Part shown: piece by piece, positions 1-32,000 of the stretch
How the letters are laid out: each line of letters opens with the position of its first letter
How positions within the stretch are numbered: the stretch's first letter is position 1
Source: Paracoccus suum
Lineage (GTDB): Bacteria; Pseudomonadota; Alphaproteobacteria; Rhodobacterales; Rhodobacteraceae
Direction of reading: 5' to 3'
DNA length: 32,000 nt
Assembly (NCBI RefSeq): GCF_003324675.1
Contig: NZ_CP030918.1
Coordinates: 2,430,001-2,462,000 of the forward strand
Position numbers and translations under genes: made by a program
The notes under the pieces: model-generated
Databases searched by the model: none
What the model was told of the DNA's origin: nothing
Seen by the model: only the letters and a program-made list of their open reading frames with translations

Positions 1-1399
<1,399 letters not shown>

Positions 1400-1578
1400 G
1401 GGGGTTGCGCCTCAAGATATTGTTGTGCCGGGGTATAGCCGCCCCTGCGGGTGGGTGCAACGAATGGCTGGAGTGGGCTGGCCAAGGCTGGCCTGGAAAA
1501 GCAGGGGGAAAGCCCGCCCGCCATTGCGAGCGCCGTCCCGGCCGCCTATTCTTCGCTCGACGCCGCCCAGAGGGTCCG

Positions 1579-2526
1579 ATGCCTTGCCTTGCCGACGGCG
1601 GCGACAGCCGAACGCGCGACTACCTGCTGATCCGCTGCGGCGCGGTCGGTTCCCGCGAGATGCGGCTGGCGCGGCACCTTGCTGCGTGGTTCGGGCCCCG
1701 CATCCGTTATCTGGTCGATGCCTCGGCCGGACCGGCGGAGATTGACCCCGCGGCGCGCGCCGCCTCCATCCAGATCACGCCGGAGTGGCTGGCGCATCGC
1801 CGCCTGATCTCGTTTGAGACCTCTGGCTGGCGCTGCGGCGACTACTGCTATTATGCGGCCGTGGACATGATCCCCGAGATGGACCGGGCTTGGCTTATCG
1901 AGGCGGATGTGTGGCCCAGCTTCGATGATCCCGGCGCGTTCTTCGCGCCGCTGGAGGCAGACCCCGCCGATTTCCTGGCGCCGCTTTACTCGCCGCGGGG
2001 CGGGGCGTGGTTCTGGTCCTATACCGCGCGGCGGGTGCTCGGGCCAAAGGTGGCTGTGCATGGGTGCCTCTTTCCCCTCACCCGAATGACGCGCACGGCG
2101 ATGCTGCACCTGCTGCACAGCCGTGCCGCGTCCTTCACGGTGACTGCGCGGCGCCCGACCACTAGCGGCTGGCATGATGTCGCGCCCTTTCCGGTGCCTA
2201 ATGACGAGGCTTTCGTCGCGACCGTGCTGACGCGGGACGGGTTTGTCTGCGGCGATCTGTCGGCGCGTGCGCCCGACGCTTTTCTGCCCGACGGATTTAC
2301 CTGGGATGCGCCGCTCCACCCCGCCGAGATTCGGCTGCCCGCGCTGCGTAACCGGATATTGCACCCCGTTCTGGATGCCGATGCCGCGCCCCGCAAACTT
2401 GGTATGCTGTTCCAGCGTCAGCCGACGCGACACGCAGAACGCCGCGCCCAGGTGATCGAACGCCTGGGCGCGGCGGCTTGGACCCGATGGTCGGGCGAAC
2501 CCCTGCGGGACGCGGCAGTCCCGTAG
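1579..2526 (+). CDS. hypothetical protein, family not recognised
   Basis: The track ORF 1405..2526 starts at a TTG only 5 nt from the gyrA start, leaving no promoter space. The first ATG with an SD (GAGGG, 4 nt upstream) is 1579 (MPCLADGGDSRTRDYLLIRCGAVGS...). It encodes 315 aa with no signal peptide or TM segment. Long ORFs are common in this GC range, so coding status is only moderately supported. Confidence 0.5.
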   Translation: MPCLADGGDSRTRDYLLIRCGAVGSREMRLARHLAAWFGPRIRYLVDASAGPAEIDPAARAASIQITPEWLAHRRLISFETSGWRCGDYCYYAAVDMIPEMDRAWLIEADVWPSFDDPGAFFAPLEADPADFLAPLYSPRGGAWFWSYTARRVLGPKVAVHGCLFPLTRMTRTAMLHLLHSRAASFTVTARRPTTSGWHDVAPFPVPNDEAFVATVLTRDGFVCGDLSARAPDAFLPDGFTWDAPLHPAEIRLPALRNRILHPVLDADAAPRKLGMLFQRQPTRHAERRAQVIERLGAAAWTRWSGEPLRDAAVP

Positions 2527-2562
2527 GGAGGATTGCGCAGCAATCGGGCCCTGCTTGCGGCC

Positions 2563-3105
2563 TTACTTCTTCTTTCCAGCCTTGGCCTTCTCGCCGGCGG
2601 CGGCCGGATTGGCCGAGCTTTCCGCCACGTCGGTCAGGGCTTCGTCTGCGGCTTCTTCCTCGTCGAGGTTGGCCTGCAGCAGGTCGGCGACCTCGTCGAG
2701 GCCCAGCAGGTCAGCATAGGCAACAAGGCTGCCATAGCGCGTGATCTCGTAATGCTCGACCGCCTGGCACGAGAAGATGATCGCGGCATCACCGGCTTCG
2801 GTGCCGCCGAAATCCTTCAGCAGCGATTCGCCCTCTTTCAGGATGCCGTCCATGGCGTCGCAAGTCTGGGCAACGGCCTTTTTGTCCATCGCCGCAAACG
2901 CCTCCTCGAGGCGCTTGATGTGACCCGCGGTCTCTTCGCGGTGGTTGGTCAGCCCTTCGATCAGGGCCTCATCCTTTGCCGCGTCGATCATCTTGGGCAG
3001 CGCTTTGTAAATGCGGTTCTCGGCGTAATAAATGTCCTTCAGACCATGCTCGAGCAGGTCGATCAGGGTTTTATCCTCAGAAGCAGTGCTTTTCTTGTCG
3101 GCCAT
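2563..3105 (-). CDS. ferritin-like DUF892 (YciE/YciF family) protein
   Basis: The 180-aa sequence [70 protein letters not shown]...[17 protein letters not shown] fits the YciE/YciF four-helix pattern. GGAAGGG lies 8 nt upstream of the ATG. The protein ends in an Ala/Lys-rich tail. Confidence 0.85.
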
Positions 3106-3324
3106 CGTATATACCCTTCCAGACTTCCCGGAGGCATCAGCGCCCTCGCCGGGTCGCGGTTCAACCCATTGCCGCGGCAGGCGTTCCGGGCTCTCGCGGC
3201 ATTCTTTTCACGGCCTCGCGGCGGCCGCGTCCGCCCCTCTGCAAACGCCCGCCTCAAACCTATTGCTTACTGGCGGGACGGCGGGCGGAATGACAGCCTT
3301 CGTCCAGGTAACTCCAGGGAGGAG

Positions 3325-3903
3325 ATGATGGCGAACGTGTCTATCCATCCGGCCGTCGACAACGGCGTGCGGCCGGGGCAGCTGAACTTCGCCGGCGGCG
3401 AGTTGCACTGCCATTGCGCCAGCAACCCGGTGCGCGTGAAGGTCGGCGCGAACACTGCCCACAACCATGTTTGCGGCTGCACCAAGTGCTGGAAGCCCGA
3501 AGGCGCGACCTTCAGCCAGGTCGCCGTGGTCGGCCGGGACGCGGTCAGCGTGGTCTCGGGCGAGGACAAGCTTGAGGTGGTGGACAGCAACGCGGCGATC
3601 CAGCGCCACCGCTGCCGGGACTGCGGCGTCCACATGTATGGCCGGATCGAGAACAAGGATCATCCGTTCTACGGCCTCGATTTCGTCCATACCGAGCTTT
3701 CGGACCAGGACGGCTGGTCGGCACCCGAGTTCGCGGCCTTCGTCAGCAGCGTGATCGAAAGCGGCACGCCGCCCGGCAATATGGACGCTATCCGCGCCCG
3801 CCTGCGCGAACTTGGCCTGCCTCCCTATGACGCGCTGTCCCCACCGCTGATGGACGCCATTGCGACGCATATCGCCAAGGCCACGGGAAAATTGGCGGCA
3901 TAA
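3325..3903 (+). CDS. gfa: S-(hydroxymethyl)glutathione synthase (glutathione-dependent formaldehyde-activating enzyme)
   Basis: This is the C-terminal 192 aa of track ORF 2533..3903. [38 protein letters not shown]...[27 protein letters not shown]...[55 protein letters not shown]...[15 protein letters not shown] is near-collinear with the Paracoccus denitrificans Gfa as I remember it, including the Zn-binding Cys clusters. GGGAGGAG lies directly upstream. The start could be ATG 3325 or ATG 3328. Confidence 0.93.
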
Positions 3904-4068
3904 AGTCAGCCTTGAAACGTCCGCGCAGAGGCAAGGCGCTCACACGCACCGAAGATCGGGGGCATCCTTTCGGGGCTGCCCCCACACCCGTTCCGGGCTA
4001 CTGAGCCAGCACCCATACCCAACCGCGAGCGATCACGCATCTCGCGTCCAGCCGAAGGAGAGTTCCAG

Positions 4069-5196
4069 ATGAAAACCCGCGCCGCAGTCGCGCTCGAGGC
4101 CGGGCGTCCGCTCGAGGTGATGGAAGTCGAACTCGACGGGCCGAAGGCTGGCGAGGTCATGGTGGAGATCAAAGCCACCGGCATCTGCCATACCGATGAA
4201 TTCACGCTGTCCGGCGCCGACCCCGAGGGGCTGTTTCCCGCCATCCTGGGTCACGAGGGCGCTGGCATCGTGGTCGAAGTCGGCCCGGGCGTTACCTCGG
4301 TCAAGGTGGGCGACCACGTCATTCCGCTCTATACTCCGGAATGCCGCAACTGCCCGTCCTGCCTGTCGCGCAAGACGAATCTTTGCACCGCGATCCGCAG
4401 CACGCAGGGCCAGGGCCTGATGCCCGACGGGACCACCCGCTTTCAAATGCTGGATGGCACGCCCTTGTTTCACTACATGGGCTGCTCGACCTTCTCGAAC
4501 TATACCGTCCTGCCCGAGATCGCGGTCGCCAAGGTTGCCGAGGACGCGCCGTTCGACAAGATCTGCTATGTCGGCTGTGGCGTGACGACCGGGGTCGGCG
4601 CGGTGATCTATACCGCCAAGGTCGAGCAGGGCGCGAAATGCGCGGTCTTCGGCCTCGGGGGTATCGGCCTCAACGTCATCCAGGGCCTCAAGATGGCTGG
4701 CGCTGACATGATCATCGGCGTCGACATCAACAACGACCGCGAGGAATGGGGTCGCCGCTTCGGCATGACCCATTTCGTCAACCCGAAGGACGTCGGCAAT
4801 GTGGTCGAGACGCTGGTCAACATGACCAAGACGCCGTTCGATCAGATCGGCGGTTGCGACTACACCTTCGATTGCACCGGCAACGTCAATGTCATGCGCC
4901 AGGCGCTGGAGGCATGCCATCGCGGCTGGGGCCAGTCGATCGTGATCGGCGTGGCGCCCGCGGGGGCCGAAATCCAGACCCGTCCGTTCCAGCTGGTCAC
5001 CGGCCGCGTCTGGAAGGGCAGCGCATTTGGCGGCGCGCGCGGCCGCACGGATGTGCCGATGATCGTCGACTGGTACATGGACGGAAAGATCCAGATCGAC
5101 CCGCTGATCACCCACCTGCTGACGCTGGACGAAATCAACAAGGGGTTCGACCTGATGCACGCTGGCGAGTCGATCCGCAGCGTCGTCGTCTACTGA
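4069..5196 (+). CDS. flhA: S-(hydroxymethyl)glutathione dehydrogenase / class III alcohol dehydrogenase (GSH-dependent formaldehyde dehydrogenase)
   Basis: The 375-aa protein carries [39 protein letters not shown] (structural Zn) and [12 protein letters not shown] (Rossmann fold), and ends IRSVVVY. GAAGGAG SD lies upstream. Confidence 0.95.
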
Positions 5197-5693
5197 TGGC
5201 GTCAGGCATCACCGTCCGCCCGGCCGCGGCGGACGATGCCGACGCGATCTGGTCAGTGCTGCAGCCGGTGTTTCGCGCGGGGCAGACGTATTGCGTGCCG
5301 CGCGACATCACTCGCGAGGCAGCGCTGGCCGACTGGCATGCGCCGCCCTTCTCGGTGTTCGTGGCCGAGGATGCGCAAAGTCGCATCCTCGGCACTTCGC
5401 ATGTTGGCGCAAACCGTCCCGGCGGGGGCGATCATGTCGCCAACGCCTCGTTCGCGACCGCCCCCGAGGCGCGCGGGCAGGGAGTCGCCTCTGCGCTTTG
5501 CGCCCATGCGCTCGACTGGGCGGCAGGGCAGGGGTTTCGCGCCATGCAGTTCAACTTTGTCGTCGCAACCAATACCGGTGCCATACGGCTGTGGACTGCC
5601 CATGGCTTTCAGACCCTGTGCCGCCTGCCCGGCGCCTTTCGCCACCCGGCCGAGGGCTTCGTCGACGCTCTCGTCATGTTTCGCCCGCTCTGA
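5196..5693 (+). CDS. GNAT family N-acetyltransferase
   Basis: The in-frame internal start of track ORF 4746..5693 is used. ATG 5196 overlaps the flhA stop (TGATG). The 165-aa protein [26 protein letters not shown]... contains the acetyl-CoA motif RGQGVASALCAHALDWAAGQGFRAMQFNFVVATNTGAIRLWTAHGFQ. Confidence 0.8.
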   Translation: MASGITVRPAAADDADAIWSVLQPVFRAGQTYCVPRDITREAALADWHAPPFSVFVAEDAQSRILGTSHVGANRPGGGDHVANASFATAPEARGQGVASALCAHALDWAAGQGFRAMQFNFVVATNTGAIRLWTAHGFQTLCRLPGAFRHPAEGFVDALVMFRPL

Positions 5694-5702
5694 GAGGATC
5701 CC

Positions 5703-6539
5703 ATGGACCTGGAAACCGTTTCCGAAAACCGCGCCTTTGGCGGAACGCAGGGCGTCTATCGCCACAAGAGCGCAGCCACCGGCACCGATATGACCTTTGC
5801 CGTCTATCTGCCCCCGGCGGCCGAGGCAGGGCCGGTCCCCGTCCTGTGGTACCTGTCCGGCCTGACCTGCACGCATGAGAATGCGATGAACAAGGCCGCG
5901 GCGCAGGGCCCCGCGTCCGAAGCCGGAATCGCGCTGATCTTCCCCGATACCTCGCCGCGGGGCGAGGGGGTGGCGGACGATGCGGCTTTCGATCTGGGGC
6001 AGGGGGCTGGCTTTTACGTCAACGCGACCGAGGCGCCGTGGGCGCCCCATTACCGGATGTGGGACTATGTTGTCGACGAGTTGCTGGCCCTTGTGGGCGA
6101 TCATTTCCCCCTGGACTTGACCGCGCAGGGGATCACTGGCCATTCGATGGGTGGCCATGGCGCGCTCACGCTCGCGATGACCCTGCCGGAGCGTTTCCGC
6201 AGCGTCTCGGCCTTCGCGCCCATCGCGAACCCAGTGGCCTCGGACTGGGGCCGCAAGCAGTTCGCGGCCTACCTCGGGCCGGACGAGGCGAAATGGGCGA
6301 GCCATGACGCCAGCCTGCTGATGGCCGAGCGCGGCTTTCCCGGCGAGGTGCTGATCGACCAGGGCGGCGAAGACCAGTTCCTCGACAAGCTGATGCCCGA
6401 GGCGCTGGCGCATGCGATGATGAAGCGTCGGCAGCCGGGCATGATGCGCATGCAGCCAGGGTACGATCACAGCTATTTCTTCGTCTCCAGCTTCATGCCC
6501 GATCACGTCGACTGGCATGCAGAGCGCCTCTGGACCTGA
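5703..6539 (+). CDS. fghA: S-formylglutathione hydrolase (esterase D family)
   Basis: The 278-aa protein contains FGGTQGVYRHKS...VLWYLSGLTCTHENAM, the nucleophile elbow GHSMGGHGAL, and DQGGEDQFL...GYDHSYFF. GAGAGGA SD lies upstream. Confidence 0.95.
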   Translation: MDLETVSENRAFGGTQGVYRHKSAATGTDMTFAVYLPPAAEAGPVPVLWYLSGLTCTHENAMNKAAAQGPASEAGIALIFPDTSPRGEGVADDAAFDLGQGAGFYVNATEAPWAPHYRMWDYVVDELLALVGDHFPLDLTAQGITGHSMGGHGALTLAMTLPERFRSVSAFAPIANPVASDWGRKQFAAYLGPDEAKWASHDASLLMAERGFPGEVLIDQGGEDQFLDKLMPEALAHAMMKRRQPGMMRMQPGYDHSYFFVSSFMPDHVDWHAERLWT

Positions 6540-6566
6540 AGATAGCCGACATTTTCGGATGTTAAC

Positions 6567-6600
6567 GACACCGCGGGCATCTCCGCGGTGTTTGCATTTT
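6567..6600 (+). terminator. Rho-independent terminator downstream of fghA
   Basis: Stem ACACCGCGG (6568-6576) pairs with CCGCGGTGT (6583-6591) around the loop GCATCT. It is followed by TTGCATTTT (6592-6600) and lies 28 nt after the fghA stop. Confidence 0.6.
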
Positions 6601-6827
6601 CGCCCATCGGTGCGGGACGCCGCTCCGCCGCTGACCCGCCGAGTCTAGCCATAAGACTTTAGCCGCAGCAAAGCCCCGCCTGCGTTGACGCATTGTAATC
6701 CGCGGGCTGTGATACTCGTGCTTGCGATCTGGTCCCGGGGGAAAAGGGGGCCGCCGCAGTTTGACGGACGGCGCGCCGGGACTTCCCCCGCAGCTGGGTC
6801 CGGACAGGATGACAGGGGAGGGAAACG

Positions 6828-9104
6828 ATGCTGAAGTTGCTGACATCAGCCGCCGGGCTGGCCATTTTCGCAACCGGGGCGCTGGCCAATGAAAGCGTAA
6901 TGGCCCTGACCAAGGACGACACCCAGTGGGCGTTGCAGACCAAGGACTACGCCAACACGCGCTATTCGACGCTGAAGCAGATCACCAAGGAAAACGTCGG
7001 TGACATGCGCGTGGCATGGAGCTTTTCGACGGGCGTGCTGCGCGGCCACGAAGGTGGACCGCTGGTCGTGGACGGCATCATGTATGTCCACACGCCGTTT
7101 CCGAACAACATCTTTGCGCTTGATCTGAACGACAACGGAAAGATCCTGTGGTCCTACAAGCCGCAGCAAAACCCCGAGACGATCGCGGTCATGTGCTGCG
7201 ATACCATCTATCGCGGCCTCGCCTATGCCGACGGCACGGTATTCCTGGCGCAGGCCGACACGACGCTGGTCGCGCTGGACGCAAAGTCGGGCGCGGTAAA
7301 ATGGTCGGTCAAGACCGGTGATCCGGCGATTGGCGAGACCAGCACCGCAACCGTGACCCCGGTCAAGGACAAGCTCCTGGTGGGGATCTCGGGCGGCGAA
7401 TATGGCGTGCGCGGTCGCATGACCGCCTACAACATCAGCGACGGCAGCGTCGCGTGGCAGGCTTGGTCCACCGGACCCGATGCCGATATGCTGGTCGATC
7501 CCGAAAAGACCATGGTGCTGGGCAAGCCGATTGGCGCCGACAGTTCGCTGAAGAGCTGGGAAGGCGATCAGTGGAAGATTGGCGGCGGCACCACCTGGGG
7601 CTGGACCTCGTATGACCCGGATCTGAACCTGGTCTATTACGGAACCGGCAACCCCTCGACCTGGAACCCGTCGCAGCGTCCGGGTGACAACAAGTGGTCG
7701 ATGACGATCATGGCCCGCGATGCCGACACCGGCATGGCGAAGTGGTTCTACCAGATGACGCCCCACGACGAGTGGGACTATGACGGCATCAACGAGATGA
7801 TCCTGACCGACCAGCAGTTCGACGGCAAGGATCGCAAGCTGCTCACGCACTTTGACCGGAACGGCTTTGGCTACACGCTCGACCGCGAAACGGGTGAGCT
7901 GTTGGTCGCTAAGAAGTACGACCCGGCCGTCAACTGGGCGACGGAAGTCGTCATGGACCCGTCGAGCGACCAGTATGGCCGCCCGCAGGTCGTGTCCAAA
8001 TACTCGACCGAGCAGAACGGCGAGGATACCAACTCTCAGGGTATCTGCCCGACCGCCCTCGGCAGCAAGGACCAGCAGCCGGCGGCCTACTCGCCCGAGA
8101 CGCAGCTGTTCTACGTGCCGACCAACCACGTCTGCATGGACTACGAGCCGTTCCGCGTCAGCTACACCGCCGGCCAGCCCTACATTGGGGCCACGCTGTC
8201 GATGTATCCCGCGCCCGGCAGCCATGGCGGGATGGGTAACTTCATCGCCTGGGACAACATCAAGGGCGAGATCAAGTGGACCATCCCCGAGACCTTCTCG
8301 GTCTGGTCCGGCGCCTTGGCGACCGCCGGCGGCGTGGTGTTTTACGGCACGCTCGAGGGCTATCTGAAGGCGATCGACGCCGAAACGGGCGAGGAGCTTT
8401 ACAGCTTCAAGACCCCGTCCGGGATCATCGGCAACGTGATGACCTACGAGTCCGGCGGCCAGCAGTATGTCGCCGTCCTGACGGGCGTCGGGGGCTGGGC
8501 GGGCATCGGTCTTGCGGCGGGTCTGACCGACCCGACTGCAGGTCTTGGCGCGGTTGGCGGCTATGCGTCGCTGTCGCAATACACCAATCTCGGCGGTCAG
8601 CTGACCGTGTTTGAAGTGCCGGGCACCGGCACGGGCGAGGCCAAGGTAGCCCAGGGCACCAAGCCGATCCCGGGTCCCGTTCCGATGGACAACAGCGGGA
8701 CCATGGCCCCGGCGCCAGCCCCGGCCGCGGCACCTGCCGCCCCGGCAGCGGACGGGGCAGCTCCCGCCGCTGATGCCGCACCGGCTGCGCCAGCAGCAGG
8801 TGCTGCGCCACCCGCAGCGCCAGCGGCGGACGCGGCGGCGCCGGCGGCCCCTGCGACCCCTGCCGCGGACGCTGCAGCGCCCGCGGCGGCAGCGCCCGCG
8901 GCTGGCACGGAGGCAGCGCCTGCCACCGACGCCAATGCCGAGGCGGGAGCCGCAACCGCTCAGCCCGGCACGGCCTCGAGCAGCGCGCAGGAGACCGGCA
9001 CCGTCTCGCCGAACGAGGCGCCGGCTGCCGCTCCGGCGGATGCCGCCGCTCCGGCTGCGGGCGCGGCGCCGGCACCTGCGCCCGCACCCGCGCCCTCCAA
9101 CTGA
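6828..9104 (+). CDS. xoxF: PQQ-dependent, lanthanide-type methanol/ethanol dehydrogenase XoxF with a C-terminal Ala/Pro-rich extension
   Basis: Signal peptide [22 protein letters not shown]. Vicinal Cys-Cys in VMCCD (7194-7199). DEWDYDG (DYDG = 7776-7787) carries the extra Asp diagnostic of lanthanide-dependent XoxF, where Ca-dependent MxaF has Ala. GGAGGG SD lies upstream. The canonical catalytic domain ends near residue 599 ([11 protein letters not shown], about 8624). Residues 600-758 form a low-complexity tail that runs to the TGA at 9102-9104. Confidence 0.9.
8703..9101 (+). repeat. low-complexity GCN/CCN imperfect tandem repeats encoding the Ala/Pro-rich XoxF tail
   Basis: Translation: [68 protein letters not shown]...[25 protein letters not shown]. 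By eye, synonymous codons (GCA/GCT, CCA/CCT) are more mixed here than in the catalytic part. Confidence 0.75.
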
Positions 9105-9121
9105 TCTGACCAACATGACGC

Positions 9122-9151
9122 GCGCGTCCCGAGGGTAACCTCGGGGCGCGC
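9122..9151 (+). promoter_or_regulatory. intercistronic stem-loop between xoxF and xoxG
   Basis: A 13-bp stem pairs GCGCGTCCCGAGG (9122-9134) with CCTCGGGGCGCGC (9139-9151), including one G-U pair. The loop GTAA is GNRA-type. No U-tract follows. Confidence 0.5.
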
Positions 9152-9192
9152 AGCCTCCACCGCGAAGCCAGCCGCGAAGAAAGAGATCATCC

Positions 9193-10017
9193 ATGACCCT
9201 GCGCGACATGCACGCCTGCCACGCGACCCAGAACAACTTCAGCCGGCCCGCCGGTCTTGGCCTGTCGCTGGCAGCGGCCTTGGCCCTCGCGGCCTCGCCA
9301 TTCCCGGCTGCGGCGCAGACCGCACCCGTTACGCCCGCCGCGCCCGCTGAAGCGACGCCGGCGCCTGCTCCCGCCGCTTCGTCTGACGCGATGCCGGCGC
9401 CTGCTGCTGCGCCCACTCCGGCAGCCCCAGCTGCTCCGGCCCCTGCCGCATCTCCGGCCGGCCAAGCTGCCGCACCCGCCGCCGCGGCCGCACCTGCGGC
9501 CGCCGCCCCGGCAGCAACCGCAGCGGCACCTGCCGAGCCGGTGCCTGAGGCAGCACCGACCGCGGCTGGCTCCGGCCCCGATACCACCGGCCCCACCGAG
9601 CAGAACAACGGCATCTGGTACACCGCCGAAGGCAATCCCACCTACAAGATCGCCGATGACGGCACGCTCGATTACGGCACCTTCGCCGGCTACATCCGCT
9701 ACACTGCCGAGTGCATGACCTGCCACGGCCCGGATGGAATGGGCTCGTCCTATGCCCCGCCGCTGAAGGACGTGGTCATGCGGATCACCTATTCCGACTT
9801 CACCGGCATCGTCGCTGGTGGCATGCAGGATGTCAGCGCTGCGCAAACCTTGGTGATGCCGTCGTTCGGCAACAATAACAACGTGATGTGCTACCTGGAC
9901 GGCATCTACGCCTATCTGCTTGCACGCGGTGAGGGCAAGGTCGACCGCGGTCGCCCGCCGAAGAAAGAACCGAAATCGGATGCCTTCAAGGCAGCCGAAG
10001 ACGAGTGCATGGGGTGA
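9193..10017 (+). CDS. xoxG: cytochrome c (c-553i / XoxG type), predicted electron acceptor of XoxF
   Basis: Signal peptide ...GLGLSLAAALALAASPFPAAA/QT. Single haem motif CMTCH (9712-9726) within YIRYTAECMTCHGPDGMGSSYAPPLKD. It sits directly after xoxF and before xoxJ. The start may alternatively be ATG 9208. Residues ~42-135 form an Ala/Pro-rich linker. Confidence 0.88.
   Translation: MTLRDMHACHATQNNFSRPAGLGLSLAAALALAASPFPAAAQTAPVTPAAPAEATPAPAPAASSDAMPAPAAAPTPAAPAAPAPAASPAGQAAAPAAAAAPAAAAPAATAAAPAEPVPEAAPTAAGSGPDTTGPTEQNNGIWYTAEGNPTYKIADDGTLDYGTFAGYIRYTAECMTCHGPDGMGSSYAPPLKDVVMRITYSDFTGIVAGGMQDVSAAQTLVMPSFGNNNNVMCYLDGIYAYLLARGEGKVDRGRPPKKEPKSDAFKAAEDECMG
9316..9597 (+). repeat. low-complexity region encoding the Ala/Pro-rich N-terminal linker of XoxG
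   Basis: Translation: [93 protein letters not shown]. The composition matches the XoxF tail 200-900 nt upstream. Confidence 0.75.
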
Positions 10018-10970
10018 TGCACATCGCCCGGACCATTGCGGCCGGCCTTACATTGGCGGTCATTCTGGCTGGCTCCGGATGGGCGCAAACCGCGCCCGGC
10101 AACGCCCCAGTCGTGGTGCCGGGCCCAGCGGCTGACGGGGCACCCCCGGAGGCACAGCAGCCGGGCGGCGCACCCATGCCCGGCGCGCCGTTCCCGGGCG
10201 CTGCGACGGCGCCGGCGGCGGAACTCGCTTCGCAAACATCCTTCCGGGTTTGTGCCGATCCGGCCAATGCGCCGATGTCGGTCAAGGACGGCAGCGGCTT
10301 CGAGAACCGCATTGCGGAACTGTTCGCGGCCAAGCTCGACCGGCCGCTGGAATACACCTGGTTCCCGCAGACGACCGGCTTCATCCGCAAGACCCTGCGC
10401 GCTTTCGCCTGCGATGTCGTCATCGGCTATGCCCAGGGCGACCAGCTGGTGCAGAACACCAACCATTACTACAGCTCGGCCTATGTGATCGTGACGCTGG
10501 CCGGGGGACCGCTCGACGGGGTCGACCGCATCAGCGATCCGCGCCTGCTGGGACACCGCATCGGGGTGACCGAGTCCTCGCCCCCGGTCAATCACATGTT
10601 GCACGCCGGGTTGCTGAAGACTGCAGCCTATTATCCACTGTTCGTCGATCGGCGCGTGCAGGACCCGGCCGGCGACATGCTGCGCGATCTGCACGCAGGC
10701 AAGATCGATGCCGCCATCCTCTGGGGGCCGATTGGCGGGCCGGCCGTCAAGGCCGATCCCAGCCTGACGATGGCGCCGCTGCTGCATGAGGTGGGCCAGC
10801 CCAAGTTGGTCTATCGCATCACCATGGGCGTCCGGCCGGCGGACCAGGCGTGGAAACGCCAGTTGAACAGCCTCATCCGCCGTAACCAGGCCGAGATCGA
10901 CGCAATCCTGCGCGATTCTGGCGTGCCACTGATTGATGACGAAGGCACCGCGCTCAAGCCTCCGGCATGA
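10017..10970 (+). CDS. xoxJ: XoxJ/MoxJ-type periplasmic binding protein (quinoprotein dehydrogenase-associated substrate-binding protein)
   Basis: ATG 10017 overlaps the xoxG stop (TGATG); ATG 10005 is an alternative. Signal peptide MHIARTIAAGLTLAVILAGSGWA/QT, then a Pro/Ala-rich linker, then FRVCADPANAPMSVKDGSGFENRIAELFA...GKIDAAILWGP, typical of MoxJ-like type 2 binding proteins. Confidence 0.85.
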   Translation: MHIARTIAAGLTLAVILAGSGWAQTAPGNAPVVVPGPAADGAPPEAQQPGGAPMPGAPFPGAATAPAAELASQTSFRVCADPANAPMSVKDGSGFENRIAELFAAKLDRPLEYTWFPQTTGFIRKTLRAFACDVVIGYAQGDQLVQNTNHYYSSAYVIVTLAGGPLDGVDRISDPRLLGHRIGVTESSPPVNHMLHAGLLKTAAYYPLFVDRRVQDPAGDMLRDLHAGKIDAAILWGPIGGPAVKADPSLTMAPLLHEVGQPKLVYRITMGVRPADQAWKRQLNSLIRRNQAEIDAILRDSGVPLIDDEGTALKPPA

Positions 10971-11503
10971 GACGCCTCCTTGCAACGGCGCTGGCCGCGC
11001 TTGCCCTCGCGATCCCCGCAGCAGCCGAGACGGTGCCAGAGCCGGACAGCTATCATGCTGCGCCCTATGAAGCGCCCGTACCGGAGACGCTGAGACGGGC
11101 AAACGTCGTCGACGCCGCCGGCGCGATGCGCCTGCGCGAGGCCGGGGCGGCCTTCATCGACGTGCTGCCGCAGACCCGCCGTCCCGAAGGCTTGCCGGCC
11201 GGGACTTTCTGGCGCGTACCGCCCCATGACAGCATCCCCGGTGCACTGTGGCTGCCCGACGCGGGGTTCGAGCGGCTGACGCCGACCGAGGAGGCGGCAC
11301 TGAGTGCCGGCCTTCAGCGCGCTACAGGTGGTGATCGGGACAAGCCGCTGGTCATTTTCTGCCGCCCGGACTGCTGGCTCAGCTGGAACGCCGCGCGACG
11401 GGCGGTCGCGCTTGGCTATAGCGCGGTCAACTGGTTTCCCGGTGGCACTGCCGCATGGGAGGCCGCGGGCGGCACGCTCGAGCCGGTCGCCCCATCGGAG
11501 TGA
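10967..11503 (+). CDS. rhodanese-like protein with a CXXCW motif (PQQ-dependent catabolism-associated CXXCW motif protein)
   Basis: ATGA overlap with xoxJ. Signal peptide MRRLLATALAALALAIPAAA/ET. The motif PLVIFCRPDCWLSWNAARRAVALGY has CRPDCW at 11360-11377. The rhodanese-like ending is NWFPGGTAAWEAAGG. Confidence 0.85.
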   Translation: MRRLLATALAALALAIPAAAETVPEPDSYHAAPYEAPVPETLRRANVVDAAGAMRLREAGAAFIDVLPQTRRPEGLPAGTFWRVPPHDSIPGALWLPDAGFERLTPTEEAALSAGLQRATGGDRDKPLVIFCRPDCWLSWNAARRAVALGYSAVNWFPGGTAAWEAAGGTLEPVAPSE

Positions 11504-11586
11504 TCGCTTAGGACCAAGGTCTTAGCTCACAAAGCTGGCAAGCTTGCCGGCCATCGGTCTAACATCAAGGACGGGGAGGGGTGACG

Positions 11587-12927
11587 ATGGGAAAGGGGAC
11601 CGGCGCAGCACTTTTGGCAATCCATGCCATGACGTTGACCGGTGCCGCGATCCCCGCCAGTGCGCCCGTCAGCCCGCCCTCGACTGCCCAACCCGCGAGC
11701 CCTCTGGCCGCTCCTGTGGCTCCTGCGGCAGCCTCTCAGCCCGCCAACCCTGCCGGGGCGCCCGCAGCCGCAGCTTCGTCAAACGCGAAGCTGCCCACTG
11801 CGGGCGAAATACGCGCCGGGGTGCTTAGGGTCGACACGCCAACGCTGCCGCCGGCATCGCGGCTCGATCTGCCTCCACCCGACCTCGGACTGGTTGGGGC
11901 AGAGCTTGCCACCCGCGACAACGCGACCACGGGCGGTTTCCTGGGTCAGACCTTCACAACCGAAACCGCGACCGCGACCCCGCAGGATGCGGTCGCGAAG
12001 TTGGAACGCCTGATCGACGGCGGCAGCGCGTTCATCGTGGTCATGGCGGACGACGCACAGACGCTGGCGCTCGCCGATGCGGCGCGCGCCAAGGCTGGGG
12101 ACAAGGTGTTGATCCTGAACGCGCTGGCCGAGGGGGACGACCTGCGCGGGGACGACTGCCGCGCGAACGTCATCCATGTCGCCGCCTCGCGCGCGATGAA
12201 ATCCGATGCGCTGGCGCAGTTCCTGATGTGGAAGCGATGGGGCAAGTGGTACCTGGTGGAAGGCAGCCACCCGCGGGACAAAGCCCTCGCCGCCGCCTAT
12301 GCCCGCGCCGCGACCAAGTTCGGCGCCAAGCTGGTCGAAACGCGCGAATTTACCGACACCGGCGGGGGCCGCCGGACCGATACCGGCTATGTCCAGATCC
12401 AGCAGCAGATGCCGGTTTTTACGCAGCGCGCACCCGGCCATGACGTACTGGTCGCGGCGGACGAGGCGGGCACCTTCGCGCCCTATCTGCCCTACCAGAC
12501 GTGGGACGCGCGCCCGGTCGTCGGTTCGGCCGGGCTGACGCCGGTCACCTGGCACCCCGCGGCAGAGGCTTGGGGCGGGACGCAACTGCAAACCCGGTTC
12601 GAGGCGCTGGCCCACCGGCCGATGCGCGAGGCGGATTACCAGGTGTGGCTGGCGCTGCGCCTGCTGGGCGAGGCCGCAAGCCGCGCGCCCAGCACGGATT
12701 TCGCGGCGCTGCGCGATCGCCTGTTGGGCCCGCAGTTCGAGGTCGGCGCCTTCAAGGGTCAAAAGCTGACGATCCGTGACTGGGACCATCAACTGCGCCA
12801 GCCGATCCTGTTGGCGACGCCCGCCATCGTTGCCTCGGTCTCGCCGCAGGACCAGTATCTGCACCAGACCAGTGCGCTCGACACGCTCGGGATCGACCGC
12901 CCCGAATCCACCTGCAAGCTGAAGTGA
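11587..12927 (+). CDS. periplasmic substrate-binding protein, type 1 (LivK-like), of the PQQ-dehydrogenase-associated ABC system
   Basis: GGAGG ends 7 nt before ATG 11587; the track start is GTG 11581. The N-terminal hydrophobic region is followed by an Ala/Pro/Ser-rich linker (PASAPVSPPSTAQPASPLAAPVAPAAASQPANPAGAPAAAAS). The binding-protein body follows (AFIVVMADDAQTLALADAARAKAGDKVLILNALAEGDDLRGDDC...WKRWGKWYLVEGSHPRDKALAAAY). Confidence 0.8.
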   Translation: MGKGTGAALLAIHAMTLTGAAIPASAPVSPPSTAQPASPLAAPVAPAAASQPANPAGAPAAAASSNAKLPTAGEIRAGVLRVDTPTLPPASRLDLPPPDLGLVGAELATRDNATTGGFLGQTFTTETATATPQDAVAKLERLIDGGSAFIVVMADDAQTLALADAARAKAGDKVLILNALAEGDDLRGDDCRANVIHVAASRAMKSDALAQFLMWKRWGKWYLVEGSHPRDKALAAAYARAATKFGAKLVETREFTDTGGGRRTDTGYVQIQQQMPVFTQRAPGHDVLVAADEAGTFAPYLPYQTWDARPVVGSAGLTPVTWHPAAEAWGGTQLQTRFEALAHRPMREADYQVWLALRLLGEAASRAPSTDFAALRDRLLGPQFEVGAFKGQKLTIRDWDHQLRQPILLATPAIVASVSPQDQYLHQTSALDTLGIDRPESTCKLK

Positions 12928-12935
12928 GGGTCCCG

Positions 12936-13916
12936 ATGCGACATCCCGCCGTCCGCCCCCTGGTGCTCAGCGCGCTGCTGTTAGTCCCCGTGCCCGCACT
13001 GGCGGCCAAGGTCTATGTCACCAACGAAAAGGGCAACAGCGTCACCGTGCTGGACGCCACCACGCTGGAAGTCGTCGGCACCCATCCGGTCGGTGCGCGG
13101 CCGCGTGGCATCACCATCGCCCCGGACGGGAGCGAGCTGTATGTCTGCGTCTCGGACGAGGATACGGTCAAGGTCTACGACCCGAAAACGATGGCCGAGT
13201 TGCACCGCCTGCCGTCCGGCCCGGACCCCGAACTGTTCGTGCTGCACCCCTCGGGCAACCCGCTCTACATCGCCAACGAGGATGACAATCTGGTCACCGT
13301 GGTCGACACCAAGACCCATCAGGTCCTGGCCGAGATCCCGGTCGGGGTCGAGCCGGAGGGGATGGGGATCTCGCCCGATGGCAAGGTGGTGGTCAACACC
13401 TCCGAGACGACCAACATGGCCCATTTCATCGACACGACGACCCACGAGATCACCGCCAACGTTCTGGTGGACCAACGCCCGCGCTTTGCCCAGTTCAGCG
13501 ATGACGGCAGCCGGCTTTACGTCTCGTCCGAGATCGGCGGCACGGTCAGCGTCATCGATCCGGCGACCCAGACCGTCACCGGCACCATAAAGTTCGAGAT
13601 CCAGGGCGTGCTGCCCGAGGCGATCCAGCCGGTCGGGGTCAAGGTCACGCATGACGGCAAGACGATCTTCGTCGCCCTCGGGCCGGCGAACCGGGTTGCG
13701 GTGGTCAATGCCGACACGCTGGAGGTCGAGGATTACCTTTTGACCGGGCAGCGGGTCTGGCAACTGGCCTTCAATGCCGATCAGAGCCGGCTGTTCACCA
13801 CCAATGGCAACAGCAACGACGTTTCGATCATCGATGTCCCGGCGCGCAAGGTGATCCAATCGGTGCAGGTCGGTCAGCAGCCTTGGGGCGTTGTTGTCGG
13901 ACCTGACAAACCATGA
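12936..13916 (+). CDS. YVTN-family beta-propeller protein (PQQ-dependent catabolism-associated beta-propeller protein)
   Basis: GTGAGGG acts as SD 5 nt before ATG 12936; GTG 12924, overlapping the previous stop, is an alternative start. Signal peptide MRHPAVRPLVLSALLLVPVPALA/AK. Repeated blades follow: VYVTNEKGNSVTVLD, LYVCVSDEDTVKVYD, LYIANEDDNLVTVVD, LYVSSEIGGTVSVID, LFTTNGNSNDVSIID. Confidence 0.85.
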   Translation: MRHPAVRPLVLSALLLVPVPALAAKVYVTNEKGNSVTVLDATTLEVVGTHPVGARPRGITIAPDGSELYVCVSDEDTVKVYDPKTMAELHRLPSGPDPELFVLHPSGNPLYIANEDDNLVTVVDTKTHQVLAEIPVGVEPEGMGISPDGKVVVNTSETTNMAHFIDTTTHEITANVLVDQRPRFAQFSDDGSRLYVSSEIGGTVSVIDPATQTVTGTIKFEIQGVLPEAIQPVGVKVTHDGKTIFVALGPANRVAVVNADTLEVEDYLLTGQRVWQLAFNADQSRLFTTNGNSNDVSIIDVPARKVIQSVQVGQQPWGVVVGPDKP

Positions 13917-14497
13917 GGACGAGCATGCAGATTCAATTCGGTCTGGCGCTGCTAGCGCTGTTAGCGAGCGGCTGGGCCGTGGCGGCGCAGGACGCAGCCA
14001 AGGCACCCGTTGATACCGCTCCGAATGGCGCGGTGGCCCAAGCGGAGGCGCCTGACGCCGATGACACTGACGCCGACAGCGGCGAAGCGCCTGCCGCCGC
14101 CGCCAGCGTTGCCGGTCCCGGGCATCACGACTACGGGCCCTCCGGCATCATGAGCCGCGCCAACCGCGAAGATCTGGCGCCCCTAACGCTCGCCTCCGGC
14201 AAGCCCGTCGCCGGCGCCCCGTACAGGTTGAAGTCGGGGGGCTACTACCGGATCGAGGTCTCCGCCGATGGCTCGGCCGAACTGGCCCTTTCCGGCGGCG
14301 ATTTCTTCCGTGCCATCTGGGTCAACGAGGTGGTCATCAACGATATCGAGATCAGGCCCATGGGTCTGCACAGCCTGGAGTTCGACGACGCCGGCACGGC
14401 CACCATCAGCTTCGTCGCAATCCGGCCCGGCAGCTACGCCCTGTCCGTCCCCGGATCCAGCGGCGAGGGCCAGAAAGCTACGTTCGTGATCGAATGA
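13913..14497 (+). CDS. secreted hypothetical protein (acidic linker plus beta-rich C-terminal domain)
   Basis: ATGA overlaps at both ends (13913-13916 and 14494-14497) embed it in the operon. Signal peptide MRTSMQIQFGLALLALLASGWAVAA/QD. An acidic stretch DADDTDADSGE lies at 14054-14086. The C-terminal ~110 aa has an alternating beta pattern (YYRIEVSADGSAELALSGGDFFRAIWVNEVVINDIEIRP...TATISFVAIRPGSYALSV...ATFVIE). It has no Cys. I do not recognise a family. Confidence 0.65.
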   Translation: MRTSMQIQFGLALLALLASGWAVAAQDAAKAPVDTAPNGAVAQAEAPDADDTDADSGEAPAAAASVAGPGHHDYGPSGIMSRANREDLAPLTLASGKPVAGAPYRLKSGGYYRIEVSADGSAELALSGGDFFRAIWVNEVVINDIEIRPMGLHSLEFDDAGTATISFVAIRPGSYALSVPGSSGEGQKATFVIE

Positions 14498-15243
14498 CCC
14501 AAGACGTCGCCCTTCGTCCACCGGCGCTGCTGGTCGAGGGTGTCAGCCACGCCTTTGGTCTGACCCGAGCCCTGGACGGGGTGTCGCTTCAGGTGATGGC
14601 GGGGCAGTTCGTGGCCCTGCTGGGCATCAACGGGGCCGGCAAATCGACGCTGATCAATGTCGCAACCCGCCTCTACGACAGCGGCGCAGGACGGGTCGCG
14701 ATTGCCGGCCATGACCTGCGCCGCGCTCCCTCTGCCGCGCTCGCGCGTCTGGGCGTGGTGTTCCAGAGCCGCGCCCTCGATGCGGACCTGACCGTGGCGC
14801 AGAACCTGCACTACCACGCGGCGCTGCATGGGATCGGCCGGGCGGAGGCGCGGGGGCGGATCGCCGAGGTCCTGGCCCTGGTAGATCTGCAGGACAAAGC
14901 CCGCGCCCGCGTCGCCACCTTGTCGGGCGGGCAGGTCCGCCGCGCCGAGATCGCCCGCGCCCTGATCCACCGGCCCGAGGTCATGATCCTCGACGAGCCG
15001 ACCACCGGCCTCGATGTCCGCTCTCGGGCCGAGGTTCTCGCCCTCACCCAGCGCCTGACGCGGACCGGCGCGGTCGGCGTCTTGTGGGCCACCCACCTGC
15101 TGGCCGAGGTGACCGAGGCTGACGCCATCATCGTCCTGCATCAGGGGCGCGTACTGTGGTCCGGGCCGCCACAGGATTTGGCGCGGGAGGGCGATCTGAC
15201 CGCCGCCTTCCTCAGCCTGACCGGCGCGCAGGCGGCGGCATGA
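14494..15243 (+). CDS. ABC transporter ATP-binding protein (PedB/LutE-like)
   Basis: Walker A GINGAGKST, signature LSGGQVRR, Walker B VMILDEPTTGLD, H-loop WATHLL. ATGA overlaps occur at both ends. Confidence 0.92.
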   Translation: MTQDVALRPPALLVEGVSHAFGLTRALDGVSLQVMAGQFVALLGINGAGKSTLINVATRLYDSGAGRVAIAGHDLRRAPSAALARLGVVFQSRALDADLTVAQNLHYHAALHGIGRAEARGRIAEVLALVDLQDKARARVATLSGGQVRRAEIARALIHRPEVMILDEPTTGLDVRSRAEVLALTQRLTRTGAVGVLWATHLLAEVTEADAIIVLHQGRVLWSGPPQDLAREGDLTAAFLSLTGAQAAA

Positions 15244-16130
15244 ACGCGATTTCGAACGCGGAGGCGCAGTCCGTACCAGCCCCGGCCGACGCGGCGGTGG
15301 GTCCCGGCAATGCCTCCGCGCCCCCCCGGCTGCCACCCCGCGCCTACGCCATTGCCTTCGCCGGCATCGCCCGGCGCGAGGCACTGCGCTTTGTCAACCA
15401 GCGGGGCCGCTTCCTGGCCGCACTCGTGCGGCCGCTCGTCTGGTTGTTCATCTTTGCCGCAGGATTCCGCGCAGTGCTCGGGCTGTCCATCACGCCCCCC
15501 TACAACACCTATGTCCTTTACGAAGTCTATGTGACGCCCGGCCTCGTTGCGATGATCCAACTATTCAACGGCATGCAATCCTCGCTCTCGATGGTCTATG
15601 ACCGCGAGACGGGGGCGATGCGCACCTTGCTGGTCAGCCCGCTGCCTCGCTGGTTCCTGCTGCTTTCCAAGCTCGTCGCCGGGGTGTTCGTTTCGATCAT
15701 CCAAGCGGCCGTCTTTCTGGCGATTGCCTGGCTCTGGGATATCCGCCCGCCGCTGCTCGGCTATCTCGCGGTCGTGCCCGCACTGGTGCTGTCAGGCCTG
15801 ATGCTGGGCGCGCTTGGGCTGCTGCTCAGCTCGGCCATCCGCCAGCTCGAGAATTTTGCCGGGGTCATGAACTTCGTGATCTTCCCGATGTTCTTCGCCT
15901 CCAGCGCGCTCTATCCGCTCTGGCGCATGAACGAGGGCAGCCCGCTGCTGCGCGACATCTGTGCGCTGAACCCCTTTACCTACGCGGTCGAACTGATCCG
16001 CTTTGCCCTCTACCTTCAGGTGGACTGGCTGTCGCTGGGCGTCGTCATGGGCTGCCTGGTGCTGTTCTTTGGCCTCGCCGTCAGGCTGTACGATCCCGCG
16101 CGGGGCGGCCCGCGCCGAAAGGAGGGGTGA
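15240..16130 (+). CDS. ABC-2 type transporter permease (PedC/LutF-like)
   Basis: ATG 15240 overlaps the ATPase stop (ATGA); the track start 15156 lies inside the ATPase gene. The 296-aa protein has about six hydrophobic helices (FLAALVRPLVWLFIFAAGF, VTPGLVAMIQLFNGM, LLLSKLVAGVFVSIIQAAVFLAIAWLW, YLAVVPALVLSGLMLGALGLLLSSAI, VMNFVIFPMFFASSALYPL, LSLGVVMGCLVLFFGLAV). Confidence 0.85.
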   Translation: MNAISNAEAQSVPAPADAAVGPGNASAPPRLPPRAYAIAFAGIARREALRFVNQRGRFLAALVRPLVWLFIFAAGFRAVLGLSITPPYNTYVLYEVYVTPGLVAMIQLFNGMQSSLSMVYDRETGAMRTLLVSPLPRWFLLLSKLVAGVFVSIIQAAVFLAIAWLWDIRPPLLGYLAVVPALVLSGLMLGALGLLLSSAIRQLENFAGVMNFVIFPMFFASSALYPLWRMNEGSPLLRDICALNPFTYAVELIRFALYLQVDWLSLGVVMGCLVLFFGLAVRLYDPARGGPRRKEG

Positions 16131-16960
16131 TGCGATTTCTTGTGACAGCTTCGGGCGCGGCCTTGGGCCTAATGCTTGCGGCCCCGGCTATGGCGGCCGA
16201 GGCGACCGCCGAATGGCCCTGCGTACAGCCGCGCCAGCCGCATCTGTCGATCGGCCAGATGTGGACCGGCCCGGCTCCGACACCGCAGGCCGAGGCGCTC
16301 GCCAAGAATGACCAGACGATCGACACGCTGGCCGAGACTCTCGCCCTGCGGCGCGTGCCGATCGATTCCGCGCGCGAGCTGATCGACGCCTTCGCTGTGG
16401 AGGCGACCCCGGAGCAGCGCACTGCACTGATGCTCGCGACCCTGGCGCGGGTTGACCGACAGCGGACCGCGATCCTTGATGGCATCACGCGCTATGGCGA
16501 GGGGCAGGCCGACCTTGCACGCCACGTCGCAGAGCGTCGCGCGACCCTTGACGCGATGGCGCAGGAAGCCAAGCCCGATTTCGACAAGATCGATGCCGAG
16601 GAAGAAAAGCTCGACTGGGATCAGCGCATCTTTGAAGAGCGGCGCCAGATGCTGAGCGCGGTCTGCGAAAGCCCGGTGCTGATGGAGCAGCGCTTGTTCG
16701 AGATCGCACGCCTCATCGCCGCCGCGCCGGAAGGTGCGGGTGGGTCAGACGTGGCGGGGACCGAAGAGACGGGCGCAAAACCCGACAAGGTAAACGCGGC
16801 GGGAAACGACACGCCTGTTGCGGGCGAAGCGAAACCGGCGGGGGCCGACGCGGCGCCAAGCCCGCCAGGGACGACGGCGGACGGGACGGAAACGCCAGGC
16901 GTGGACGCCTCGGGGGCTGGTGCGACCGGGCCGGGAATTACTCCCACTCAAGCTCCTTGA
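16130..16960 (+). CDS. secreted hypothetical protein (helical, two Cys, disordered C-terminal tail)
   Basis: GTGATG at 16127-16132 overlaps the permease stop, so the start is GTG 16127 or ATG 16130. Signal peptide MRFLVTASGAALGLMLAAPAMA/AE. The body is predicted helical with Cys in EWPCVQP and SAVCESP. The last ~70 aa are Gly/Ala/Pro/Thr-rich. I do not recognise a family. Confidence 0.6.
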   Translation: MRFLVTASGAALGLMLAAPAMAAEATAEWPCVQPRQPHLSIGQMWTGPAPTPQAEALAKNDQTIDTLAETLALRRVPIDSARELIDAFAVEATPEQRTALMLATLARVDRQRTAILDGITRYGEGQADLARHVAERRATLDAMAQEAKPDFDKIDAEEEKLDWDQRIFEERRQMLSAVCESPVLMEQRLFEIARLIAAAPEGAGGSDVAGTEETGAKPDKVNAAGNDTPVAGEAKPAGADAAPSPPGTTADGTETPGVDASGAGATGPGITPTQAP

Positions 16961-17987
16961 AGGCGCTTGCCGCATCGCGCGCGGTGGTGGCGTCGAAATC
17001 TCCAAGGTCGGCCGCCAAGGGACGCATGGCCTCGACCACCTGCGGGATCGCCTCGCTCAGCGATCGTCCCTCCGCAATCGCCGCGCGGACGGTCTGCGCC
17101 AGTGCTTCAAGGTAGCTGCGCGTCTCGGCACTGCCTTCGACCCAACCGGCAGCAACCGGACCGTGGCCAGGTACGACATGGTCGGGCGGTGGTTCTGGGG
17201 CCTTTCCGAGCCACGCCAGCCAGCCGATGATCGAGCCGTCCAGAACCGGTGTCGTGCCGCGAAACAGCAGATCGCCGGTAAACAGCGTGCGGCTGGCGCC
17301 GTGCCACGCCGTCAGATCCGCATCGCTGTGCCCCGGCGGCTGGGGGGTCAGATCCAAGCTGTCGCCGCCGAAACCCACTGCCTCGCCCTCAGCTAGCAGT
17401 TTGTCCGGTGCGATGAAGGCGCTGCCATGCCAGGCTGCCTCGCCCAGGGTCTCGCGGTAACCGCTTTCCCACGTCGCGCGCCGCGCCGCGAGCGAGGCTG
17501 GCAGGGCGGCATTCGCGATGACCTGCGCGCCGGCCTCGTGGAACAACTCGGCCCCCAGGCTGTGGTCGGGATGGGCATGGGTCAGGACGACCGTGGTGAC
17601 GGGCAGGGGCGTCAGGCGGCGAATGGCGGCCAGCAGCGCCTCGGCCTCGGCCCGCGTGCCGCCGGGGTCGATGACGGCAACGCCGCGCGGTCCCGTCACG
17701 ACGCCGCTGTTGGCAATTTCCCCATGATTGTCGGCACTGGCAGTGCCCGGCGCGCCCAAATGGACCCACACGCCTGACGCGACCGGCGCCAGCGTCAGCG
17801 TGGGCAACGTGTCGGTGGGAGCGCACCGCTGCCCCTCACCGCGCATCGAATGTGCCGCCAGCCACGGAGAGGCAACAGCGGTCGCGCCAGCTTCGCAGGC
17901 GGCGATTTGCGCATTATCACCCTGCGGCAGCCAGCGTTCGGCGCAGGTGCCGCCCACGGTGCAGGCCATGACGAGCAGATGAAACAT
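16938..17987 (-). CDS. metallo-beta-lactamase fold hydrolase (quinoprotein relay system zinc metallohydrolase type)
   Basis: The 349-aa protein has the HxHxDH motif in VVLTHAHPDHSLG and later HSDAD and PGHGP motifs. The N-terminal ~55 aa contain four Cys. GAGGGGG lies just upstream of ATG 17987. It is divergent from pqqA. Its 3' end overlaps the convergent gene 16130..16960 by 23 bp. Confidence 0.85.
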   Translation of the reverse strand: MFHLLVMACTVGGTCAERWLPQGDNAQIAACEAGATAVASPWLAAHSMRGEGQRCAPTDTLPTLTLAPVASGVWVHLGAPGTASADNHGEIANSGVVTGPRGVAVIDPGGTRAEAEALLAAIRRLTPLPVTTVVLTHAHPDHSLGAELFHEAGAQVIANAALPASLAARRATWESGYRETLGEAAWHGSAFIAPDKLLAEGEAVGFGGDSLDLTPQPPGHSDADLTAWHGASRTLFTGDLLFRGTTPVLDGSIIGWLAWLGKAPEPPPDHVVPGHGPVAAGWVEGSAETRSYLEALAQTVRAAIAEGRSLSEAIPQVVEAMRPLAADLGDFDATTARDAASAFKELEWE

Positions 17988-18123
17988 GCCCCCTCATATC
18001 ACGGGCGCGCCGGCGCTGCCGCCTCTCACGGCTCAAGTGCGACCTTCGACGGATGGACAGGCCCGCGCCGTGGCCTAAGCTGGACGGGCGCCAACAGTGG
18101 CGAGTGCAAGGGGAAGATGACCG

Positions 18124-18216
18124 ATGGCCTGGAAAAAACCCGTTTTGAAGGAAATCGCCTGCGGCATGGAGATCAACATGTACGCCCCGGCCGAGGACGA
18201 GCCCGTCCTTTTCTGA
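18124..18216 (+). CDS. pqqA: PQQ precursor peptide PqqA
   Basis: Below the size cut-off of the ORF track. ATG GCC TGG AAA AAA CCC GTT TTG AAG GAA ATC GCC TGC GGC ATG GAG ATC AAC ATG TAC GCC CCG GCC GAG GAC GAG CCC GTC CTT TTC TGA translates to MAWKKPVLKEIACGMEINMYAPAEDEPVLF. It has the conserved E-X3-Y (EINMY) that is cross-linked to form PQQ. AAGGGGAAG lies 7 nt upstream. pqqB follows directly. Confidence 0.9.
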   Translation: MAWKKPVLKEIACGMEINMYAPAEDEPVLF

Positions 18217-18223
18217 TGCAGTC

Positions 18224-18254
18224 CCGGTCGCGGCGCGCCAAGTCCCGCGGCCGG
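18224..18254 (+). promoter_or_regulatory. stem-loop between pqqA and pqqB
   Basis: CCGGTCGCGG (18224-18233) pairs with CCGCGGCCGG (18245-18254) to give 10 bp, including one G-U pair, around an 11-nt loop. No U-tract follows. Confidence 0.4.
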
Positions 18255-18271
18255 AATCAGGATGGCTCAAC

Positions 18272-19162
18272 ATGCGCCTGATCGTTCTGGGGGCCGGCGC
18301 GGGCGGCGGCCTGCCGCAGTGGAACTGCGGTTGCCGTAATTGCGAGGGGGCGCGGTCGGGGCGGATCGCGCCGATGACGCAGTCCTCGATTGCTGTCAGC
18401 GCGGACGGCGCCACGTGGGCGGTGATCAACGCCTCGCCGGACATCCGCGCGCAGATCGCCGCAACGCCGGCGCTGCATCCTAAAACGTTGCGCGGCAGCT
18501 CGATTGCCGCCGTGCTGCTGACCAATGGCGATCTGGATCACGTGGCCGGCCTGCTGACCCTGCGCGAGGGCCAGCCATTCCGTTTGCTGGCCACCGCGGC
18601 GATTCATGATGTGCTGGCTGGAAACCCGATGCTGAACGCCCTTGATCCGAGCATCGTCCTGCGCGAGGTGATCGCCGTGGAAACGCCGTTCGACCTGCTG
18701 CCCGGCCTGACCGCGCGGCTGATGCCGGTGCCGGGCAAGGTGCCGCTGTATCTCGAAGCGGGACAGGTGGTGACCGACGCCATGGGCGAGGAGACCGTGG
18801 CGGTCGAGCTGACCTCGGGCGGCAAGCGGGCGGTCTATGCCCCGGCTTGCGCGGCCATGCCGCCGATGCTGCGCGCGCGGCTTGCAGGCGCCGATCTGCT
18901 GCTGCTCGACGGGACGGTCTGGACCGATGACGAGATGCCGCGCGCCGGCCTCTCGACCAAGACGGGTCGGCGCATGGGGCATATGGCTGTCTCCGGCGCG
19001 GACGGCAGCATGGCTGCGCTGGACGGAACAGAAATTGGCGACAAGATCCTGATCCATATCAATAATTCGAATCCGCTGGTCGATCCCGACAGTTCCGCCC
19101 GCGCGACCGCCGCGGCCGCCGGCTGGCGCGTTGCGCATGACGGAATGGAGGTCACATGCTGA
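18272..19162 (+). CDS. pqqB: PQQ biosynthesis protein B (MBL fold)
   Basis: The 296-aa protein has MRLIVLGAGAGGGLPQWNCGCRNC, LLTNGDLDHVAGLLTLREG and LIHINNSNPL. Confidence 0.93.
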   Translation: MRLIVLGAGAGGGLPQWNCGCRNCEGARSGRIAPMTQSSIAVSADGATWAVINASPDIRAQIAATPALHPKTLRGSSIAAVLLTNGDLDHVAGLLTLREGQPFRLLATAAIHDVLAGNPMLNALDPSIVLREVIAVETPFDLLPGLTARLMPVPGKVPLYLEAGQVVTDAMGEETVAVELTSGGKRAVYAPACAAMPPMLRARLAGADLLLLDGTVWTDDEMPRAGLSTKTGRRMGHMAVSGADGSMAALDGTEIGDKILIHINNSNPLVDPDSSARATAAAAGWRVAHDGMEVTC

Positions 19163-19902
19163 GCCGCCCACCCCTCGACCGCGAGAGTTTCGAGGCACGG
19201 CTACGGGCCATCGGCGCGGCACGCTACCACGACCGACACCCGTTCCATGCGCTGCTCCACGGCGGGCAGGCGAGTGCCGACCAGGTCCGCGCCTGGGTGA
19301 TCAACCGCTGGTATTACCAATCGCGCATCCCGATGAAGGACGCGGCTTTCATGTCGCGCGTGACCGACCCGGCCTTGCGCCGCGCCTGGCGCTCGCGGAT
19401 CGAGGATCATGACGGTGGTCTGGACGAGGGCGGCGGCCTGCGCCGTTGGCTGCGATTGGCCGAGGCGGTGGGCCTCGACCCGGGCTACGTCGCCAGCGGT
19501 GCGGGCGTGATGCCGGCGACGCGTTTCGCAGTCGATGCCTATGTCCGCTTCGTGCGCGACATGCCCTTGCTGGACGCCGTTGCCTCGTCTCTGACCGAGA
19601 TGTTCGCCCCGAAAATTCATGCCGAACGTATCGAAGGGCTTCTGCAACATTATGATTTCGCGGATGAAACGGCGCTCAGCTATTTTCGCACCCGGCTTGC
19701 CGAGGCACCGCGCGACGTTGCCTTCGGGCTGCGCCATGTCCTCGATCACGCCGATACGGCGGAAAAGCAGGACGCGGCGGCCGATGCGCTGACCTTCAAG
19801 ACCGACGTGCTGTGGGCGCAACTGGACGCCCTTTGGTCGGGCTATGTCGAGCCCGGCCGCATCCCGCCGGGCGCCTGGCAACCGGGCGAGGGATTGCGAT
19901 GA
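19156..19902 (+). CDS. pqqC: pyrroloquinoline-quinone synthase
   Basis: The 248-aa protein has RYHDRHPFHALLHGG...WVINRWYYQSRIPMKDAAFMSR...RRWL. It overlaps the pqqB end by 7 nt. Confidence 0.95.
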   Translation: MLSRPPLDRESFEARLRAIGAARYHDRHPFHALLHGGQASADQVRAWVINRWYYQSRIPMKDAAFMSRVTDPALRRAWRSRIEDHDGGLDEGGGLRRWLRLAEAVGLDPGYVASGAGVMPATRFAVDAYVRFVRDMPLLDAVASSLTEMFAPKIHAERIEGLLQHYDFADETALSYFRTRLAEAPRDVAFGLRHVLDHADTAEKQDAAADALTFKTDVLWAQLDALWSGYVEPGRIPPGAWQPGEGLR

Positions 19903-20213
19903 CGGACGCGCAAACCCTCAAGCTCGACCCACATGCCGTGCCCTGGCTGCCGCGCGGTGTGCGCCTTGCCGAGGACAAGGTGCGGGGCATGCGCGTTCTG
20001 CTCGGTCCTGAGCGGGCGATGCAACTGGATGAGGTGGGGGACGCGATCCTGACCTCGCTCGACGGACGGCGCAGCGTGGCCCAGATCGCCGGCGATCTGG
20101 GCGCCCGCTTTGGCGCGCCGCCGGCCGAGGTTCTGCCCGACGTGTCCGAGTTTCTGTCCGGCCTGATCGAGCGCCGGTTGGTGTTCACAACCCCGGACAA
20201 ACCATGGACGTGA
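19899..20213 (+). CDS. pqqD: PQQ biosynthesis peptide chaperone PqqD
   Basis: ATGA overlap with pqqC (19899-19902). The track start 19812 lies inside pqqC. The 104-aa protein has LPRGVRLAEDKVRGMRVLLGPERAMQLDEVGDAILTSLDGRRSVAQIAGDL. Confidence 0.9.
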   Translation: MTDAQTLKLDPHAVPWLPRGVRLAEDKVRGMRVLLGPERAMQLDEVGDAILTSLDGRRSVAQIAGDLGARFGAPPAEVLPDVSEFLSGLIERRLVFTTPDKPWT

Positions 20214-21355
20214 TCTCAACCCAGCCGTGCGACATCGACGGCAACCGGGTTGCCGTCCGGCCGCCCATGGCGATGCTGGCCGAGATCACGCACCGCTGCC
20301 CGCTGGCCTGCCCCTATTGCTCGAATCCGTTGCAACTATCGGCAGCAAGTACCGAAATCAACGCGAATACCTGGATGCGCGTATTTCGCGAAGCGGCGGC
20401 GATTGGCGTTCTGCAGGTGCATATCTCTGGCGGCGAGCCAGCCTCGCGCCGCGACCTGGAGGAGATTTGCGCCGGCGCGCGCGAAGCTGGCCTCTACGTG
20501 AACCTCATCACCTCGGGCGTCGGCCTGACCGAGGCGCGGGTGCGGGCGCTGGATGCGGCCGGGGTAGATCATGTCCAACTGTCTGTGCAGGGTGTGAACG
20601 CCGCCATGTCGGACTGGATCGGCGGCTATCGCGGCGGCTTTGCGCGCAAGATGCAGGCGGCCGAATGGATCGTCGCGGCCGGGCTGCCGCTGACGCTGAA
20701 TGCCGTGGTGCATCGCCAGAACATCGACGACCTGCCGCAGGCCATCGCCATGGCAGAGGCGCTGGGCGCGCGACGGATCGAGGTTGCGACCGTCCAGTTC
20801 CACGGCTGGGCCGAGCTGAACCGGCCCATGCTGATGCCGACCGAGGCGCAGGCCCGCACCGCTCGGGAAGTGGTCGATGCCGCGCGCGTAAGGCTGCGCG
20901 GCCGAATGGTGGTCGATTACGTCCCGGCCGATCACCACGCGCGCTATCCCAAGGCCTGCATGGGCGGCTGGGGCTCGACCGGGCTGAACGTGACGCCCGA
21001 CGGCACCGTCCTGCCGTGCCATGCCGCGCAGACCATCCCGCACCTGAGTTTTCCCAATGTTCGCGAGGCCTCGCTGGCCGAGATCTGGGAGCAATCGCCT
21101 GCCTTCAACGCCTATCGCGGCACCGGCTGGATGGCCGAGCCCTGCGCCTCCTGCCCGCGCAAGGAAGTCGATTTTGGCGGCTGCCGCTGCCAGGCGATGC
21201 GGCTTGCCGGGGATGCGCGGGCGACCGACCCGGTGTGCATCCTATCGCCCCTCCACGCCGAACTCGCGGCGAGGGTCGCCGCCGAGGTCGCGGCGCCAGA
21301 GGTATCGGGATTCACGTGGCGGCGGATGCCGCGCCCCGTTCGGGAGGATGCCTGA
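20204..21355 (+). CDS. pqqE: PqqA peptide cyclase, radical SAM/SPASM enzyme
   Basis: CX3CX2C motif CPLACPYC (20297-20320). C-terminal SPASM Cys cluster (CASCPRKEVDFGGCRCQA...DPVC). It overlaps pqqD by 10 nt. Confidence 0.95.
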   Translation: MDVISTQPCDIDGNRVAVRPPMAMLAEITHRCPLACPYCSNPLQLSAASTEINANTWMRVFREAAAIGVLQVHISGGEPASRRDLEEICAGAREAGLYVNLITSGVGLTEARVRALDAAGVDHVQLSVQGVNAAMSDWIGGYRGGFARKMQAAEWIVAAGLPLTLNAVVHRQNIDDLPQAIAMAEALGARRIEVATVQFHGWAELNRPMLMPTEAQARTAREVVDAARVRLRGRMVVDYVPADHHARYPKACMGGWGSTGLNVTPDGTVLPCHAAQTIPHLSFPNVREASLAEIWEQSPAFNAYRGTGWMAEPCASCPRKEVDFGGCRCQAMRLAGDARATDPVCILSPLHAELAARVAAEVAAPEVSGFTWRRMPRPVREDA

Positions 21356-22131
21356 TGCGCCTTGCCCTGAGCCTTTGCCTGCTGCTTGCCCAGCCCGCGG
21401 TGGCGGATGTGCAGAATCCCTTGCAACCCTCTGAAGCATGGCCGGATATTCGCGACACCCTGATCGCGGACGCGCCTGACCCACCGATTGATCCGGGCCA
21501 GTTGTTGCTGGACGCCCCGGCCCGTGCGGATGATCCGGCGGTGGTGCCGATCCACCTGACCCAGCCGCCGGGCGCTGCCCCGATCGAGCGGCTGGTGCTG
21601 GTGATAGACAACAACCCGGCACCGGTTGCCGCCGACTTTACCTTCGGCACCGCGCTGATGCCGCTGGACATGGAAGTCCGGGTCCGCGTCAACGCCTATT
21701 CCGATGTCCGGGCCGTCGCATGGCTGAAGGATGGACGGCAGGTCATGGCGGGGCGGTTCGTCAAGGCCTCGGGCGGGTGTGCGGCCCCGGCGTCGAAGGA
21801 CCCGAAGGCGGCTGCGGCCGAGATGGGGCAGATGCGGCTGAAGGCAGCGCCAGCCGACGACGGGCGCACCATGGCGACGCTGATGATTCGCCATCCGATG
21901 AGCAGCGGCTTGCAGCGCGATCAGGTCACGCTGCTCGATATTCCCGCCATGTTCATCGACCGGATGGAAGTCCGGCAGGGTGACGCCCCCTGGCTGACGA
22001 TGAGCGCGGGGATCTCGGTCGCCGAGGACCCGGTGTTCCGATTTGCGGTGACGCCCGGCACGGGCCCGGTCACTGTCCATGCCGAGGATACCGACGGCCA
22101 TCAGTTCGACCAGGCGCTCACCCTGAACTGA
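21355..22131 (+). CDS. fused SoxY/SoxZ-like carrier protein (quinoprotein dehydrogenase-associated SoxYZ-like carrier)
   Basis: This is the C-terminal 258 aa of track ORF 20227..22131, whose upstream part is an out-of-frame overlap with pqqE. ATG 21355 overlaps the pqqE stop (TGATG). Signal peptide MRLALSLCLLLAQPAVA/DV. KASGGC places the GGC at 21772-21780 (Cys142) at the end of the SoxY-like half. A SoxZ-like half follows (TMATLMIRHPMSSGLQRDQVT...VEDPVFRFAV). Confidence 0.8.
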   Translation: MRLALSLCLLLAQPAVADVQNPLQPSEAWPDIRDTLIADAPDPPIDPGQLLLDAPARADDPAVVPIHLTQPPGAAPIERLVLVIDNNPAPVAADFTFGTALMPLDMEVRVRVNAYSDVRAVAWLKDGRQVMAGRFVKASGGCAAPASKDPKAAAAEMGQMRLKAAPADDGRTMATLMIRHPMSSGLQRDQVTLLDIPAMFIDRMEVRQGDAPWLTMSAGISVAEDPVFRFAVTPGTGPVTVHAEDTDGHQFDQALTLN

Positions 22132-22207
22132 GCCGGACACGCCGTTGCGGCGGGCGCCCCTAATGGCTACGTCATGGCGCCAAAGGCACCAGCAGCGAGG
22201 GGCGCGC

Positions 22208-22807
22208 ATGTTCACCGGGATCGTCACCGCCATCGGCACCGTTCGCGCCGTCGAGTTGCGCGGCGACATGCGCGCGCGGATCGGATGCGGCTATGACATG
22301 GAGGGCGTAGCCCTCGGCGCTTCGATCGCCTGCGACGGTGTCTGCCTGACTGTCGTGGGCAAGGGCGAGGACTGGTTCGACGTCGACATCTCTGCCGAGA
22401 CGCTGGCGCGCACCAATATCGGCGCGAATGGCTGGGCGGTCGGGCAGCACCTGAACCTTGAACGGGCGCTGCGGCTCGGTGACGAGTTGGGGGGCCATAT
22501 CGTAAGCGGCCATGTCGACGGCGTCGCGGTGATCGAGGCGATGGTGCCGGAGGGCGACAGCCTGCGCCTGAGCTTCCGCGCGCCGCCCGATCTGGCGCGG
22601 TTCATCGCCACCAAGGGCTCGGTCGCGCTGAACGGCACCTCGCTGACGGTGAATGAGGTCGAGGGCGCGACGTTCGGCGTCAACCTGATCCCGCATACGC
22701 GGCAGGTCACCACTTGGGGCGAGGCGCGCGTCGGCGATGCCGTCAACCTCGAGGTCGACACCATGGCGCGCTATGTCGCCCGGCTGGCCGAGGCGGCGCA
22801 GGGCTGA
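22208..22807 (+). CDS. ribE: riboflavin synthase (alpha chain)
   Basis: The protein starts MFTGIVTAIGTV, with a second lumazine-binding repeat GGHIVSGHVDGVA and NLIPHT. GAGGGG SD lies 6 nt upstream of ATG 22208. The track start 22145 adds 21 non-homologous residues. Confidence 0.92.
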   Translation: MFTGIVTAIGTVRAVELRGDMRARIGCGYDMEGVALGASIACDGVCLTVVGKGEDWFDVDISAETLARTNIGANGWAVGQHLNLERALRLGDELGGHIVSGHVDGVAVIEAMVPEGDSLRLSFRAPPDLARFIATKGSVALNGTSLTVNEVEGATFGVNLIPHTRQVTTWGEARVGDAVNLEVDTMARYVARLAEAAQG

Positions 22808-22827
22808 GCCCCCGCGCCGACTGACGG

Positions 22828-23631
22828 TCACTCGCGCCAGTTCTCGGCGATCCAGTCGGCCTTGCGGTGGAAATGACGCAGGTGCGAGAGCAGCTTTTCC
22901 TGCCGCCGGCCGTCAAAGGTGGCGCGCAGGTGGTCGGCCGCGCCCGTACGCAGCGGATGGCGCCCCGACCAGCGGCCCTGCAGCGCGTCCTTGGGGTCGG
23001 TCCCGCCGGGAAAGATCACCACTTTCGTACCGCGCGGCGGCTGCGGCGCCAGCATGTAGTTCAGCGGAAAGCCCGGCACGCAGTGCCACCGGAAATGCGC
23101 CACCCAGCCGCGAGGCCAGAACCGCACCCCACCGGGGGCATTGCGCGTCACGAAACGCTGCTCGTAGCGATATTTGTCGGCGATGCCCTGCGGATCGGCC
23201 GCAAAGATGCCCTGCAACGGCTGCAGCGCGCCGACGGTCATGCGATAGAGCGAGGTCTGGCCCAACCGCTCGAACGGCGTGTTCGGGTTGCGGGCGAGGA
23301 TGAAGTCCTCGGGCCGGCCGTAGTCGAAGAACCCGTCGAGATTGCCCGTGACGATGATGTCGAGGTCCATGAACAGGACCACGCCAGTGATGTCCCCCAA
23401 ATCCCCCCAGAGCCGCGATTTTGGCCATTTGCCGCGTGTGTTCCTGGGCGCTTCATAGGCGAAATCGGGCAGGGGGCGGACCTCGGCCTCCGGGCGCAGG
23501 CCCGCGTCGCTGTCGGTAAAGCAGATCAGCCGGAATGGCGGGGTGATGTTGCGCGCGATGCCGCCATACAGGCGATTGACATGCTCGGGGCCATATTTGT
23601 CGCCCCATTTGATGCAGATGATCTGTTTCAT
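22828..23631 (-). CDS. conserved hypothetical protein, probable glycosyltransferase (DXD motif)
   Basis: The start is set at MKQIICIKWGDKYGPEHVNRLYGGIARNITPPFRLICFTD; ATG 23652 is an alternative. The track start 23814 would run through the rpsD promoter. A DXD-like motif occurs in VVLFMDLDIIVTGNLD. The family assignment is from memory of similar Rhodobacterales proteins and is not verified. Confidence 0.6.
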   Translation of the reverse strand: MKQIICIKWGDKYGPEHVNRLYGGIARNITPPFRLICFTDSDAGLRPEAEVRPLPDFAYEAPRNTRGKWPKSRLWGDLGDITGVVLFMDLDIIVTGNLDGFFDYGRPEDFILARNPNTPFERLGQTSLYRMTVGALQPLQGIFAADPQGIADKYRYEQRFVTRNAPGGVRFWPRGWVAHFRWHCVPGFPLNYMLAPQPPRGTKVVIFPGGTDPKDALQGRWSGRHPLRTGAADHLRATFDGRRQEKLLSHLRHFHRKADWIAENWRE

Positions 23632-23717
23632 CGCGCGATTGTCGCCTGCCATGCCGGCCGCGACAAGAGGAATGGAGGCGGGCGGTCCAGGGCGCGCCAA
23701 CGCGCGACCTCTGGCGC

Positions 23718-23745
23718 TTGACACCGCGGCGCACCCCTTTATAAG
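23718..23745 (+). promoter_or_regulatory. sigma-70-type promoter of rpsD
   Basis: TTGACA (23718-23723), then a 16-nt spacer, then TATAAG (23740-23745). It lies about 100 nt upstream of the rpsD GTG. Confidence 0.55.
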
Positions 23746-23848
23746 CCCGCCCTTCATTGGTGTTGGTGGACCCCGCAAGGGGAAACCTGTCGCCCGTTCG
23801 CGGGAAAAGGACAACGCCCTTCTGAAACGCTAAGAAGGAGATCAGCGC

Positions 23849-24469
23849 GTGACCAAACGCACCGCTGCCAAGTACAAGATTGACCGCCGGATGGGCGAGA
23901 ACATCTGGGGCCGGGCGAAATCGCCCATCAACAAGCGCGAATATGGCCCCGGCCAGCACGGCCAGCGTCGCAAGAACAAGCTGTCGGACTTCGGCACCCA
24001 GCTGCGCGCCAAGCAGAAGCTCAAGGGCTACTACGGCGATCTGACCGAAAAGCAGTTCCGCCGCATCTACACCGAGGCCGAGCGCCTGCGCGGCGACACG
24101 GGCGAGATGCTGATCGGCCTGCTCGAGCGTCGCCTCGACGCGGTCGTGTATCGCGCCAAGTTCGTGCCGACGATCTTTGCCGCCCGCCAGTTCGTCAACC
24201 ACGGCCATGTCACCGTGAACGGTCAGCGCGTGAACATCGCCAGCTACCGCGTCAAGGAGGGCGACGTCGTCGCCGTGCGCGAGAAATCGCGCCAGATGAA
24301 CCTGGTCATCGAAGCCCAGGGCTCGTCCGAGCGGGACACTCCCGACTACCTGGAAGTCGACGGCAACAAGCTGACTGCGACCTTCGTGCGCACGCCCGCC
24401 CTCGGCGACGTGCCGTACGCAGTCCAGATGGAACCGAACCTGGTCGTCGAATTCTACGCCAAGAACTGA
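23849..24469 (+). CDS. rpsD: 30S ribosomal protein S4
   Basis: The 206-aa protein [22 protein letters not shown]...[10 protein letters not shown]...[47 protein letters not shown] has a GTG start. [12 protein letters not shown] lies 7 nt upstream. Confidence 0.97.
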
Positions 24470-24491
24470 TCTTACCGGATTAGCAGGAATG

Positions 24492-24525
24492 GGGCCGCGC
24501 CGAAAGGCGCGGCCCTTTTGCTTTT
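24492..24525 (+). terminator. Rho-independent terminator of rpsD
   Basis: GGGCCGCGCC (24492-24501) pairs perfectly with GGCGCGGCCC (24506-24515) around the loop GAAA. TTTTGCTTTT (24516-24525) follows. Confidence 0.8.
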
Positions 24526-24599
24526 CGCCTGTCTCGCATCGCGCGGCTTTCCAAGCGCCGCGTGCGCCGCTACACCGCGCCCCGACACATGAGGCGCCA

Positions 24600-25688
24600 A
24601 TGATGATCGAAACCAGCATCGCCCCGCAGCCCGGCATCATGGACATCGCCCTTTATCAGGCGGGGGCAGGACACGGCCTCGCAAATGCGGTCAAGCTGTC
24701 GGCGAACGAGAACCCCCTCGGGCCGCCCCCCGCGGCGGTCGAGGCGATCCTGCGCGCGGCGGGCGAGGTGAACCGCTATCCCTCGTCAGACCATGCCGAC
24801 CTTCGCCGCGCGGTGGGCGAGGTTCACGGCCTTGATCCCGACCGCATCATCTGCGGCGCCGGCAGCGACGAGATCATCAGCTTCCTGACCCAGGCTTACG
24901 CCGGGCCGGGCACCGAGGTGCTCTTCACCGAGCATGGATTTTTGATGTATCGCATCGCCGCCCAGGCGGCCGGGGCAAAGCCCGTCTGCGTGCCCGAACA
25001 TGACCGCGTGACGGACATCGACGCGCTGATCGCCGCGGCGACGCCCGCCACGCGACTGATCTTTATTGCCAATCCCAACAATCCGACCGGCACGATGATC
25101 GGCCTGCCGCAACTCGAGCGTCTGGCCCGGGCCGTGCCGCAGGCGATTTTGGTGATCGATGCCGCCTACAGCGAATATGTCGAGGGCTACGACGGCGGCG
25201 CGGAACTGGCCGGGCGGCTGCCGAACGTCGTCATGACCCGCACCTTTTCCAAGATCTACGGCCTCGGCGGCTTGCGCGTGGGCTGGGCCTACGGACCGCG
25301 CGACATCATCGACGTGCTGAACCGGTTGCGCGGTCCGTTCAACGTCAGCAGCCTGGGTCTCGCGGCGGCCGAGGCCGCGGTCCGCGACCGCGACTGGGTT
25401 GCGCGCTGCCGGGACGAGACCGCGCGCCTTCGCGCCAGCCTCGCCGAGGCTCTGGCCGCGGTCGGCGTGCCGTCGGACAGCAGTTGCGCCAACTTCATCC
25501 TCGCGCGGTTCGCCGACCGGGCCACGGCTGAGGCATGCGACGCCGCCTTGCAGGCCGAGGGGCTGATCGTGCGTCAGGTGGCCGGCTACGGCCTGCCGCA
25601 TTGCCTGCGCATGACCATCGGCAGCGAAGCCGAATGCCGCGCCCTCGGCGAGGCCGTCGCGCGCTTCATGGCGGGACGCCGCGGATGA
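24600..25688 (+). CDS. hisC: histidinol-phosphate aminotransferase
   Basis: GAGG lies 5 nt before ATG 24600. The track start 24489 lies inside the rpsD terminator. Motifs: [28 protein letters not shown], and [15 protein letters not shown] with the PLP Lys. Confidence 0.92.
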
Positions 25689-26614
25689 GCGGCGAGGCCC
25701 CATTTCGCCATGTGGCATTGATCGGCCTTGGGCTAATTGCCTCGTCCATGGCCCATGCCATCCGCGCCCGCTGGCCCGAAGTCCGCATCACCGGCTATGC
25801 CCGGTCCGAGGCGACCCGGAACCAGACGCGAGAGATCGGCTTTTGCGACGCCGTGATGGACAGCGCCGCCGAGGCAGTCGCCGGCGCCGATCTGGTCGTC
25901 CTGGCGGTACCTATCGGCGCGATGGGCGAGCTTGCGGCCGAAATCGCCCCGCACCTTGCGCCCGACGCGGTGTTGACCGATGTCGGCTCGGTCAAGCAGG
26001 CGGTGATCGACGCGGTCGGACCGCATGTCCCGACGCACGTTCACTTCGTCCCCGGCCACCCGCTTGCCGGCACCGAACACAGCGGCCCACGTGCCGGCTT
26101 TGCCAGCCTGTTCCAGAACCGCTGGTGGCTGCTAACGCCCGAGGAGGGGGTCGACCCCGCTGCCATCGAGCGCTTGCAGGCGCTCATCGCTGGCATGGGC
26201 GCCAAGACCGACCAGATGGAGGCCGGGCACCATGACCTCGTCCTCGCGGTGACCAGCCACGCCCCGCACCTGATCGCCTACACGATGGTCGGCGTCGCCG
26301 ATCATCTCAGCCGGGTGACGGAAAGCGAAGTGATCCAGTATTCCGCCGCCGGATTTCGCGACTTTACCCGCATCGCGGCCAGCGATCCCACCATGTGGCG
26401 CGATGTGTTCCTGACCAACCGCGAGGCGACGCTGGATATTCTCGGCCGCTTCACCGAGGAGTTGTTTGTGTTGCAGCGTGCCATCCGCATGGGCGATGGC
26501 AAGCATCTGCACGACTATTTCACCCGCACCCGCGCTATCAGGCGCGGTATCATCGAGGCCGGGCAGGACACCGCCGCGCCCGATTTTGGCCGGGCCGCCA
26601 AGCAGGACGGGTAA
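25685..26614 (+). CDS. tyrC: prephenate/arogenate (cyclohexadienyl) dehydrogenase
   Basis: ATGA overlap with hisC (25685-25688). Rossmann fold [17 protein letters not shown]. Motifs: [51 protein letters not shown]. Confidence 0.9.
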
Positions 26615-26620
26615 CGCGGC

Positions 26621-27796
26621 TCAGCCCGCCGGCTTTGCTCCGGGCGCTGTCGGGGCAGCCTTGGTCGCCGTGGGGGCCGACAGCCGTGGGGCGGGGCCCA
26701 GCGGCAACGGTCCCAGCCACAGCTTGCCGTCACGCGCCGCAATCGTGATCCGCGTCTCACCGTTCCGCGGCGCGGGCCAGCCGGCATCAGGGATTAGCCG
26801 TTGCTGGCTGTTGGCCGCGCGCTCGATTTCGGAAACGCCGGCGCGGGGCGCATCTACAACAGCACCTGAAGGGGCAGGGGCCGCAACAGGGGCTGCAGCG
26901 GGGGCGGGCGTCCCCAACGATTTCAGGGCCGCATTCGCCAGCAGCGCGGCGTTGCGGGGGATCAGCCCCAGATCGACGGCACGCGCGACAAACCGTTCGG
27001 AATCGGCGGTGTCGATTACGATTTCGCCCTTGGCGAGGCCGGCCTCGTCCGCGACCAGCCGCGCATAGAGCCGCGCCGACAGATCGCCCAGGGTCAAGTC
27101 GATCCCATCGCCGCGCAGGCCGACGAGATGCGGCTGGCTTTCGCGCCGTCGGCCTTCGGCCACCGCGCCGGCGGTCATCGGAACGCCGCTGAGCCAGACC
27201 CGGCCCGTGCCCTTGACGGTTGCCGCGTCAGGAAGCCTGCCAGCGGTCACCGGACCCAGCGAGAGGTCCGAGATGCTGCCTCGCACATCATAGGCAGCGC
27301 CGGTGCCGGGCGGCGAATCGGCGCCAAAACCTGCGAGTTCAGCATTCAGCGCGATTGGCCCGATCAGCGGAGCGCCCGCTAGGGTAGCGCCGTCGCTGTG
27401 CAGGGCCGCATCGCTGACGGCAAGGTTGTGGGTGGGCGAAAAGCGCATCTCGGCCTCCAGGCCGCCGGCGCCAAGGGCGATGCTCTGGCCCTGCGCCGTC
27501 AGGCTGGTGCCGGGGGCGGCCGACAGGTGCAGCTCGTTCGGCGCAGTGGGTGCGACCCAGATGTCCACCCAGTCCCCCGCGGTTTTCAGGTCGGCGGCAG
27601 GATCGTCGAACTTCGGCTCGGCCACGCGCACGCCGATCCGGTCGGGCTCGCGCAACTCATGGATGCGGCCGGCTGTCAGGCGCTGGTCCGAGGCGATGGC
27701 GTTGCGCACGCCGCGCGCCAGCAACGTCTCGCCGCCGATCCAGCCACCGGCGAGCAGCGCCCCCAGCATCACCAGCAACACAAGTAGAGAGCGCAT
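26621..27796 (-). CDS. membrane-anchored hypothetical protein, DUF2125-like
   Basis: GGAGG lies 5 nt upstream of ATG 27796; the track start 27844 lacks an SD. The N-terminal anchor is MRSLLVLLVMLGALLAGGWIGG. An Ala/Pro-rich patch lies near the C-terminus, which ends DGKLWLGPLPLGPAP. The DUF2125 assignment is from memory of the general sequence pattern only. Confidence 0.55.
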   Translation of the reverse strand: MRSLLVLLVMLGALLAGGWIGGETLLARGVRNAIASDQRLTAGRIHELREPDRIGVRVAEPKFDDPAADLKTAGDWVDIWVAPTAPNELHLSAAPGTSLTAQGQSIALGAGGLEAEMRFSPTHNLAVSDAALHSDGATLAGAPLIGPIALNAELAGFGADSPPGTGAAYDVRGSISDLSLGPVTAGRLPDAATVKGTGRVWLSGVPMTAGAVAEGRRRESQPHLVGLRGDGIDLTLGDLSARLYARLVADEAGLAKGEIVIDTADSERFVARAVDLGLIPRNAALLANAALKSLGTPAPAAAPVAAPAPSGAVVDAPRAGVSEIERAANSQQRLIPDAGWPAPRNGETRITIAARDGKLWLGPLPLGPAPRLSAPTATKAAPTAPGAKPAG

Positions 27797-27886
27797 CGCC
27801 GCCTCCGAAAACATCTCAAGGCGAGGCTTTCCCCGCGCGCGCACACTGGCCTAAGCTGTGCCAAAGCGGAAGGACGCGCGATTGCG

Positions 27887-28432
27887 ATGACGAACGACGG
27901 CGGCTGGATTTTTGCCTATGGCTCGCTGATGTGGGACCCCGGGGTGCCGGTGGCCGAGGCGCTGCCGGCGCGCTTGCCGGGCTGGCACCGCAGCTTTTGC
28001 CTGCGCTCGATCGAGCATCGCGGCCGGCCGGACTGCCCCGGCCTCGTTCTCGGTCTCGACGCCGCGCCTGGGGCGGAATGTCGCGGGCTGGCGCTGCGGA
28101 TTGCCGCGCCAGACTGGCCCGATGCGATCGCGACCATCCGCGCGCGCGAACTGGTGACGAGTGCCTATCGCGAGGCTGCCGTCAACCTCGATCTGACCGA
28201 CGGGCGGCACGTGGATGCGCTGACCTACGTCGTGCGACCCGAGCATCCGCAATACGCCGGCGGCCTCGATCTGGACCGCCAGGCGGCGATCATCGCGCTC
28301 GCCAGCGGCGGGCGTGGACCGAATGCCGCGTACCTTGCCAGTTTTGTCGAGCATCTGGCCCTGCTGGGGCTGAACGATCCCGAATTCTCGGCGCTGTCCG
28401 AACGGGTCCGGTCGTTGCAGCGCGCGGGTTGA
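27887..28432 (+). CDS. ChaC-family gamma-glutamylcyclotransferase (glutathione-specific type)
   Basis: The 181-aa protein has WIFAYGSLMWDPG and GLVLGLD...CRGLALRI, which fit the ChaC/GGCT fold pattern. Confidence 0.8.
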   Translation: MTNDGGWIFAYGSLMWDPGVPVAEALPARLPGWHRSFCLRSIEHRGRPDCPGLVLGLDAAPGAECRGLALRIAAPDWPDAIATIRARELVTSAYREAAVNLDLTDGRHVDALTYVVRPEHPQYAGGLDLDRQAAIIALASGGRGPNAAYLASFVEHLALLGLNDPEFSALSERVRSLQRAG

Positions 28433-28535
28433 AAAACCCTGCACCTCCCGCGCTTGGCAGAATCCTGCCGCCCGCCTACAGTCGGGCGCACCGAGCCTGC
28501 CTTTCCGTCCAGCCGTCCCAACGCGAGGCCCGCGC

Positions 28536-30080
28536 GTGAGCGATACGCCGATCGACCCGTCCCAGCCGACCGAGAGCACCGACCCCGCGCAGTGGCCCGA
28601 GCGGGGCCGCGAACGGCCCGCAGCGCCCCAGCCCGGTCCCGAGGGGCGCCCCCACAGCGCCCGTCCCGGCGGCGGTCGCCGGCGCGGGCTGTCGGCCCTG
28701 CGCCGGGCCGACGCCGCGAGCGCGGCCCATTTTTCGCAGCCGGTGCGGCAGATCCTGCTGATGCTGATCGTCCTGGGACTGGTGGGCGTCGGGGGAACGC
28801 TTGCCTACCGGCGCATCTGGCCGATCTTCGAATCCAACCCCTGGCTGAACGGCACCATCGCGGCGGTGTTCGCGCTGGGCGTGCTGACCTGTTTCTGGCA
28901 GGTCGTGCAACTGGTCGCCTCGGTCAGTTGGATCGAGCGTTTCGCTAGCCGGCGCGTCACCGCGCTGAAAAACCGCGTGGCCCCGCGGACCGAGGGGGAT
29001 GGCGATGCCCCGCCCTCGCTGCTGGCGCCGCTCGCAACCCTGCTCGGCAGCACCGGTCCGACCGCCGGGCTGATCTCGACCACCGCCGCGCGCTCGATCC
29101 AGGAGAGCGTCGCCGCCCGCATCAATGAGGCGCGGGACGTCACCCGCTATCTCTCGCAGCTGCTGATCTTCCTTGGGCTGCTTGGCACCTTCTACGGCCT
29201 CGCCACGACCATCCCCGGCGTCGTCGAGACGATCCGCGCGCTTGCGCCGCGTGAGGGCGAGACCGGCGTGCAGATGTTCGGCGAGCTGATGACGGGCCTC
29301 GAAAGCCAGCTCGGCGGCATGGCGACCGCCTTTTCGTCCTCGCTCCTGGGGCTTGCCGGATCGCTGGTCGTGGGACTGCTGGACCTGTTCGCAGGCCACG
29401 GCCAGAACCGCTTTTACCGCGAACTGGAAGAGTGGATGACTGGCTTTACCCGCGTCGGCCTCGCCGGCCCGGACGACGACGGCGCATCGCTGGACCACGC
29501 AGCGATGGCCCATTTCCTCGACCAACTCGCCCAGCAGACCGTTGCATTAAGCGAATTCTACGCCCAGCGGGACGCGCTGCACGAGCAGGACCAGATCGCC
29601 GCCGACGAGCGCGCACGCGGCATGGCGCGCAGCGTCGAGCGGCTAGCCGAGCATGTGCTGTCGGATGGCGAGACCGCGATCGAGCGGGCTGCGCATCTGG
29701 CTCACACCCTCGGCCGGATCGCCGACGGGCAGGAACGGTTGCTCGCGGCGACCACCGCCGCCGGGCAGCGGCCCGAGGGGGATCCCGCCGCCCGCGTCGG
29801 CCTGCGCGCGGTCGAGGGCGCGCTGCACCGCCTTGCGGATGGACAGGAGCGGCTGATCCTGCTGACCGAGGCGGCGGCCGAAAGCCGCGCCCGCAGCGAA
29901 GACAACCCCGAGGCGCGGCTGCACCTGCGCTCGATCGACAGTGCGCTGCAGCGCATGGCCGAGGAGCAGTCGGCCAACATGGCCGATATGTTGGTCGACC
30001 TGCGCGCCGACCTGGCCGTCCTGACCCGCACCGTGCGCGCCTTGGGCGAGCCGCTGCCGCCCAGCGATCACGGGGCCTGA
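28536..30080 (+). CDS. MotA/TolQ/ExbB-family proton-channel protein with a long C-terminal repeat-containing tail
   Basis: The start is GTG 28536; there is no in-frame ATG before the first TM segment. The N-terminal ~65 aa are Pro/Arg-rich and look disordered. TM segments are ILLMLIVLGLVGVGGTLAY and IAAVFALGVLTCFWQVVQLV, then the family-typical pair YLSQLLIFLGLLGTFYGLATTI and GMATAFSSSLLGLAGSLVVGLLDLF. A helical tail of about 200 aa follows. Confidence 0.75.
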   Translation: MSDTPIDPSQPTESTDPAQWPERGRERPAAPQPGPEGRPHSARPGGGRRRGLSALRRADAASAAHFSQPVRQILLMLIVLGLVGVGGTLAYRRIWPIFESNPWLNGTIAAVFALGVLTCFWQVVQLVASVSWIERFASRRVTALKNRVAPRTEGDGDAPPSLLAPLATLLGSTGPTAGLISTTAARSIQESVAARINEARDVTRYLSQLLIFLGLLGTFYGLATTIPGVVETIRALAPREGETGVQMFGELMTGLESQLGGMATAFSSSLLGLAGSLVVGLLDLFAGHGQNRFYRELEEWMTGFTRVGLAGPDDDGASLDHAAMAHFLDQLAQQTVALSEFYAQRDALHEQDQIAADERARGMARSVERLAEHVLSDGETAIERAAHLAHTLGRIADGQERLLAATTAAGQRPEGDPAARVGLRAVEGALHRLADGQERLILLTEAAAESRARSEDNPEARLHLRSIDSALQRMAEEQSANMADMLVDLRADLAVLTRTVRALGEPLPPSDHGA

Positions 30081-30081
30081 G

Positions 30082-31704
30082 ATGGCACTCGGGCGGCGCG
30101 GCGGGCGGTTCGAGACCAACATCTGGCCCGGATTCGTCGATGCGATGACCGGCCTCGTGCTGGTCATCATGTTCGTGCTGACCATCGTGATGGTGGTCCA
30201 GGGGGTGATGCGCGATCAGCTGAGCACGCAGGACCGTCGCCTCGGCGAGTTGGGCGATCAGGTGGCCCAGCTGGGGCAGGCGCTCGGTACCGCGCAGGGC
30301 GAGCGTGACGCGGCAGAGGCGGCGCGCGCGCAGGCCGCGGGCGAGGCCCTGGCGCTGTCGCGCGACCTGGCGCTGCGCAGCGAGGACCTGGCCGGCGCGC
30401 GCGCCCGCGTGACCGATGCCGAGGCACAGATCGCGACGCTGATCGCCGCCCGTGCCGCCGACAAGGCGGCGGCCGAGGCGCGCGAGCAGCAGCTGACCGC
30501 CCGCAGCACGGCCGCCGAAGGCAGGGCCTCGGCCGCCGAGCTCGCGGTTGCGAGCGCGCGCGCCGAGATCGACGACAAGACCGCCGCCGCCCGGCTGGAC
30601 GCTGCCCGCGCCGAGGCGCTGGAGGCGCTCATCGCCGACCTGCGCGCCAAGGGGAACGCCAGCACCACGGCCCTCGACGAGGCCCGCACGAAACTGAGCG
30701 AGGCCGAGGCCGCGCGCCTGACCGATGCCGCCGCCGCCGAAGCGCTGCGTGCCAAGCTGGGCCAGTCGCAGGCCGAGATGTCGGCCATGAGCCTCGCCCT
30801 AGAGGAAAGTCGCAAGCGGGCCGAGGACACCCTAACGCTGCTGGCCGCGGCCGACGCCGCCAAGGAGGATGCGCGCGCCGAGGGCCTCAGCGAGGCCCAG
30901 CGTCAGGCGGCGCTGCTGAAGATCGCCAATGACAAGCTGGCGGGTCAGGAAGCGCTGTCGGCCGAGGGCGCGCGCAAGGTTGCCGCCCTGAACGCGCAGG
31001 TCGCGGCGCTGAACCGGCAGCTGGCGCAACTGCAGGGGGTGTTGCAATCGGGCGGCGAGGCACAGGCCGCTGCCGAACTGAAGGTCGCCGACCTCGGCCG
31101 TCAGCTGAACGCCGCGCTGCTGAACGCGGCCGAGGGCGAAAAGGCCAAGGCTGCCCTGCAGGCCGAGCGCGCCGCCAAGGCGGATGCCGAGGCCAAGCTG
31201 GCTGCCGAGCGCGCCGCAACCGCCGAGGCCAAGGCCCAGGATCTGACGCGCTACCGGTCGGAGTTCTTTGGTCGCCTCAGCGCCATTCTGGCCGGGCGGC
31301 AAGGCGTCAAGGTCGTGGGCGACCGCTTCGTCTTTTCCTCGGACGTGGTGTTCCCCGCGGCCGAGGCGACCCTGTCAGCCGAGGGCAGGGCGCAGATCGC
31401 CCAGGTCACAGCCCAGTTGAAGGAGATTGCGGCCGAGATCCCGCCCGAGGTCGACTGGATCCTGCGCGTCGATGGCCACACCGACAACACGCCCCTGTCG
31501 GGCCAGGGGCAGTTCGCCGACAACTGGGCGCTGAGCCAGGCACGGGCCCTCGCCGTGGTGCGCTACATGGTGGACGATCTGGGCTTTCCGCCGGACCGCC
31601 TCGCCGCCGCGGGCTTTGGCGAGTTCCGTCCGGCCGAGCCCGGCGACACGCCCGAGGCGCGCGCCGCCAATCGCCGCATCGAGCTGAAGCTGACCGAACG
31701 CTAG
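30082..31704 (+). CDS. MotB-like protein: N-terminal TM plug with conserved Asp, ~350-aa Ala-rich coiled coil, C-terminal OmpA-like peptidoglycan-binding domain
   Basis: The ATG lies 1 nt after the upstream stop. NIWPGFVDAMTGLVLVIMFVLTIVMVV carries Asp20 (30139-30141) in the position of the MotB/ExbD channel Asp. Residues ~45-395 are a heptad-like Ala/Glu/Leu/Arg/Lys-rich region. The C-terminus RVDGHTDNTPL...NWALSQARALAVVRYM...RAANRRIELKL is an OmpA_C-like signature. Confidence 0.8.
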   Translation: MALGRRGGRFETNIWPGFVDAMTGLVLVIMFVLTIVMVVQGVMRDQLSTQDRRLGELGDQVAQLGQALGTAQGERDAAEAARAQAAGEALALSRDLALRSEDLAGARARVTDAEAQIATLIAARAADKAAAEAREQQLTARSTAAEGRASAAELAVASARAEIDDKTAAARLDAARAEALEALIADLRAKGNASTTALDEARTKLSEAEAARLTDAAAAEALRAKLGQSQAEMSAMSLALEESRKRAEDTLTLLAAADAAKEDARAEGLSEAQRQAALLKIANDKLAGQEALSAEGARKVAALNAQVAALNRQLAQLQGVLQSGGEAQAAAELKVADLGRQLNAALLNAAEGEKAKAALQAERAAKADAEAKLAAERAATAEAKAQDLTRYRSEFFGRLSAILAGRQGVKVVGDRFVFSSDVVFPAAEATLSAEGRAQIAQVTAQLKEIAAEIPPEVDWILRVDGHTDNTPLSGQGQFADNWALSQARALAVVRYMVDDLGFPPDRLAAAGFGEFRPAEPGDTPEARAANRRIELKLTER

Positions 31705-31707
31705 CCT

Positions 31708-32000
31708 TCAGGTCGAGCCGGGCGTCAGTCGTCGCATGAGCAGCCACGCAACCGCCGAACAGACGGCTGCGGCCGCGATCACCGGCACCGGCGTTCCGTT
31801 GTAGAGCTGCCCGACGGGCGCCGCGATCAGCATCGCGCCCACGGTCGACAGCGCCGCGACCAGCGAAGCGACCATGCCGGCGATATGGCCCATTCGGTGC
31901 AGCGCGATGGCGTTCAGGTTGCCGAAGGTGACCCCGGCCATTGTGAAGAGGCTCACCGCCCATACAAAGAAGGCGGCAAAGCGCCACGGCTCGGGGATCG
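31708..32000 (-). CDS. MFS transporter (Bcr/CflA-like), C-terminal part; the gene continues beyond the right edge
   Basis: The reading frame stays open upstream of the track GTG (31956) to the window end: ...IPEPWRFAAFFVWAVSLFTMAGVTFGNLNAIALHRMGHIAGMVASLVAALSTVGAMLIAAPVGQLYNGTPVPVIAAAAVCSAVAWLLMRR. These look like the last TM helices of a drug-resistance-type MFS protein. Confidence 0.65.
   Translation of the reverse strand, partial: IPEPWRFAAFFVWAVSLFTMAGVTFGNLNAIALHRMGHIAGMVASLVAALSTVGAMLIAAPVGQLYNGTPVPVIAAAAVCSAVAWLLMRRLTPGST

Follow-up and report, generated by a model that had tools for sequence, protein, structure and literature searches.

A predicted disordered, Ala/Pro-rich C-terminal tail ending in a conserved peptide extends the XoxF methanol dehydrogenase of Paracoccus suum

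RESULTS

The xoxF locus of Paracoccus suum

The window analysed here is a stretch of 32 kb of the Paracoccus suum genome, and all coordinates refer to it. It contains xoxF on the forward strand as a single open reading frame of 758 aa (6828..9104), followed on the same strand by xoxG (9193-10017), which encodes a c-type cytochrome of 274 aa (TIGR03874, 198 bits, over residues 136-273 only, beyond an N-terminal Ala/Pro-rich linker), and by xoxJ (10005-10970; TIGR03871, 285 bits). The three genes are neighbours and xoxG and xoxJ overlap, hence they are probably co-expressed. Lanthanide-dependent methylotrophy centres on XoxF, and lanthanide-type enzymes carry an extra lanthanide-coordinating Asp two residues past the catalytic one (D-x-D vs D-x-A). 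In the window protein both residues are present in the sequence WDYDG, whose D317 and D319 are invariant in our alignment (A2) and which aligns with WDFDG of Methylobacterium extorquens XoxF1 in 6oc5; the vicinal Cys-Cys (MCCD) is invariant in the same alignment. A putative signal peptide (residues 1-20, 6828..6887), probably cut before NESV as read from the sequence, aligns with the leader of XoxF1 (6oc5) and precedes the catalytic eight-bladed PQQ propeller of the XoxF5 type (residues 21-599, 6888..8624). The protein scored 747 bits against NCBIfam TIGR03075, the PQQ methanol/ethanol dehydrogenase family (cut-off 480.05; residues 16-556), and matched Pfam PF01011 (PQQ) with E = 2e-59, and its closest relatives carry the XoxF5 annotation. 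On sequence grounds it is an XoxF5-type lanthanide/PQQ methanol dehydrogenase with a complete catalytic part and a predicted activity.

The best solved relative is the 601-aa XoxF1 of M. extorquens (6oc5), with which residues 3-599 of the query aligned (1051 bits); the alignment stops there. XoxF1 (6oc5/6oc6) resembles the window protein in its signal peptide, vicinal Cys-Cys, D-Y-D lanthanide motif and xoxF-xoxG-xoxJ gene order, but it is folded up to its penultimate residue, whereas the window XoxF continues for a further 159 residues that are predicted to be disordered. The mature chain of XoxF1 was built from Asn22 to the penultimate residue Asn600 (bioRxiv 10.1101/2020.02.25.964783). The first-pass annotation of this DNA had placed the end of the propeller at about residue 599, with 159 extra codons beyond it; this was borne out by the open reading frame and the 6oc5 alignment, and all the protein strings quoted there are present in the XoxF translation.

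Anatomy of the tail

The tail comprises residues 600-758 (159 codons, 8625-9101) and is 65% Ala+Pro, with 12 acidic residues and no Arg. The residue counts are 72 Ala, 31 Pro, 12 Gly, 11 Thr, 7 Asp, 6 Ser, 5 Glu, 4 Asn, 3 Val, 3 Gln, 2 Lys, 2 Met and 1 Ile; in addition to Arg, the residues Leu, Cys, Trp, Phe, Tyr and His are absent from all 159 positions. On the forward strand, the tail starts with a non-repetitive junction read from the sequence (residues 600-626, 8625..8705; pLDDT <50), and these 27 residues have no visible counterpart in the tails of relatives, which start with E/D-G/A. There follows an acidic Ala/Pro-rich spacer of degenerate PAAD(A/G)A units (residues 627-708, 8706..8951), identified by composition, repeats, tblastn and predicted disorder, and then a conserved terminal peptide module (residues 709-732, 8952..9023; alignment A1), with the GTVSPNE core at 8997-9017. 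Comparison with relatives delimited a second Ala/Pro-rich insertion (residues 733-755) ahead of the C-terminal PSN (9093-9101), both within 9024..9101, so that NEAP and PSN are separated by 23 residues in the window tail, vs 5-10 residues from NEAP/NEG to (K)PSN in relatives. The reading frame closes with a TGA stop codon (9102..9104). In the AlphaFold2 model, residues 603-758 have a pLDDT of ~30 and form no secondary structure, and the terminal peptide is docked nowhere. These residues are predicted to be flexible and disordered and to lie outside the catalytic fold, in line with the flexibility proposed at first reading.

Two known C-terminal architectures were considered and rejected. In C-terminal sorting signals, a signature motif is followed by a hydrophobic stretch that spans the membrane as a helix and, at the very C-terminus, by a cluster of basic residues. 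A signal of the LPXTG, PEP-CTERM or GlyGly-CTERM kind was discarded because the composition of the tail (no Leu, Phe, Trp, Tyr, Cys or Arg, 1 Ile and 3 Val) allows neither a hydrophobic helix nor a basic cluster. Quinohaemoprotein (type II) PQQ alcohol dehydrogenases are built of a PQQ propeller, a Pro-rich linker and a C-terminal cytochrome c domain. The window XoxF resembles them in that a proline-containing C-terminal linker follows the PQQ propeller, but neither a folded domain nor CxxCH comes after this linker, and the cytochrome, XoxG, is encoded by a separate gene. The tail has no Cys or His, no Pfam or NCBIfam domain past residue 556 and no predicted structure, hence it is not a cytochrome domain. 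A fused or read-through XoxF-XoxG quinohaemoprotein was also discarded: xoxG encodes a signal peptide of its own and is read in a different frame, and a conserved hairpin separates it from xoxF.

Coding signal of the tail and the hairpin that follows it

The length of the open reading frame was dropped as coding evidence, since 41% of the dinucleotide-preserving shuffles of 8625-9101 were free of stops; two of the five other real frames were also stop-free. The composition of the frame was then compared with 1000 shuffles. Arg codons were expected 30.0 ± 4.4 times (minimum 16) and are absent from the tail frame, and Ala+Pro, expected 57 ± 5 times (maximum 74), were found 103 times. This comparison replaced the position-specific G+C content, which is uninformative here because GCN/CCN codons force a high G+C at positions 1 and 2; the 3-nt periodicity of the tail is strong, 99 of the 159 codons beginning with G and 117 having C as their second letter. 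The first-pass annotation had suggested both codon-position G+C and codon usage as checks, and only the latter gave a result: the Ala and Pro codon usage of the tail differs from that of the rest of the window (p = 2e-4). A similar shift was observed in the XoxG linker, which is certainly translated. Such a departure would be expected of a sequence that is young or under weak selection.

Downstream of the stop codon, a G+C-rich intergenic hairpin was detected on the forward strand (9117..9157; core GCGCGCGUCCCGAGG-GUAA-CCUCGGGGCGCGC, with no U-tract). Its folding energy of -43.5 kcal/mol (z = -4.55) was matched by none of 200 shuffles, and an equivalent hairpin follows the xoxF stop in Paracoccus loci regardless of the length of the tail. 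The hairpin does not fit the intrinsic-terminator pattern. No Rfam family was found in the window, and no sigma-70-like promoter or intrinsic terminator in 8400-9400, so that a hidden RNA or regulatory element in the tail region is unsupported. If the tail were untranslated, the spacer up to the xoxG start at 9193 would measure 568 nt, in agreement with the ~570 nt estimated at first.

XoxF tails across Paracoccus

Tails of at least 5 aa (range 5-139) were found in 93 of the best 120 XoxF matches, all of them from Paracoccus where named; the other 27 of these best 120, e.g., those of P. aminophilus and P. kondratievae, are tail-less. Beyond Paracoccus, a tail is missing from nearly all XoxF5 proteins as well, and hence its function, if any, is dispensable. 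The window tail, with 159 aa, is the longest seen (139 aa at most in other XoxF tails). The extension noticed in this XoxF is therefore real but not unique, and stands at the long end of a continuum that covers most XoxF proteins of the genus, with total sizes of 667 aa in P. contaminans (CP020612), 670 aa in P. tegillarcae and 682-739 aa in metagenomic proteins. The tails are attached after …VFELPG and share an acidic Ala/Pro/Gly/Ser/Thr make-up, and those of one cluster have the terminal …GTVSPNE…PSN. Among the 55 distinct tails, 53 are net acidic and 20 end with the dipeptide SN, and Arg accounts for 0.1% of tail residues; as a family, the tails exclude basic and hydrophobic residues. The window protein differs from the other tailed Paracoccus XoxF proteins in a core that is ~18-21% divergent, in the unique 27-residue junction and in the 23-residue NEAP-PSN insertion. 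Tail classes track the clusters of the catalytic core, the module-bearing tails forming one cluster, with the core clustering (average-linkage on identity) serving as a rough proxy for phylogeny.

With tblastn, the window tail matched those of the relatives L082 (E = 4e-26) and L083 (E = 7e-31), and every DNA match to plasmid-borne xoxF5 genes ended at window positions 8611-8622. Apparent tail matches to query residues 705-750 in P. limosus, Hansschlegelia and Methylobacterium were rejected as low-complexity noise, often on the opposite strand; the XoxF of these organisms stops at the canonical position. A canonical stop followed by a non-coding repeat in relatives, which at first reading had been considered one of the observations that would speak against the tail, was looked for, and an ordinary spacer of ~100-130 nt with a hairpin was found instead. 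Overall, the XoxF tails form a family of 5-159 aa that is widespread, largely restricted to Paracoccus and apparently undescribed so far. To our knowledge, structural and biochemical work on XoxF has dealt throughout with tail-less forms of ~600 residues. We found in the literature no published description of Paracoccus XoxF tails or of an XoxF C-terminal extension, and the C-terminus goes unmentioned in the Nd-XoxF1 structure paper.

Conservation of the terminal peptide and variation in length

The terminal peptide …E[T/V]GTVSPNE…PSN is common to the window and to one Paracoccus cluster, to which the complete P. contaminans genome belongs. The window, P. contaminans (L081, CP020612), L082, L083 and L084 have an identical GTVSPNE, whose codons differ by synonymous changes only (GTC/GTT/GTG, CCG/CCC); in some variants of the module, TGAVPMEPE and TGTIPMEPG, Pro takes the place of Ser. 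The motif E[V/T]GTVSPNE[A/G] gave five matches in the metagenome collection, four in XoxF tails and one by chance. A profile search with the terminal module in 5.8 billion proteins, with a candidate list swamped by low-complexity words, yielded nothing beyond XoxF fragments, and its sole match (P0121) was a fragment of an XoxF tail. The class of tails to which that of the window belongs ends in a peptide of ~25-35 residues (…DPxAPAxGxG…E[T/V]GTVSPNE…PSN) under purifying selection. This peptide, which the first-pass annotation did not single out, is the most informative part of the tail.

The length of the tails varies even between close relatives. The cores of L082 and L083 are 99% identical, and their tails show in-frame indels of 3 and 45 nt relative to each other; the codon changes in the tail (9 synonymous and 3 non-synonymous) have the same ratio as those in the core (12:4), although the numbers are low (12 changes) and may be skewed where repeats were misaligned. 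Within one near-identical population, tails of 82, 106, 107 or 122 aa were observed. The window tail has weak tandem repeats, with periods of 21 and 15 nt at 8814-8907 and of 12 nt at 9066-9095 (scores 46-61), and L083 has arrays of 21, 42 and 75 nt (scores up to 187), those of 21 and 42 nt being clear in its homologous spacer; as in coding tandem repeats, the periods are divisible by three and the length is polymorphic between close relatives. Tail lengths thus change by in-frame gain or loss of degenerate 21-nt units (7 aa, AAPAADA-like). The earlier suspicion of a hypervariable segment holds, and the segment is repeat-prone, with tails of 0-159 aa across Paracoccus and the 3- and 45-nt indels located in 21-nt arrays.

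Ala/Pro-rich linkers on other exported proteins

XoxG had been reported at first reading to bear a linker similar to the XoxF tail, and the comparison across loci agreed with this: its N-terminal Ala/Pro-rich segment has ~94 aa (residues 42-135, nt 9316-9597). Ala/Pro-rich segments of at least 30 aa are present in XoxF, XoxG, XoxJ and a PQQ-system binding protein, all of them exported, and in none of the cytoplasmic proteins of the window; the XoxJ orthologues in L081, L082 and L085 have no Ala/Pro segment. Across 66 loci, the length of the XoxF tail correlated with the length of XoxG ahead of its domain (Spearman 0.53, p = 4e-6, phylogeny-uncorrected and largely driven by Paracoccus), and three loci (L028, L037 and L056) have long XoxG linkers and no XoxF tail. 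The XoxG linker appears co-expanded with the XoxF tail, and the Asp and Glu residues of the tail are regularly spaced.

DISCUSSION

Comparison of the sequences confirmed 8625-9101 as a genuine translated part of XoxF rather than an enlarged spacer: in orthologous tails the frame and the terminal motif are retained, and a conserved hairpin comes after the stop. Since the tail is translated, variable in length and predicted to be disordered, it can be described as a lineage-specific, slippage-prone disordered extension. We consider it rather probable that this translated, disordered and net-acidic Ala/Pro tail is a flexible spacer that presents a terminal peptide. The tail would be exported together with the enzyme via Sec and would take no part in catalysis. 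Its Ala/Pro stretch would act as an extended, protease-resistant, non-sticky spacer, loosely constrained in length and sequence, that keeps the terminal peptide away from the propeller, at a distance between tens of ångströms and a few tens of nanometres, and this peptide would be the functional element, i.e., a short linear motif for the binding of a periplasmic partner or a site of modification. Lineage-specific, disordered, Ala/Pro/Glu-rich segments are also present in electron-transfer proteins of the periplasmic side, such as the linker of Rhodobacter cytochrome c_y and the acidic domain of P. denitrificans cytochrome c1. Deletion of the latter reportedly had little kinetic effect; an open literature search returned nothing on this acidic domain. 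These segments join a membrane anchor or a core to a folded domain, whereas the XoxF tail is a free end with a conserved terminal peptide.

Other explanations of the extra codons have to be weighed. That an assembly or sequencing error lost a stop near 8625, or that the stretch is repetitive non-coding DNA or part of some other gene or strand, is close to refuted, and we give it a very small probability. The region is indeed 77-84% G+C, repeat-like and hard to assemble, the exact window protein has no record in public collections, long open reading frames run on the opposite strand (e.g., 6846..9641), and low-coverage metagenome relatives err at this very place, with a frameshift at the end of L090 and fragmented or chimeric contigs in the case of L086, L088 and L089. 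However, homologous in-frame tails occur in independent assemblies, the complete P. contaminans genome among them, and in relatives the terminal peptide is likewise followed by the hairpin; the other frames read as Arg-rich nonsense, typical of out-of-frame G+C-rich DNA, and the region has no Rfam family, promoter or terminator. The tail could also be translated but functionless, a neutral by-product of a frame that ran past the ancestral stop and was ballooned by slippage of GCN/CCN-rich units. In a context of 68-80% G+C stops are rare, as the 41% of stop-free shuffles indicates, and an acidic, non-sticky, disordered end on an exposed C-terminus would be harmless; the extreme length variation and repeated absence of the tail, the repeat arrays with in-frame indels between near-identical strains and the atypical codon usage all fit this explanation. 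Three further exported proteins encoded in the cluster have comparable segments, which points in the same direction, to an organism-wide tendency rather than an XoxF-specific need. Because XoxG, XoxJ and the PQQ-system binding protein have parallel Ala/Pro linkers, the organism may well have a general propensity, both mutational and tolerated, to grow Ala/Pro segments at the free ends of its exported proteins. Furthermore, XoxF1 was produced with a protease site and a His tag (bioRxiv 10.1101/2020.02.25.964783), and if the tag was C-terminal, as we presume, the C-terminus tolerates additions. Nevertheless, we regard a purely neutral origin as somewhat unlikely. The retention of GTVSPNE…PSN with synonymous changes only, despite a core divergence of ~20% and unalignable spacers, is one point against neutrality, and the near exclusion of Arg together with the consistent net negative charge across the 55 distinct tails argues for selection on the translated product. 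The stability of the tail classes within clades and a synonymous/non-synonymous ratio equal to that of the core also speak against it.

If the terminal peptide is functional, it might be modified or it might bind a partner. A Ser of the tail, e.g., that of PSN, could be glycosylated by a PglL-type periplasmic O-oligosaccharyltransferase, as in the low-complexity C-terminus of Neisseria AniA, which we deem improbable. PglL-type enzymes modify Ser in disordered, Ala/Pro-rich periplasmic regions, with Asp/Glu nearby in Acinetobacter, and the window XoxF, with its signal peptide and predicted periplasmic location, 65% Ala+Pro, 6 Ser, a pLDDT of ~30, an acidic tail and a conserved Ser-Pro, has the sequence features of such substrates (PMC9239064, PMC12645811). 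AniA and other PglL substrates are periplasmic redox enzymes too, with a disordered Ala/Pro/Ser-rich end that is dispensable for the fold (PMC9239064, PMC12645811), but AniA is a lipoprotein with a shorter tail and an experimentally shown glycosylation, whereas the window XoxF is known from sequence alone. No Paracoccus or alphaproteobacterial system is mentioned in the PglL literature cited, and no O-oligosaccharyltransferase gene lies within the 32 kb window. In addition, the conserved feature is not simply a glycosylated Ser, because the variants TGAVPMEPE and TGTIPMEPG have Pro there. Alternatively, the terminal peptide may be a tethered docking peptide that keeps an electron-transfer or maturation partner next to the enzyme, either XoxJ, which has a periplasmic-binding-protein fold, or XoxG, whose linker would have co-expanded; we give this proposal little credence. 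It agrees with the conservation of the peptide, with the adjacency of xoxF, xoxG and xoxJ and with the length correlation over the 66 loci, but this correlation was uncorrected for phylogeny and stems largely from Paracoccus, and the three loci with a long XoxG linker and no XoxF tail do not follow it. The canonical XoxF1/XoxG pair of M. extorquens is functional without either extension, which also counts against docking.

Whatever their role, the tails have practical consequences. Short-read assemblies break at them, as is seen in the fragmented contigs of relatives, standard tryptic proteomics misses them because they have few or no Lys/Arg residues, and heterologous expression and crystallisation may be affected. 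If the tail is neutral, it would be a clean case of slippage in high-G+C genomes growing low-complexity ends of exported proteins under compositional selection only. If it is instead the spacer with a terminal peptide that we favour, there is a small chance that the peptide and the polyanionic spacer together recruit XoxJ/XoxG, a glycan or hard cations including lanthanides, the cations being caught by the evenly spaced Asp/Glu; were this doubtful proposal true, some Paracoccus would have equipped the lanthanide enzyme with a disordered 'fishing line' that serves its assembly, its metalation or its coupling to electron transfer. The tails thus raise an easily testable question on how XoxF is assembled, metalated, modified and coupled to XoxG/XoxJ in the periplasm.

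The catalytic part of XoxF and its gene neighborhood

In the ORF listing, xoxF is one single ORF at 6828..9104 on the forward strand, encoding 758 aa. In the family scan, TIGR03075 matched residues 16-556 with 747 bits (cut-off 480), which makes the product a PQQ-dependent methanol/ethanol dehydrogenase; Pfam PQQ likewise matched, and no domain model matched past residue 556. The top solved relative was Methylobacterium extorquens XoxF1 (6oc5, 601 aa; 1051 bits over query residues 3-599), and the alignment stops at query residue 599. Since the XoxF1 structure was modelled as far as Asn600, its penultimate residue (bioRxiv 10.1101/2020.02.25.964783), the known fold is complete at residue 599 of the protein in the window. 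The vicinal Cys-Cys and the D-Y-D motif were both present and invariant among relatives; the catalytic part has, as far as its sequence can tell, all the testable features of a XoxF5.

Upstream of xoxF come genes for an S-formylglutathione hydrolase and for a class III-like alcohol dehydrogenase. Downstream, the family scan placed xoxG (9193-10017, a methanol-metabolism c-type cytochrome), xoxJ (10005-10970, a MoxJ-like binding protein), a gene for a CXXCW protein, and that of a PQQ-system ABC binding protein (11581-12927). The overlaps of xoxG with xoxJ (13 nt, 10005-10017) and of xoxJ with the CXXCW gene (4 nt, 10967-10970) suggest translational coupling. Unlike these genes, xoxF is set apart from xoxG by a spacer that contains a G+C-rich hairpin without a U-tract (9117-9157; -43.5 kcal/mol, z = -4.55). 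In Paracoccus loci this spacer is ordinary, roughly 100-130 nt, and its G+C-rich hairpin lies directly 3′ of the xoxF stop independently of tail length. The hairpin may stabilize the mRNA or direct its processing and so set the ratio of xoxF to xoxG expression. In the tail region itself no Rfam family, promoter-like or terminator-like site was found.

The tail is coding sequence

The first-pass annotation had claimed an Ala/Pro-rich XoxF extension of about 159 residues; this was confirmed, and all the strings it quoted were found in the sequence. The tail (residues 600-758, 8625-9101, 159 codons) consists mainly of 72 Ala, 31 Pro, 12 Gly, 11 Thr, 7 Asp, 6 Ser, 5 Glu and 2 Lys, with zero Arg, Leu, Cys, Trp, Phe, Tyr or His. 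It comprises a 27-residue junction unique to the window (8625-8705), an acidic Ala/Pro spacer (8706-8951), a conserved module (8952-9023), and a 23-residue Ala/Pro insertion without counterpart in relatives that is followed by the terminal PSN (9024-9101). Tandem Repeats Finder detected weak 21-, 15- and 12-nt arrays, and the repeat unit corresponds to AAPAADA-like heptads.

The G+C content of the tail DNA is 77-84%, and 41% of dinucleotide-preserving shuffles of the segment had no in-frame stop, so that the open frame argues only weakly for coding; two of the five other frames were likewise open. The other frames gave Arg-rich nonsense, and three-base periodicity was pronounced. Arg codons were absent when 30.0 ± 4.4 were expected (minimum 16 in 1000 shuffles), and Ala plus Pro reached 103 against 57 ± 5 in shuffles (maximum 74). 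Of the two proposed checks, codon-position G+C told nothing, as the tail is made up largely of GCN and CCN codons. Codon usage was indeed skewed: for Ala and Pro, the tail leans to GCA, GCT and CCT, which are rarer (chi-square p = 2e-4 for Ala). The XoxG linker, whose position between signal peptide and heme domain requires that it be translated, shows this skew as well; hence the shift is a trait of low-complexity stretches and not an argument against translation of the tail. A stop-free minus-strand ORF of 931 aa (6846-9641) runs antisense to all of xoxF and a stretch of xoxG; its translation, rich in Arg, Gly and Ala, marks it as a typical high-G+C artefact and not a gene.

Tail variation and the conserved terminal peptide

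The best 120 database hits to XoxF, all Paracoccus where named, were 73-84% identical over the aligned region and 597-778 aa long. When the tail was measured as the residues beyond the conserved …GGQLTVF-x-x-P-x anchor, it was absent in 27 of the 120 and 5-139 aa long in the others. Pooled tails contained 39% A, 13% P, 10% G, 9% E, 8% T, 6% S, 6% D, 1.3% K and 0.1% R, and 53 of 55 distinct tails were net acidic. Tail type (e.g., …APAEGGTSG, …AEDAAGEDASSG, APSGG or long tails) tracked the clustering of the catalytic cores. Beyond Paracoccus, with one genome per species, nearly all XoxF5 proteins end at …LP(N/D), and independent short Ser/acidic tails occur in Aurantimonas, Fulvimarina, Aureimonas and a few MAGs. 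For plasmid-borne xoxF5 genes, every DNA match stops at 8611-8622. The relatives were checked for a stop at the canonical position with a non-coding Ala/Pro-like repeat behind it; none of those compared had one.

The suggestion that the tail is a hypervariable segment was borne out by this length range (0-139 aa) and by two relatives' loci, L082 and L083, with 99% identical cores, whose tails differ by in-frame 3- and 45-nt indels; the L083 tail carries 21-, 42- and 75-nt arrays. Codon changes between them were 9 synonymous and 3 non-synonymous in the tail and 12:4 in the core, the same 3:1 ratio. The tail thus evolves by in-frame gain and loss of repeats.

The window shares a terminal peptide with one cluster: Paracoccus contaminans (complete genome CP020612, 667 aa), a MAG-derived 671-aa protein and a metagenomic population whose members have 682-722 aa. 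Its consensus in the module alignment is …DPxAPAxGxG(A/G)xxxxE(T/V)GTVSPNE…(K)PSN, with Ser replaced by Pro in some variants. The seven codons of GTVSPNE were protein-identical in five loci, with synonymous differences only (GTC/GTT/GTG and CCG/CCC). Searching the metagenome collection with a degenerate DNA pattern of E[V/T]GTVSPNE[A/G] gave five matches, four of them in XoxF tails and the fifth an unrelated match by chance. Sequence comparison shows purifying selection on this peptide. Tail distribution, terminal peptide, indels, motif and hairpin together establish the tail as a part of xoxF that is inherited and translated.

In a metagenomic XoxF (P0100, L084 193-2412) Met-rich repeats, (MSGMSGMDGM)n, take the place of the Ala/Pro spacer over ~100 residues, and the terminal GTVSPNE…KPSN is kept; Met-rich repeats were also noted for loci L088 and L089. 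Such repeats recall the copper-binding Met-rich segments of periplasmic copper-resistance proteins. Among low-coverage metagenome contigs, L090 (P0009, 778 aa) is frameshifted at the tail end (…KPSKSARAKR…), and L086, L088 and L089 are fragmented or chimeric within the tail repeats, a response-regulator fragment being fused to the Met-rich repeat in L089. These defects show that such tails break short-read assemblies.

Similar segments on neighboring exported proteins

The linker similar to the XoxF tail that had been ascribed to XoxG was found as an Ala/Pro-rich stretch of ~94 residues (aa 42-135, 9316-9597). Behind their signal peptides, XoxJ (aa 28-78, with the Ala/Pro-rich segment at residues 41-75) and, at residues 20-76, the PQQ-system binding protein bear Ala/Pro/Gly-rich N-terminal extensions. 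Within the window such segments were confined to exported proteins, with none in cytoplasmic ones. The XoxJ orthologues of P. contaminans, L082 and L085 are without the segment, so that P. suum has gained more Ala/Pro segments than its relatives. Some Paracoccus XoxG linkers contain a recurring module, AGAGAAAA(T)SG.

Discussion

At its C-terminus XoxF carries a real extension that is translated, disordered, acidic and hypervariable in length. An AlphaFold2 model, for which 34 sequences including tail-bearing relatives were aligned, predicted no secondary structure for residues 603-758 (pLDDT ~30), consistent with the flexibility proposed earlier, and did not dock the terminal peptide onto the propeller; confidence in the propeller core was only modest because the alignment was shallow. 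That the tail is an artefact is very unlikely, since tails recur in independent assemblies. The main rival is that slippage in a high-G+C genome may have produced the tail as a by-product that is tolerated, as the many Paracoccus that dispense with it and its atypical codon usage would suggest; what speaks against pure neutrality, however, is that the terminal peptide is conserved, Arg is excluded and tail classes are stable by clade.

A possible docking of the tail to XoxJ or XoxG has as its sole basis a correlation between XoxF tail length and XoxG pre-heme length (Spearman 0.53, p = 4e-6, 66 loci, not corrected for phylogeny). The latter, signal peptide plus linker, ranges from ~30 to ~227 residues across loci, and several lineages combine a long XoxG linker with an absent XoxF tail. 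O-glycosylation of tail Ser by a PglL-type transferase is an attractive sub-hypothesis: these enzymes act on Ser in disordered Ala/Pro-rich periplasmic regions, among them the C-terminal low-complexity region of AniA, but the same papers document no PglL-type system for Paracoccus (PMC9239064, PMC3643930, PMC12645811), and the Ser is replaced by Pro in some module variants. In P. contaminans, sulfotransferase and glycosyltransferase family 92 genes (L081 7107-8004) adjoin the xox cluster downstream on the opposite strand, which touches this hypothesis and may be a coincidence.

The nearest analogues are stretches of low complexity, Ala/Pro-rich or acidic, on other redox proteins of the periplasm, including the AniA tail. 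The cytochrome c_y linker and the acidic domain of Paracoccus denitrificans cytochrome c1 are further ones. A quinohemoprotein-style cytochrome domain was ruled out by the absence of Cys, His and a predicted fold, and a known C-terminal sorting signal by the absence of hydrophobic and basic segments. Our literature search found no paper mentioning a C-terminal extension of XoxF, and databases name the tail-bearing hits merely methanol/ethanol family PQQ-dependent dehydrogenases. The tail is a real, undescribed feature with one conserved element, of a class that is itself common, and its function is a proposal. We propose that it is exported together with the enzyme, that catalysis would proceed without its involvement, that the Ala/Pro stretch may serve as an extended, non-sticky spacer on which only compositional selection acts, and that the terminal peptide would be the functional element, a binding or modification site.

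Follow-up and report, generated by a model that had tools for sequence, protein, structure and literature searches.

What do a SoxYZ-like carrier, an MBL-fold hydrolase and a rhodanese-like protein do among the PQQ and XoxF genes of Paracoccus suum? The question was raised by a preliminary description of a stretch of 32 000 nucleotides (the window), in which these three proteins (the trio) were read as a periplasmic, cysteine-based relay dedicated to quinoprotein dehydrogenases. This interpretation was partly supported by our analysis: the families, the conserved cysteines and the linkage to XoxF held, whereas the relay itself, its wholly periplasmic location and its service to the XoxF Cys-Cys disulfide or to PQQ stay conjectural. 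The interpretation is not new, and in P. suum we see an unremarkable copy of a widespread accessory gene set for lanthanide-type PQQ alcohol/methanol dehydrogenases that databases already name. Three of the window's proteins were compared with the NCBI entries of P. suum and showed 100% identity.

The dehydrogenase gene xoxF lies on the forward strand at 6828..9104 (PQQ methanol/ethanol family, TIGR03075, 747 bits). The vicinal Cys-Cys pair noted earlier at 7194-7199 was seen in the translation, as was a WDYDG motif, which we take to be of the lanthanide type. The conserved core stops near 8600, and the last ~165 aa form an Ala/Pro-rich tail that is missing from 34 orthologues. The same strand carries xoxG (9193..10017), encoding a c-type cytochrome related to methanol metabolism (TIGR03874, 198 bits versus a cut-off of 162), and a gene for a xoxJ-like periplasmic binding protein (10005..10970; TIGR03871, 285 bits versus 212). 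Further along the forward strand, pqqA (MAWKKPVLKEIACGMEINMYAPAEDEPVLF; 18124..18216) was identified from its translation, and pqqB, pqqC, pqqD and pqqE (18272..21355) from TIGR02108, TIGR02111, TIGR03859 and TIGR02109, all above cut-offs.

The carrier gene (21355..22131, forward strand) encodes a fused SoxY-SoxZ-like protein of 258 aa (TIGR04557, 247 bits versus a cut-off of 140). Its ATG and the pqqE stop overlap by one base (TGATG). The N-terminus resembles a signal peptide, Pfam SoxY covers residues 48-142 and SoxZ residues 163-254, and Cys142 (codon 21778-21780) is the last residue of KASGGC in the motif VKASGGCAAP. The secreted fusion with a cysteine at the domain junction was confirmed in its coordinates, domains and motif. 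Cys142 was kept in 125 of 126 distant carrier relatives (representatives clustered at 50% identity or less), with the consensus [FY]VKA[SA]GGC[SA]AP. In the predicted carrier structure, model confidence was lower in the Cys142 loop (pLDDT 63, dip at 141-150). The SoxY half was related to P. pantotrophus SoxY (2ox5) both in sequence (E 3e-8) and in fold (TM 0.81, rmsd 2.7 A). The carrier did not reach the equivalog cut-offs of SoxY (50 versus 125) or SoxZ (50 versus 76). A second carrier paralogue (arm GQGAC), found in other Rhodobacterales, was absent from the window.

Canonical SoxYZ, the carrier of thiosulfate oxidation that goes with SoxB and SoxH in Paracoccus pantotrophus (2ox5), shares with this locus the SoxY/SoxZ folds, the GGC arm and a SoxH-type partner hydrolase. 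However, the window carrier is fused, its cysteine is internal (GGCAAP, then a linker) instead of standing in a C-terminal GGCGG, and no soxAXBCD genes were found near the set. Other likenesses are the S2 and S4 groups of the SoxY family, which are also SoxY-SoxZ fusions keeping the arm cysteine. The fusion gene is found beside a PQQ dehydrogenase gene and soxH in S2, and beside xoxF and a rhodanese gene in S4; according to published speculation, these proteins protect or support methanol dehydrogenase. The window carrier resembles S2 in its pairing with a SoxH-like gene.

The hydrolase gene (16938..17987, reverse strand) is separated from the pqqA ATG (18124) by 136 bp. Its product (349 aa) is a SoxH-related zinc metallohydrolase ('quinoprotein relay system zinc metallohydrolase 2'). 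It matched TIGR04559 with 286.1 bits versus a cut-off of 280, a margin of only ~6 bits that counts against the carrier cycle proposed below. The metal site HxHxDH/H/D/H is intact (THAHPDH) and its ligands are invariant in the alignment. The four N-terminal cysteines (Cys9, Cys15, Cys31 and Cys55) were kept in 93-99% of 76 sequences. The MBL-fold protein had thus been correctly described, together with its motif, its cysteines and its divergence from pqqA. When its N-terminus was compared with the family, no recognisable signal peptide was found: the protein begins M-F-H, and the place of the Sec signal peptide of other members is taken by a 60-aa region with four cysteines. That the whole cycle runs in the periplasm therefore stays conjectural, and this too counts against the proposed cycle. 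One close relative of the hydrolase is encoded next to an FCSD-type flavoprotein gene (locus L086).

The third member is a secreted rhodanese-like protein of 178 aa (10967..11503, forward strand; TIGR03865, 196 bits versus 128), which also passed the Pfam Rhodanese gathering score (25.7 versus 22.2). The start of its gene overlaps the xoxJ stop as ATGA, and it contains the motif C132-R-P-D-C136-W137 (CRPDCW), both as previously described. C132, C136 and W137 were present in all 35 CXXCW sequences compared, the cysteines being invariant, and C132 aligned with the rhodanese active-site Cys of 2hhg.

In profile HMM searches, all three proteins thus exceeded the NCBIfam curated cut-offs, and their placement in the SoxY/SoxZ, MBL and rhodanese families held. 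The 'quinoprotein relay' set of NCBIfam/TIGRFAM consists of TIGR04557, TIGR04558/TIGR04559 (relay zinc metallohydrolases 1 and 2) and TIGR03865 (PQQ-associated CXXCW protein), with P. putida PP_2677, PP_2678 and PP_2666 as examples; NCBI already names the P. suum carrier and hydrolase as SoxYZ-like carrier and relay zinc metallohydrolase 2. Like the named set, the window includes a PQQ dehydrogenase, a cytochrome c, a XoxJ/PedG-type binding protein and a PedA1A2BC-type transporter. It differs in the pqq operon placed in Paracoccus between the hydrolase and carrier genes, in the four-cysteine N-terminal region of a hydrolase without signal peptide, and in P. suum having no orf6 and orf7 beside the carrier gene. 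The same gene association and the same hypotheses were proposed in a 2024 SoxY-family paper (PMC11237559) and a 2026 ped-cluster review (PMC12997753), which between them mention disulfide formation, cofactor stabilisation and protection of PQQ from sulfur nucleophiles (PMC12997753 section 15; PMC11237559). That family names exist for all three proteins had been stated at the outset. No biochemical characterisation of any of them was found in the literature searched, which counts against the carrier-cycle reading.

Gene neighbourhoods were then compared. In a survey of 80 genomes or loci, mostly Rhodobacterales and hence not independent samples, the hydrolase and carrier genes were neighbours in 75 of the 77 informative loci, and xoxF and the CXXCW gene lay within 10 kb in 33 of 36. 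Independent support beyond this survey came from the same set in Bradyrhizobium and on one further contig. Co-occurrence with PQQ dehydrogenases, which a dedicated relay would entail, was found as tight linkage to the XoxF type across loci, and the co-occurrence of the trio with XoxF is far beyond chance. In 57 loci the hydrolase and carrier genes lie side by side and are divergent, and pqqABCDE stands between them only in 15 Paracoccus loci. The carrier gene did not belong to the pqq operon ancestrally. The TGATG overlap behind its description as a sixth cistron of pqqABCDE was confirmed in P. suum, but the arrangement is Paracoccus-specific and not a general trait.

The genes between the CXXCW and hydrolase genes have a different identity. 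On the forward strand, 11581..12927 encodes a substrate-binding protein of PedA1/LutA type (TIGR03863, 460 bits versus 414), 12924..13916 a YVTN beta-propeller protein of PedA2/LutB type (TIGR03866, 513 bits), 14494..15243 an ABC ATPase of PedB/LutE type (TIGR03864, 309 bits versus 302) and 15240..16130 an ABC-2 permease of PedC/LutF type (TIGR03861, 394 bits; start checked). The secreted 194-aa protein encoded at 13913..14497 (forward strand) had no Pfam or NCBIfam match; it is a homologue of the hypothetical protein in the lutB-lutE interval of Methylobacterium-type lut clusters (33% identity, E 2e-16, with L084 415-765). By homology, 11581-16130 is a PedA1A2BC/LutABEF lanthanide importer, a function taken from published work on PedA1/LutA-type genes (PMC6839425, PMC7391723). 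The next gene (16127..16960, forward strand) encodes p277, a secreted, all-helical LutG homologue (34-37% identity, E 1e-27 to 1e-31, with the LutG-position gene on contigs carrying the AM1 lut primers). Its cysteines WPC32 and C180-E-x-P were invariant in 52 sequences, and its AF2 model (pLDDT 92) gave no PDB fold match. This fourth conserved cysteine protein of the set had been missed. The trio is real, but most of the DNA said to wrap the PQQ/XoxF genes (11581-16960) is devoted to PedA1A2BC/LutABEFG lanthanide uptake. The order lutA, lutB, hypothetical gene, lutE, lutF, lutG is that of the Lut cluster of Methylorubrum extorquens AM1 and recalls PedA1A2BC of P. putida KT2440, with the four ABC components passing Ped-type NCBIfam cut-offs and LutG homology at E 1e-27 or better. 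Unlike those systems, the window lacks a TonB-dependent receptor (LutH) and lanmodulin, and it has only one hypothetical gene between the propeller and ATPase genes.

These neighbours suggest that the set might serve lanthanide acquisition or trafficking, as an extension of Lut/Ped uptake and not for enzyme upkeep; an imported lanthanide chelate could, for example, be the substrate of the hydrolase, and the main role of the cysteines would be to form structural disulfides in periplasmic proteins. The p277 gene follows the permease gene in the window and in Methylobacterium-type contigs. In 29 of 36 non-Paracoccus loci it is a neighbour of the hydrolase gene, and it remains linked to the hydrolase and carrier genes at loci whose ABC genes lie elsewhere. 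A lanmodulin-like EF-hand protein is encoded near the set at the Bradyrhizobium locus. Deletion of lutG weakens lanthanum-dependent growth of M. extorquens AM1, and lanthanum-dependent methanol growth defects are also known for AM1 orf6 and orf7 (PMC7391723), whose homologues are found on the flanks of the carrier gene in most other genomes but nowhere in the window. P. putida has the trio, PedH and PedA1A2BC, and P. aeruginosa has none of these (PMC12997753). We nevertheless consider this explanation unlikely: the near-invariant SoxY-arm cysteine and the rhodanese-position cysteine suggest catalytic, not structural, roles. Thiols are poor lanthanide ligands, and we know of no chelate-processing role for SoxH-type hydrolases.

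Less probable is a genuine branch of sulfur-compound oxidation or detoxification, in which the XoxF-type enzyme would be a thiol dehydrotransferase like ThdT of Advenella kashmirensis, sulfur derived from tetrathionate or thiosulfate would be placed on the carrier cysteine, and the SoxH-like hydrolase would free sulfate. ThdT, a XoxF homologue, has been described as linking tetrathionate with glutathione (Pyne et al. 2018, summarised in bioRxiv 10.1101/683490), and the flavoprotein gene at L086 would suit such a branch. But a xoxF-inactivated Paracoccus thiocyanatus oxidises thiosulfate and tetrathionate like the wild type (bioRxiv 10.1101/683490), many bacteria of the SoxYZ-fusion clades do not oxidise thiosulfate (PMC11237559), and the set is syntenic with genes of methanol/formaldehyde oxidation and lanthanide uptake instead of soxAXBCD. 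Energy-yielding sulfur oxidation is probably not the role of the set.

The chance is slim that only shared location or regulation ties the trio to the dehydrogenase and that the function of the trio is a different one. No phenotype is reported for the trio itself (PMC12997753) and operons can collect unrelated genes (PMC11237559), but the linkage survives rearrangements of order and strand in Rhodobacterales, Hyphomicrobiales (Bradyrhizobium, Methylobacterium, Rhizobium and Aureimonas), Pseudomonas and gammaproteobacterial symbionts. Slimmer still is the speculation that the carrier cysteine traps formaldehyde as a hemithioacetal, converted to a thioester and hydrolysed by the MBL-fold enzyme like glyoxalase II, so that the glutathione-dependent formaldehyde pathway would have a periplasmic, protein-bound counterpart. 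In its favour, the set is flanked by gfa, flhA and fghA in the window and most Rhodobacterales loci, and the hydrolase weakly matches hydroxyacylglutathione hydrolase (TIGR03413, E 1e-6); but SoxH-related and class B beta-lactamase models give the hydrolase far higher scores than glyoxalase II does, the CXXCW protein is left without a role, and no precedent was found.

By analogy with Sox, we tentatively favour a cysteine-carrier cycle supporting lanthanide-dependent PQQ dehydrogenases (XoxF, PedH). Against a link between thiols and a lanthanide enzyme stands the preference of lanthanide ions for oxygen ligands. In Sulfurimonas CVO, SoxH is reported to free sulfate from SoxY (as cited in PMC11237559), which agrees with such a cycle and with the sulfur branch. 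The lanthanide link seen in the contrast of P. putida with P. aeruginosa and in the AM1 phenotypes of lutG, orf6 and orf7 speaks for the cycle as well. Minimal trio phenotypes in P. putida RB-TnSeq performed without rare earths speak against the cycle (PMC12997753), as does a transposon selection in AM1, which was not saturating and gave xoxFGJ, orf6, orf7 and lut genes and none identifiable as the trio (PMC7391723). The analysis shows that the three proteins belong to their families, that their cysteines and the synteny of their genes are conserved and that the metal site is intact; the catalytic steps are all inferred, as are the cargo, the target and the compartment of the hydrolase. The secreted fusion would hold, on Cys142 of its flexible GGC loop, an adduct bound covalently through sulfur, either a persulfide, a thiosulfonate or a mixed disulfide. 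The CXXCW protein would load Cys142 or resolve the adduct by redox chemistry, and the SoxH-like binuclear zinc hydrolase would remove it and regenerate the free thiol. Together with the neighbouring lanthanide importer and the importer's LutG partner, the set would probably serve to maintain the activity of the lanthanide-PQQ enzyme, whether by maturation, protection or repair.

The genes of glutathione-dependent formaldehyde oxidation (gfa, flhA and fghA, plus strand) are located 5' of xoxF in the window. They are followed on the same strand by xoxF (6828–9104), xoxG (9193–10017), a xoxJ-like gene (10005–10970) and the gene of a rhodanese-like protein of 178 aa, the CXXCW protein (10967–11503). 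Next come the genes of an ABC substrate-binding protein (11581–12927), a YVTN propeller (12924–13916), a secreted protein of 194 aa (13913–14497), an ABC ATPase (14494–15243), an ABC-2 permease (15240–16130) and a 277-aa protein, p277 (16127–16960). The gene of a metallo-beta-lactamase-fold hydrolase of 349 aa (16938–17987) is the only one of this series on the minus strand. It precedes pqqA (18124–18216), pqqBCDE (18272–21355) and the gene of a 258-aa SoxYZ-like fusion, the carrier (21355–22131), all on the plus strand; xoxF is thus about 12 kb upstream of the carrier gene. The housekeeping genes ribE, rpsD, hisC and tyrA (plus strand) are found 3' of the carrier gene. Carrier, hydrolase and CXXCW protein are referred to below as the trio. 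Carrier, hydrolase and p277 each match an NCBI protein of P. suum with 100% identity.

All the sequence features listed in the preliminary description were found in the window. These are the TGATG overlap of pqqE with the carrier gene, the KASGGC motif of the carrier ending at Cys142, the THAHPDH motif and four N-terminal cysteines of the hydrolase, the 136-bp divergent spacer between its gene and pqqA, the CRPDCW motif of the CXXCW protein, the ATGA overlap of its gene with xoxJ, and the Cys-Cys pair of XoxF (7194–7199). The p277 and hydrolase genes are convergent, with a tail-to-tail overlap of 23 bp (16938–16960). A promoter and terminator scan of 16800–22400 gave no signal exceeding shuffled expectation. 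The P. suum XoxF carries an Ala/Pro-rich C-terminal tail of about 165 aa (8600–9104); XoxF of 34 orthologues ends about eight residues past the conserved core. Ala/Pro-rich segments also occur in XoxG (9280–9590), XoxJ (10100–10230), the ABC binding protein (11650–11800) and p277 (16740–16960), and the tandem repeats underlying them are weak.

The family assignments proposed for the trio were checked by profile searches and all three stood. The carrier scored 247.3 bits against TIGR04557 (curated cut-off 140) and was matched by Pfam SoxY (residues 48–142) and SoxZ (163–254) on one polypeptide. Its AF2 model contains two beta-sandwich domains, and the SoxY half matched P. pantotrophus SoxY (2ox5_Y) by sequence and by predicted fold (TM 0.81). 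Cys142 was kept in 125 of 126 representatives clustered at 50% identity or less, within a strongly conserved motif, [FY]VKA[SA]GGC[SA]AP. It is placed in an interdomain loop of lower model confidence (pLDDT 63). The carrier differs from canonical SoxY and SoxZ, whose equivalog cut-offs it did not reach (50.5 bits vs 125 for TIGR04488; 50.4 vs 76 for TIGR04490). In the canonical proteins the cysteine is in a C-terminal GGCGG arm and SoxZ is a separate subunit, whereas the cysteine of the carrier lies within the chain (KASGGCAAP), ahead of a linker and the SoxZ-like domain. Many Rhodobacterales (loci L022, L025, L027, L052, L053 and others) also possess a second SoxY–SoxZ fusion, 28–38% identical to the window carrier, with the arm FVKTSGQGACSAP in place of GGC. 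Its gene is upstream of the CXXCW gene and adjoins that of a paralogue of the YVTN propeller. Neither this second fusion nor its propeller paralogue was found in the window.

The hydrolase exceeded the TIGR04559 cut-off (quinoprotein relay system zinc metallohydrolase 2) by a narrow margin, 286.1 bits vs 280; the NCBI name of the identical protein agrees with this family, and Pfam Lactamase_B gave 93 bits. The ligands of the binuclear metal site (HxHxDH, H, D, H; residues H137, H139, D141, H142, H220, D239 and H275) were invariant in 76 sequences, and the four N-terminal cysteines were 93–99% conserved. By comparison of N-termini, family members of 305–318 aa carry Sec-type signal peptides. 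At that position the P. suum protein (residues 1–60; 17805–17987, minus strand) and its Rhodobacterales orthologues have the four-cysteine region, with a conserved start, M-F-[EH]. The hydrolase of this lineage thus appears to be devoid of a recognisable signal peptide, and the periplasmic relay of the preliminary description is only putative for this form. The four-cysteine region searched alone had no Pfam match, and nothing usable was found in the literature on PDB 8D2Z, the closest solved relative, or on SoxH biochemistry. In one contig (L086, 3–2766), an FCSD-type flavoprotein gene comes after a SoxYZ-like gene, incomplete at the contig end, and the gene of a close hydrolase relative (42% identity), a sulfur-metabolism context for this pair. 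The CXXCW protein scored 196.1 bits against TIGR03865 (cut-off 128) and 25.7 bits against Pfam Rhodanese (gathering score 22.2). Its C132, C136 and W137 were invariant in the orthologue alignment, and C132 was aligned, weakly (E 0.03), to the active-site-loop cysteine of 2hhg.

Between the CXXCW and hydrolase genes, the four Ped-type ABC components (11581–16130) all exceeded their NCBIfam cut-offs: the substrate-binding protein (TIGR03863, 460 bits), the propeller (TIGR03866, 513 bits), the ATPase (TIGR03864, 309 bits) and the permease (TIGR03861, 394 bits). Their homologues PedA1A2BC of P. putida and LutABEF of M. extorquens serve lanthanide import, and growth that depends on lanthanides requires them (PMC6839425; PMC7391723). 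The region shares with these systems the four ABC components and a LutG homologue 3' of the permease gene, and 11581–16960 was assigned as the putative PedA1A2BC/LutABEFG-type lanthanide uptake system of P. suum. The 194-aa protein had no family match. It is homologous (33% identity, E 2e-16) to the hypothetical protein that lut clusters of the Methylobacterium type encode in this position, between the propeller and ATPase genes; one protein of this type is described as cupredoxin-like in the PA1 paper.

No Pfam or NCBIfam family was found for p277, and its relation to LutG was traced through published primers. The reverse complement of a lutF deletion primer used in Methylorubrum extorquens AM1 encodes QSVSYVCE, which resembles the invariant YVCExP of the p277 family, and this 23-mer was matched in four metagenome contigs. 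In the longest, a gene in the LutG position, between the permease and TonB-dependent receptor genes, encodes one lutG primer peptide exactly (KVTTLGY) and another that differs at a single residue (DKVSELKD for DKVSEFKD). p277 matched this protein with E 1e-27, and those of the other three contigs down to 1e-31. WPC and YVCExP motifs are common to both, and the two invariant cysteines of the family are in WPC and CExP. On these sequence comparisons p277 is classed as a LutG homologue. Its predicted structure is confident and all-helical; Foldseek of the model against PDB returned only generic helical-hairpin/BAR-domain matches (best E 0.08) and no functional lead. In AM1, lanthanum-dependent growth on methanol drops from 0.16 to 0.03 per hour when lutG is deleted, a defect that can be complemented (PMC7391723). 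LutG is counted as the fourth cysteine protein of the gene set of the trio.

Genomic context was examined with a 14-sequence alignment as query against GTDB, each species being represented by one genome. The scan returned 80 loci, mostly from Rhodobacterales, the rest including Rhizobium, Agrobacterium, Aureimonas, Acuticoccus, Geminicoccaceae and Methylobacterium. The hydrolase gene adjoins the carrier gene in 75 of the 77 loci with enough flanking sequence. In the usual order the p277 gene converges on the hydrolase gene, which is directly divergent from the carrier gene, and this block usually adjoins flhA-fghA-xoxF-xoxG-xoxJ-CXXCW. Co-occurrence of the trio with a PQQ dehydrogenase was borne out: of the 36 loci outside Paracoccus that extend 9 kb or more upstream, 33 have xoxF and 33 have the CXXCW gene within 10 kb. 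The same gene set, xoxF included, was found in another order in Bradyrhizobium zhanjiangense and in an unassigned contig, and in Methylobacterium oryzisoli the trio flanks xoxFGJ, near pqqE. In B. zhanjiangense (L085) the set also adjoins pqqA and the gene of a 554-aa PQQ dehydrogenase, and beside it is a gene (18339–18731) for a 130-aa EF-hand protein, lanmodulin-like by Pfam matches. The carrier gene had been proposed as a sixth cistron of pqqABCDE. This holds in the window, where the two are joined by TGATG, but not as a general rule, as the hydrolase and carrier genes are separated by pqqABCDE in 15 loci, of Paracoccus only. The arrangement is thus specific to this lineage and does not reflect an ancestral link to PQQ synthesis.

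Two further genes belong to this neighbourhood. In AM1, orf6 and orf7 adjoin pqqE and are required for lanthanum-dependent growth (PMC7391723). Their identity with the carrier and hydrolase genes was considered and rejected, since the primer sequences lead to two different genes of M. oryzisoli (L079), each for a small secreted protein. An orf7 deletion primer (PMC7391723 supplement; three mismatches) and the orf6 primers, by way of the peptides that they encode, were located downstream of pqqE, in genes at 11815–12180 (orf6) and about 12161–12850 (orf7), both on the minus strand. Of the 80 loci, 65 have a homologue of orf6 and 62 have one of orf7; in 48 of 79 these homologues are convergent to the carrier gene and at most 700 bp downstream of it. 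They are 4–8 kb from the carrier gene in other Paracoccus, and a homology search found neither in the P. suum window. Orf6 is a secreted protein of about 120 aa with four invariant cysteines; neither Orf6 nor Orf7 had a Pfam or NCBIfam match. Because both genes are conserved beside the carrier gene, the conserved neighbourhood is larger than the trio first described. Three of its members, LutG, Orf6 and Orf7, have lanthanide-linked phenotypes.

The association of the trio with PQQ dehydrogenases was already known from NCBIfam names and two papers, and the NCBI annotation of the P. suum carrier and hydrolase already uses the relay-set names. Two clades of SoxY–SoxZ fusions have been distinguished: genes of the first accompany soxH and a PQQ alcohol dehydrogenase gene, those of the second accompany xoxF and a rhodanese gene. 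A role of these clades in sulfur metabolism was argued to be unlikely, and protection of methanol dehydrogenase from thiosulfate was put forward as speculation (PMC11237559, 2024). PP_2666, PP_2677 and PP_2678 have been described as a conserved trio tied to lanthanide-type enzymes, with META1p1703–1705 given as AM1 homologues; the roles proposed were disulfide formation, cofactor stabilisation or shielding of PQQ from sulfur nucleophiles (PMC12997753, 2026). The P. suum genes are an unexceptional example of a gene set that is already known and named, and the functions proposed for it have been published as hypotheses.

The best-supported reading, held tentatively and by analogy with Sox proteins, is that the trio may run a Sox-like cysteine-carrier cycle; its catalytic steps, cargo and target are inferred. 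Cys142 would be the site of a sulfur-linked adduct, which the CXXCW protein, whose C132 aligns only weakly with the catalytic cysteine of rhodanese, would load or resolve. The SoxH-like hydrolase, with its metal site intact, would take it off. The lanthanide-linked synteny and the phenotypes of the neighbouring genes point to support of XoxF/PedH-type enzymes and not to energy-yielding sulfur oxidation. Of the rival readings, a role of the trio in lanthanide trafficking is considered unlikely. A sulfur pathway like that of ThdT is improbable. This XoxF homologue has been described as oxidising tetrathionate by thiol dehydrotransferase action; xoxF inactivation in Paracoccus thiocyanatus left sulfur oxidation unaffected (bioRxiv 10.1101/683490). 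Slightly less credit is given to mere co-location of the trio with XoxF genes; phenotypes of PP_2666, PP_2677 and PP_2678 were minimal in RB-TnSeq, performed without rare earths (PMC12997753), and the set keeps xoxF even where its order is changed. That the carrier bears aldehydes as hemithioacetals is very improbable. Beyond the Sox-like cycle, it is doubtful, though conceivable, that the trio, LutG, Orf6 and Orf7 form a single dedicated periplasmic machine for maturation or repair of lanthanide–PQQ dehydrogenases. Such a machine would do for XoxF what MxaACKL does for the calcium enzyme, by way of an intermediate bound covalently to the cysteine in the internal arm of the SoxYZ fusion; the four-cysteine N-terminus replacing the signal peptide of the Rhodobacterales hydrolase would be an unusual targeting or docking device.

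In the question of how PQQ dehydrogenases that depend on lanthanides mature and stay active, these conserved cysteine-bearing neighbours are plausible candidate players. The P. suum window is not the first to raise this question, the set being named in NCBIfam and discussed in two papers. What the comparison adds is the placing of LutG, Orf6 and Orf7, with their lanthanum-dependent phenotypes, in one conserved neighbourhood with the trio, and the position of the pqq operon between the hydrolase and carrier genes in Paracoccus only. Phenotype work on the set must be performed with lanthanides present and preferably under sulfur-nucleophile stress as well.

Follow-up and report, generated by a model that had tools for sequence, protein, structure and literature searches.

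Organization of the locus

Six plus-strand open reading frames (ORFs) occupy positions 11587-16960 of the window, the 32,000-nucleotide stretch of the Paracoccus suum genome analysed here, directly downstream of xoxF-xoxG-xoxJ and a CXXCW rhodanese gene. Their order, coordinates, strand and junctions are as the earlier note had read them from the sequence. Since their third-position GC content is 82-86%, as expected in a genome with 68% GC, all six look like real genes. The region contains the following features.

6828..9104, + strand: XoxF-type PQQ methanol dehydrogenase, 758 aa (TIGR03075, 747 bits)
9193..10017, + strand: XoxG, methanol-metabolism c-type cytochrome (TIGR03874, 198 bits; cut-off, 162)
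10005..10970, + strand: XoxJ/MoxJ-like periplasmic binding protein (TIGR03871, 285 bits; cut-off, 212)
10967..11503, + strand: PQQ-dependent catabolism-associated CXXCW rhodanese-like protein (TIGR03865, 196 bits; cut-off, 128)
11587..12927, + strand: LutA/PedA1 periplasmic substrate-binding protein (TIGR03863, 460 bits; cut-off, 413.6)
12924..13916, + strand: LutB/PedA2 periplasmic YVTN beta-propeller (TIGR03866, 513 bits; cut-off, 287)
13913..14497, + strand: ORF3, putative LutC-like secreted protein (signal peptide, acidic linker and 125-aa cupredoxin-like beta-sandwich)
14494..15243, + strand: LutE/PedB ABC ATPase (TIGR03864, 308.7 bits; cut-off, 302.25)
15240..16130, + strand: LutF/PedC ABC-2 type permease (TIGR03861, 393 bits; cut-off, 241; Pfam PF01061, ABC2_membrane)
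16130..16960, + strand: ORF6, predicted LutG-family secreted protein, all-alpha, with a conserved core at residues 1-200
16938..17987, - strand: SoxH-like "quinoprotein relay system zinc metallohydrolase 2" (TIGR04559, 286 bits; cut-off, 280)
18272..21355, + strand: PQQ biosynthesis genes pqqB, pqqC, pqqD and pqqE (pqqB, TIGR02108, 390 bits; pqqE, TIGR02109, 539 bits)

XoxF carries the DYDG motif, the mark of lanthanide-type enzymes, at residue 317; it shares 78% identity with P. denitrificans XoxF, a protein of 600 aa, and ends in an Ala/Pro-rich tail of ~150 aa. The xoxJ gene overlaps xoxG by 13 nt, and the CXXCW gene shares an ATGA overlap with xoxJ and is followed by a 77-nt gap. Its product is NCBI AXC50308.1, and the P. 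putida counterpart is PP_2666. At the other end of the locus, the SoxH-like hydrolase gene is convergent with the lutG-like gene, the two 3' ends overlapping by 23 nt. A terminator-like hairpin lies 5' of xoxF (6567-6592). Since no terminator-like site was found from xoxF to the 3' end of ORF6, where the gaps include ones of 88 and 77 nt, the transcription unit may comprise ten genes rather than six. A search of the window for a TonB-dependent receptor (LutH), an EF-hand lanmodulin and LanD found none of them, bearing out the earlier statement on the receptor and lanmodulin.

The binding protein and propeller genes meet in a GTGA 4-nt overlap, or lie 8 nt apart should ATG 12936 be the propeller start, and the propeller/ORF3, ORF3/ATPase and ATPase/permease junctions are each ATGA. 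For the binding protein, which has an alternative start at GTG 11581, ATG 11587 is preferred because GGAGG lies 7 nt upstream. The permease starts at ATG 15240 rather than at the longest-ORF GTG 15156, in agreement with NCBI AXC50312.1 (296 aa). At the permease/ORF6 junction, GTGATG, the overlap is 4 nt with GTG 16127 or 1 nt with ATG 16130, the start given by NCBI for a protein of 276 aa. Every junction thus overlaps in P. suum, unlike in the lut cluster of Methylorubrum extorquens. In relatives, the ATPase and permease genes overlap by 4 nt in 51 of 57 loci, and the permease gene overlaps lutG in 72 of 84. Overlaps at all five junctions are therefore peculiar to P. suum, and only these last two are conserved. 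Although gene overlaps suggest translational coupling, "fixed-stoichiometry co-translation" read too much into them, given that just two of the five junctions persist as overlaps in relatives.

The core transporter and its relatives

The four core genes were identified by their passing the curated NCBIfam cut-offs of TIGR03863, TIGR03866, TIGR03864 and TIGR03861. Clearance was narrow for the ATPase (NCBI AXC50311.1, with ATGA overlaps at both ends), for which 308.7 bits compares with a cut-off of 302.25 and the next best model is DrrA. LutA/PedA1 has an Ala/Pro-rich linker behind its signal peptide. The best matches to the core genes on Sinorhizobium meliloti pSymB, at 48-68% identity, lie at the positions of b20178, b20179, b20184 and b20185, which are listed as the S. 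meliloti lutA, lutB, lutE and lutF genes (PMC12628762); LutA is 57% identical to the gene at the b20178 position and LutB 68% identical to that at b20179. These results uphold the earlier assignment of the operon to a PedA1A2BC/lut-like ABC system. What had been presented as an oddity of the locus, the pairing of a binding protein and a propeller with an ABC-2 permease, is instead the defining and already described architecture of this family.

The system is known from M. extorquens, whose lut cluster is lutABCDEFG-lutH-lanM-lutI, META1p1778-1787 (Roszczenko-Jasinska 2020, PMC7391723; Ochsner 2019, PMC6850437). The clusters of strains AM1 and PA1 share the four core genes with P. suum and, like it, encode a secreted LutG downstream of the permease and a hypothetical cupredoxin-fold protein in the interval between propeller and ATPase; their accessory proteins are likewise periplasmic, and they too are associated with XoxF and PQQ genes. 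They differ in that the P. suum window lacks the LutH TonB-dependent receptor, lanmodulin and LutI, and in that the P. suum operon abuts xoxFGJ, whereas in AM1 xoxF1 is META1p1740 and lutA is META1p1778. AM1 also encodes LanD/LutD, a protein of 6.8 kDa that forms a three-helix bundle; its gene, which overlaps that of the ATPase, is absent from the P. suum window, where the LutC-like gene takes its slot.

In P. putida KT2440, PedA1A2BC (PP_5538, PP_2669, PP_2668 and PP_2667) comprises the same four core families with a linked CXXCW rhodanese gene, although LutC-like and LutG genes are missing from the ped cluster, PP_2666 directly follows pedC, and the partner enzyme is PedH, of the ethanol dehydrogenase type, rather than XoxF. 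When lanthanide concentrations are low, lanthanide-dependent quinoprotein function is reported to require the transporter (Wehrmann 2019, as summarised in PMC12997753). The S. meliloti pSymB xoxF region, SM2011_b20169-b20185 (PMC12628762), has a homologue of each of the six P. suum genes, at 33-68% identity, beside xoxFGJ, frmA, frmB and a SoxH-like hydrolase gene. Its lutG homologue is detached, however, and is found beyond xoxF on the opposite strand; the LutC-like and ATPase genes are ~2.4 kb apart, with additional genes in between, and the LutC-like protein lacks the acidic tract. No obvious lutH was found in S. meliloti (PMC12628762), and both it and P. putida are reported to lack a linked TonB receptor or lanmodulin (PMC12628762; PMC12997753).

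Of 80 Paracoccaceae genomes, almost all keep the six-gene order, among them P. denitrificans. The lutA-B-E-F-G core also lies beside xoxFGJ in a Chromatiaceae metagenome-assembled genome, in Tistlia and in several metagenome contigs; in Microvirga, lutE-F-G are together, and lutA and lutB are on the far side of xoxFGJ. In the comparison with ped and lut operons that had been proposed, the core is shared with both, and the accessory genes match lut.

Two accessory secreted proteins

The earlier note described ORF3 and ORF6 as two extra secreted proteins of unknown family. Both are indeed absent from the ped cluster, and neither matched Pfam or NCBIfam, including in a scan of 51 and 79 family members at E ≤ 1. 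Since the M. extorquens cluster is lutABCDEFG-lutH-lanM-lutI, however, they are "extra" relative to the Pseudomonas cluster only, and families can now be proposed for them. Both are also conserved, with 2038 homologues of ORF3, ~1058 representative clusters at 50% identity in the ORF6 family, and synteny kept in relatives.

ORF3 has an acidic linker, DADDTDAD in P. suum and poly-Asp in relatives, ahead of a C-terminal domain of 125 residues modelled by AlphaFold2 at a pLDDT of ~85-92. Foldseek matched this domain to cupredoxins at E values of 1e-6 to 1e-4 (probability 1.0), with 225 matches at E ≤ 0.001, although sequence identity to these structures is 10-21% and a sequence-level search of the PDB gave no match. 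The predicted beta-sandwich is that of the nitrite reductase blue copper domain, laccase, AcoP and CuA, but without the copper ligands: in the family alignment, Cys is absent from the mature domain and neither His nor Met is invariant, which leaves no type-1 or CuA site. The invariant residues are instead E123, E146, E156 and D158. The gene lies immediately 5' of the ATPase gene, often overlapping it, in Paracoccus and roseobacter loci, and is placed 5' of it in Sinorhizobium as well. In the PA1 lut cluster, a hypothetical gene with a putative cupredoxin fold stands between those for the propeller and the ATPase (PMC6850437; PMC7391723). Fold and position, the two grounds for the comparison, suggest that ORF3 is the LutC counterpart.

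ORF6 is entirely helical in its AlphaFold2 model (pLDDT 92) and matched nothing in the PDB by fold or by sequence. Its tail of ~80 aa, rich in Ala, Pro, Gly and Thr, is specific to P. suum. By tblastn, its S. meliloti relative is SM2011_b20169, which is given in a published BLAST table as the lutG homologue, corresponding to META1_1784 of M. extorquens (PMC12628762); through this indirect link, ORF6 is assigned by homology to the LutG family. Its gene follows the permease gene directly in distant taxa. W29, C31, W45, Q126, C179 and P182 are invariant in the family, and an Arg is nearly so. Because such a set of residues is unlike a lanthanide site, any role given to LutG is a guess, and the conserved Arg, Trp and Gln disfavour its being a bare-cation binder.

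We considered whether both proteins could be passengers, specific to certain lineages and without a part in the transporter. ORF3 is missing from many otherwise complete clusters (loci L001, L085-L087, L095, L096 and L098, three Paracoccaceae genomes, and Bradyrhizobium, whose lutB and lutE bear consecutive locus tags), pedC of P. putida is not followed by a lutG, and the AM1 lutC mutant has a small defect only (PMC7391723; PMC6850437). The AM1 lutG mutant, however, shows a strong growth defect, which complementation relieves, the LutG gene adjoins and overlaps the permease gene across Alpha- and Gammaproteobacteria, and the place of ORF3 before the ATPase gene is kept across Rhodobacterales and Rhizobiaceae, so that passenger status is extremely unlikely.

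A probable lanthanide transporter accompanying XoxF

Taken together, these comparisons indicate that the locus is, with good probability, the P. suum orthologue of the lut/ped lanthanide ABC system that accompanies XoxF-type methanol dehydrogenases, consisting of lutA, lutB, a lutC-like gene, lutE, lutF and lutG. Directly upstream of the operon are xoxF, with its DYDG motif, xoxG, xoxJ and the CXXCW gene, and pqqBCDE lies downstream, an arrangement that also supports the earlier proposal that it is the lanthanide-handling partner of the adjacent XoxF. Counting against this assignment are the ABC-2 fold, otherwise typical of exporters, and the window's lack of an outer-membrane receptor, LanD or lanmodulin.

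In AM1, mutants lacking lutE or lutF do not grow on methanol with La, whereas growth is slow in lutA, lutB and lutG mutants, which can be complemented (PMC7391723; PMC6850437). La builds up in the periplasm of lutA, lutE and lutF mutants and is absent from the cytoplasm, and xoxF induction requires the transporter (PMC7391723; PMC6850437). These phenotypes, together with the dedicated binding protein (TIGR03863) that is always encoded alongside the system, make it unlikely that LutEF/PedBC exports a product to be received by the periplasmic proteins, be it a lanthanide chelator, PQQ, a toxic aldehyde or lanthanide returned for XoxF metallation. Export would fit the PF01061 permease and the next-best families, the daunorubicin exporter DrrB for the permease and DrrA for the ATPase, as well as the names "multidrug ABC transporter permease" (NCBI) and "ABC efflux transporter" (P. 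putida PedB); the AM1 authors themselves leave room for cytoplasmic release of the lanthanide and re-export for insertion into XoxF1.

A function with alcohols or another quinoprotein substrate, or in general maturation of periplasmic PQQ dehydrogenases, would accord with the original naming of PedABC as an "alcohol ABC transporter," retained in TIGR03861 ("alcohol ABC transporter, permease protein"), with the co-occurrence of the maturation-type, quinoprotein-associated CXXCW rhodanese, SoxH-like hydrolase and SoxYZ genes, and with the presence in roseobacters of the transporter and LutC-like gene beside PedF-type dehydrogenase clusters as well. Such a role in Paracoccus is nevertheless very unlikely, given that genetic work in two distantly related organisms links the system specifically to growth when lanthanide concentrations are low, that P. 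aeruginosa, which has the Ca-dependent enzyme only, lacks the transporter, and that the adjacent dehydrogenase is of the lanthanide type.

As a lanthanide importer, the system would, by analogy with M. extorquens and P. putida, carry lanthanide, as the ion or as a chelate, from the periplasm to the cytoplasm, where the metal would turn on xoxF expression and go into storage. LutA would capture the ligand, LutE2F2 would power its transport, and LutG may act as a periplasmic partner of the permease. The LutC-like protein could be a periplasmic accessory confined to certain lineages, with an acidic tail and conserved carboxylates that might hold Ln3+. Matching LutC and LutG of Methylorubrum, for which mutant phenotypes are known, the two secreted proteins of P. 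suum are not new additions to the system; the remaining interest lies in their families, which stand outside the Pfam and NCBIfam models, and in how a binding-protein-dependent ABC-2 importer works.

The lut-type cluster and its neighborhood

The six genes at window positions 11587-16960 (+) of the Paracoccus suum contig are an instance of the known lut-type cluster, and comparison by homology and synteny showed that an earlier note on this DNA had been correct in likening them to the ped genes of Pseudomonas putida and the lut genes of Methylorubrum extorquens AM1, the source of the lut names (PMC7391723 and PMC6850437). The six reading frames lie in the order that the note had proposed, namely, lutA (binding protein), lutB (YVTN beta-propeller), a lutC-like gene (ORF3), lutE (ATPase), lutF (ABC-2 permease), and lutG (ORF6), with a third-position GC content of 82 to 86%. 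Two ORFs of the window match P. suum database entries with 100% identity, in line with the origin of the DNA. Each of the four core proteins scored above the curated NCBIfam threshold for its component of the "PQQ-dependent alcohol dehydrogenase system" transporter, the ATPase narrowly.

NCBIfam matches of the four core proteins
LutA, binding protein: TIGR03863, 460.2 bits (cut-off, 413.6), full profile (2-347 of 347)
LutB, propeller: TIGR03866, 513.3 bits (cut-off, 287.3)
LutE, ATPase: TIGR03864, 308.7 bits (cut-off, 302.25)
LutF, permease: TIGR03861 (PedC), 393.2 bits (cut-off, 241.35)

The permease also matched the ABC-2 type family PF01061 in Pfam. P. putida PedA1, PedA2, PedB, and PedC belong to these same four families (table in PMC12997753). 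The best S. meliloti matches of lutA, lutB, lutE, and lutF were 57, 68, 48, and 68% identical, respectively, and Table S3 of PMC12628762 places homologues of lutA, lutB, lutE, and lutF at those S. meliloti positions; by this indirect route, the sequences point to orthologues of the four M. extorquens genes in P. suum. The earlier note had regarded the pairing of a binding protein with an ABC-2 permease and a propeller as unexplained, but this pairing is already known as the defining architecture of the family.

The transporter genes are linked to a gene for a PQQ-dependent methanol/ethanol-family dehydrogenase, xoxF, which lies 2.5 kb upstream of the operon on the same strand and matched TIGR03075 with 747 bits. 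P. suum XoxF carries a DYDG motif at residue 317. DYDG, with its extra Asp that coordinates the lanthanide, marks lanthanide-type XoxF proteins, whereas MxaF carries DYAG instead.

Features flanking the six genes, in gene order
Ahead of flhA, +, gfa (Gfa domain at about 3.4-3.9 kb)
4069-5196, +, flhA
5703-6539, +, fghA
6567-6592, strong terminator-like hairpin between fghA and xoxF
6828-9104, +, xoxF
9193-10017, +, xoxG
10005-10970, +, xoxJ
10967-11503, +, CXXCW rhodanese gene
16938-17987, -, SoxH-like metallohydrolase gene, convergent with the six-gene run
Beyond the SoxH-like gene, +, pqqB, pqqC, pqqD, and pqqE
About 21.3-22.13 kb, +, SoxYZ fusion of roughly 270 aa, after pqqE

The 3' ends of lutG (+) and the SoxH-like gene (-) overlap by 23 nt (16938-16960), within a low-complexity LutG tail that is specific to P. 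suum. Long Ala/Pro-rich low-complexity extensions are present in five periplasmic proteins of the P. suum cluster.

Ala/Pro-rich extensions
8500-9104, XoxF C terminus
9250-9600, XoxG N terminus
10060-10200, XoxJ
11650-11800, LutA N terminus
16730-16960, LutG C terminus

At 758 aa, XoxF of P. suum exceeds its P. denitrificans counterpart (600 aa); P. suum LutG has 276 aa, and its relatives have about 195 to 210 aa. Weak tandem repeats of 12 to 21 nt underlie some of these extensions, which may be periplasmic spacers or merely tolerated expansion. Elsewhere in the window, long ORFs with high GC3 at 1405-3300, 22828-23814 (-), and 28536-30080 had no Pfam or NCBIfam match, and Rfam detected no RNA families in the window.

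Compared with the M. extorquens lut cluster, the P. suum window lacks LanD, LutH, lanmodulin, and LutI, and the cluster is fused directly to xoxFGJ. LanD/LutD is a 6.8-kDa disulfide-stapled three-helix bundle whose gene lies just upstream of the ATPase gene (PMC11551332); in P. suum, a 194-aa beta-sandwich protein is encoded at this position instead, and since every junction overlaps, there is no room for a LanD-type ORF in the operon. Domain and motif searches of the 32-kb window found no Plug/TonB-receptor domains and no EF-hand motifs, in agreement with the note's statement that no TonB receptor or lanmodulin gene is present, a situation that is common outside Methylobacterium. LutH and lanmodulin may be encoded elsewhere in the P. 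suum genome; a linked receptor is likewise reported to be absent in S. meliloti and P. putida. P. suum differs from P. putida in having both accessory genes (lutC-like and lutG), which are absent from the latter. In S. meliloti 2011 pSymB (locus L089), by contrast, the lutG homologue (17596-18237) stands apart, beyond xoxF and on the opposite strand. In the region 27830-32129 of this locus, the lutC-like and ATPase genes are about 2.4 kb apart, a second ATPase-like ORF being among the extra genes between them, and the LutC-like protein has two Cys residues in its N-terminal region that replace the acidic tract.

Gene coupling and arrangement in other genomes

The junctions reported in the note (GTGA, ATGA, ATGA, ATGA, and GTGATG) were confirmed, with start and stop codons overlapping at all five internal junctions. 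The NCBI records AXC50311.1 (ATPase) and AXC50312.1 (permease, ATG 15240) have the same start codons that the note implied. In ORF3, translation from ATG 13913 yields a signal peptide whose N-region is positive, as in its relatives, whereas NCBI picked ATG 13925. We detected no terminator-like site between xoxF and the end of ORF6, and promoter and terminator scans yielded no more sites than shuffled sequence. Given this absence and that the sole gaps in the run from xoxF to ORF6 are only 88 nt (9105-9192) and 77 nt (11504-11580), the transcription unit may comprise ten genes. An 18-nt palindrome (GCTGGCAAG/CTTGCCGGC; 11534-11551) in the 77-nt gap 5' of lutA was dropped as a candidate regulatory site, as the sequences ahead of lutA in related loci do not share it.

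When junctions were compared across loci by taking the start codon nearest the upstream stop, a choice that favors overlaps, the ATPase-to-permease overlap of -4 was found in 51 of 57 loci and a permease-to-lutG overlap in 72 of 84 (about 85%). The remaining three junctions varied among loci, mostly with gaps of 5 to 40 nt, so the overlap at all five junctions is a compaction in P. suum. These data bear on the note's proposal of fixed-stoichiometry co-translation: the conserved coupling of the ATPase, permease, and lutG genes is an argument for synthesis of LutG along with the membrane core, but overlaps do not establish a fixed stoichiometry.

The genome scan covered one genome per species using a narrower LutG alignment, and the 80 genomes compared were the best 80 of 468 matches, almost all of them Paracoccus. 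Among these 80, the order lutA, lutB, lutC-like, lutE, lutF, and lutG after xoxFGJ and the CXXCW gene was near-universal; only two Tabrizicola genomes and one Paracoccaceae metagenome-assembled genome (MAG) lack the lutC-like gene. The same six genes are present in P. denitrificans (locus L003). Beyond these 80 genomes, the common form was a five-gene core without the lutC-like gene (loci L085-L087, L095, L096, and L098), and consecutive locus tags indicated the same form in Bradyrhizobium. In the clusters that lack a lutC-like gene, no remote one was detected when the six-frame translations of all retrieved loci were searched with an HMM. About 2 kb separates the CXXCW gene from lutA in most Paracoccus genomes; in P. 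denitrificans, this interval (L003 6582-7694) holds two divergent genes, encoding a Polyketide_cyc2 (MxaD-like) and a DUF3280 protein. Since both genes are absent from the corresponding P. suum site (window 11504-11580), the lut genes there abut the xox genes.

Several other arrangements were observed. DUF3280 genes flank lutA or lutB in the distant loci L095, L097, and L098. In the distant locus L087, which has the lutABEFG form, a TonB-dependent receptor gene divergently adjoins lutA (3062-5590), as in the lutH arrangement of M. extorquens, so linkage to a receptor gene extends beyond Methylobacterium. On roseobacter plasmids, the neighbors of the same transporter, its lutC-like gene included, are genes for a PedF-type cytochrome and a different PQQ dehydrogenase. 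A Sel1-repeat gene follows the permease gene in place of lutG on plasmids of Phaeobacter gallaeciensis (L091 9908-10456) and Pseudosulfitobacter (L092 9905-10441); this roseobacter protein was rejected as a LutG relative (hhalign probability, 0.1%).

The accessory proteins LutG and LutC-like

The note had presented two extra secreted proteins of unknown family. Both probably correspond to lut components that have already been named but are biochemically uncharacterized. ORF6 (16130-16960) encodes a protein with a Sec signal peptide (AMA|AE cleavage) and, in an AlphaFold2 model, an all-helical core (mean pLDDT, 92). It had no Pfam or NCBIfam match, and a Foldseek search against the PDB assigned no fold (best E value of 0.13, to generic helical bundles and BAR domains). 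A Pfam scan of 79 LutG-family members at an E value of ≤1 gave scattered coiled-coil and low-complexity noise only, with a weak "Metal_resist" match in 3 of the 79 (E value of 0.14).

The assignment of ORF6 to LutG runs through S. meliloti. ORF6 was 33% identical over 199 aligned residues (E value of 2e-28) to an ORF on pSymB (L089 17596-18237, -); after this ORF come frmA, frmB, a cytochrome c gene, and xoxF. Table S3 of PMC12628762 lists frmA as SM2011_b20170, frmB as b20171, and xoxF as b20173, and this gene order identifies the ORF as SM2011_b20169; according to the same table, b20169 is homologous to lutG of M. extorquens (META1_1784). This indirect chain of sequence matches suggests that ORF6 is a LutG-family protein. 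No Methylobacterium or Methylorubrum sequence was among the matches listed in a profile search of 5.8 billion proteins, in the clusters, or in tblastn searches of plasmids with three queries. A transposon screen in AM1 hit lutG, and the deletion mutant showed a lag of 12 h and grew at 0.03 per hour versus 0.16 for the wild type, a defect that was complemented in trans.

An exhaustive profile search placed 1058 representative clusters (50% identity) in the family at an E value of ≤0.001 and 231 at ≤1e-30. The named members belong to Paracoccus, Roseovarius, Skermanella, Tistlia, and a Chromatiaceae MAG, with plasmid-borne copies in Sinorhizobium, Rhizobium, Azospirillum, Microvirga, and others, and they are annotated as "hypothetical protein" throughout. 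The residues invariant across 79 diverse members are W29, C31, W45, Q126, C179, and P182; another five, all Arg, are near-invariant, and the two invariant Cys residues may form a disulfide. At every distant locus examined, lutG lies in an xoxFGJ neighborhood, and at most of them it is directly 3' of the ABC-2 permease gene. On a metagenome contig (L097 9019-10630), next to xoxFGJ, a lutG-family gene comes directly after a lutB-type propeller gene, and neither an ATPase nor a permease gene intervenes, a hint that the propeller, too, may be a partner of LutG.

In the ORF3 protein (13913-14497), a signal peptide is followed by an acidic linker of low complexity and then by a C-terminal domain of 125 residues (predicted with a pLDDT of about 85 to 92); the protein has 2038 homologues at an E value of ≤0.001. 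Foldseek matched the modeled domain to cupredoxins with E values down to 1e-6 and a probability of 1.0 (225 matches at ≤0.001), including copper nitrite reductase, laccase, AcoP, and CuA domains, so the domain is predicted to be a cupredoxin-type Greek-key beta-sandwich. Its copper ligands (His, Cys, His, and Met or the CuA Cys pair) are absent. Since the mature protein has no Cys and the seven distant LutC-like members compared share no invariant His or Met, copper binding in the cupredoxin manner is excluded. The polar residues invariant among these seven are E123, R133, E146, E156, and D158.

M. extorquens encodes a hypothetical secreted protein with a putative cupredoxin fold between its propeller and ATPase genes (PMC6850437), which we identify as LutC because the other of the two hypothetical proteins is LanD/LutD. 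ORF3, as modeled, matches LutC as described there in both fold and position. The lutC-like gene always occupies the place just ahead of the ATPase gene in Paracoccus, Sinorhizobium, and roseobacter plasmids. In AM1, mutation of lutC causes only a small defect. A run of at least four consecutive Asp residues (the longest being 11) precedes the domain in 41 of 72 genomic LutC-like homologues; members examined were at L002 4773-5240, L091 7914-8369, L093 7770-8354, and around position 8000 in L005-L084. Poly-Asp recurs in Paracoccus, roseobacters, and Rhizobium, is weak in P. suum (only DADDTDAD), and is absent in S. meliloti. Pfam searches of 51 LutC-like members at an E value of ≤1 returned scattered coiled-coil and low-complexity noise only. 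Both ORF3 and ORF6 were rejected as sequence relatives of LanD or of any solved structure, since single-sequence and profile searches of PDB sequences gave noise only for each (E values of at least 0.057).

Proposed transport function and its implications

In AM1 mutants lacking the binding protein, ATPase, or permease, lanthanum enters the periplasm and builds deposits there, the cytoplasmic deposits of the wild type are not formed, and there is no growth on methanol with La. PedA1A2BC is needed in P. putida for the cytoplasmic lanthanide signal, and a requirement for the transporter for growth at low lanthanide has been shown in P. putida and M. extorquens only. By analogy, the P. suum operon would import a lanthanide or lanthanide chelate over the inner membrane and serve the adjacent XoxF. 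The ABC-2 fold and the DrrAB-like sequences of the ATPase and permease, for which DrrAB exporters are the next-best families (the ATPase scored 197.8 bits to its runner-up, DrrA, under DrrA's own cut-off), would fit a minority reading in which the core is an exporter, against which stands the periplasmic build-up of lanthanum in the AM1 mutants.

The roles of LutB, LutG, and the LutC-like protein are inferred. The conserved Arg, Trp, and Gln residues of LutG and its coupling to the permease suggest that it could be a docking partner or an anionic-ligand binder rather than a bare-cation binder, and the acidic tract and invariant carboxylates of the LutC-like protein suggest low-affinity cation capture. 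We consider it improbable, though worth stating, that LutG (all-alpha, with two invariant Cys, conserved Arg and Trp, and no PDB structural relative) is an obligatory periplasmic subunit that enables the exporter-fold permease to take over cargo from a binding protein and that the LutC-like protein (with its poly-Asp tract, copper-less cupredoxin domain, and four invariant carboxylates) is a new type of periplasmic lanthanide binder. If so, LutABEFG would be a distinct architectural class of ABC importer, and the LutC-like protein would replace LanD and lanmodulin in Paracoccus, Sinorhizobium, and roseobacters.

All six genes can now be named (lutA, lutB, lutC-like, lutE, lutF, and lutG); NCBI calls the ATPase an "ATP-binding cassette domain-containing protein," the permease a "multidrug ABC transporter permease," and both accessory proteins "hypothetical protein." Two widespread families linked to lanthanide uptake, LutG (about 1058 clusters) and LutC-like (>2000 homologues), are without a curated model. 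For the acidic LutC-like protein, with its copper-less cupredoxin domain, a role as a new lanthanide-binding scaffold is plausible, a subject of applied interest in rare-earth separation. Since the genetically tractable P. denitrificans has the same six-gene operon, Paracoccus would be a convenient second system for studying the function of the accessory proteins and the way in which metal is imported by an ABC-2 transporter that depends on a binding protein.
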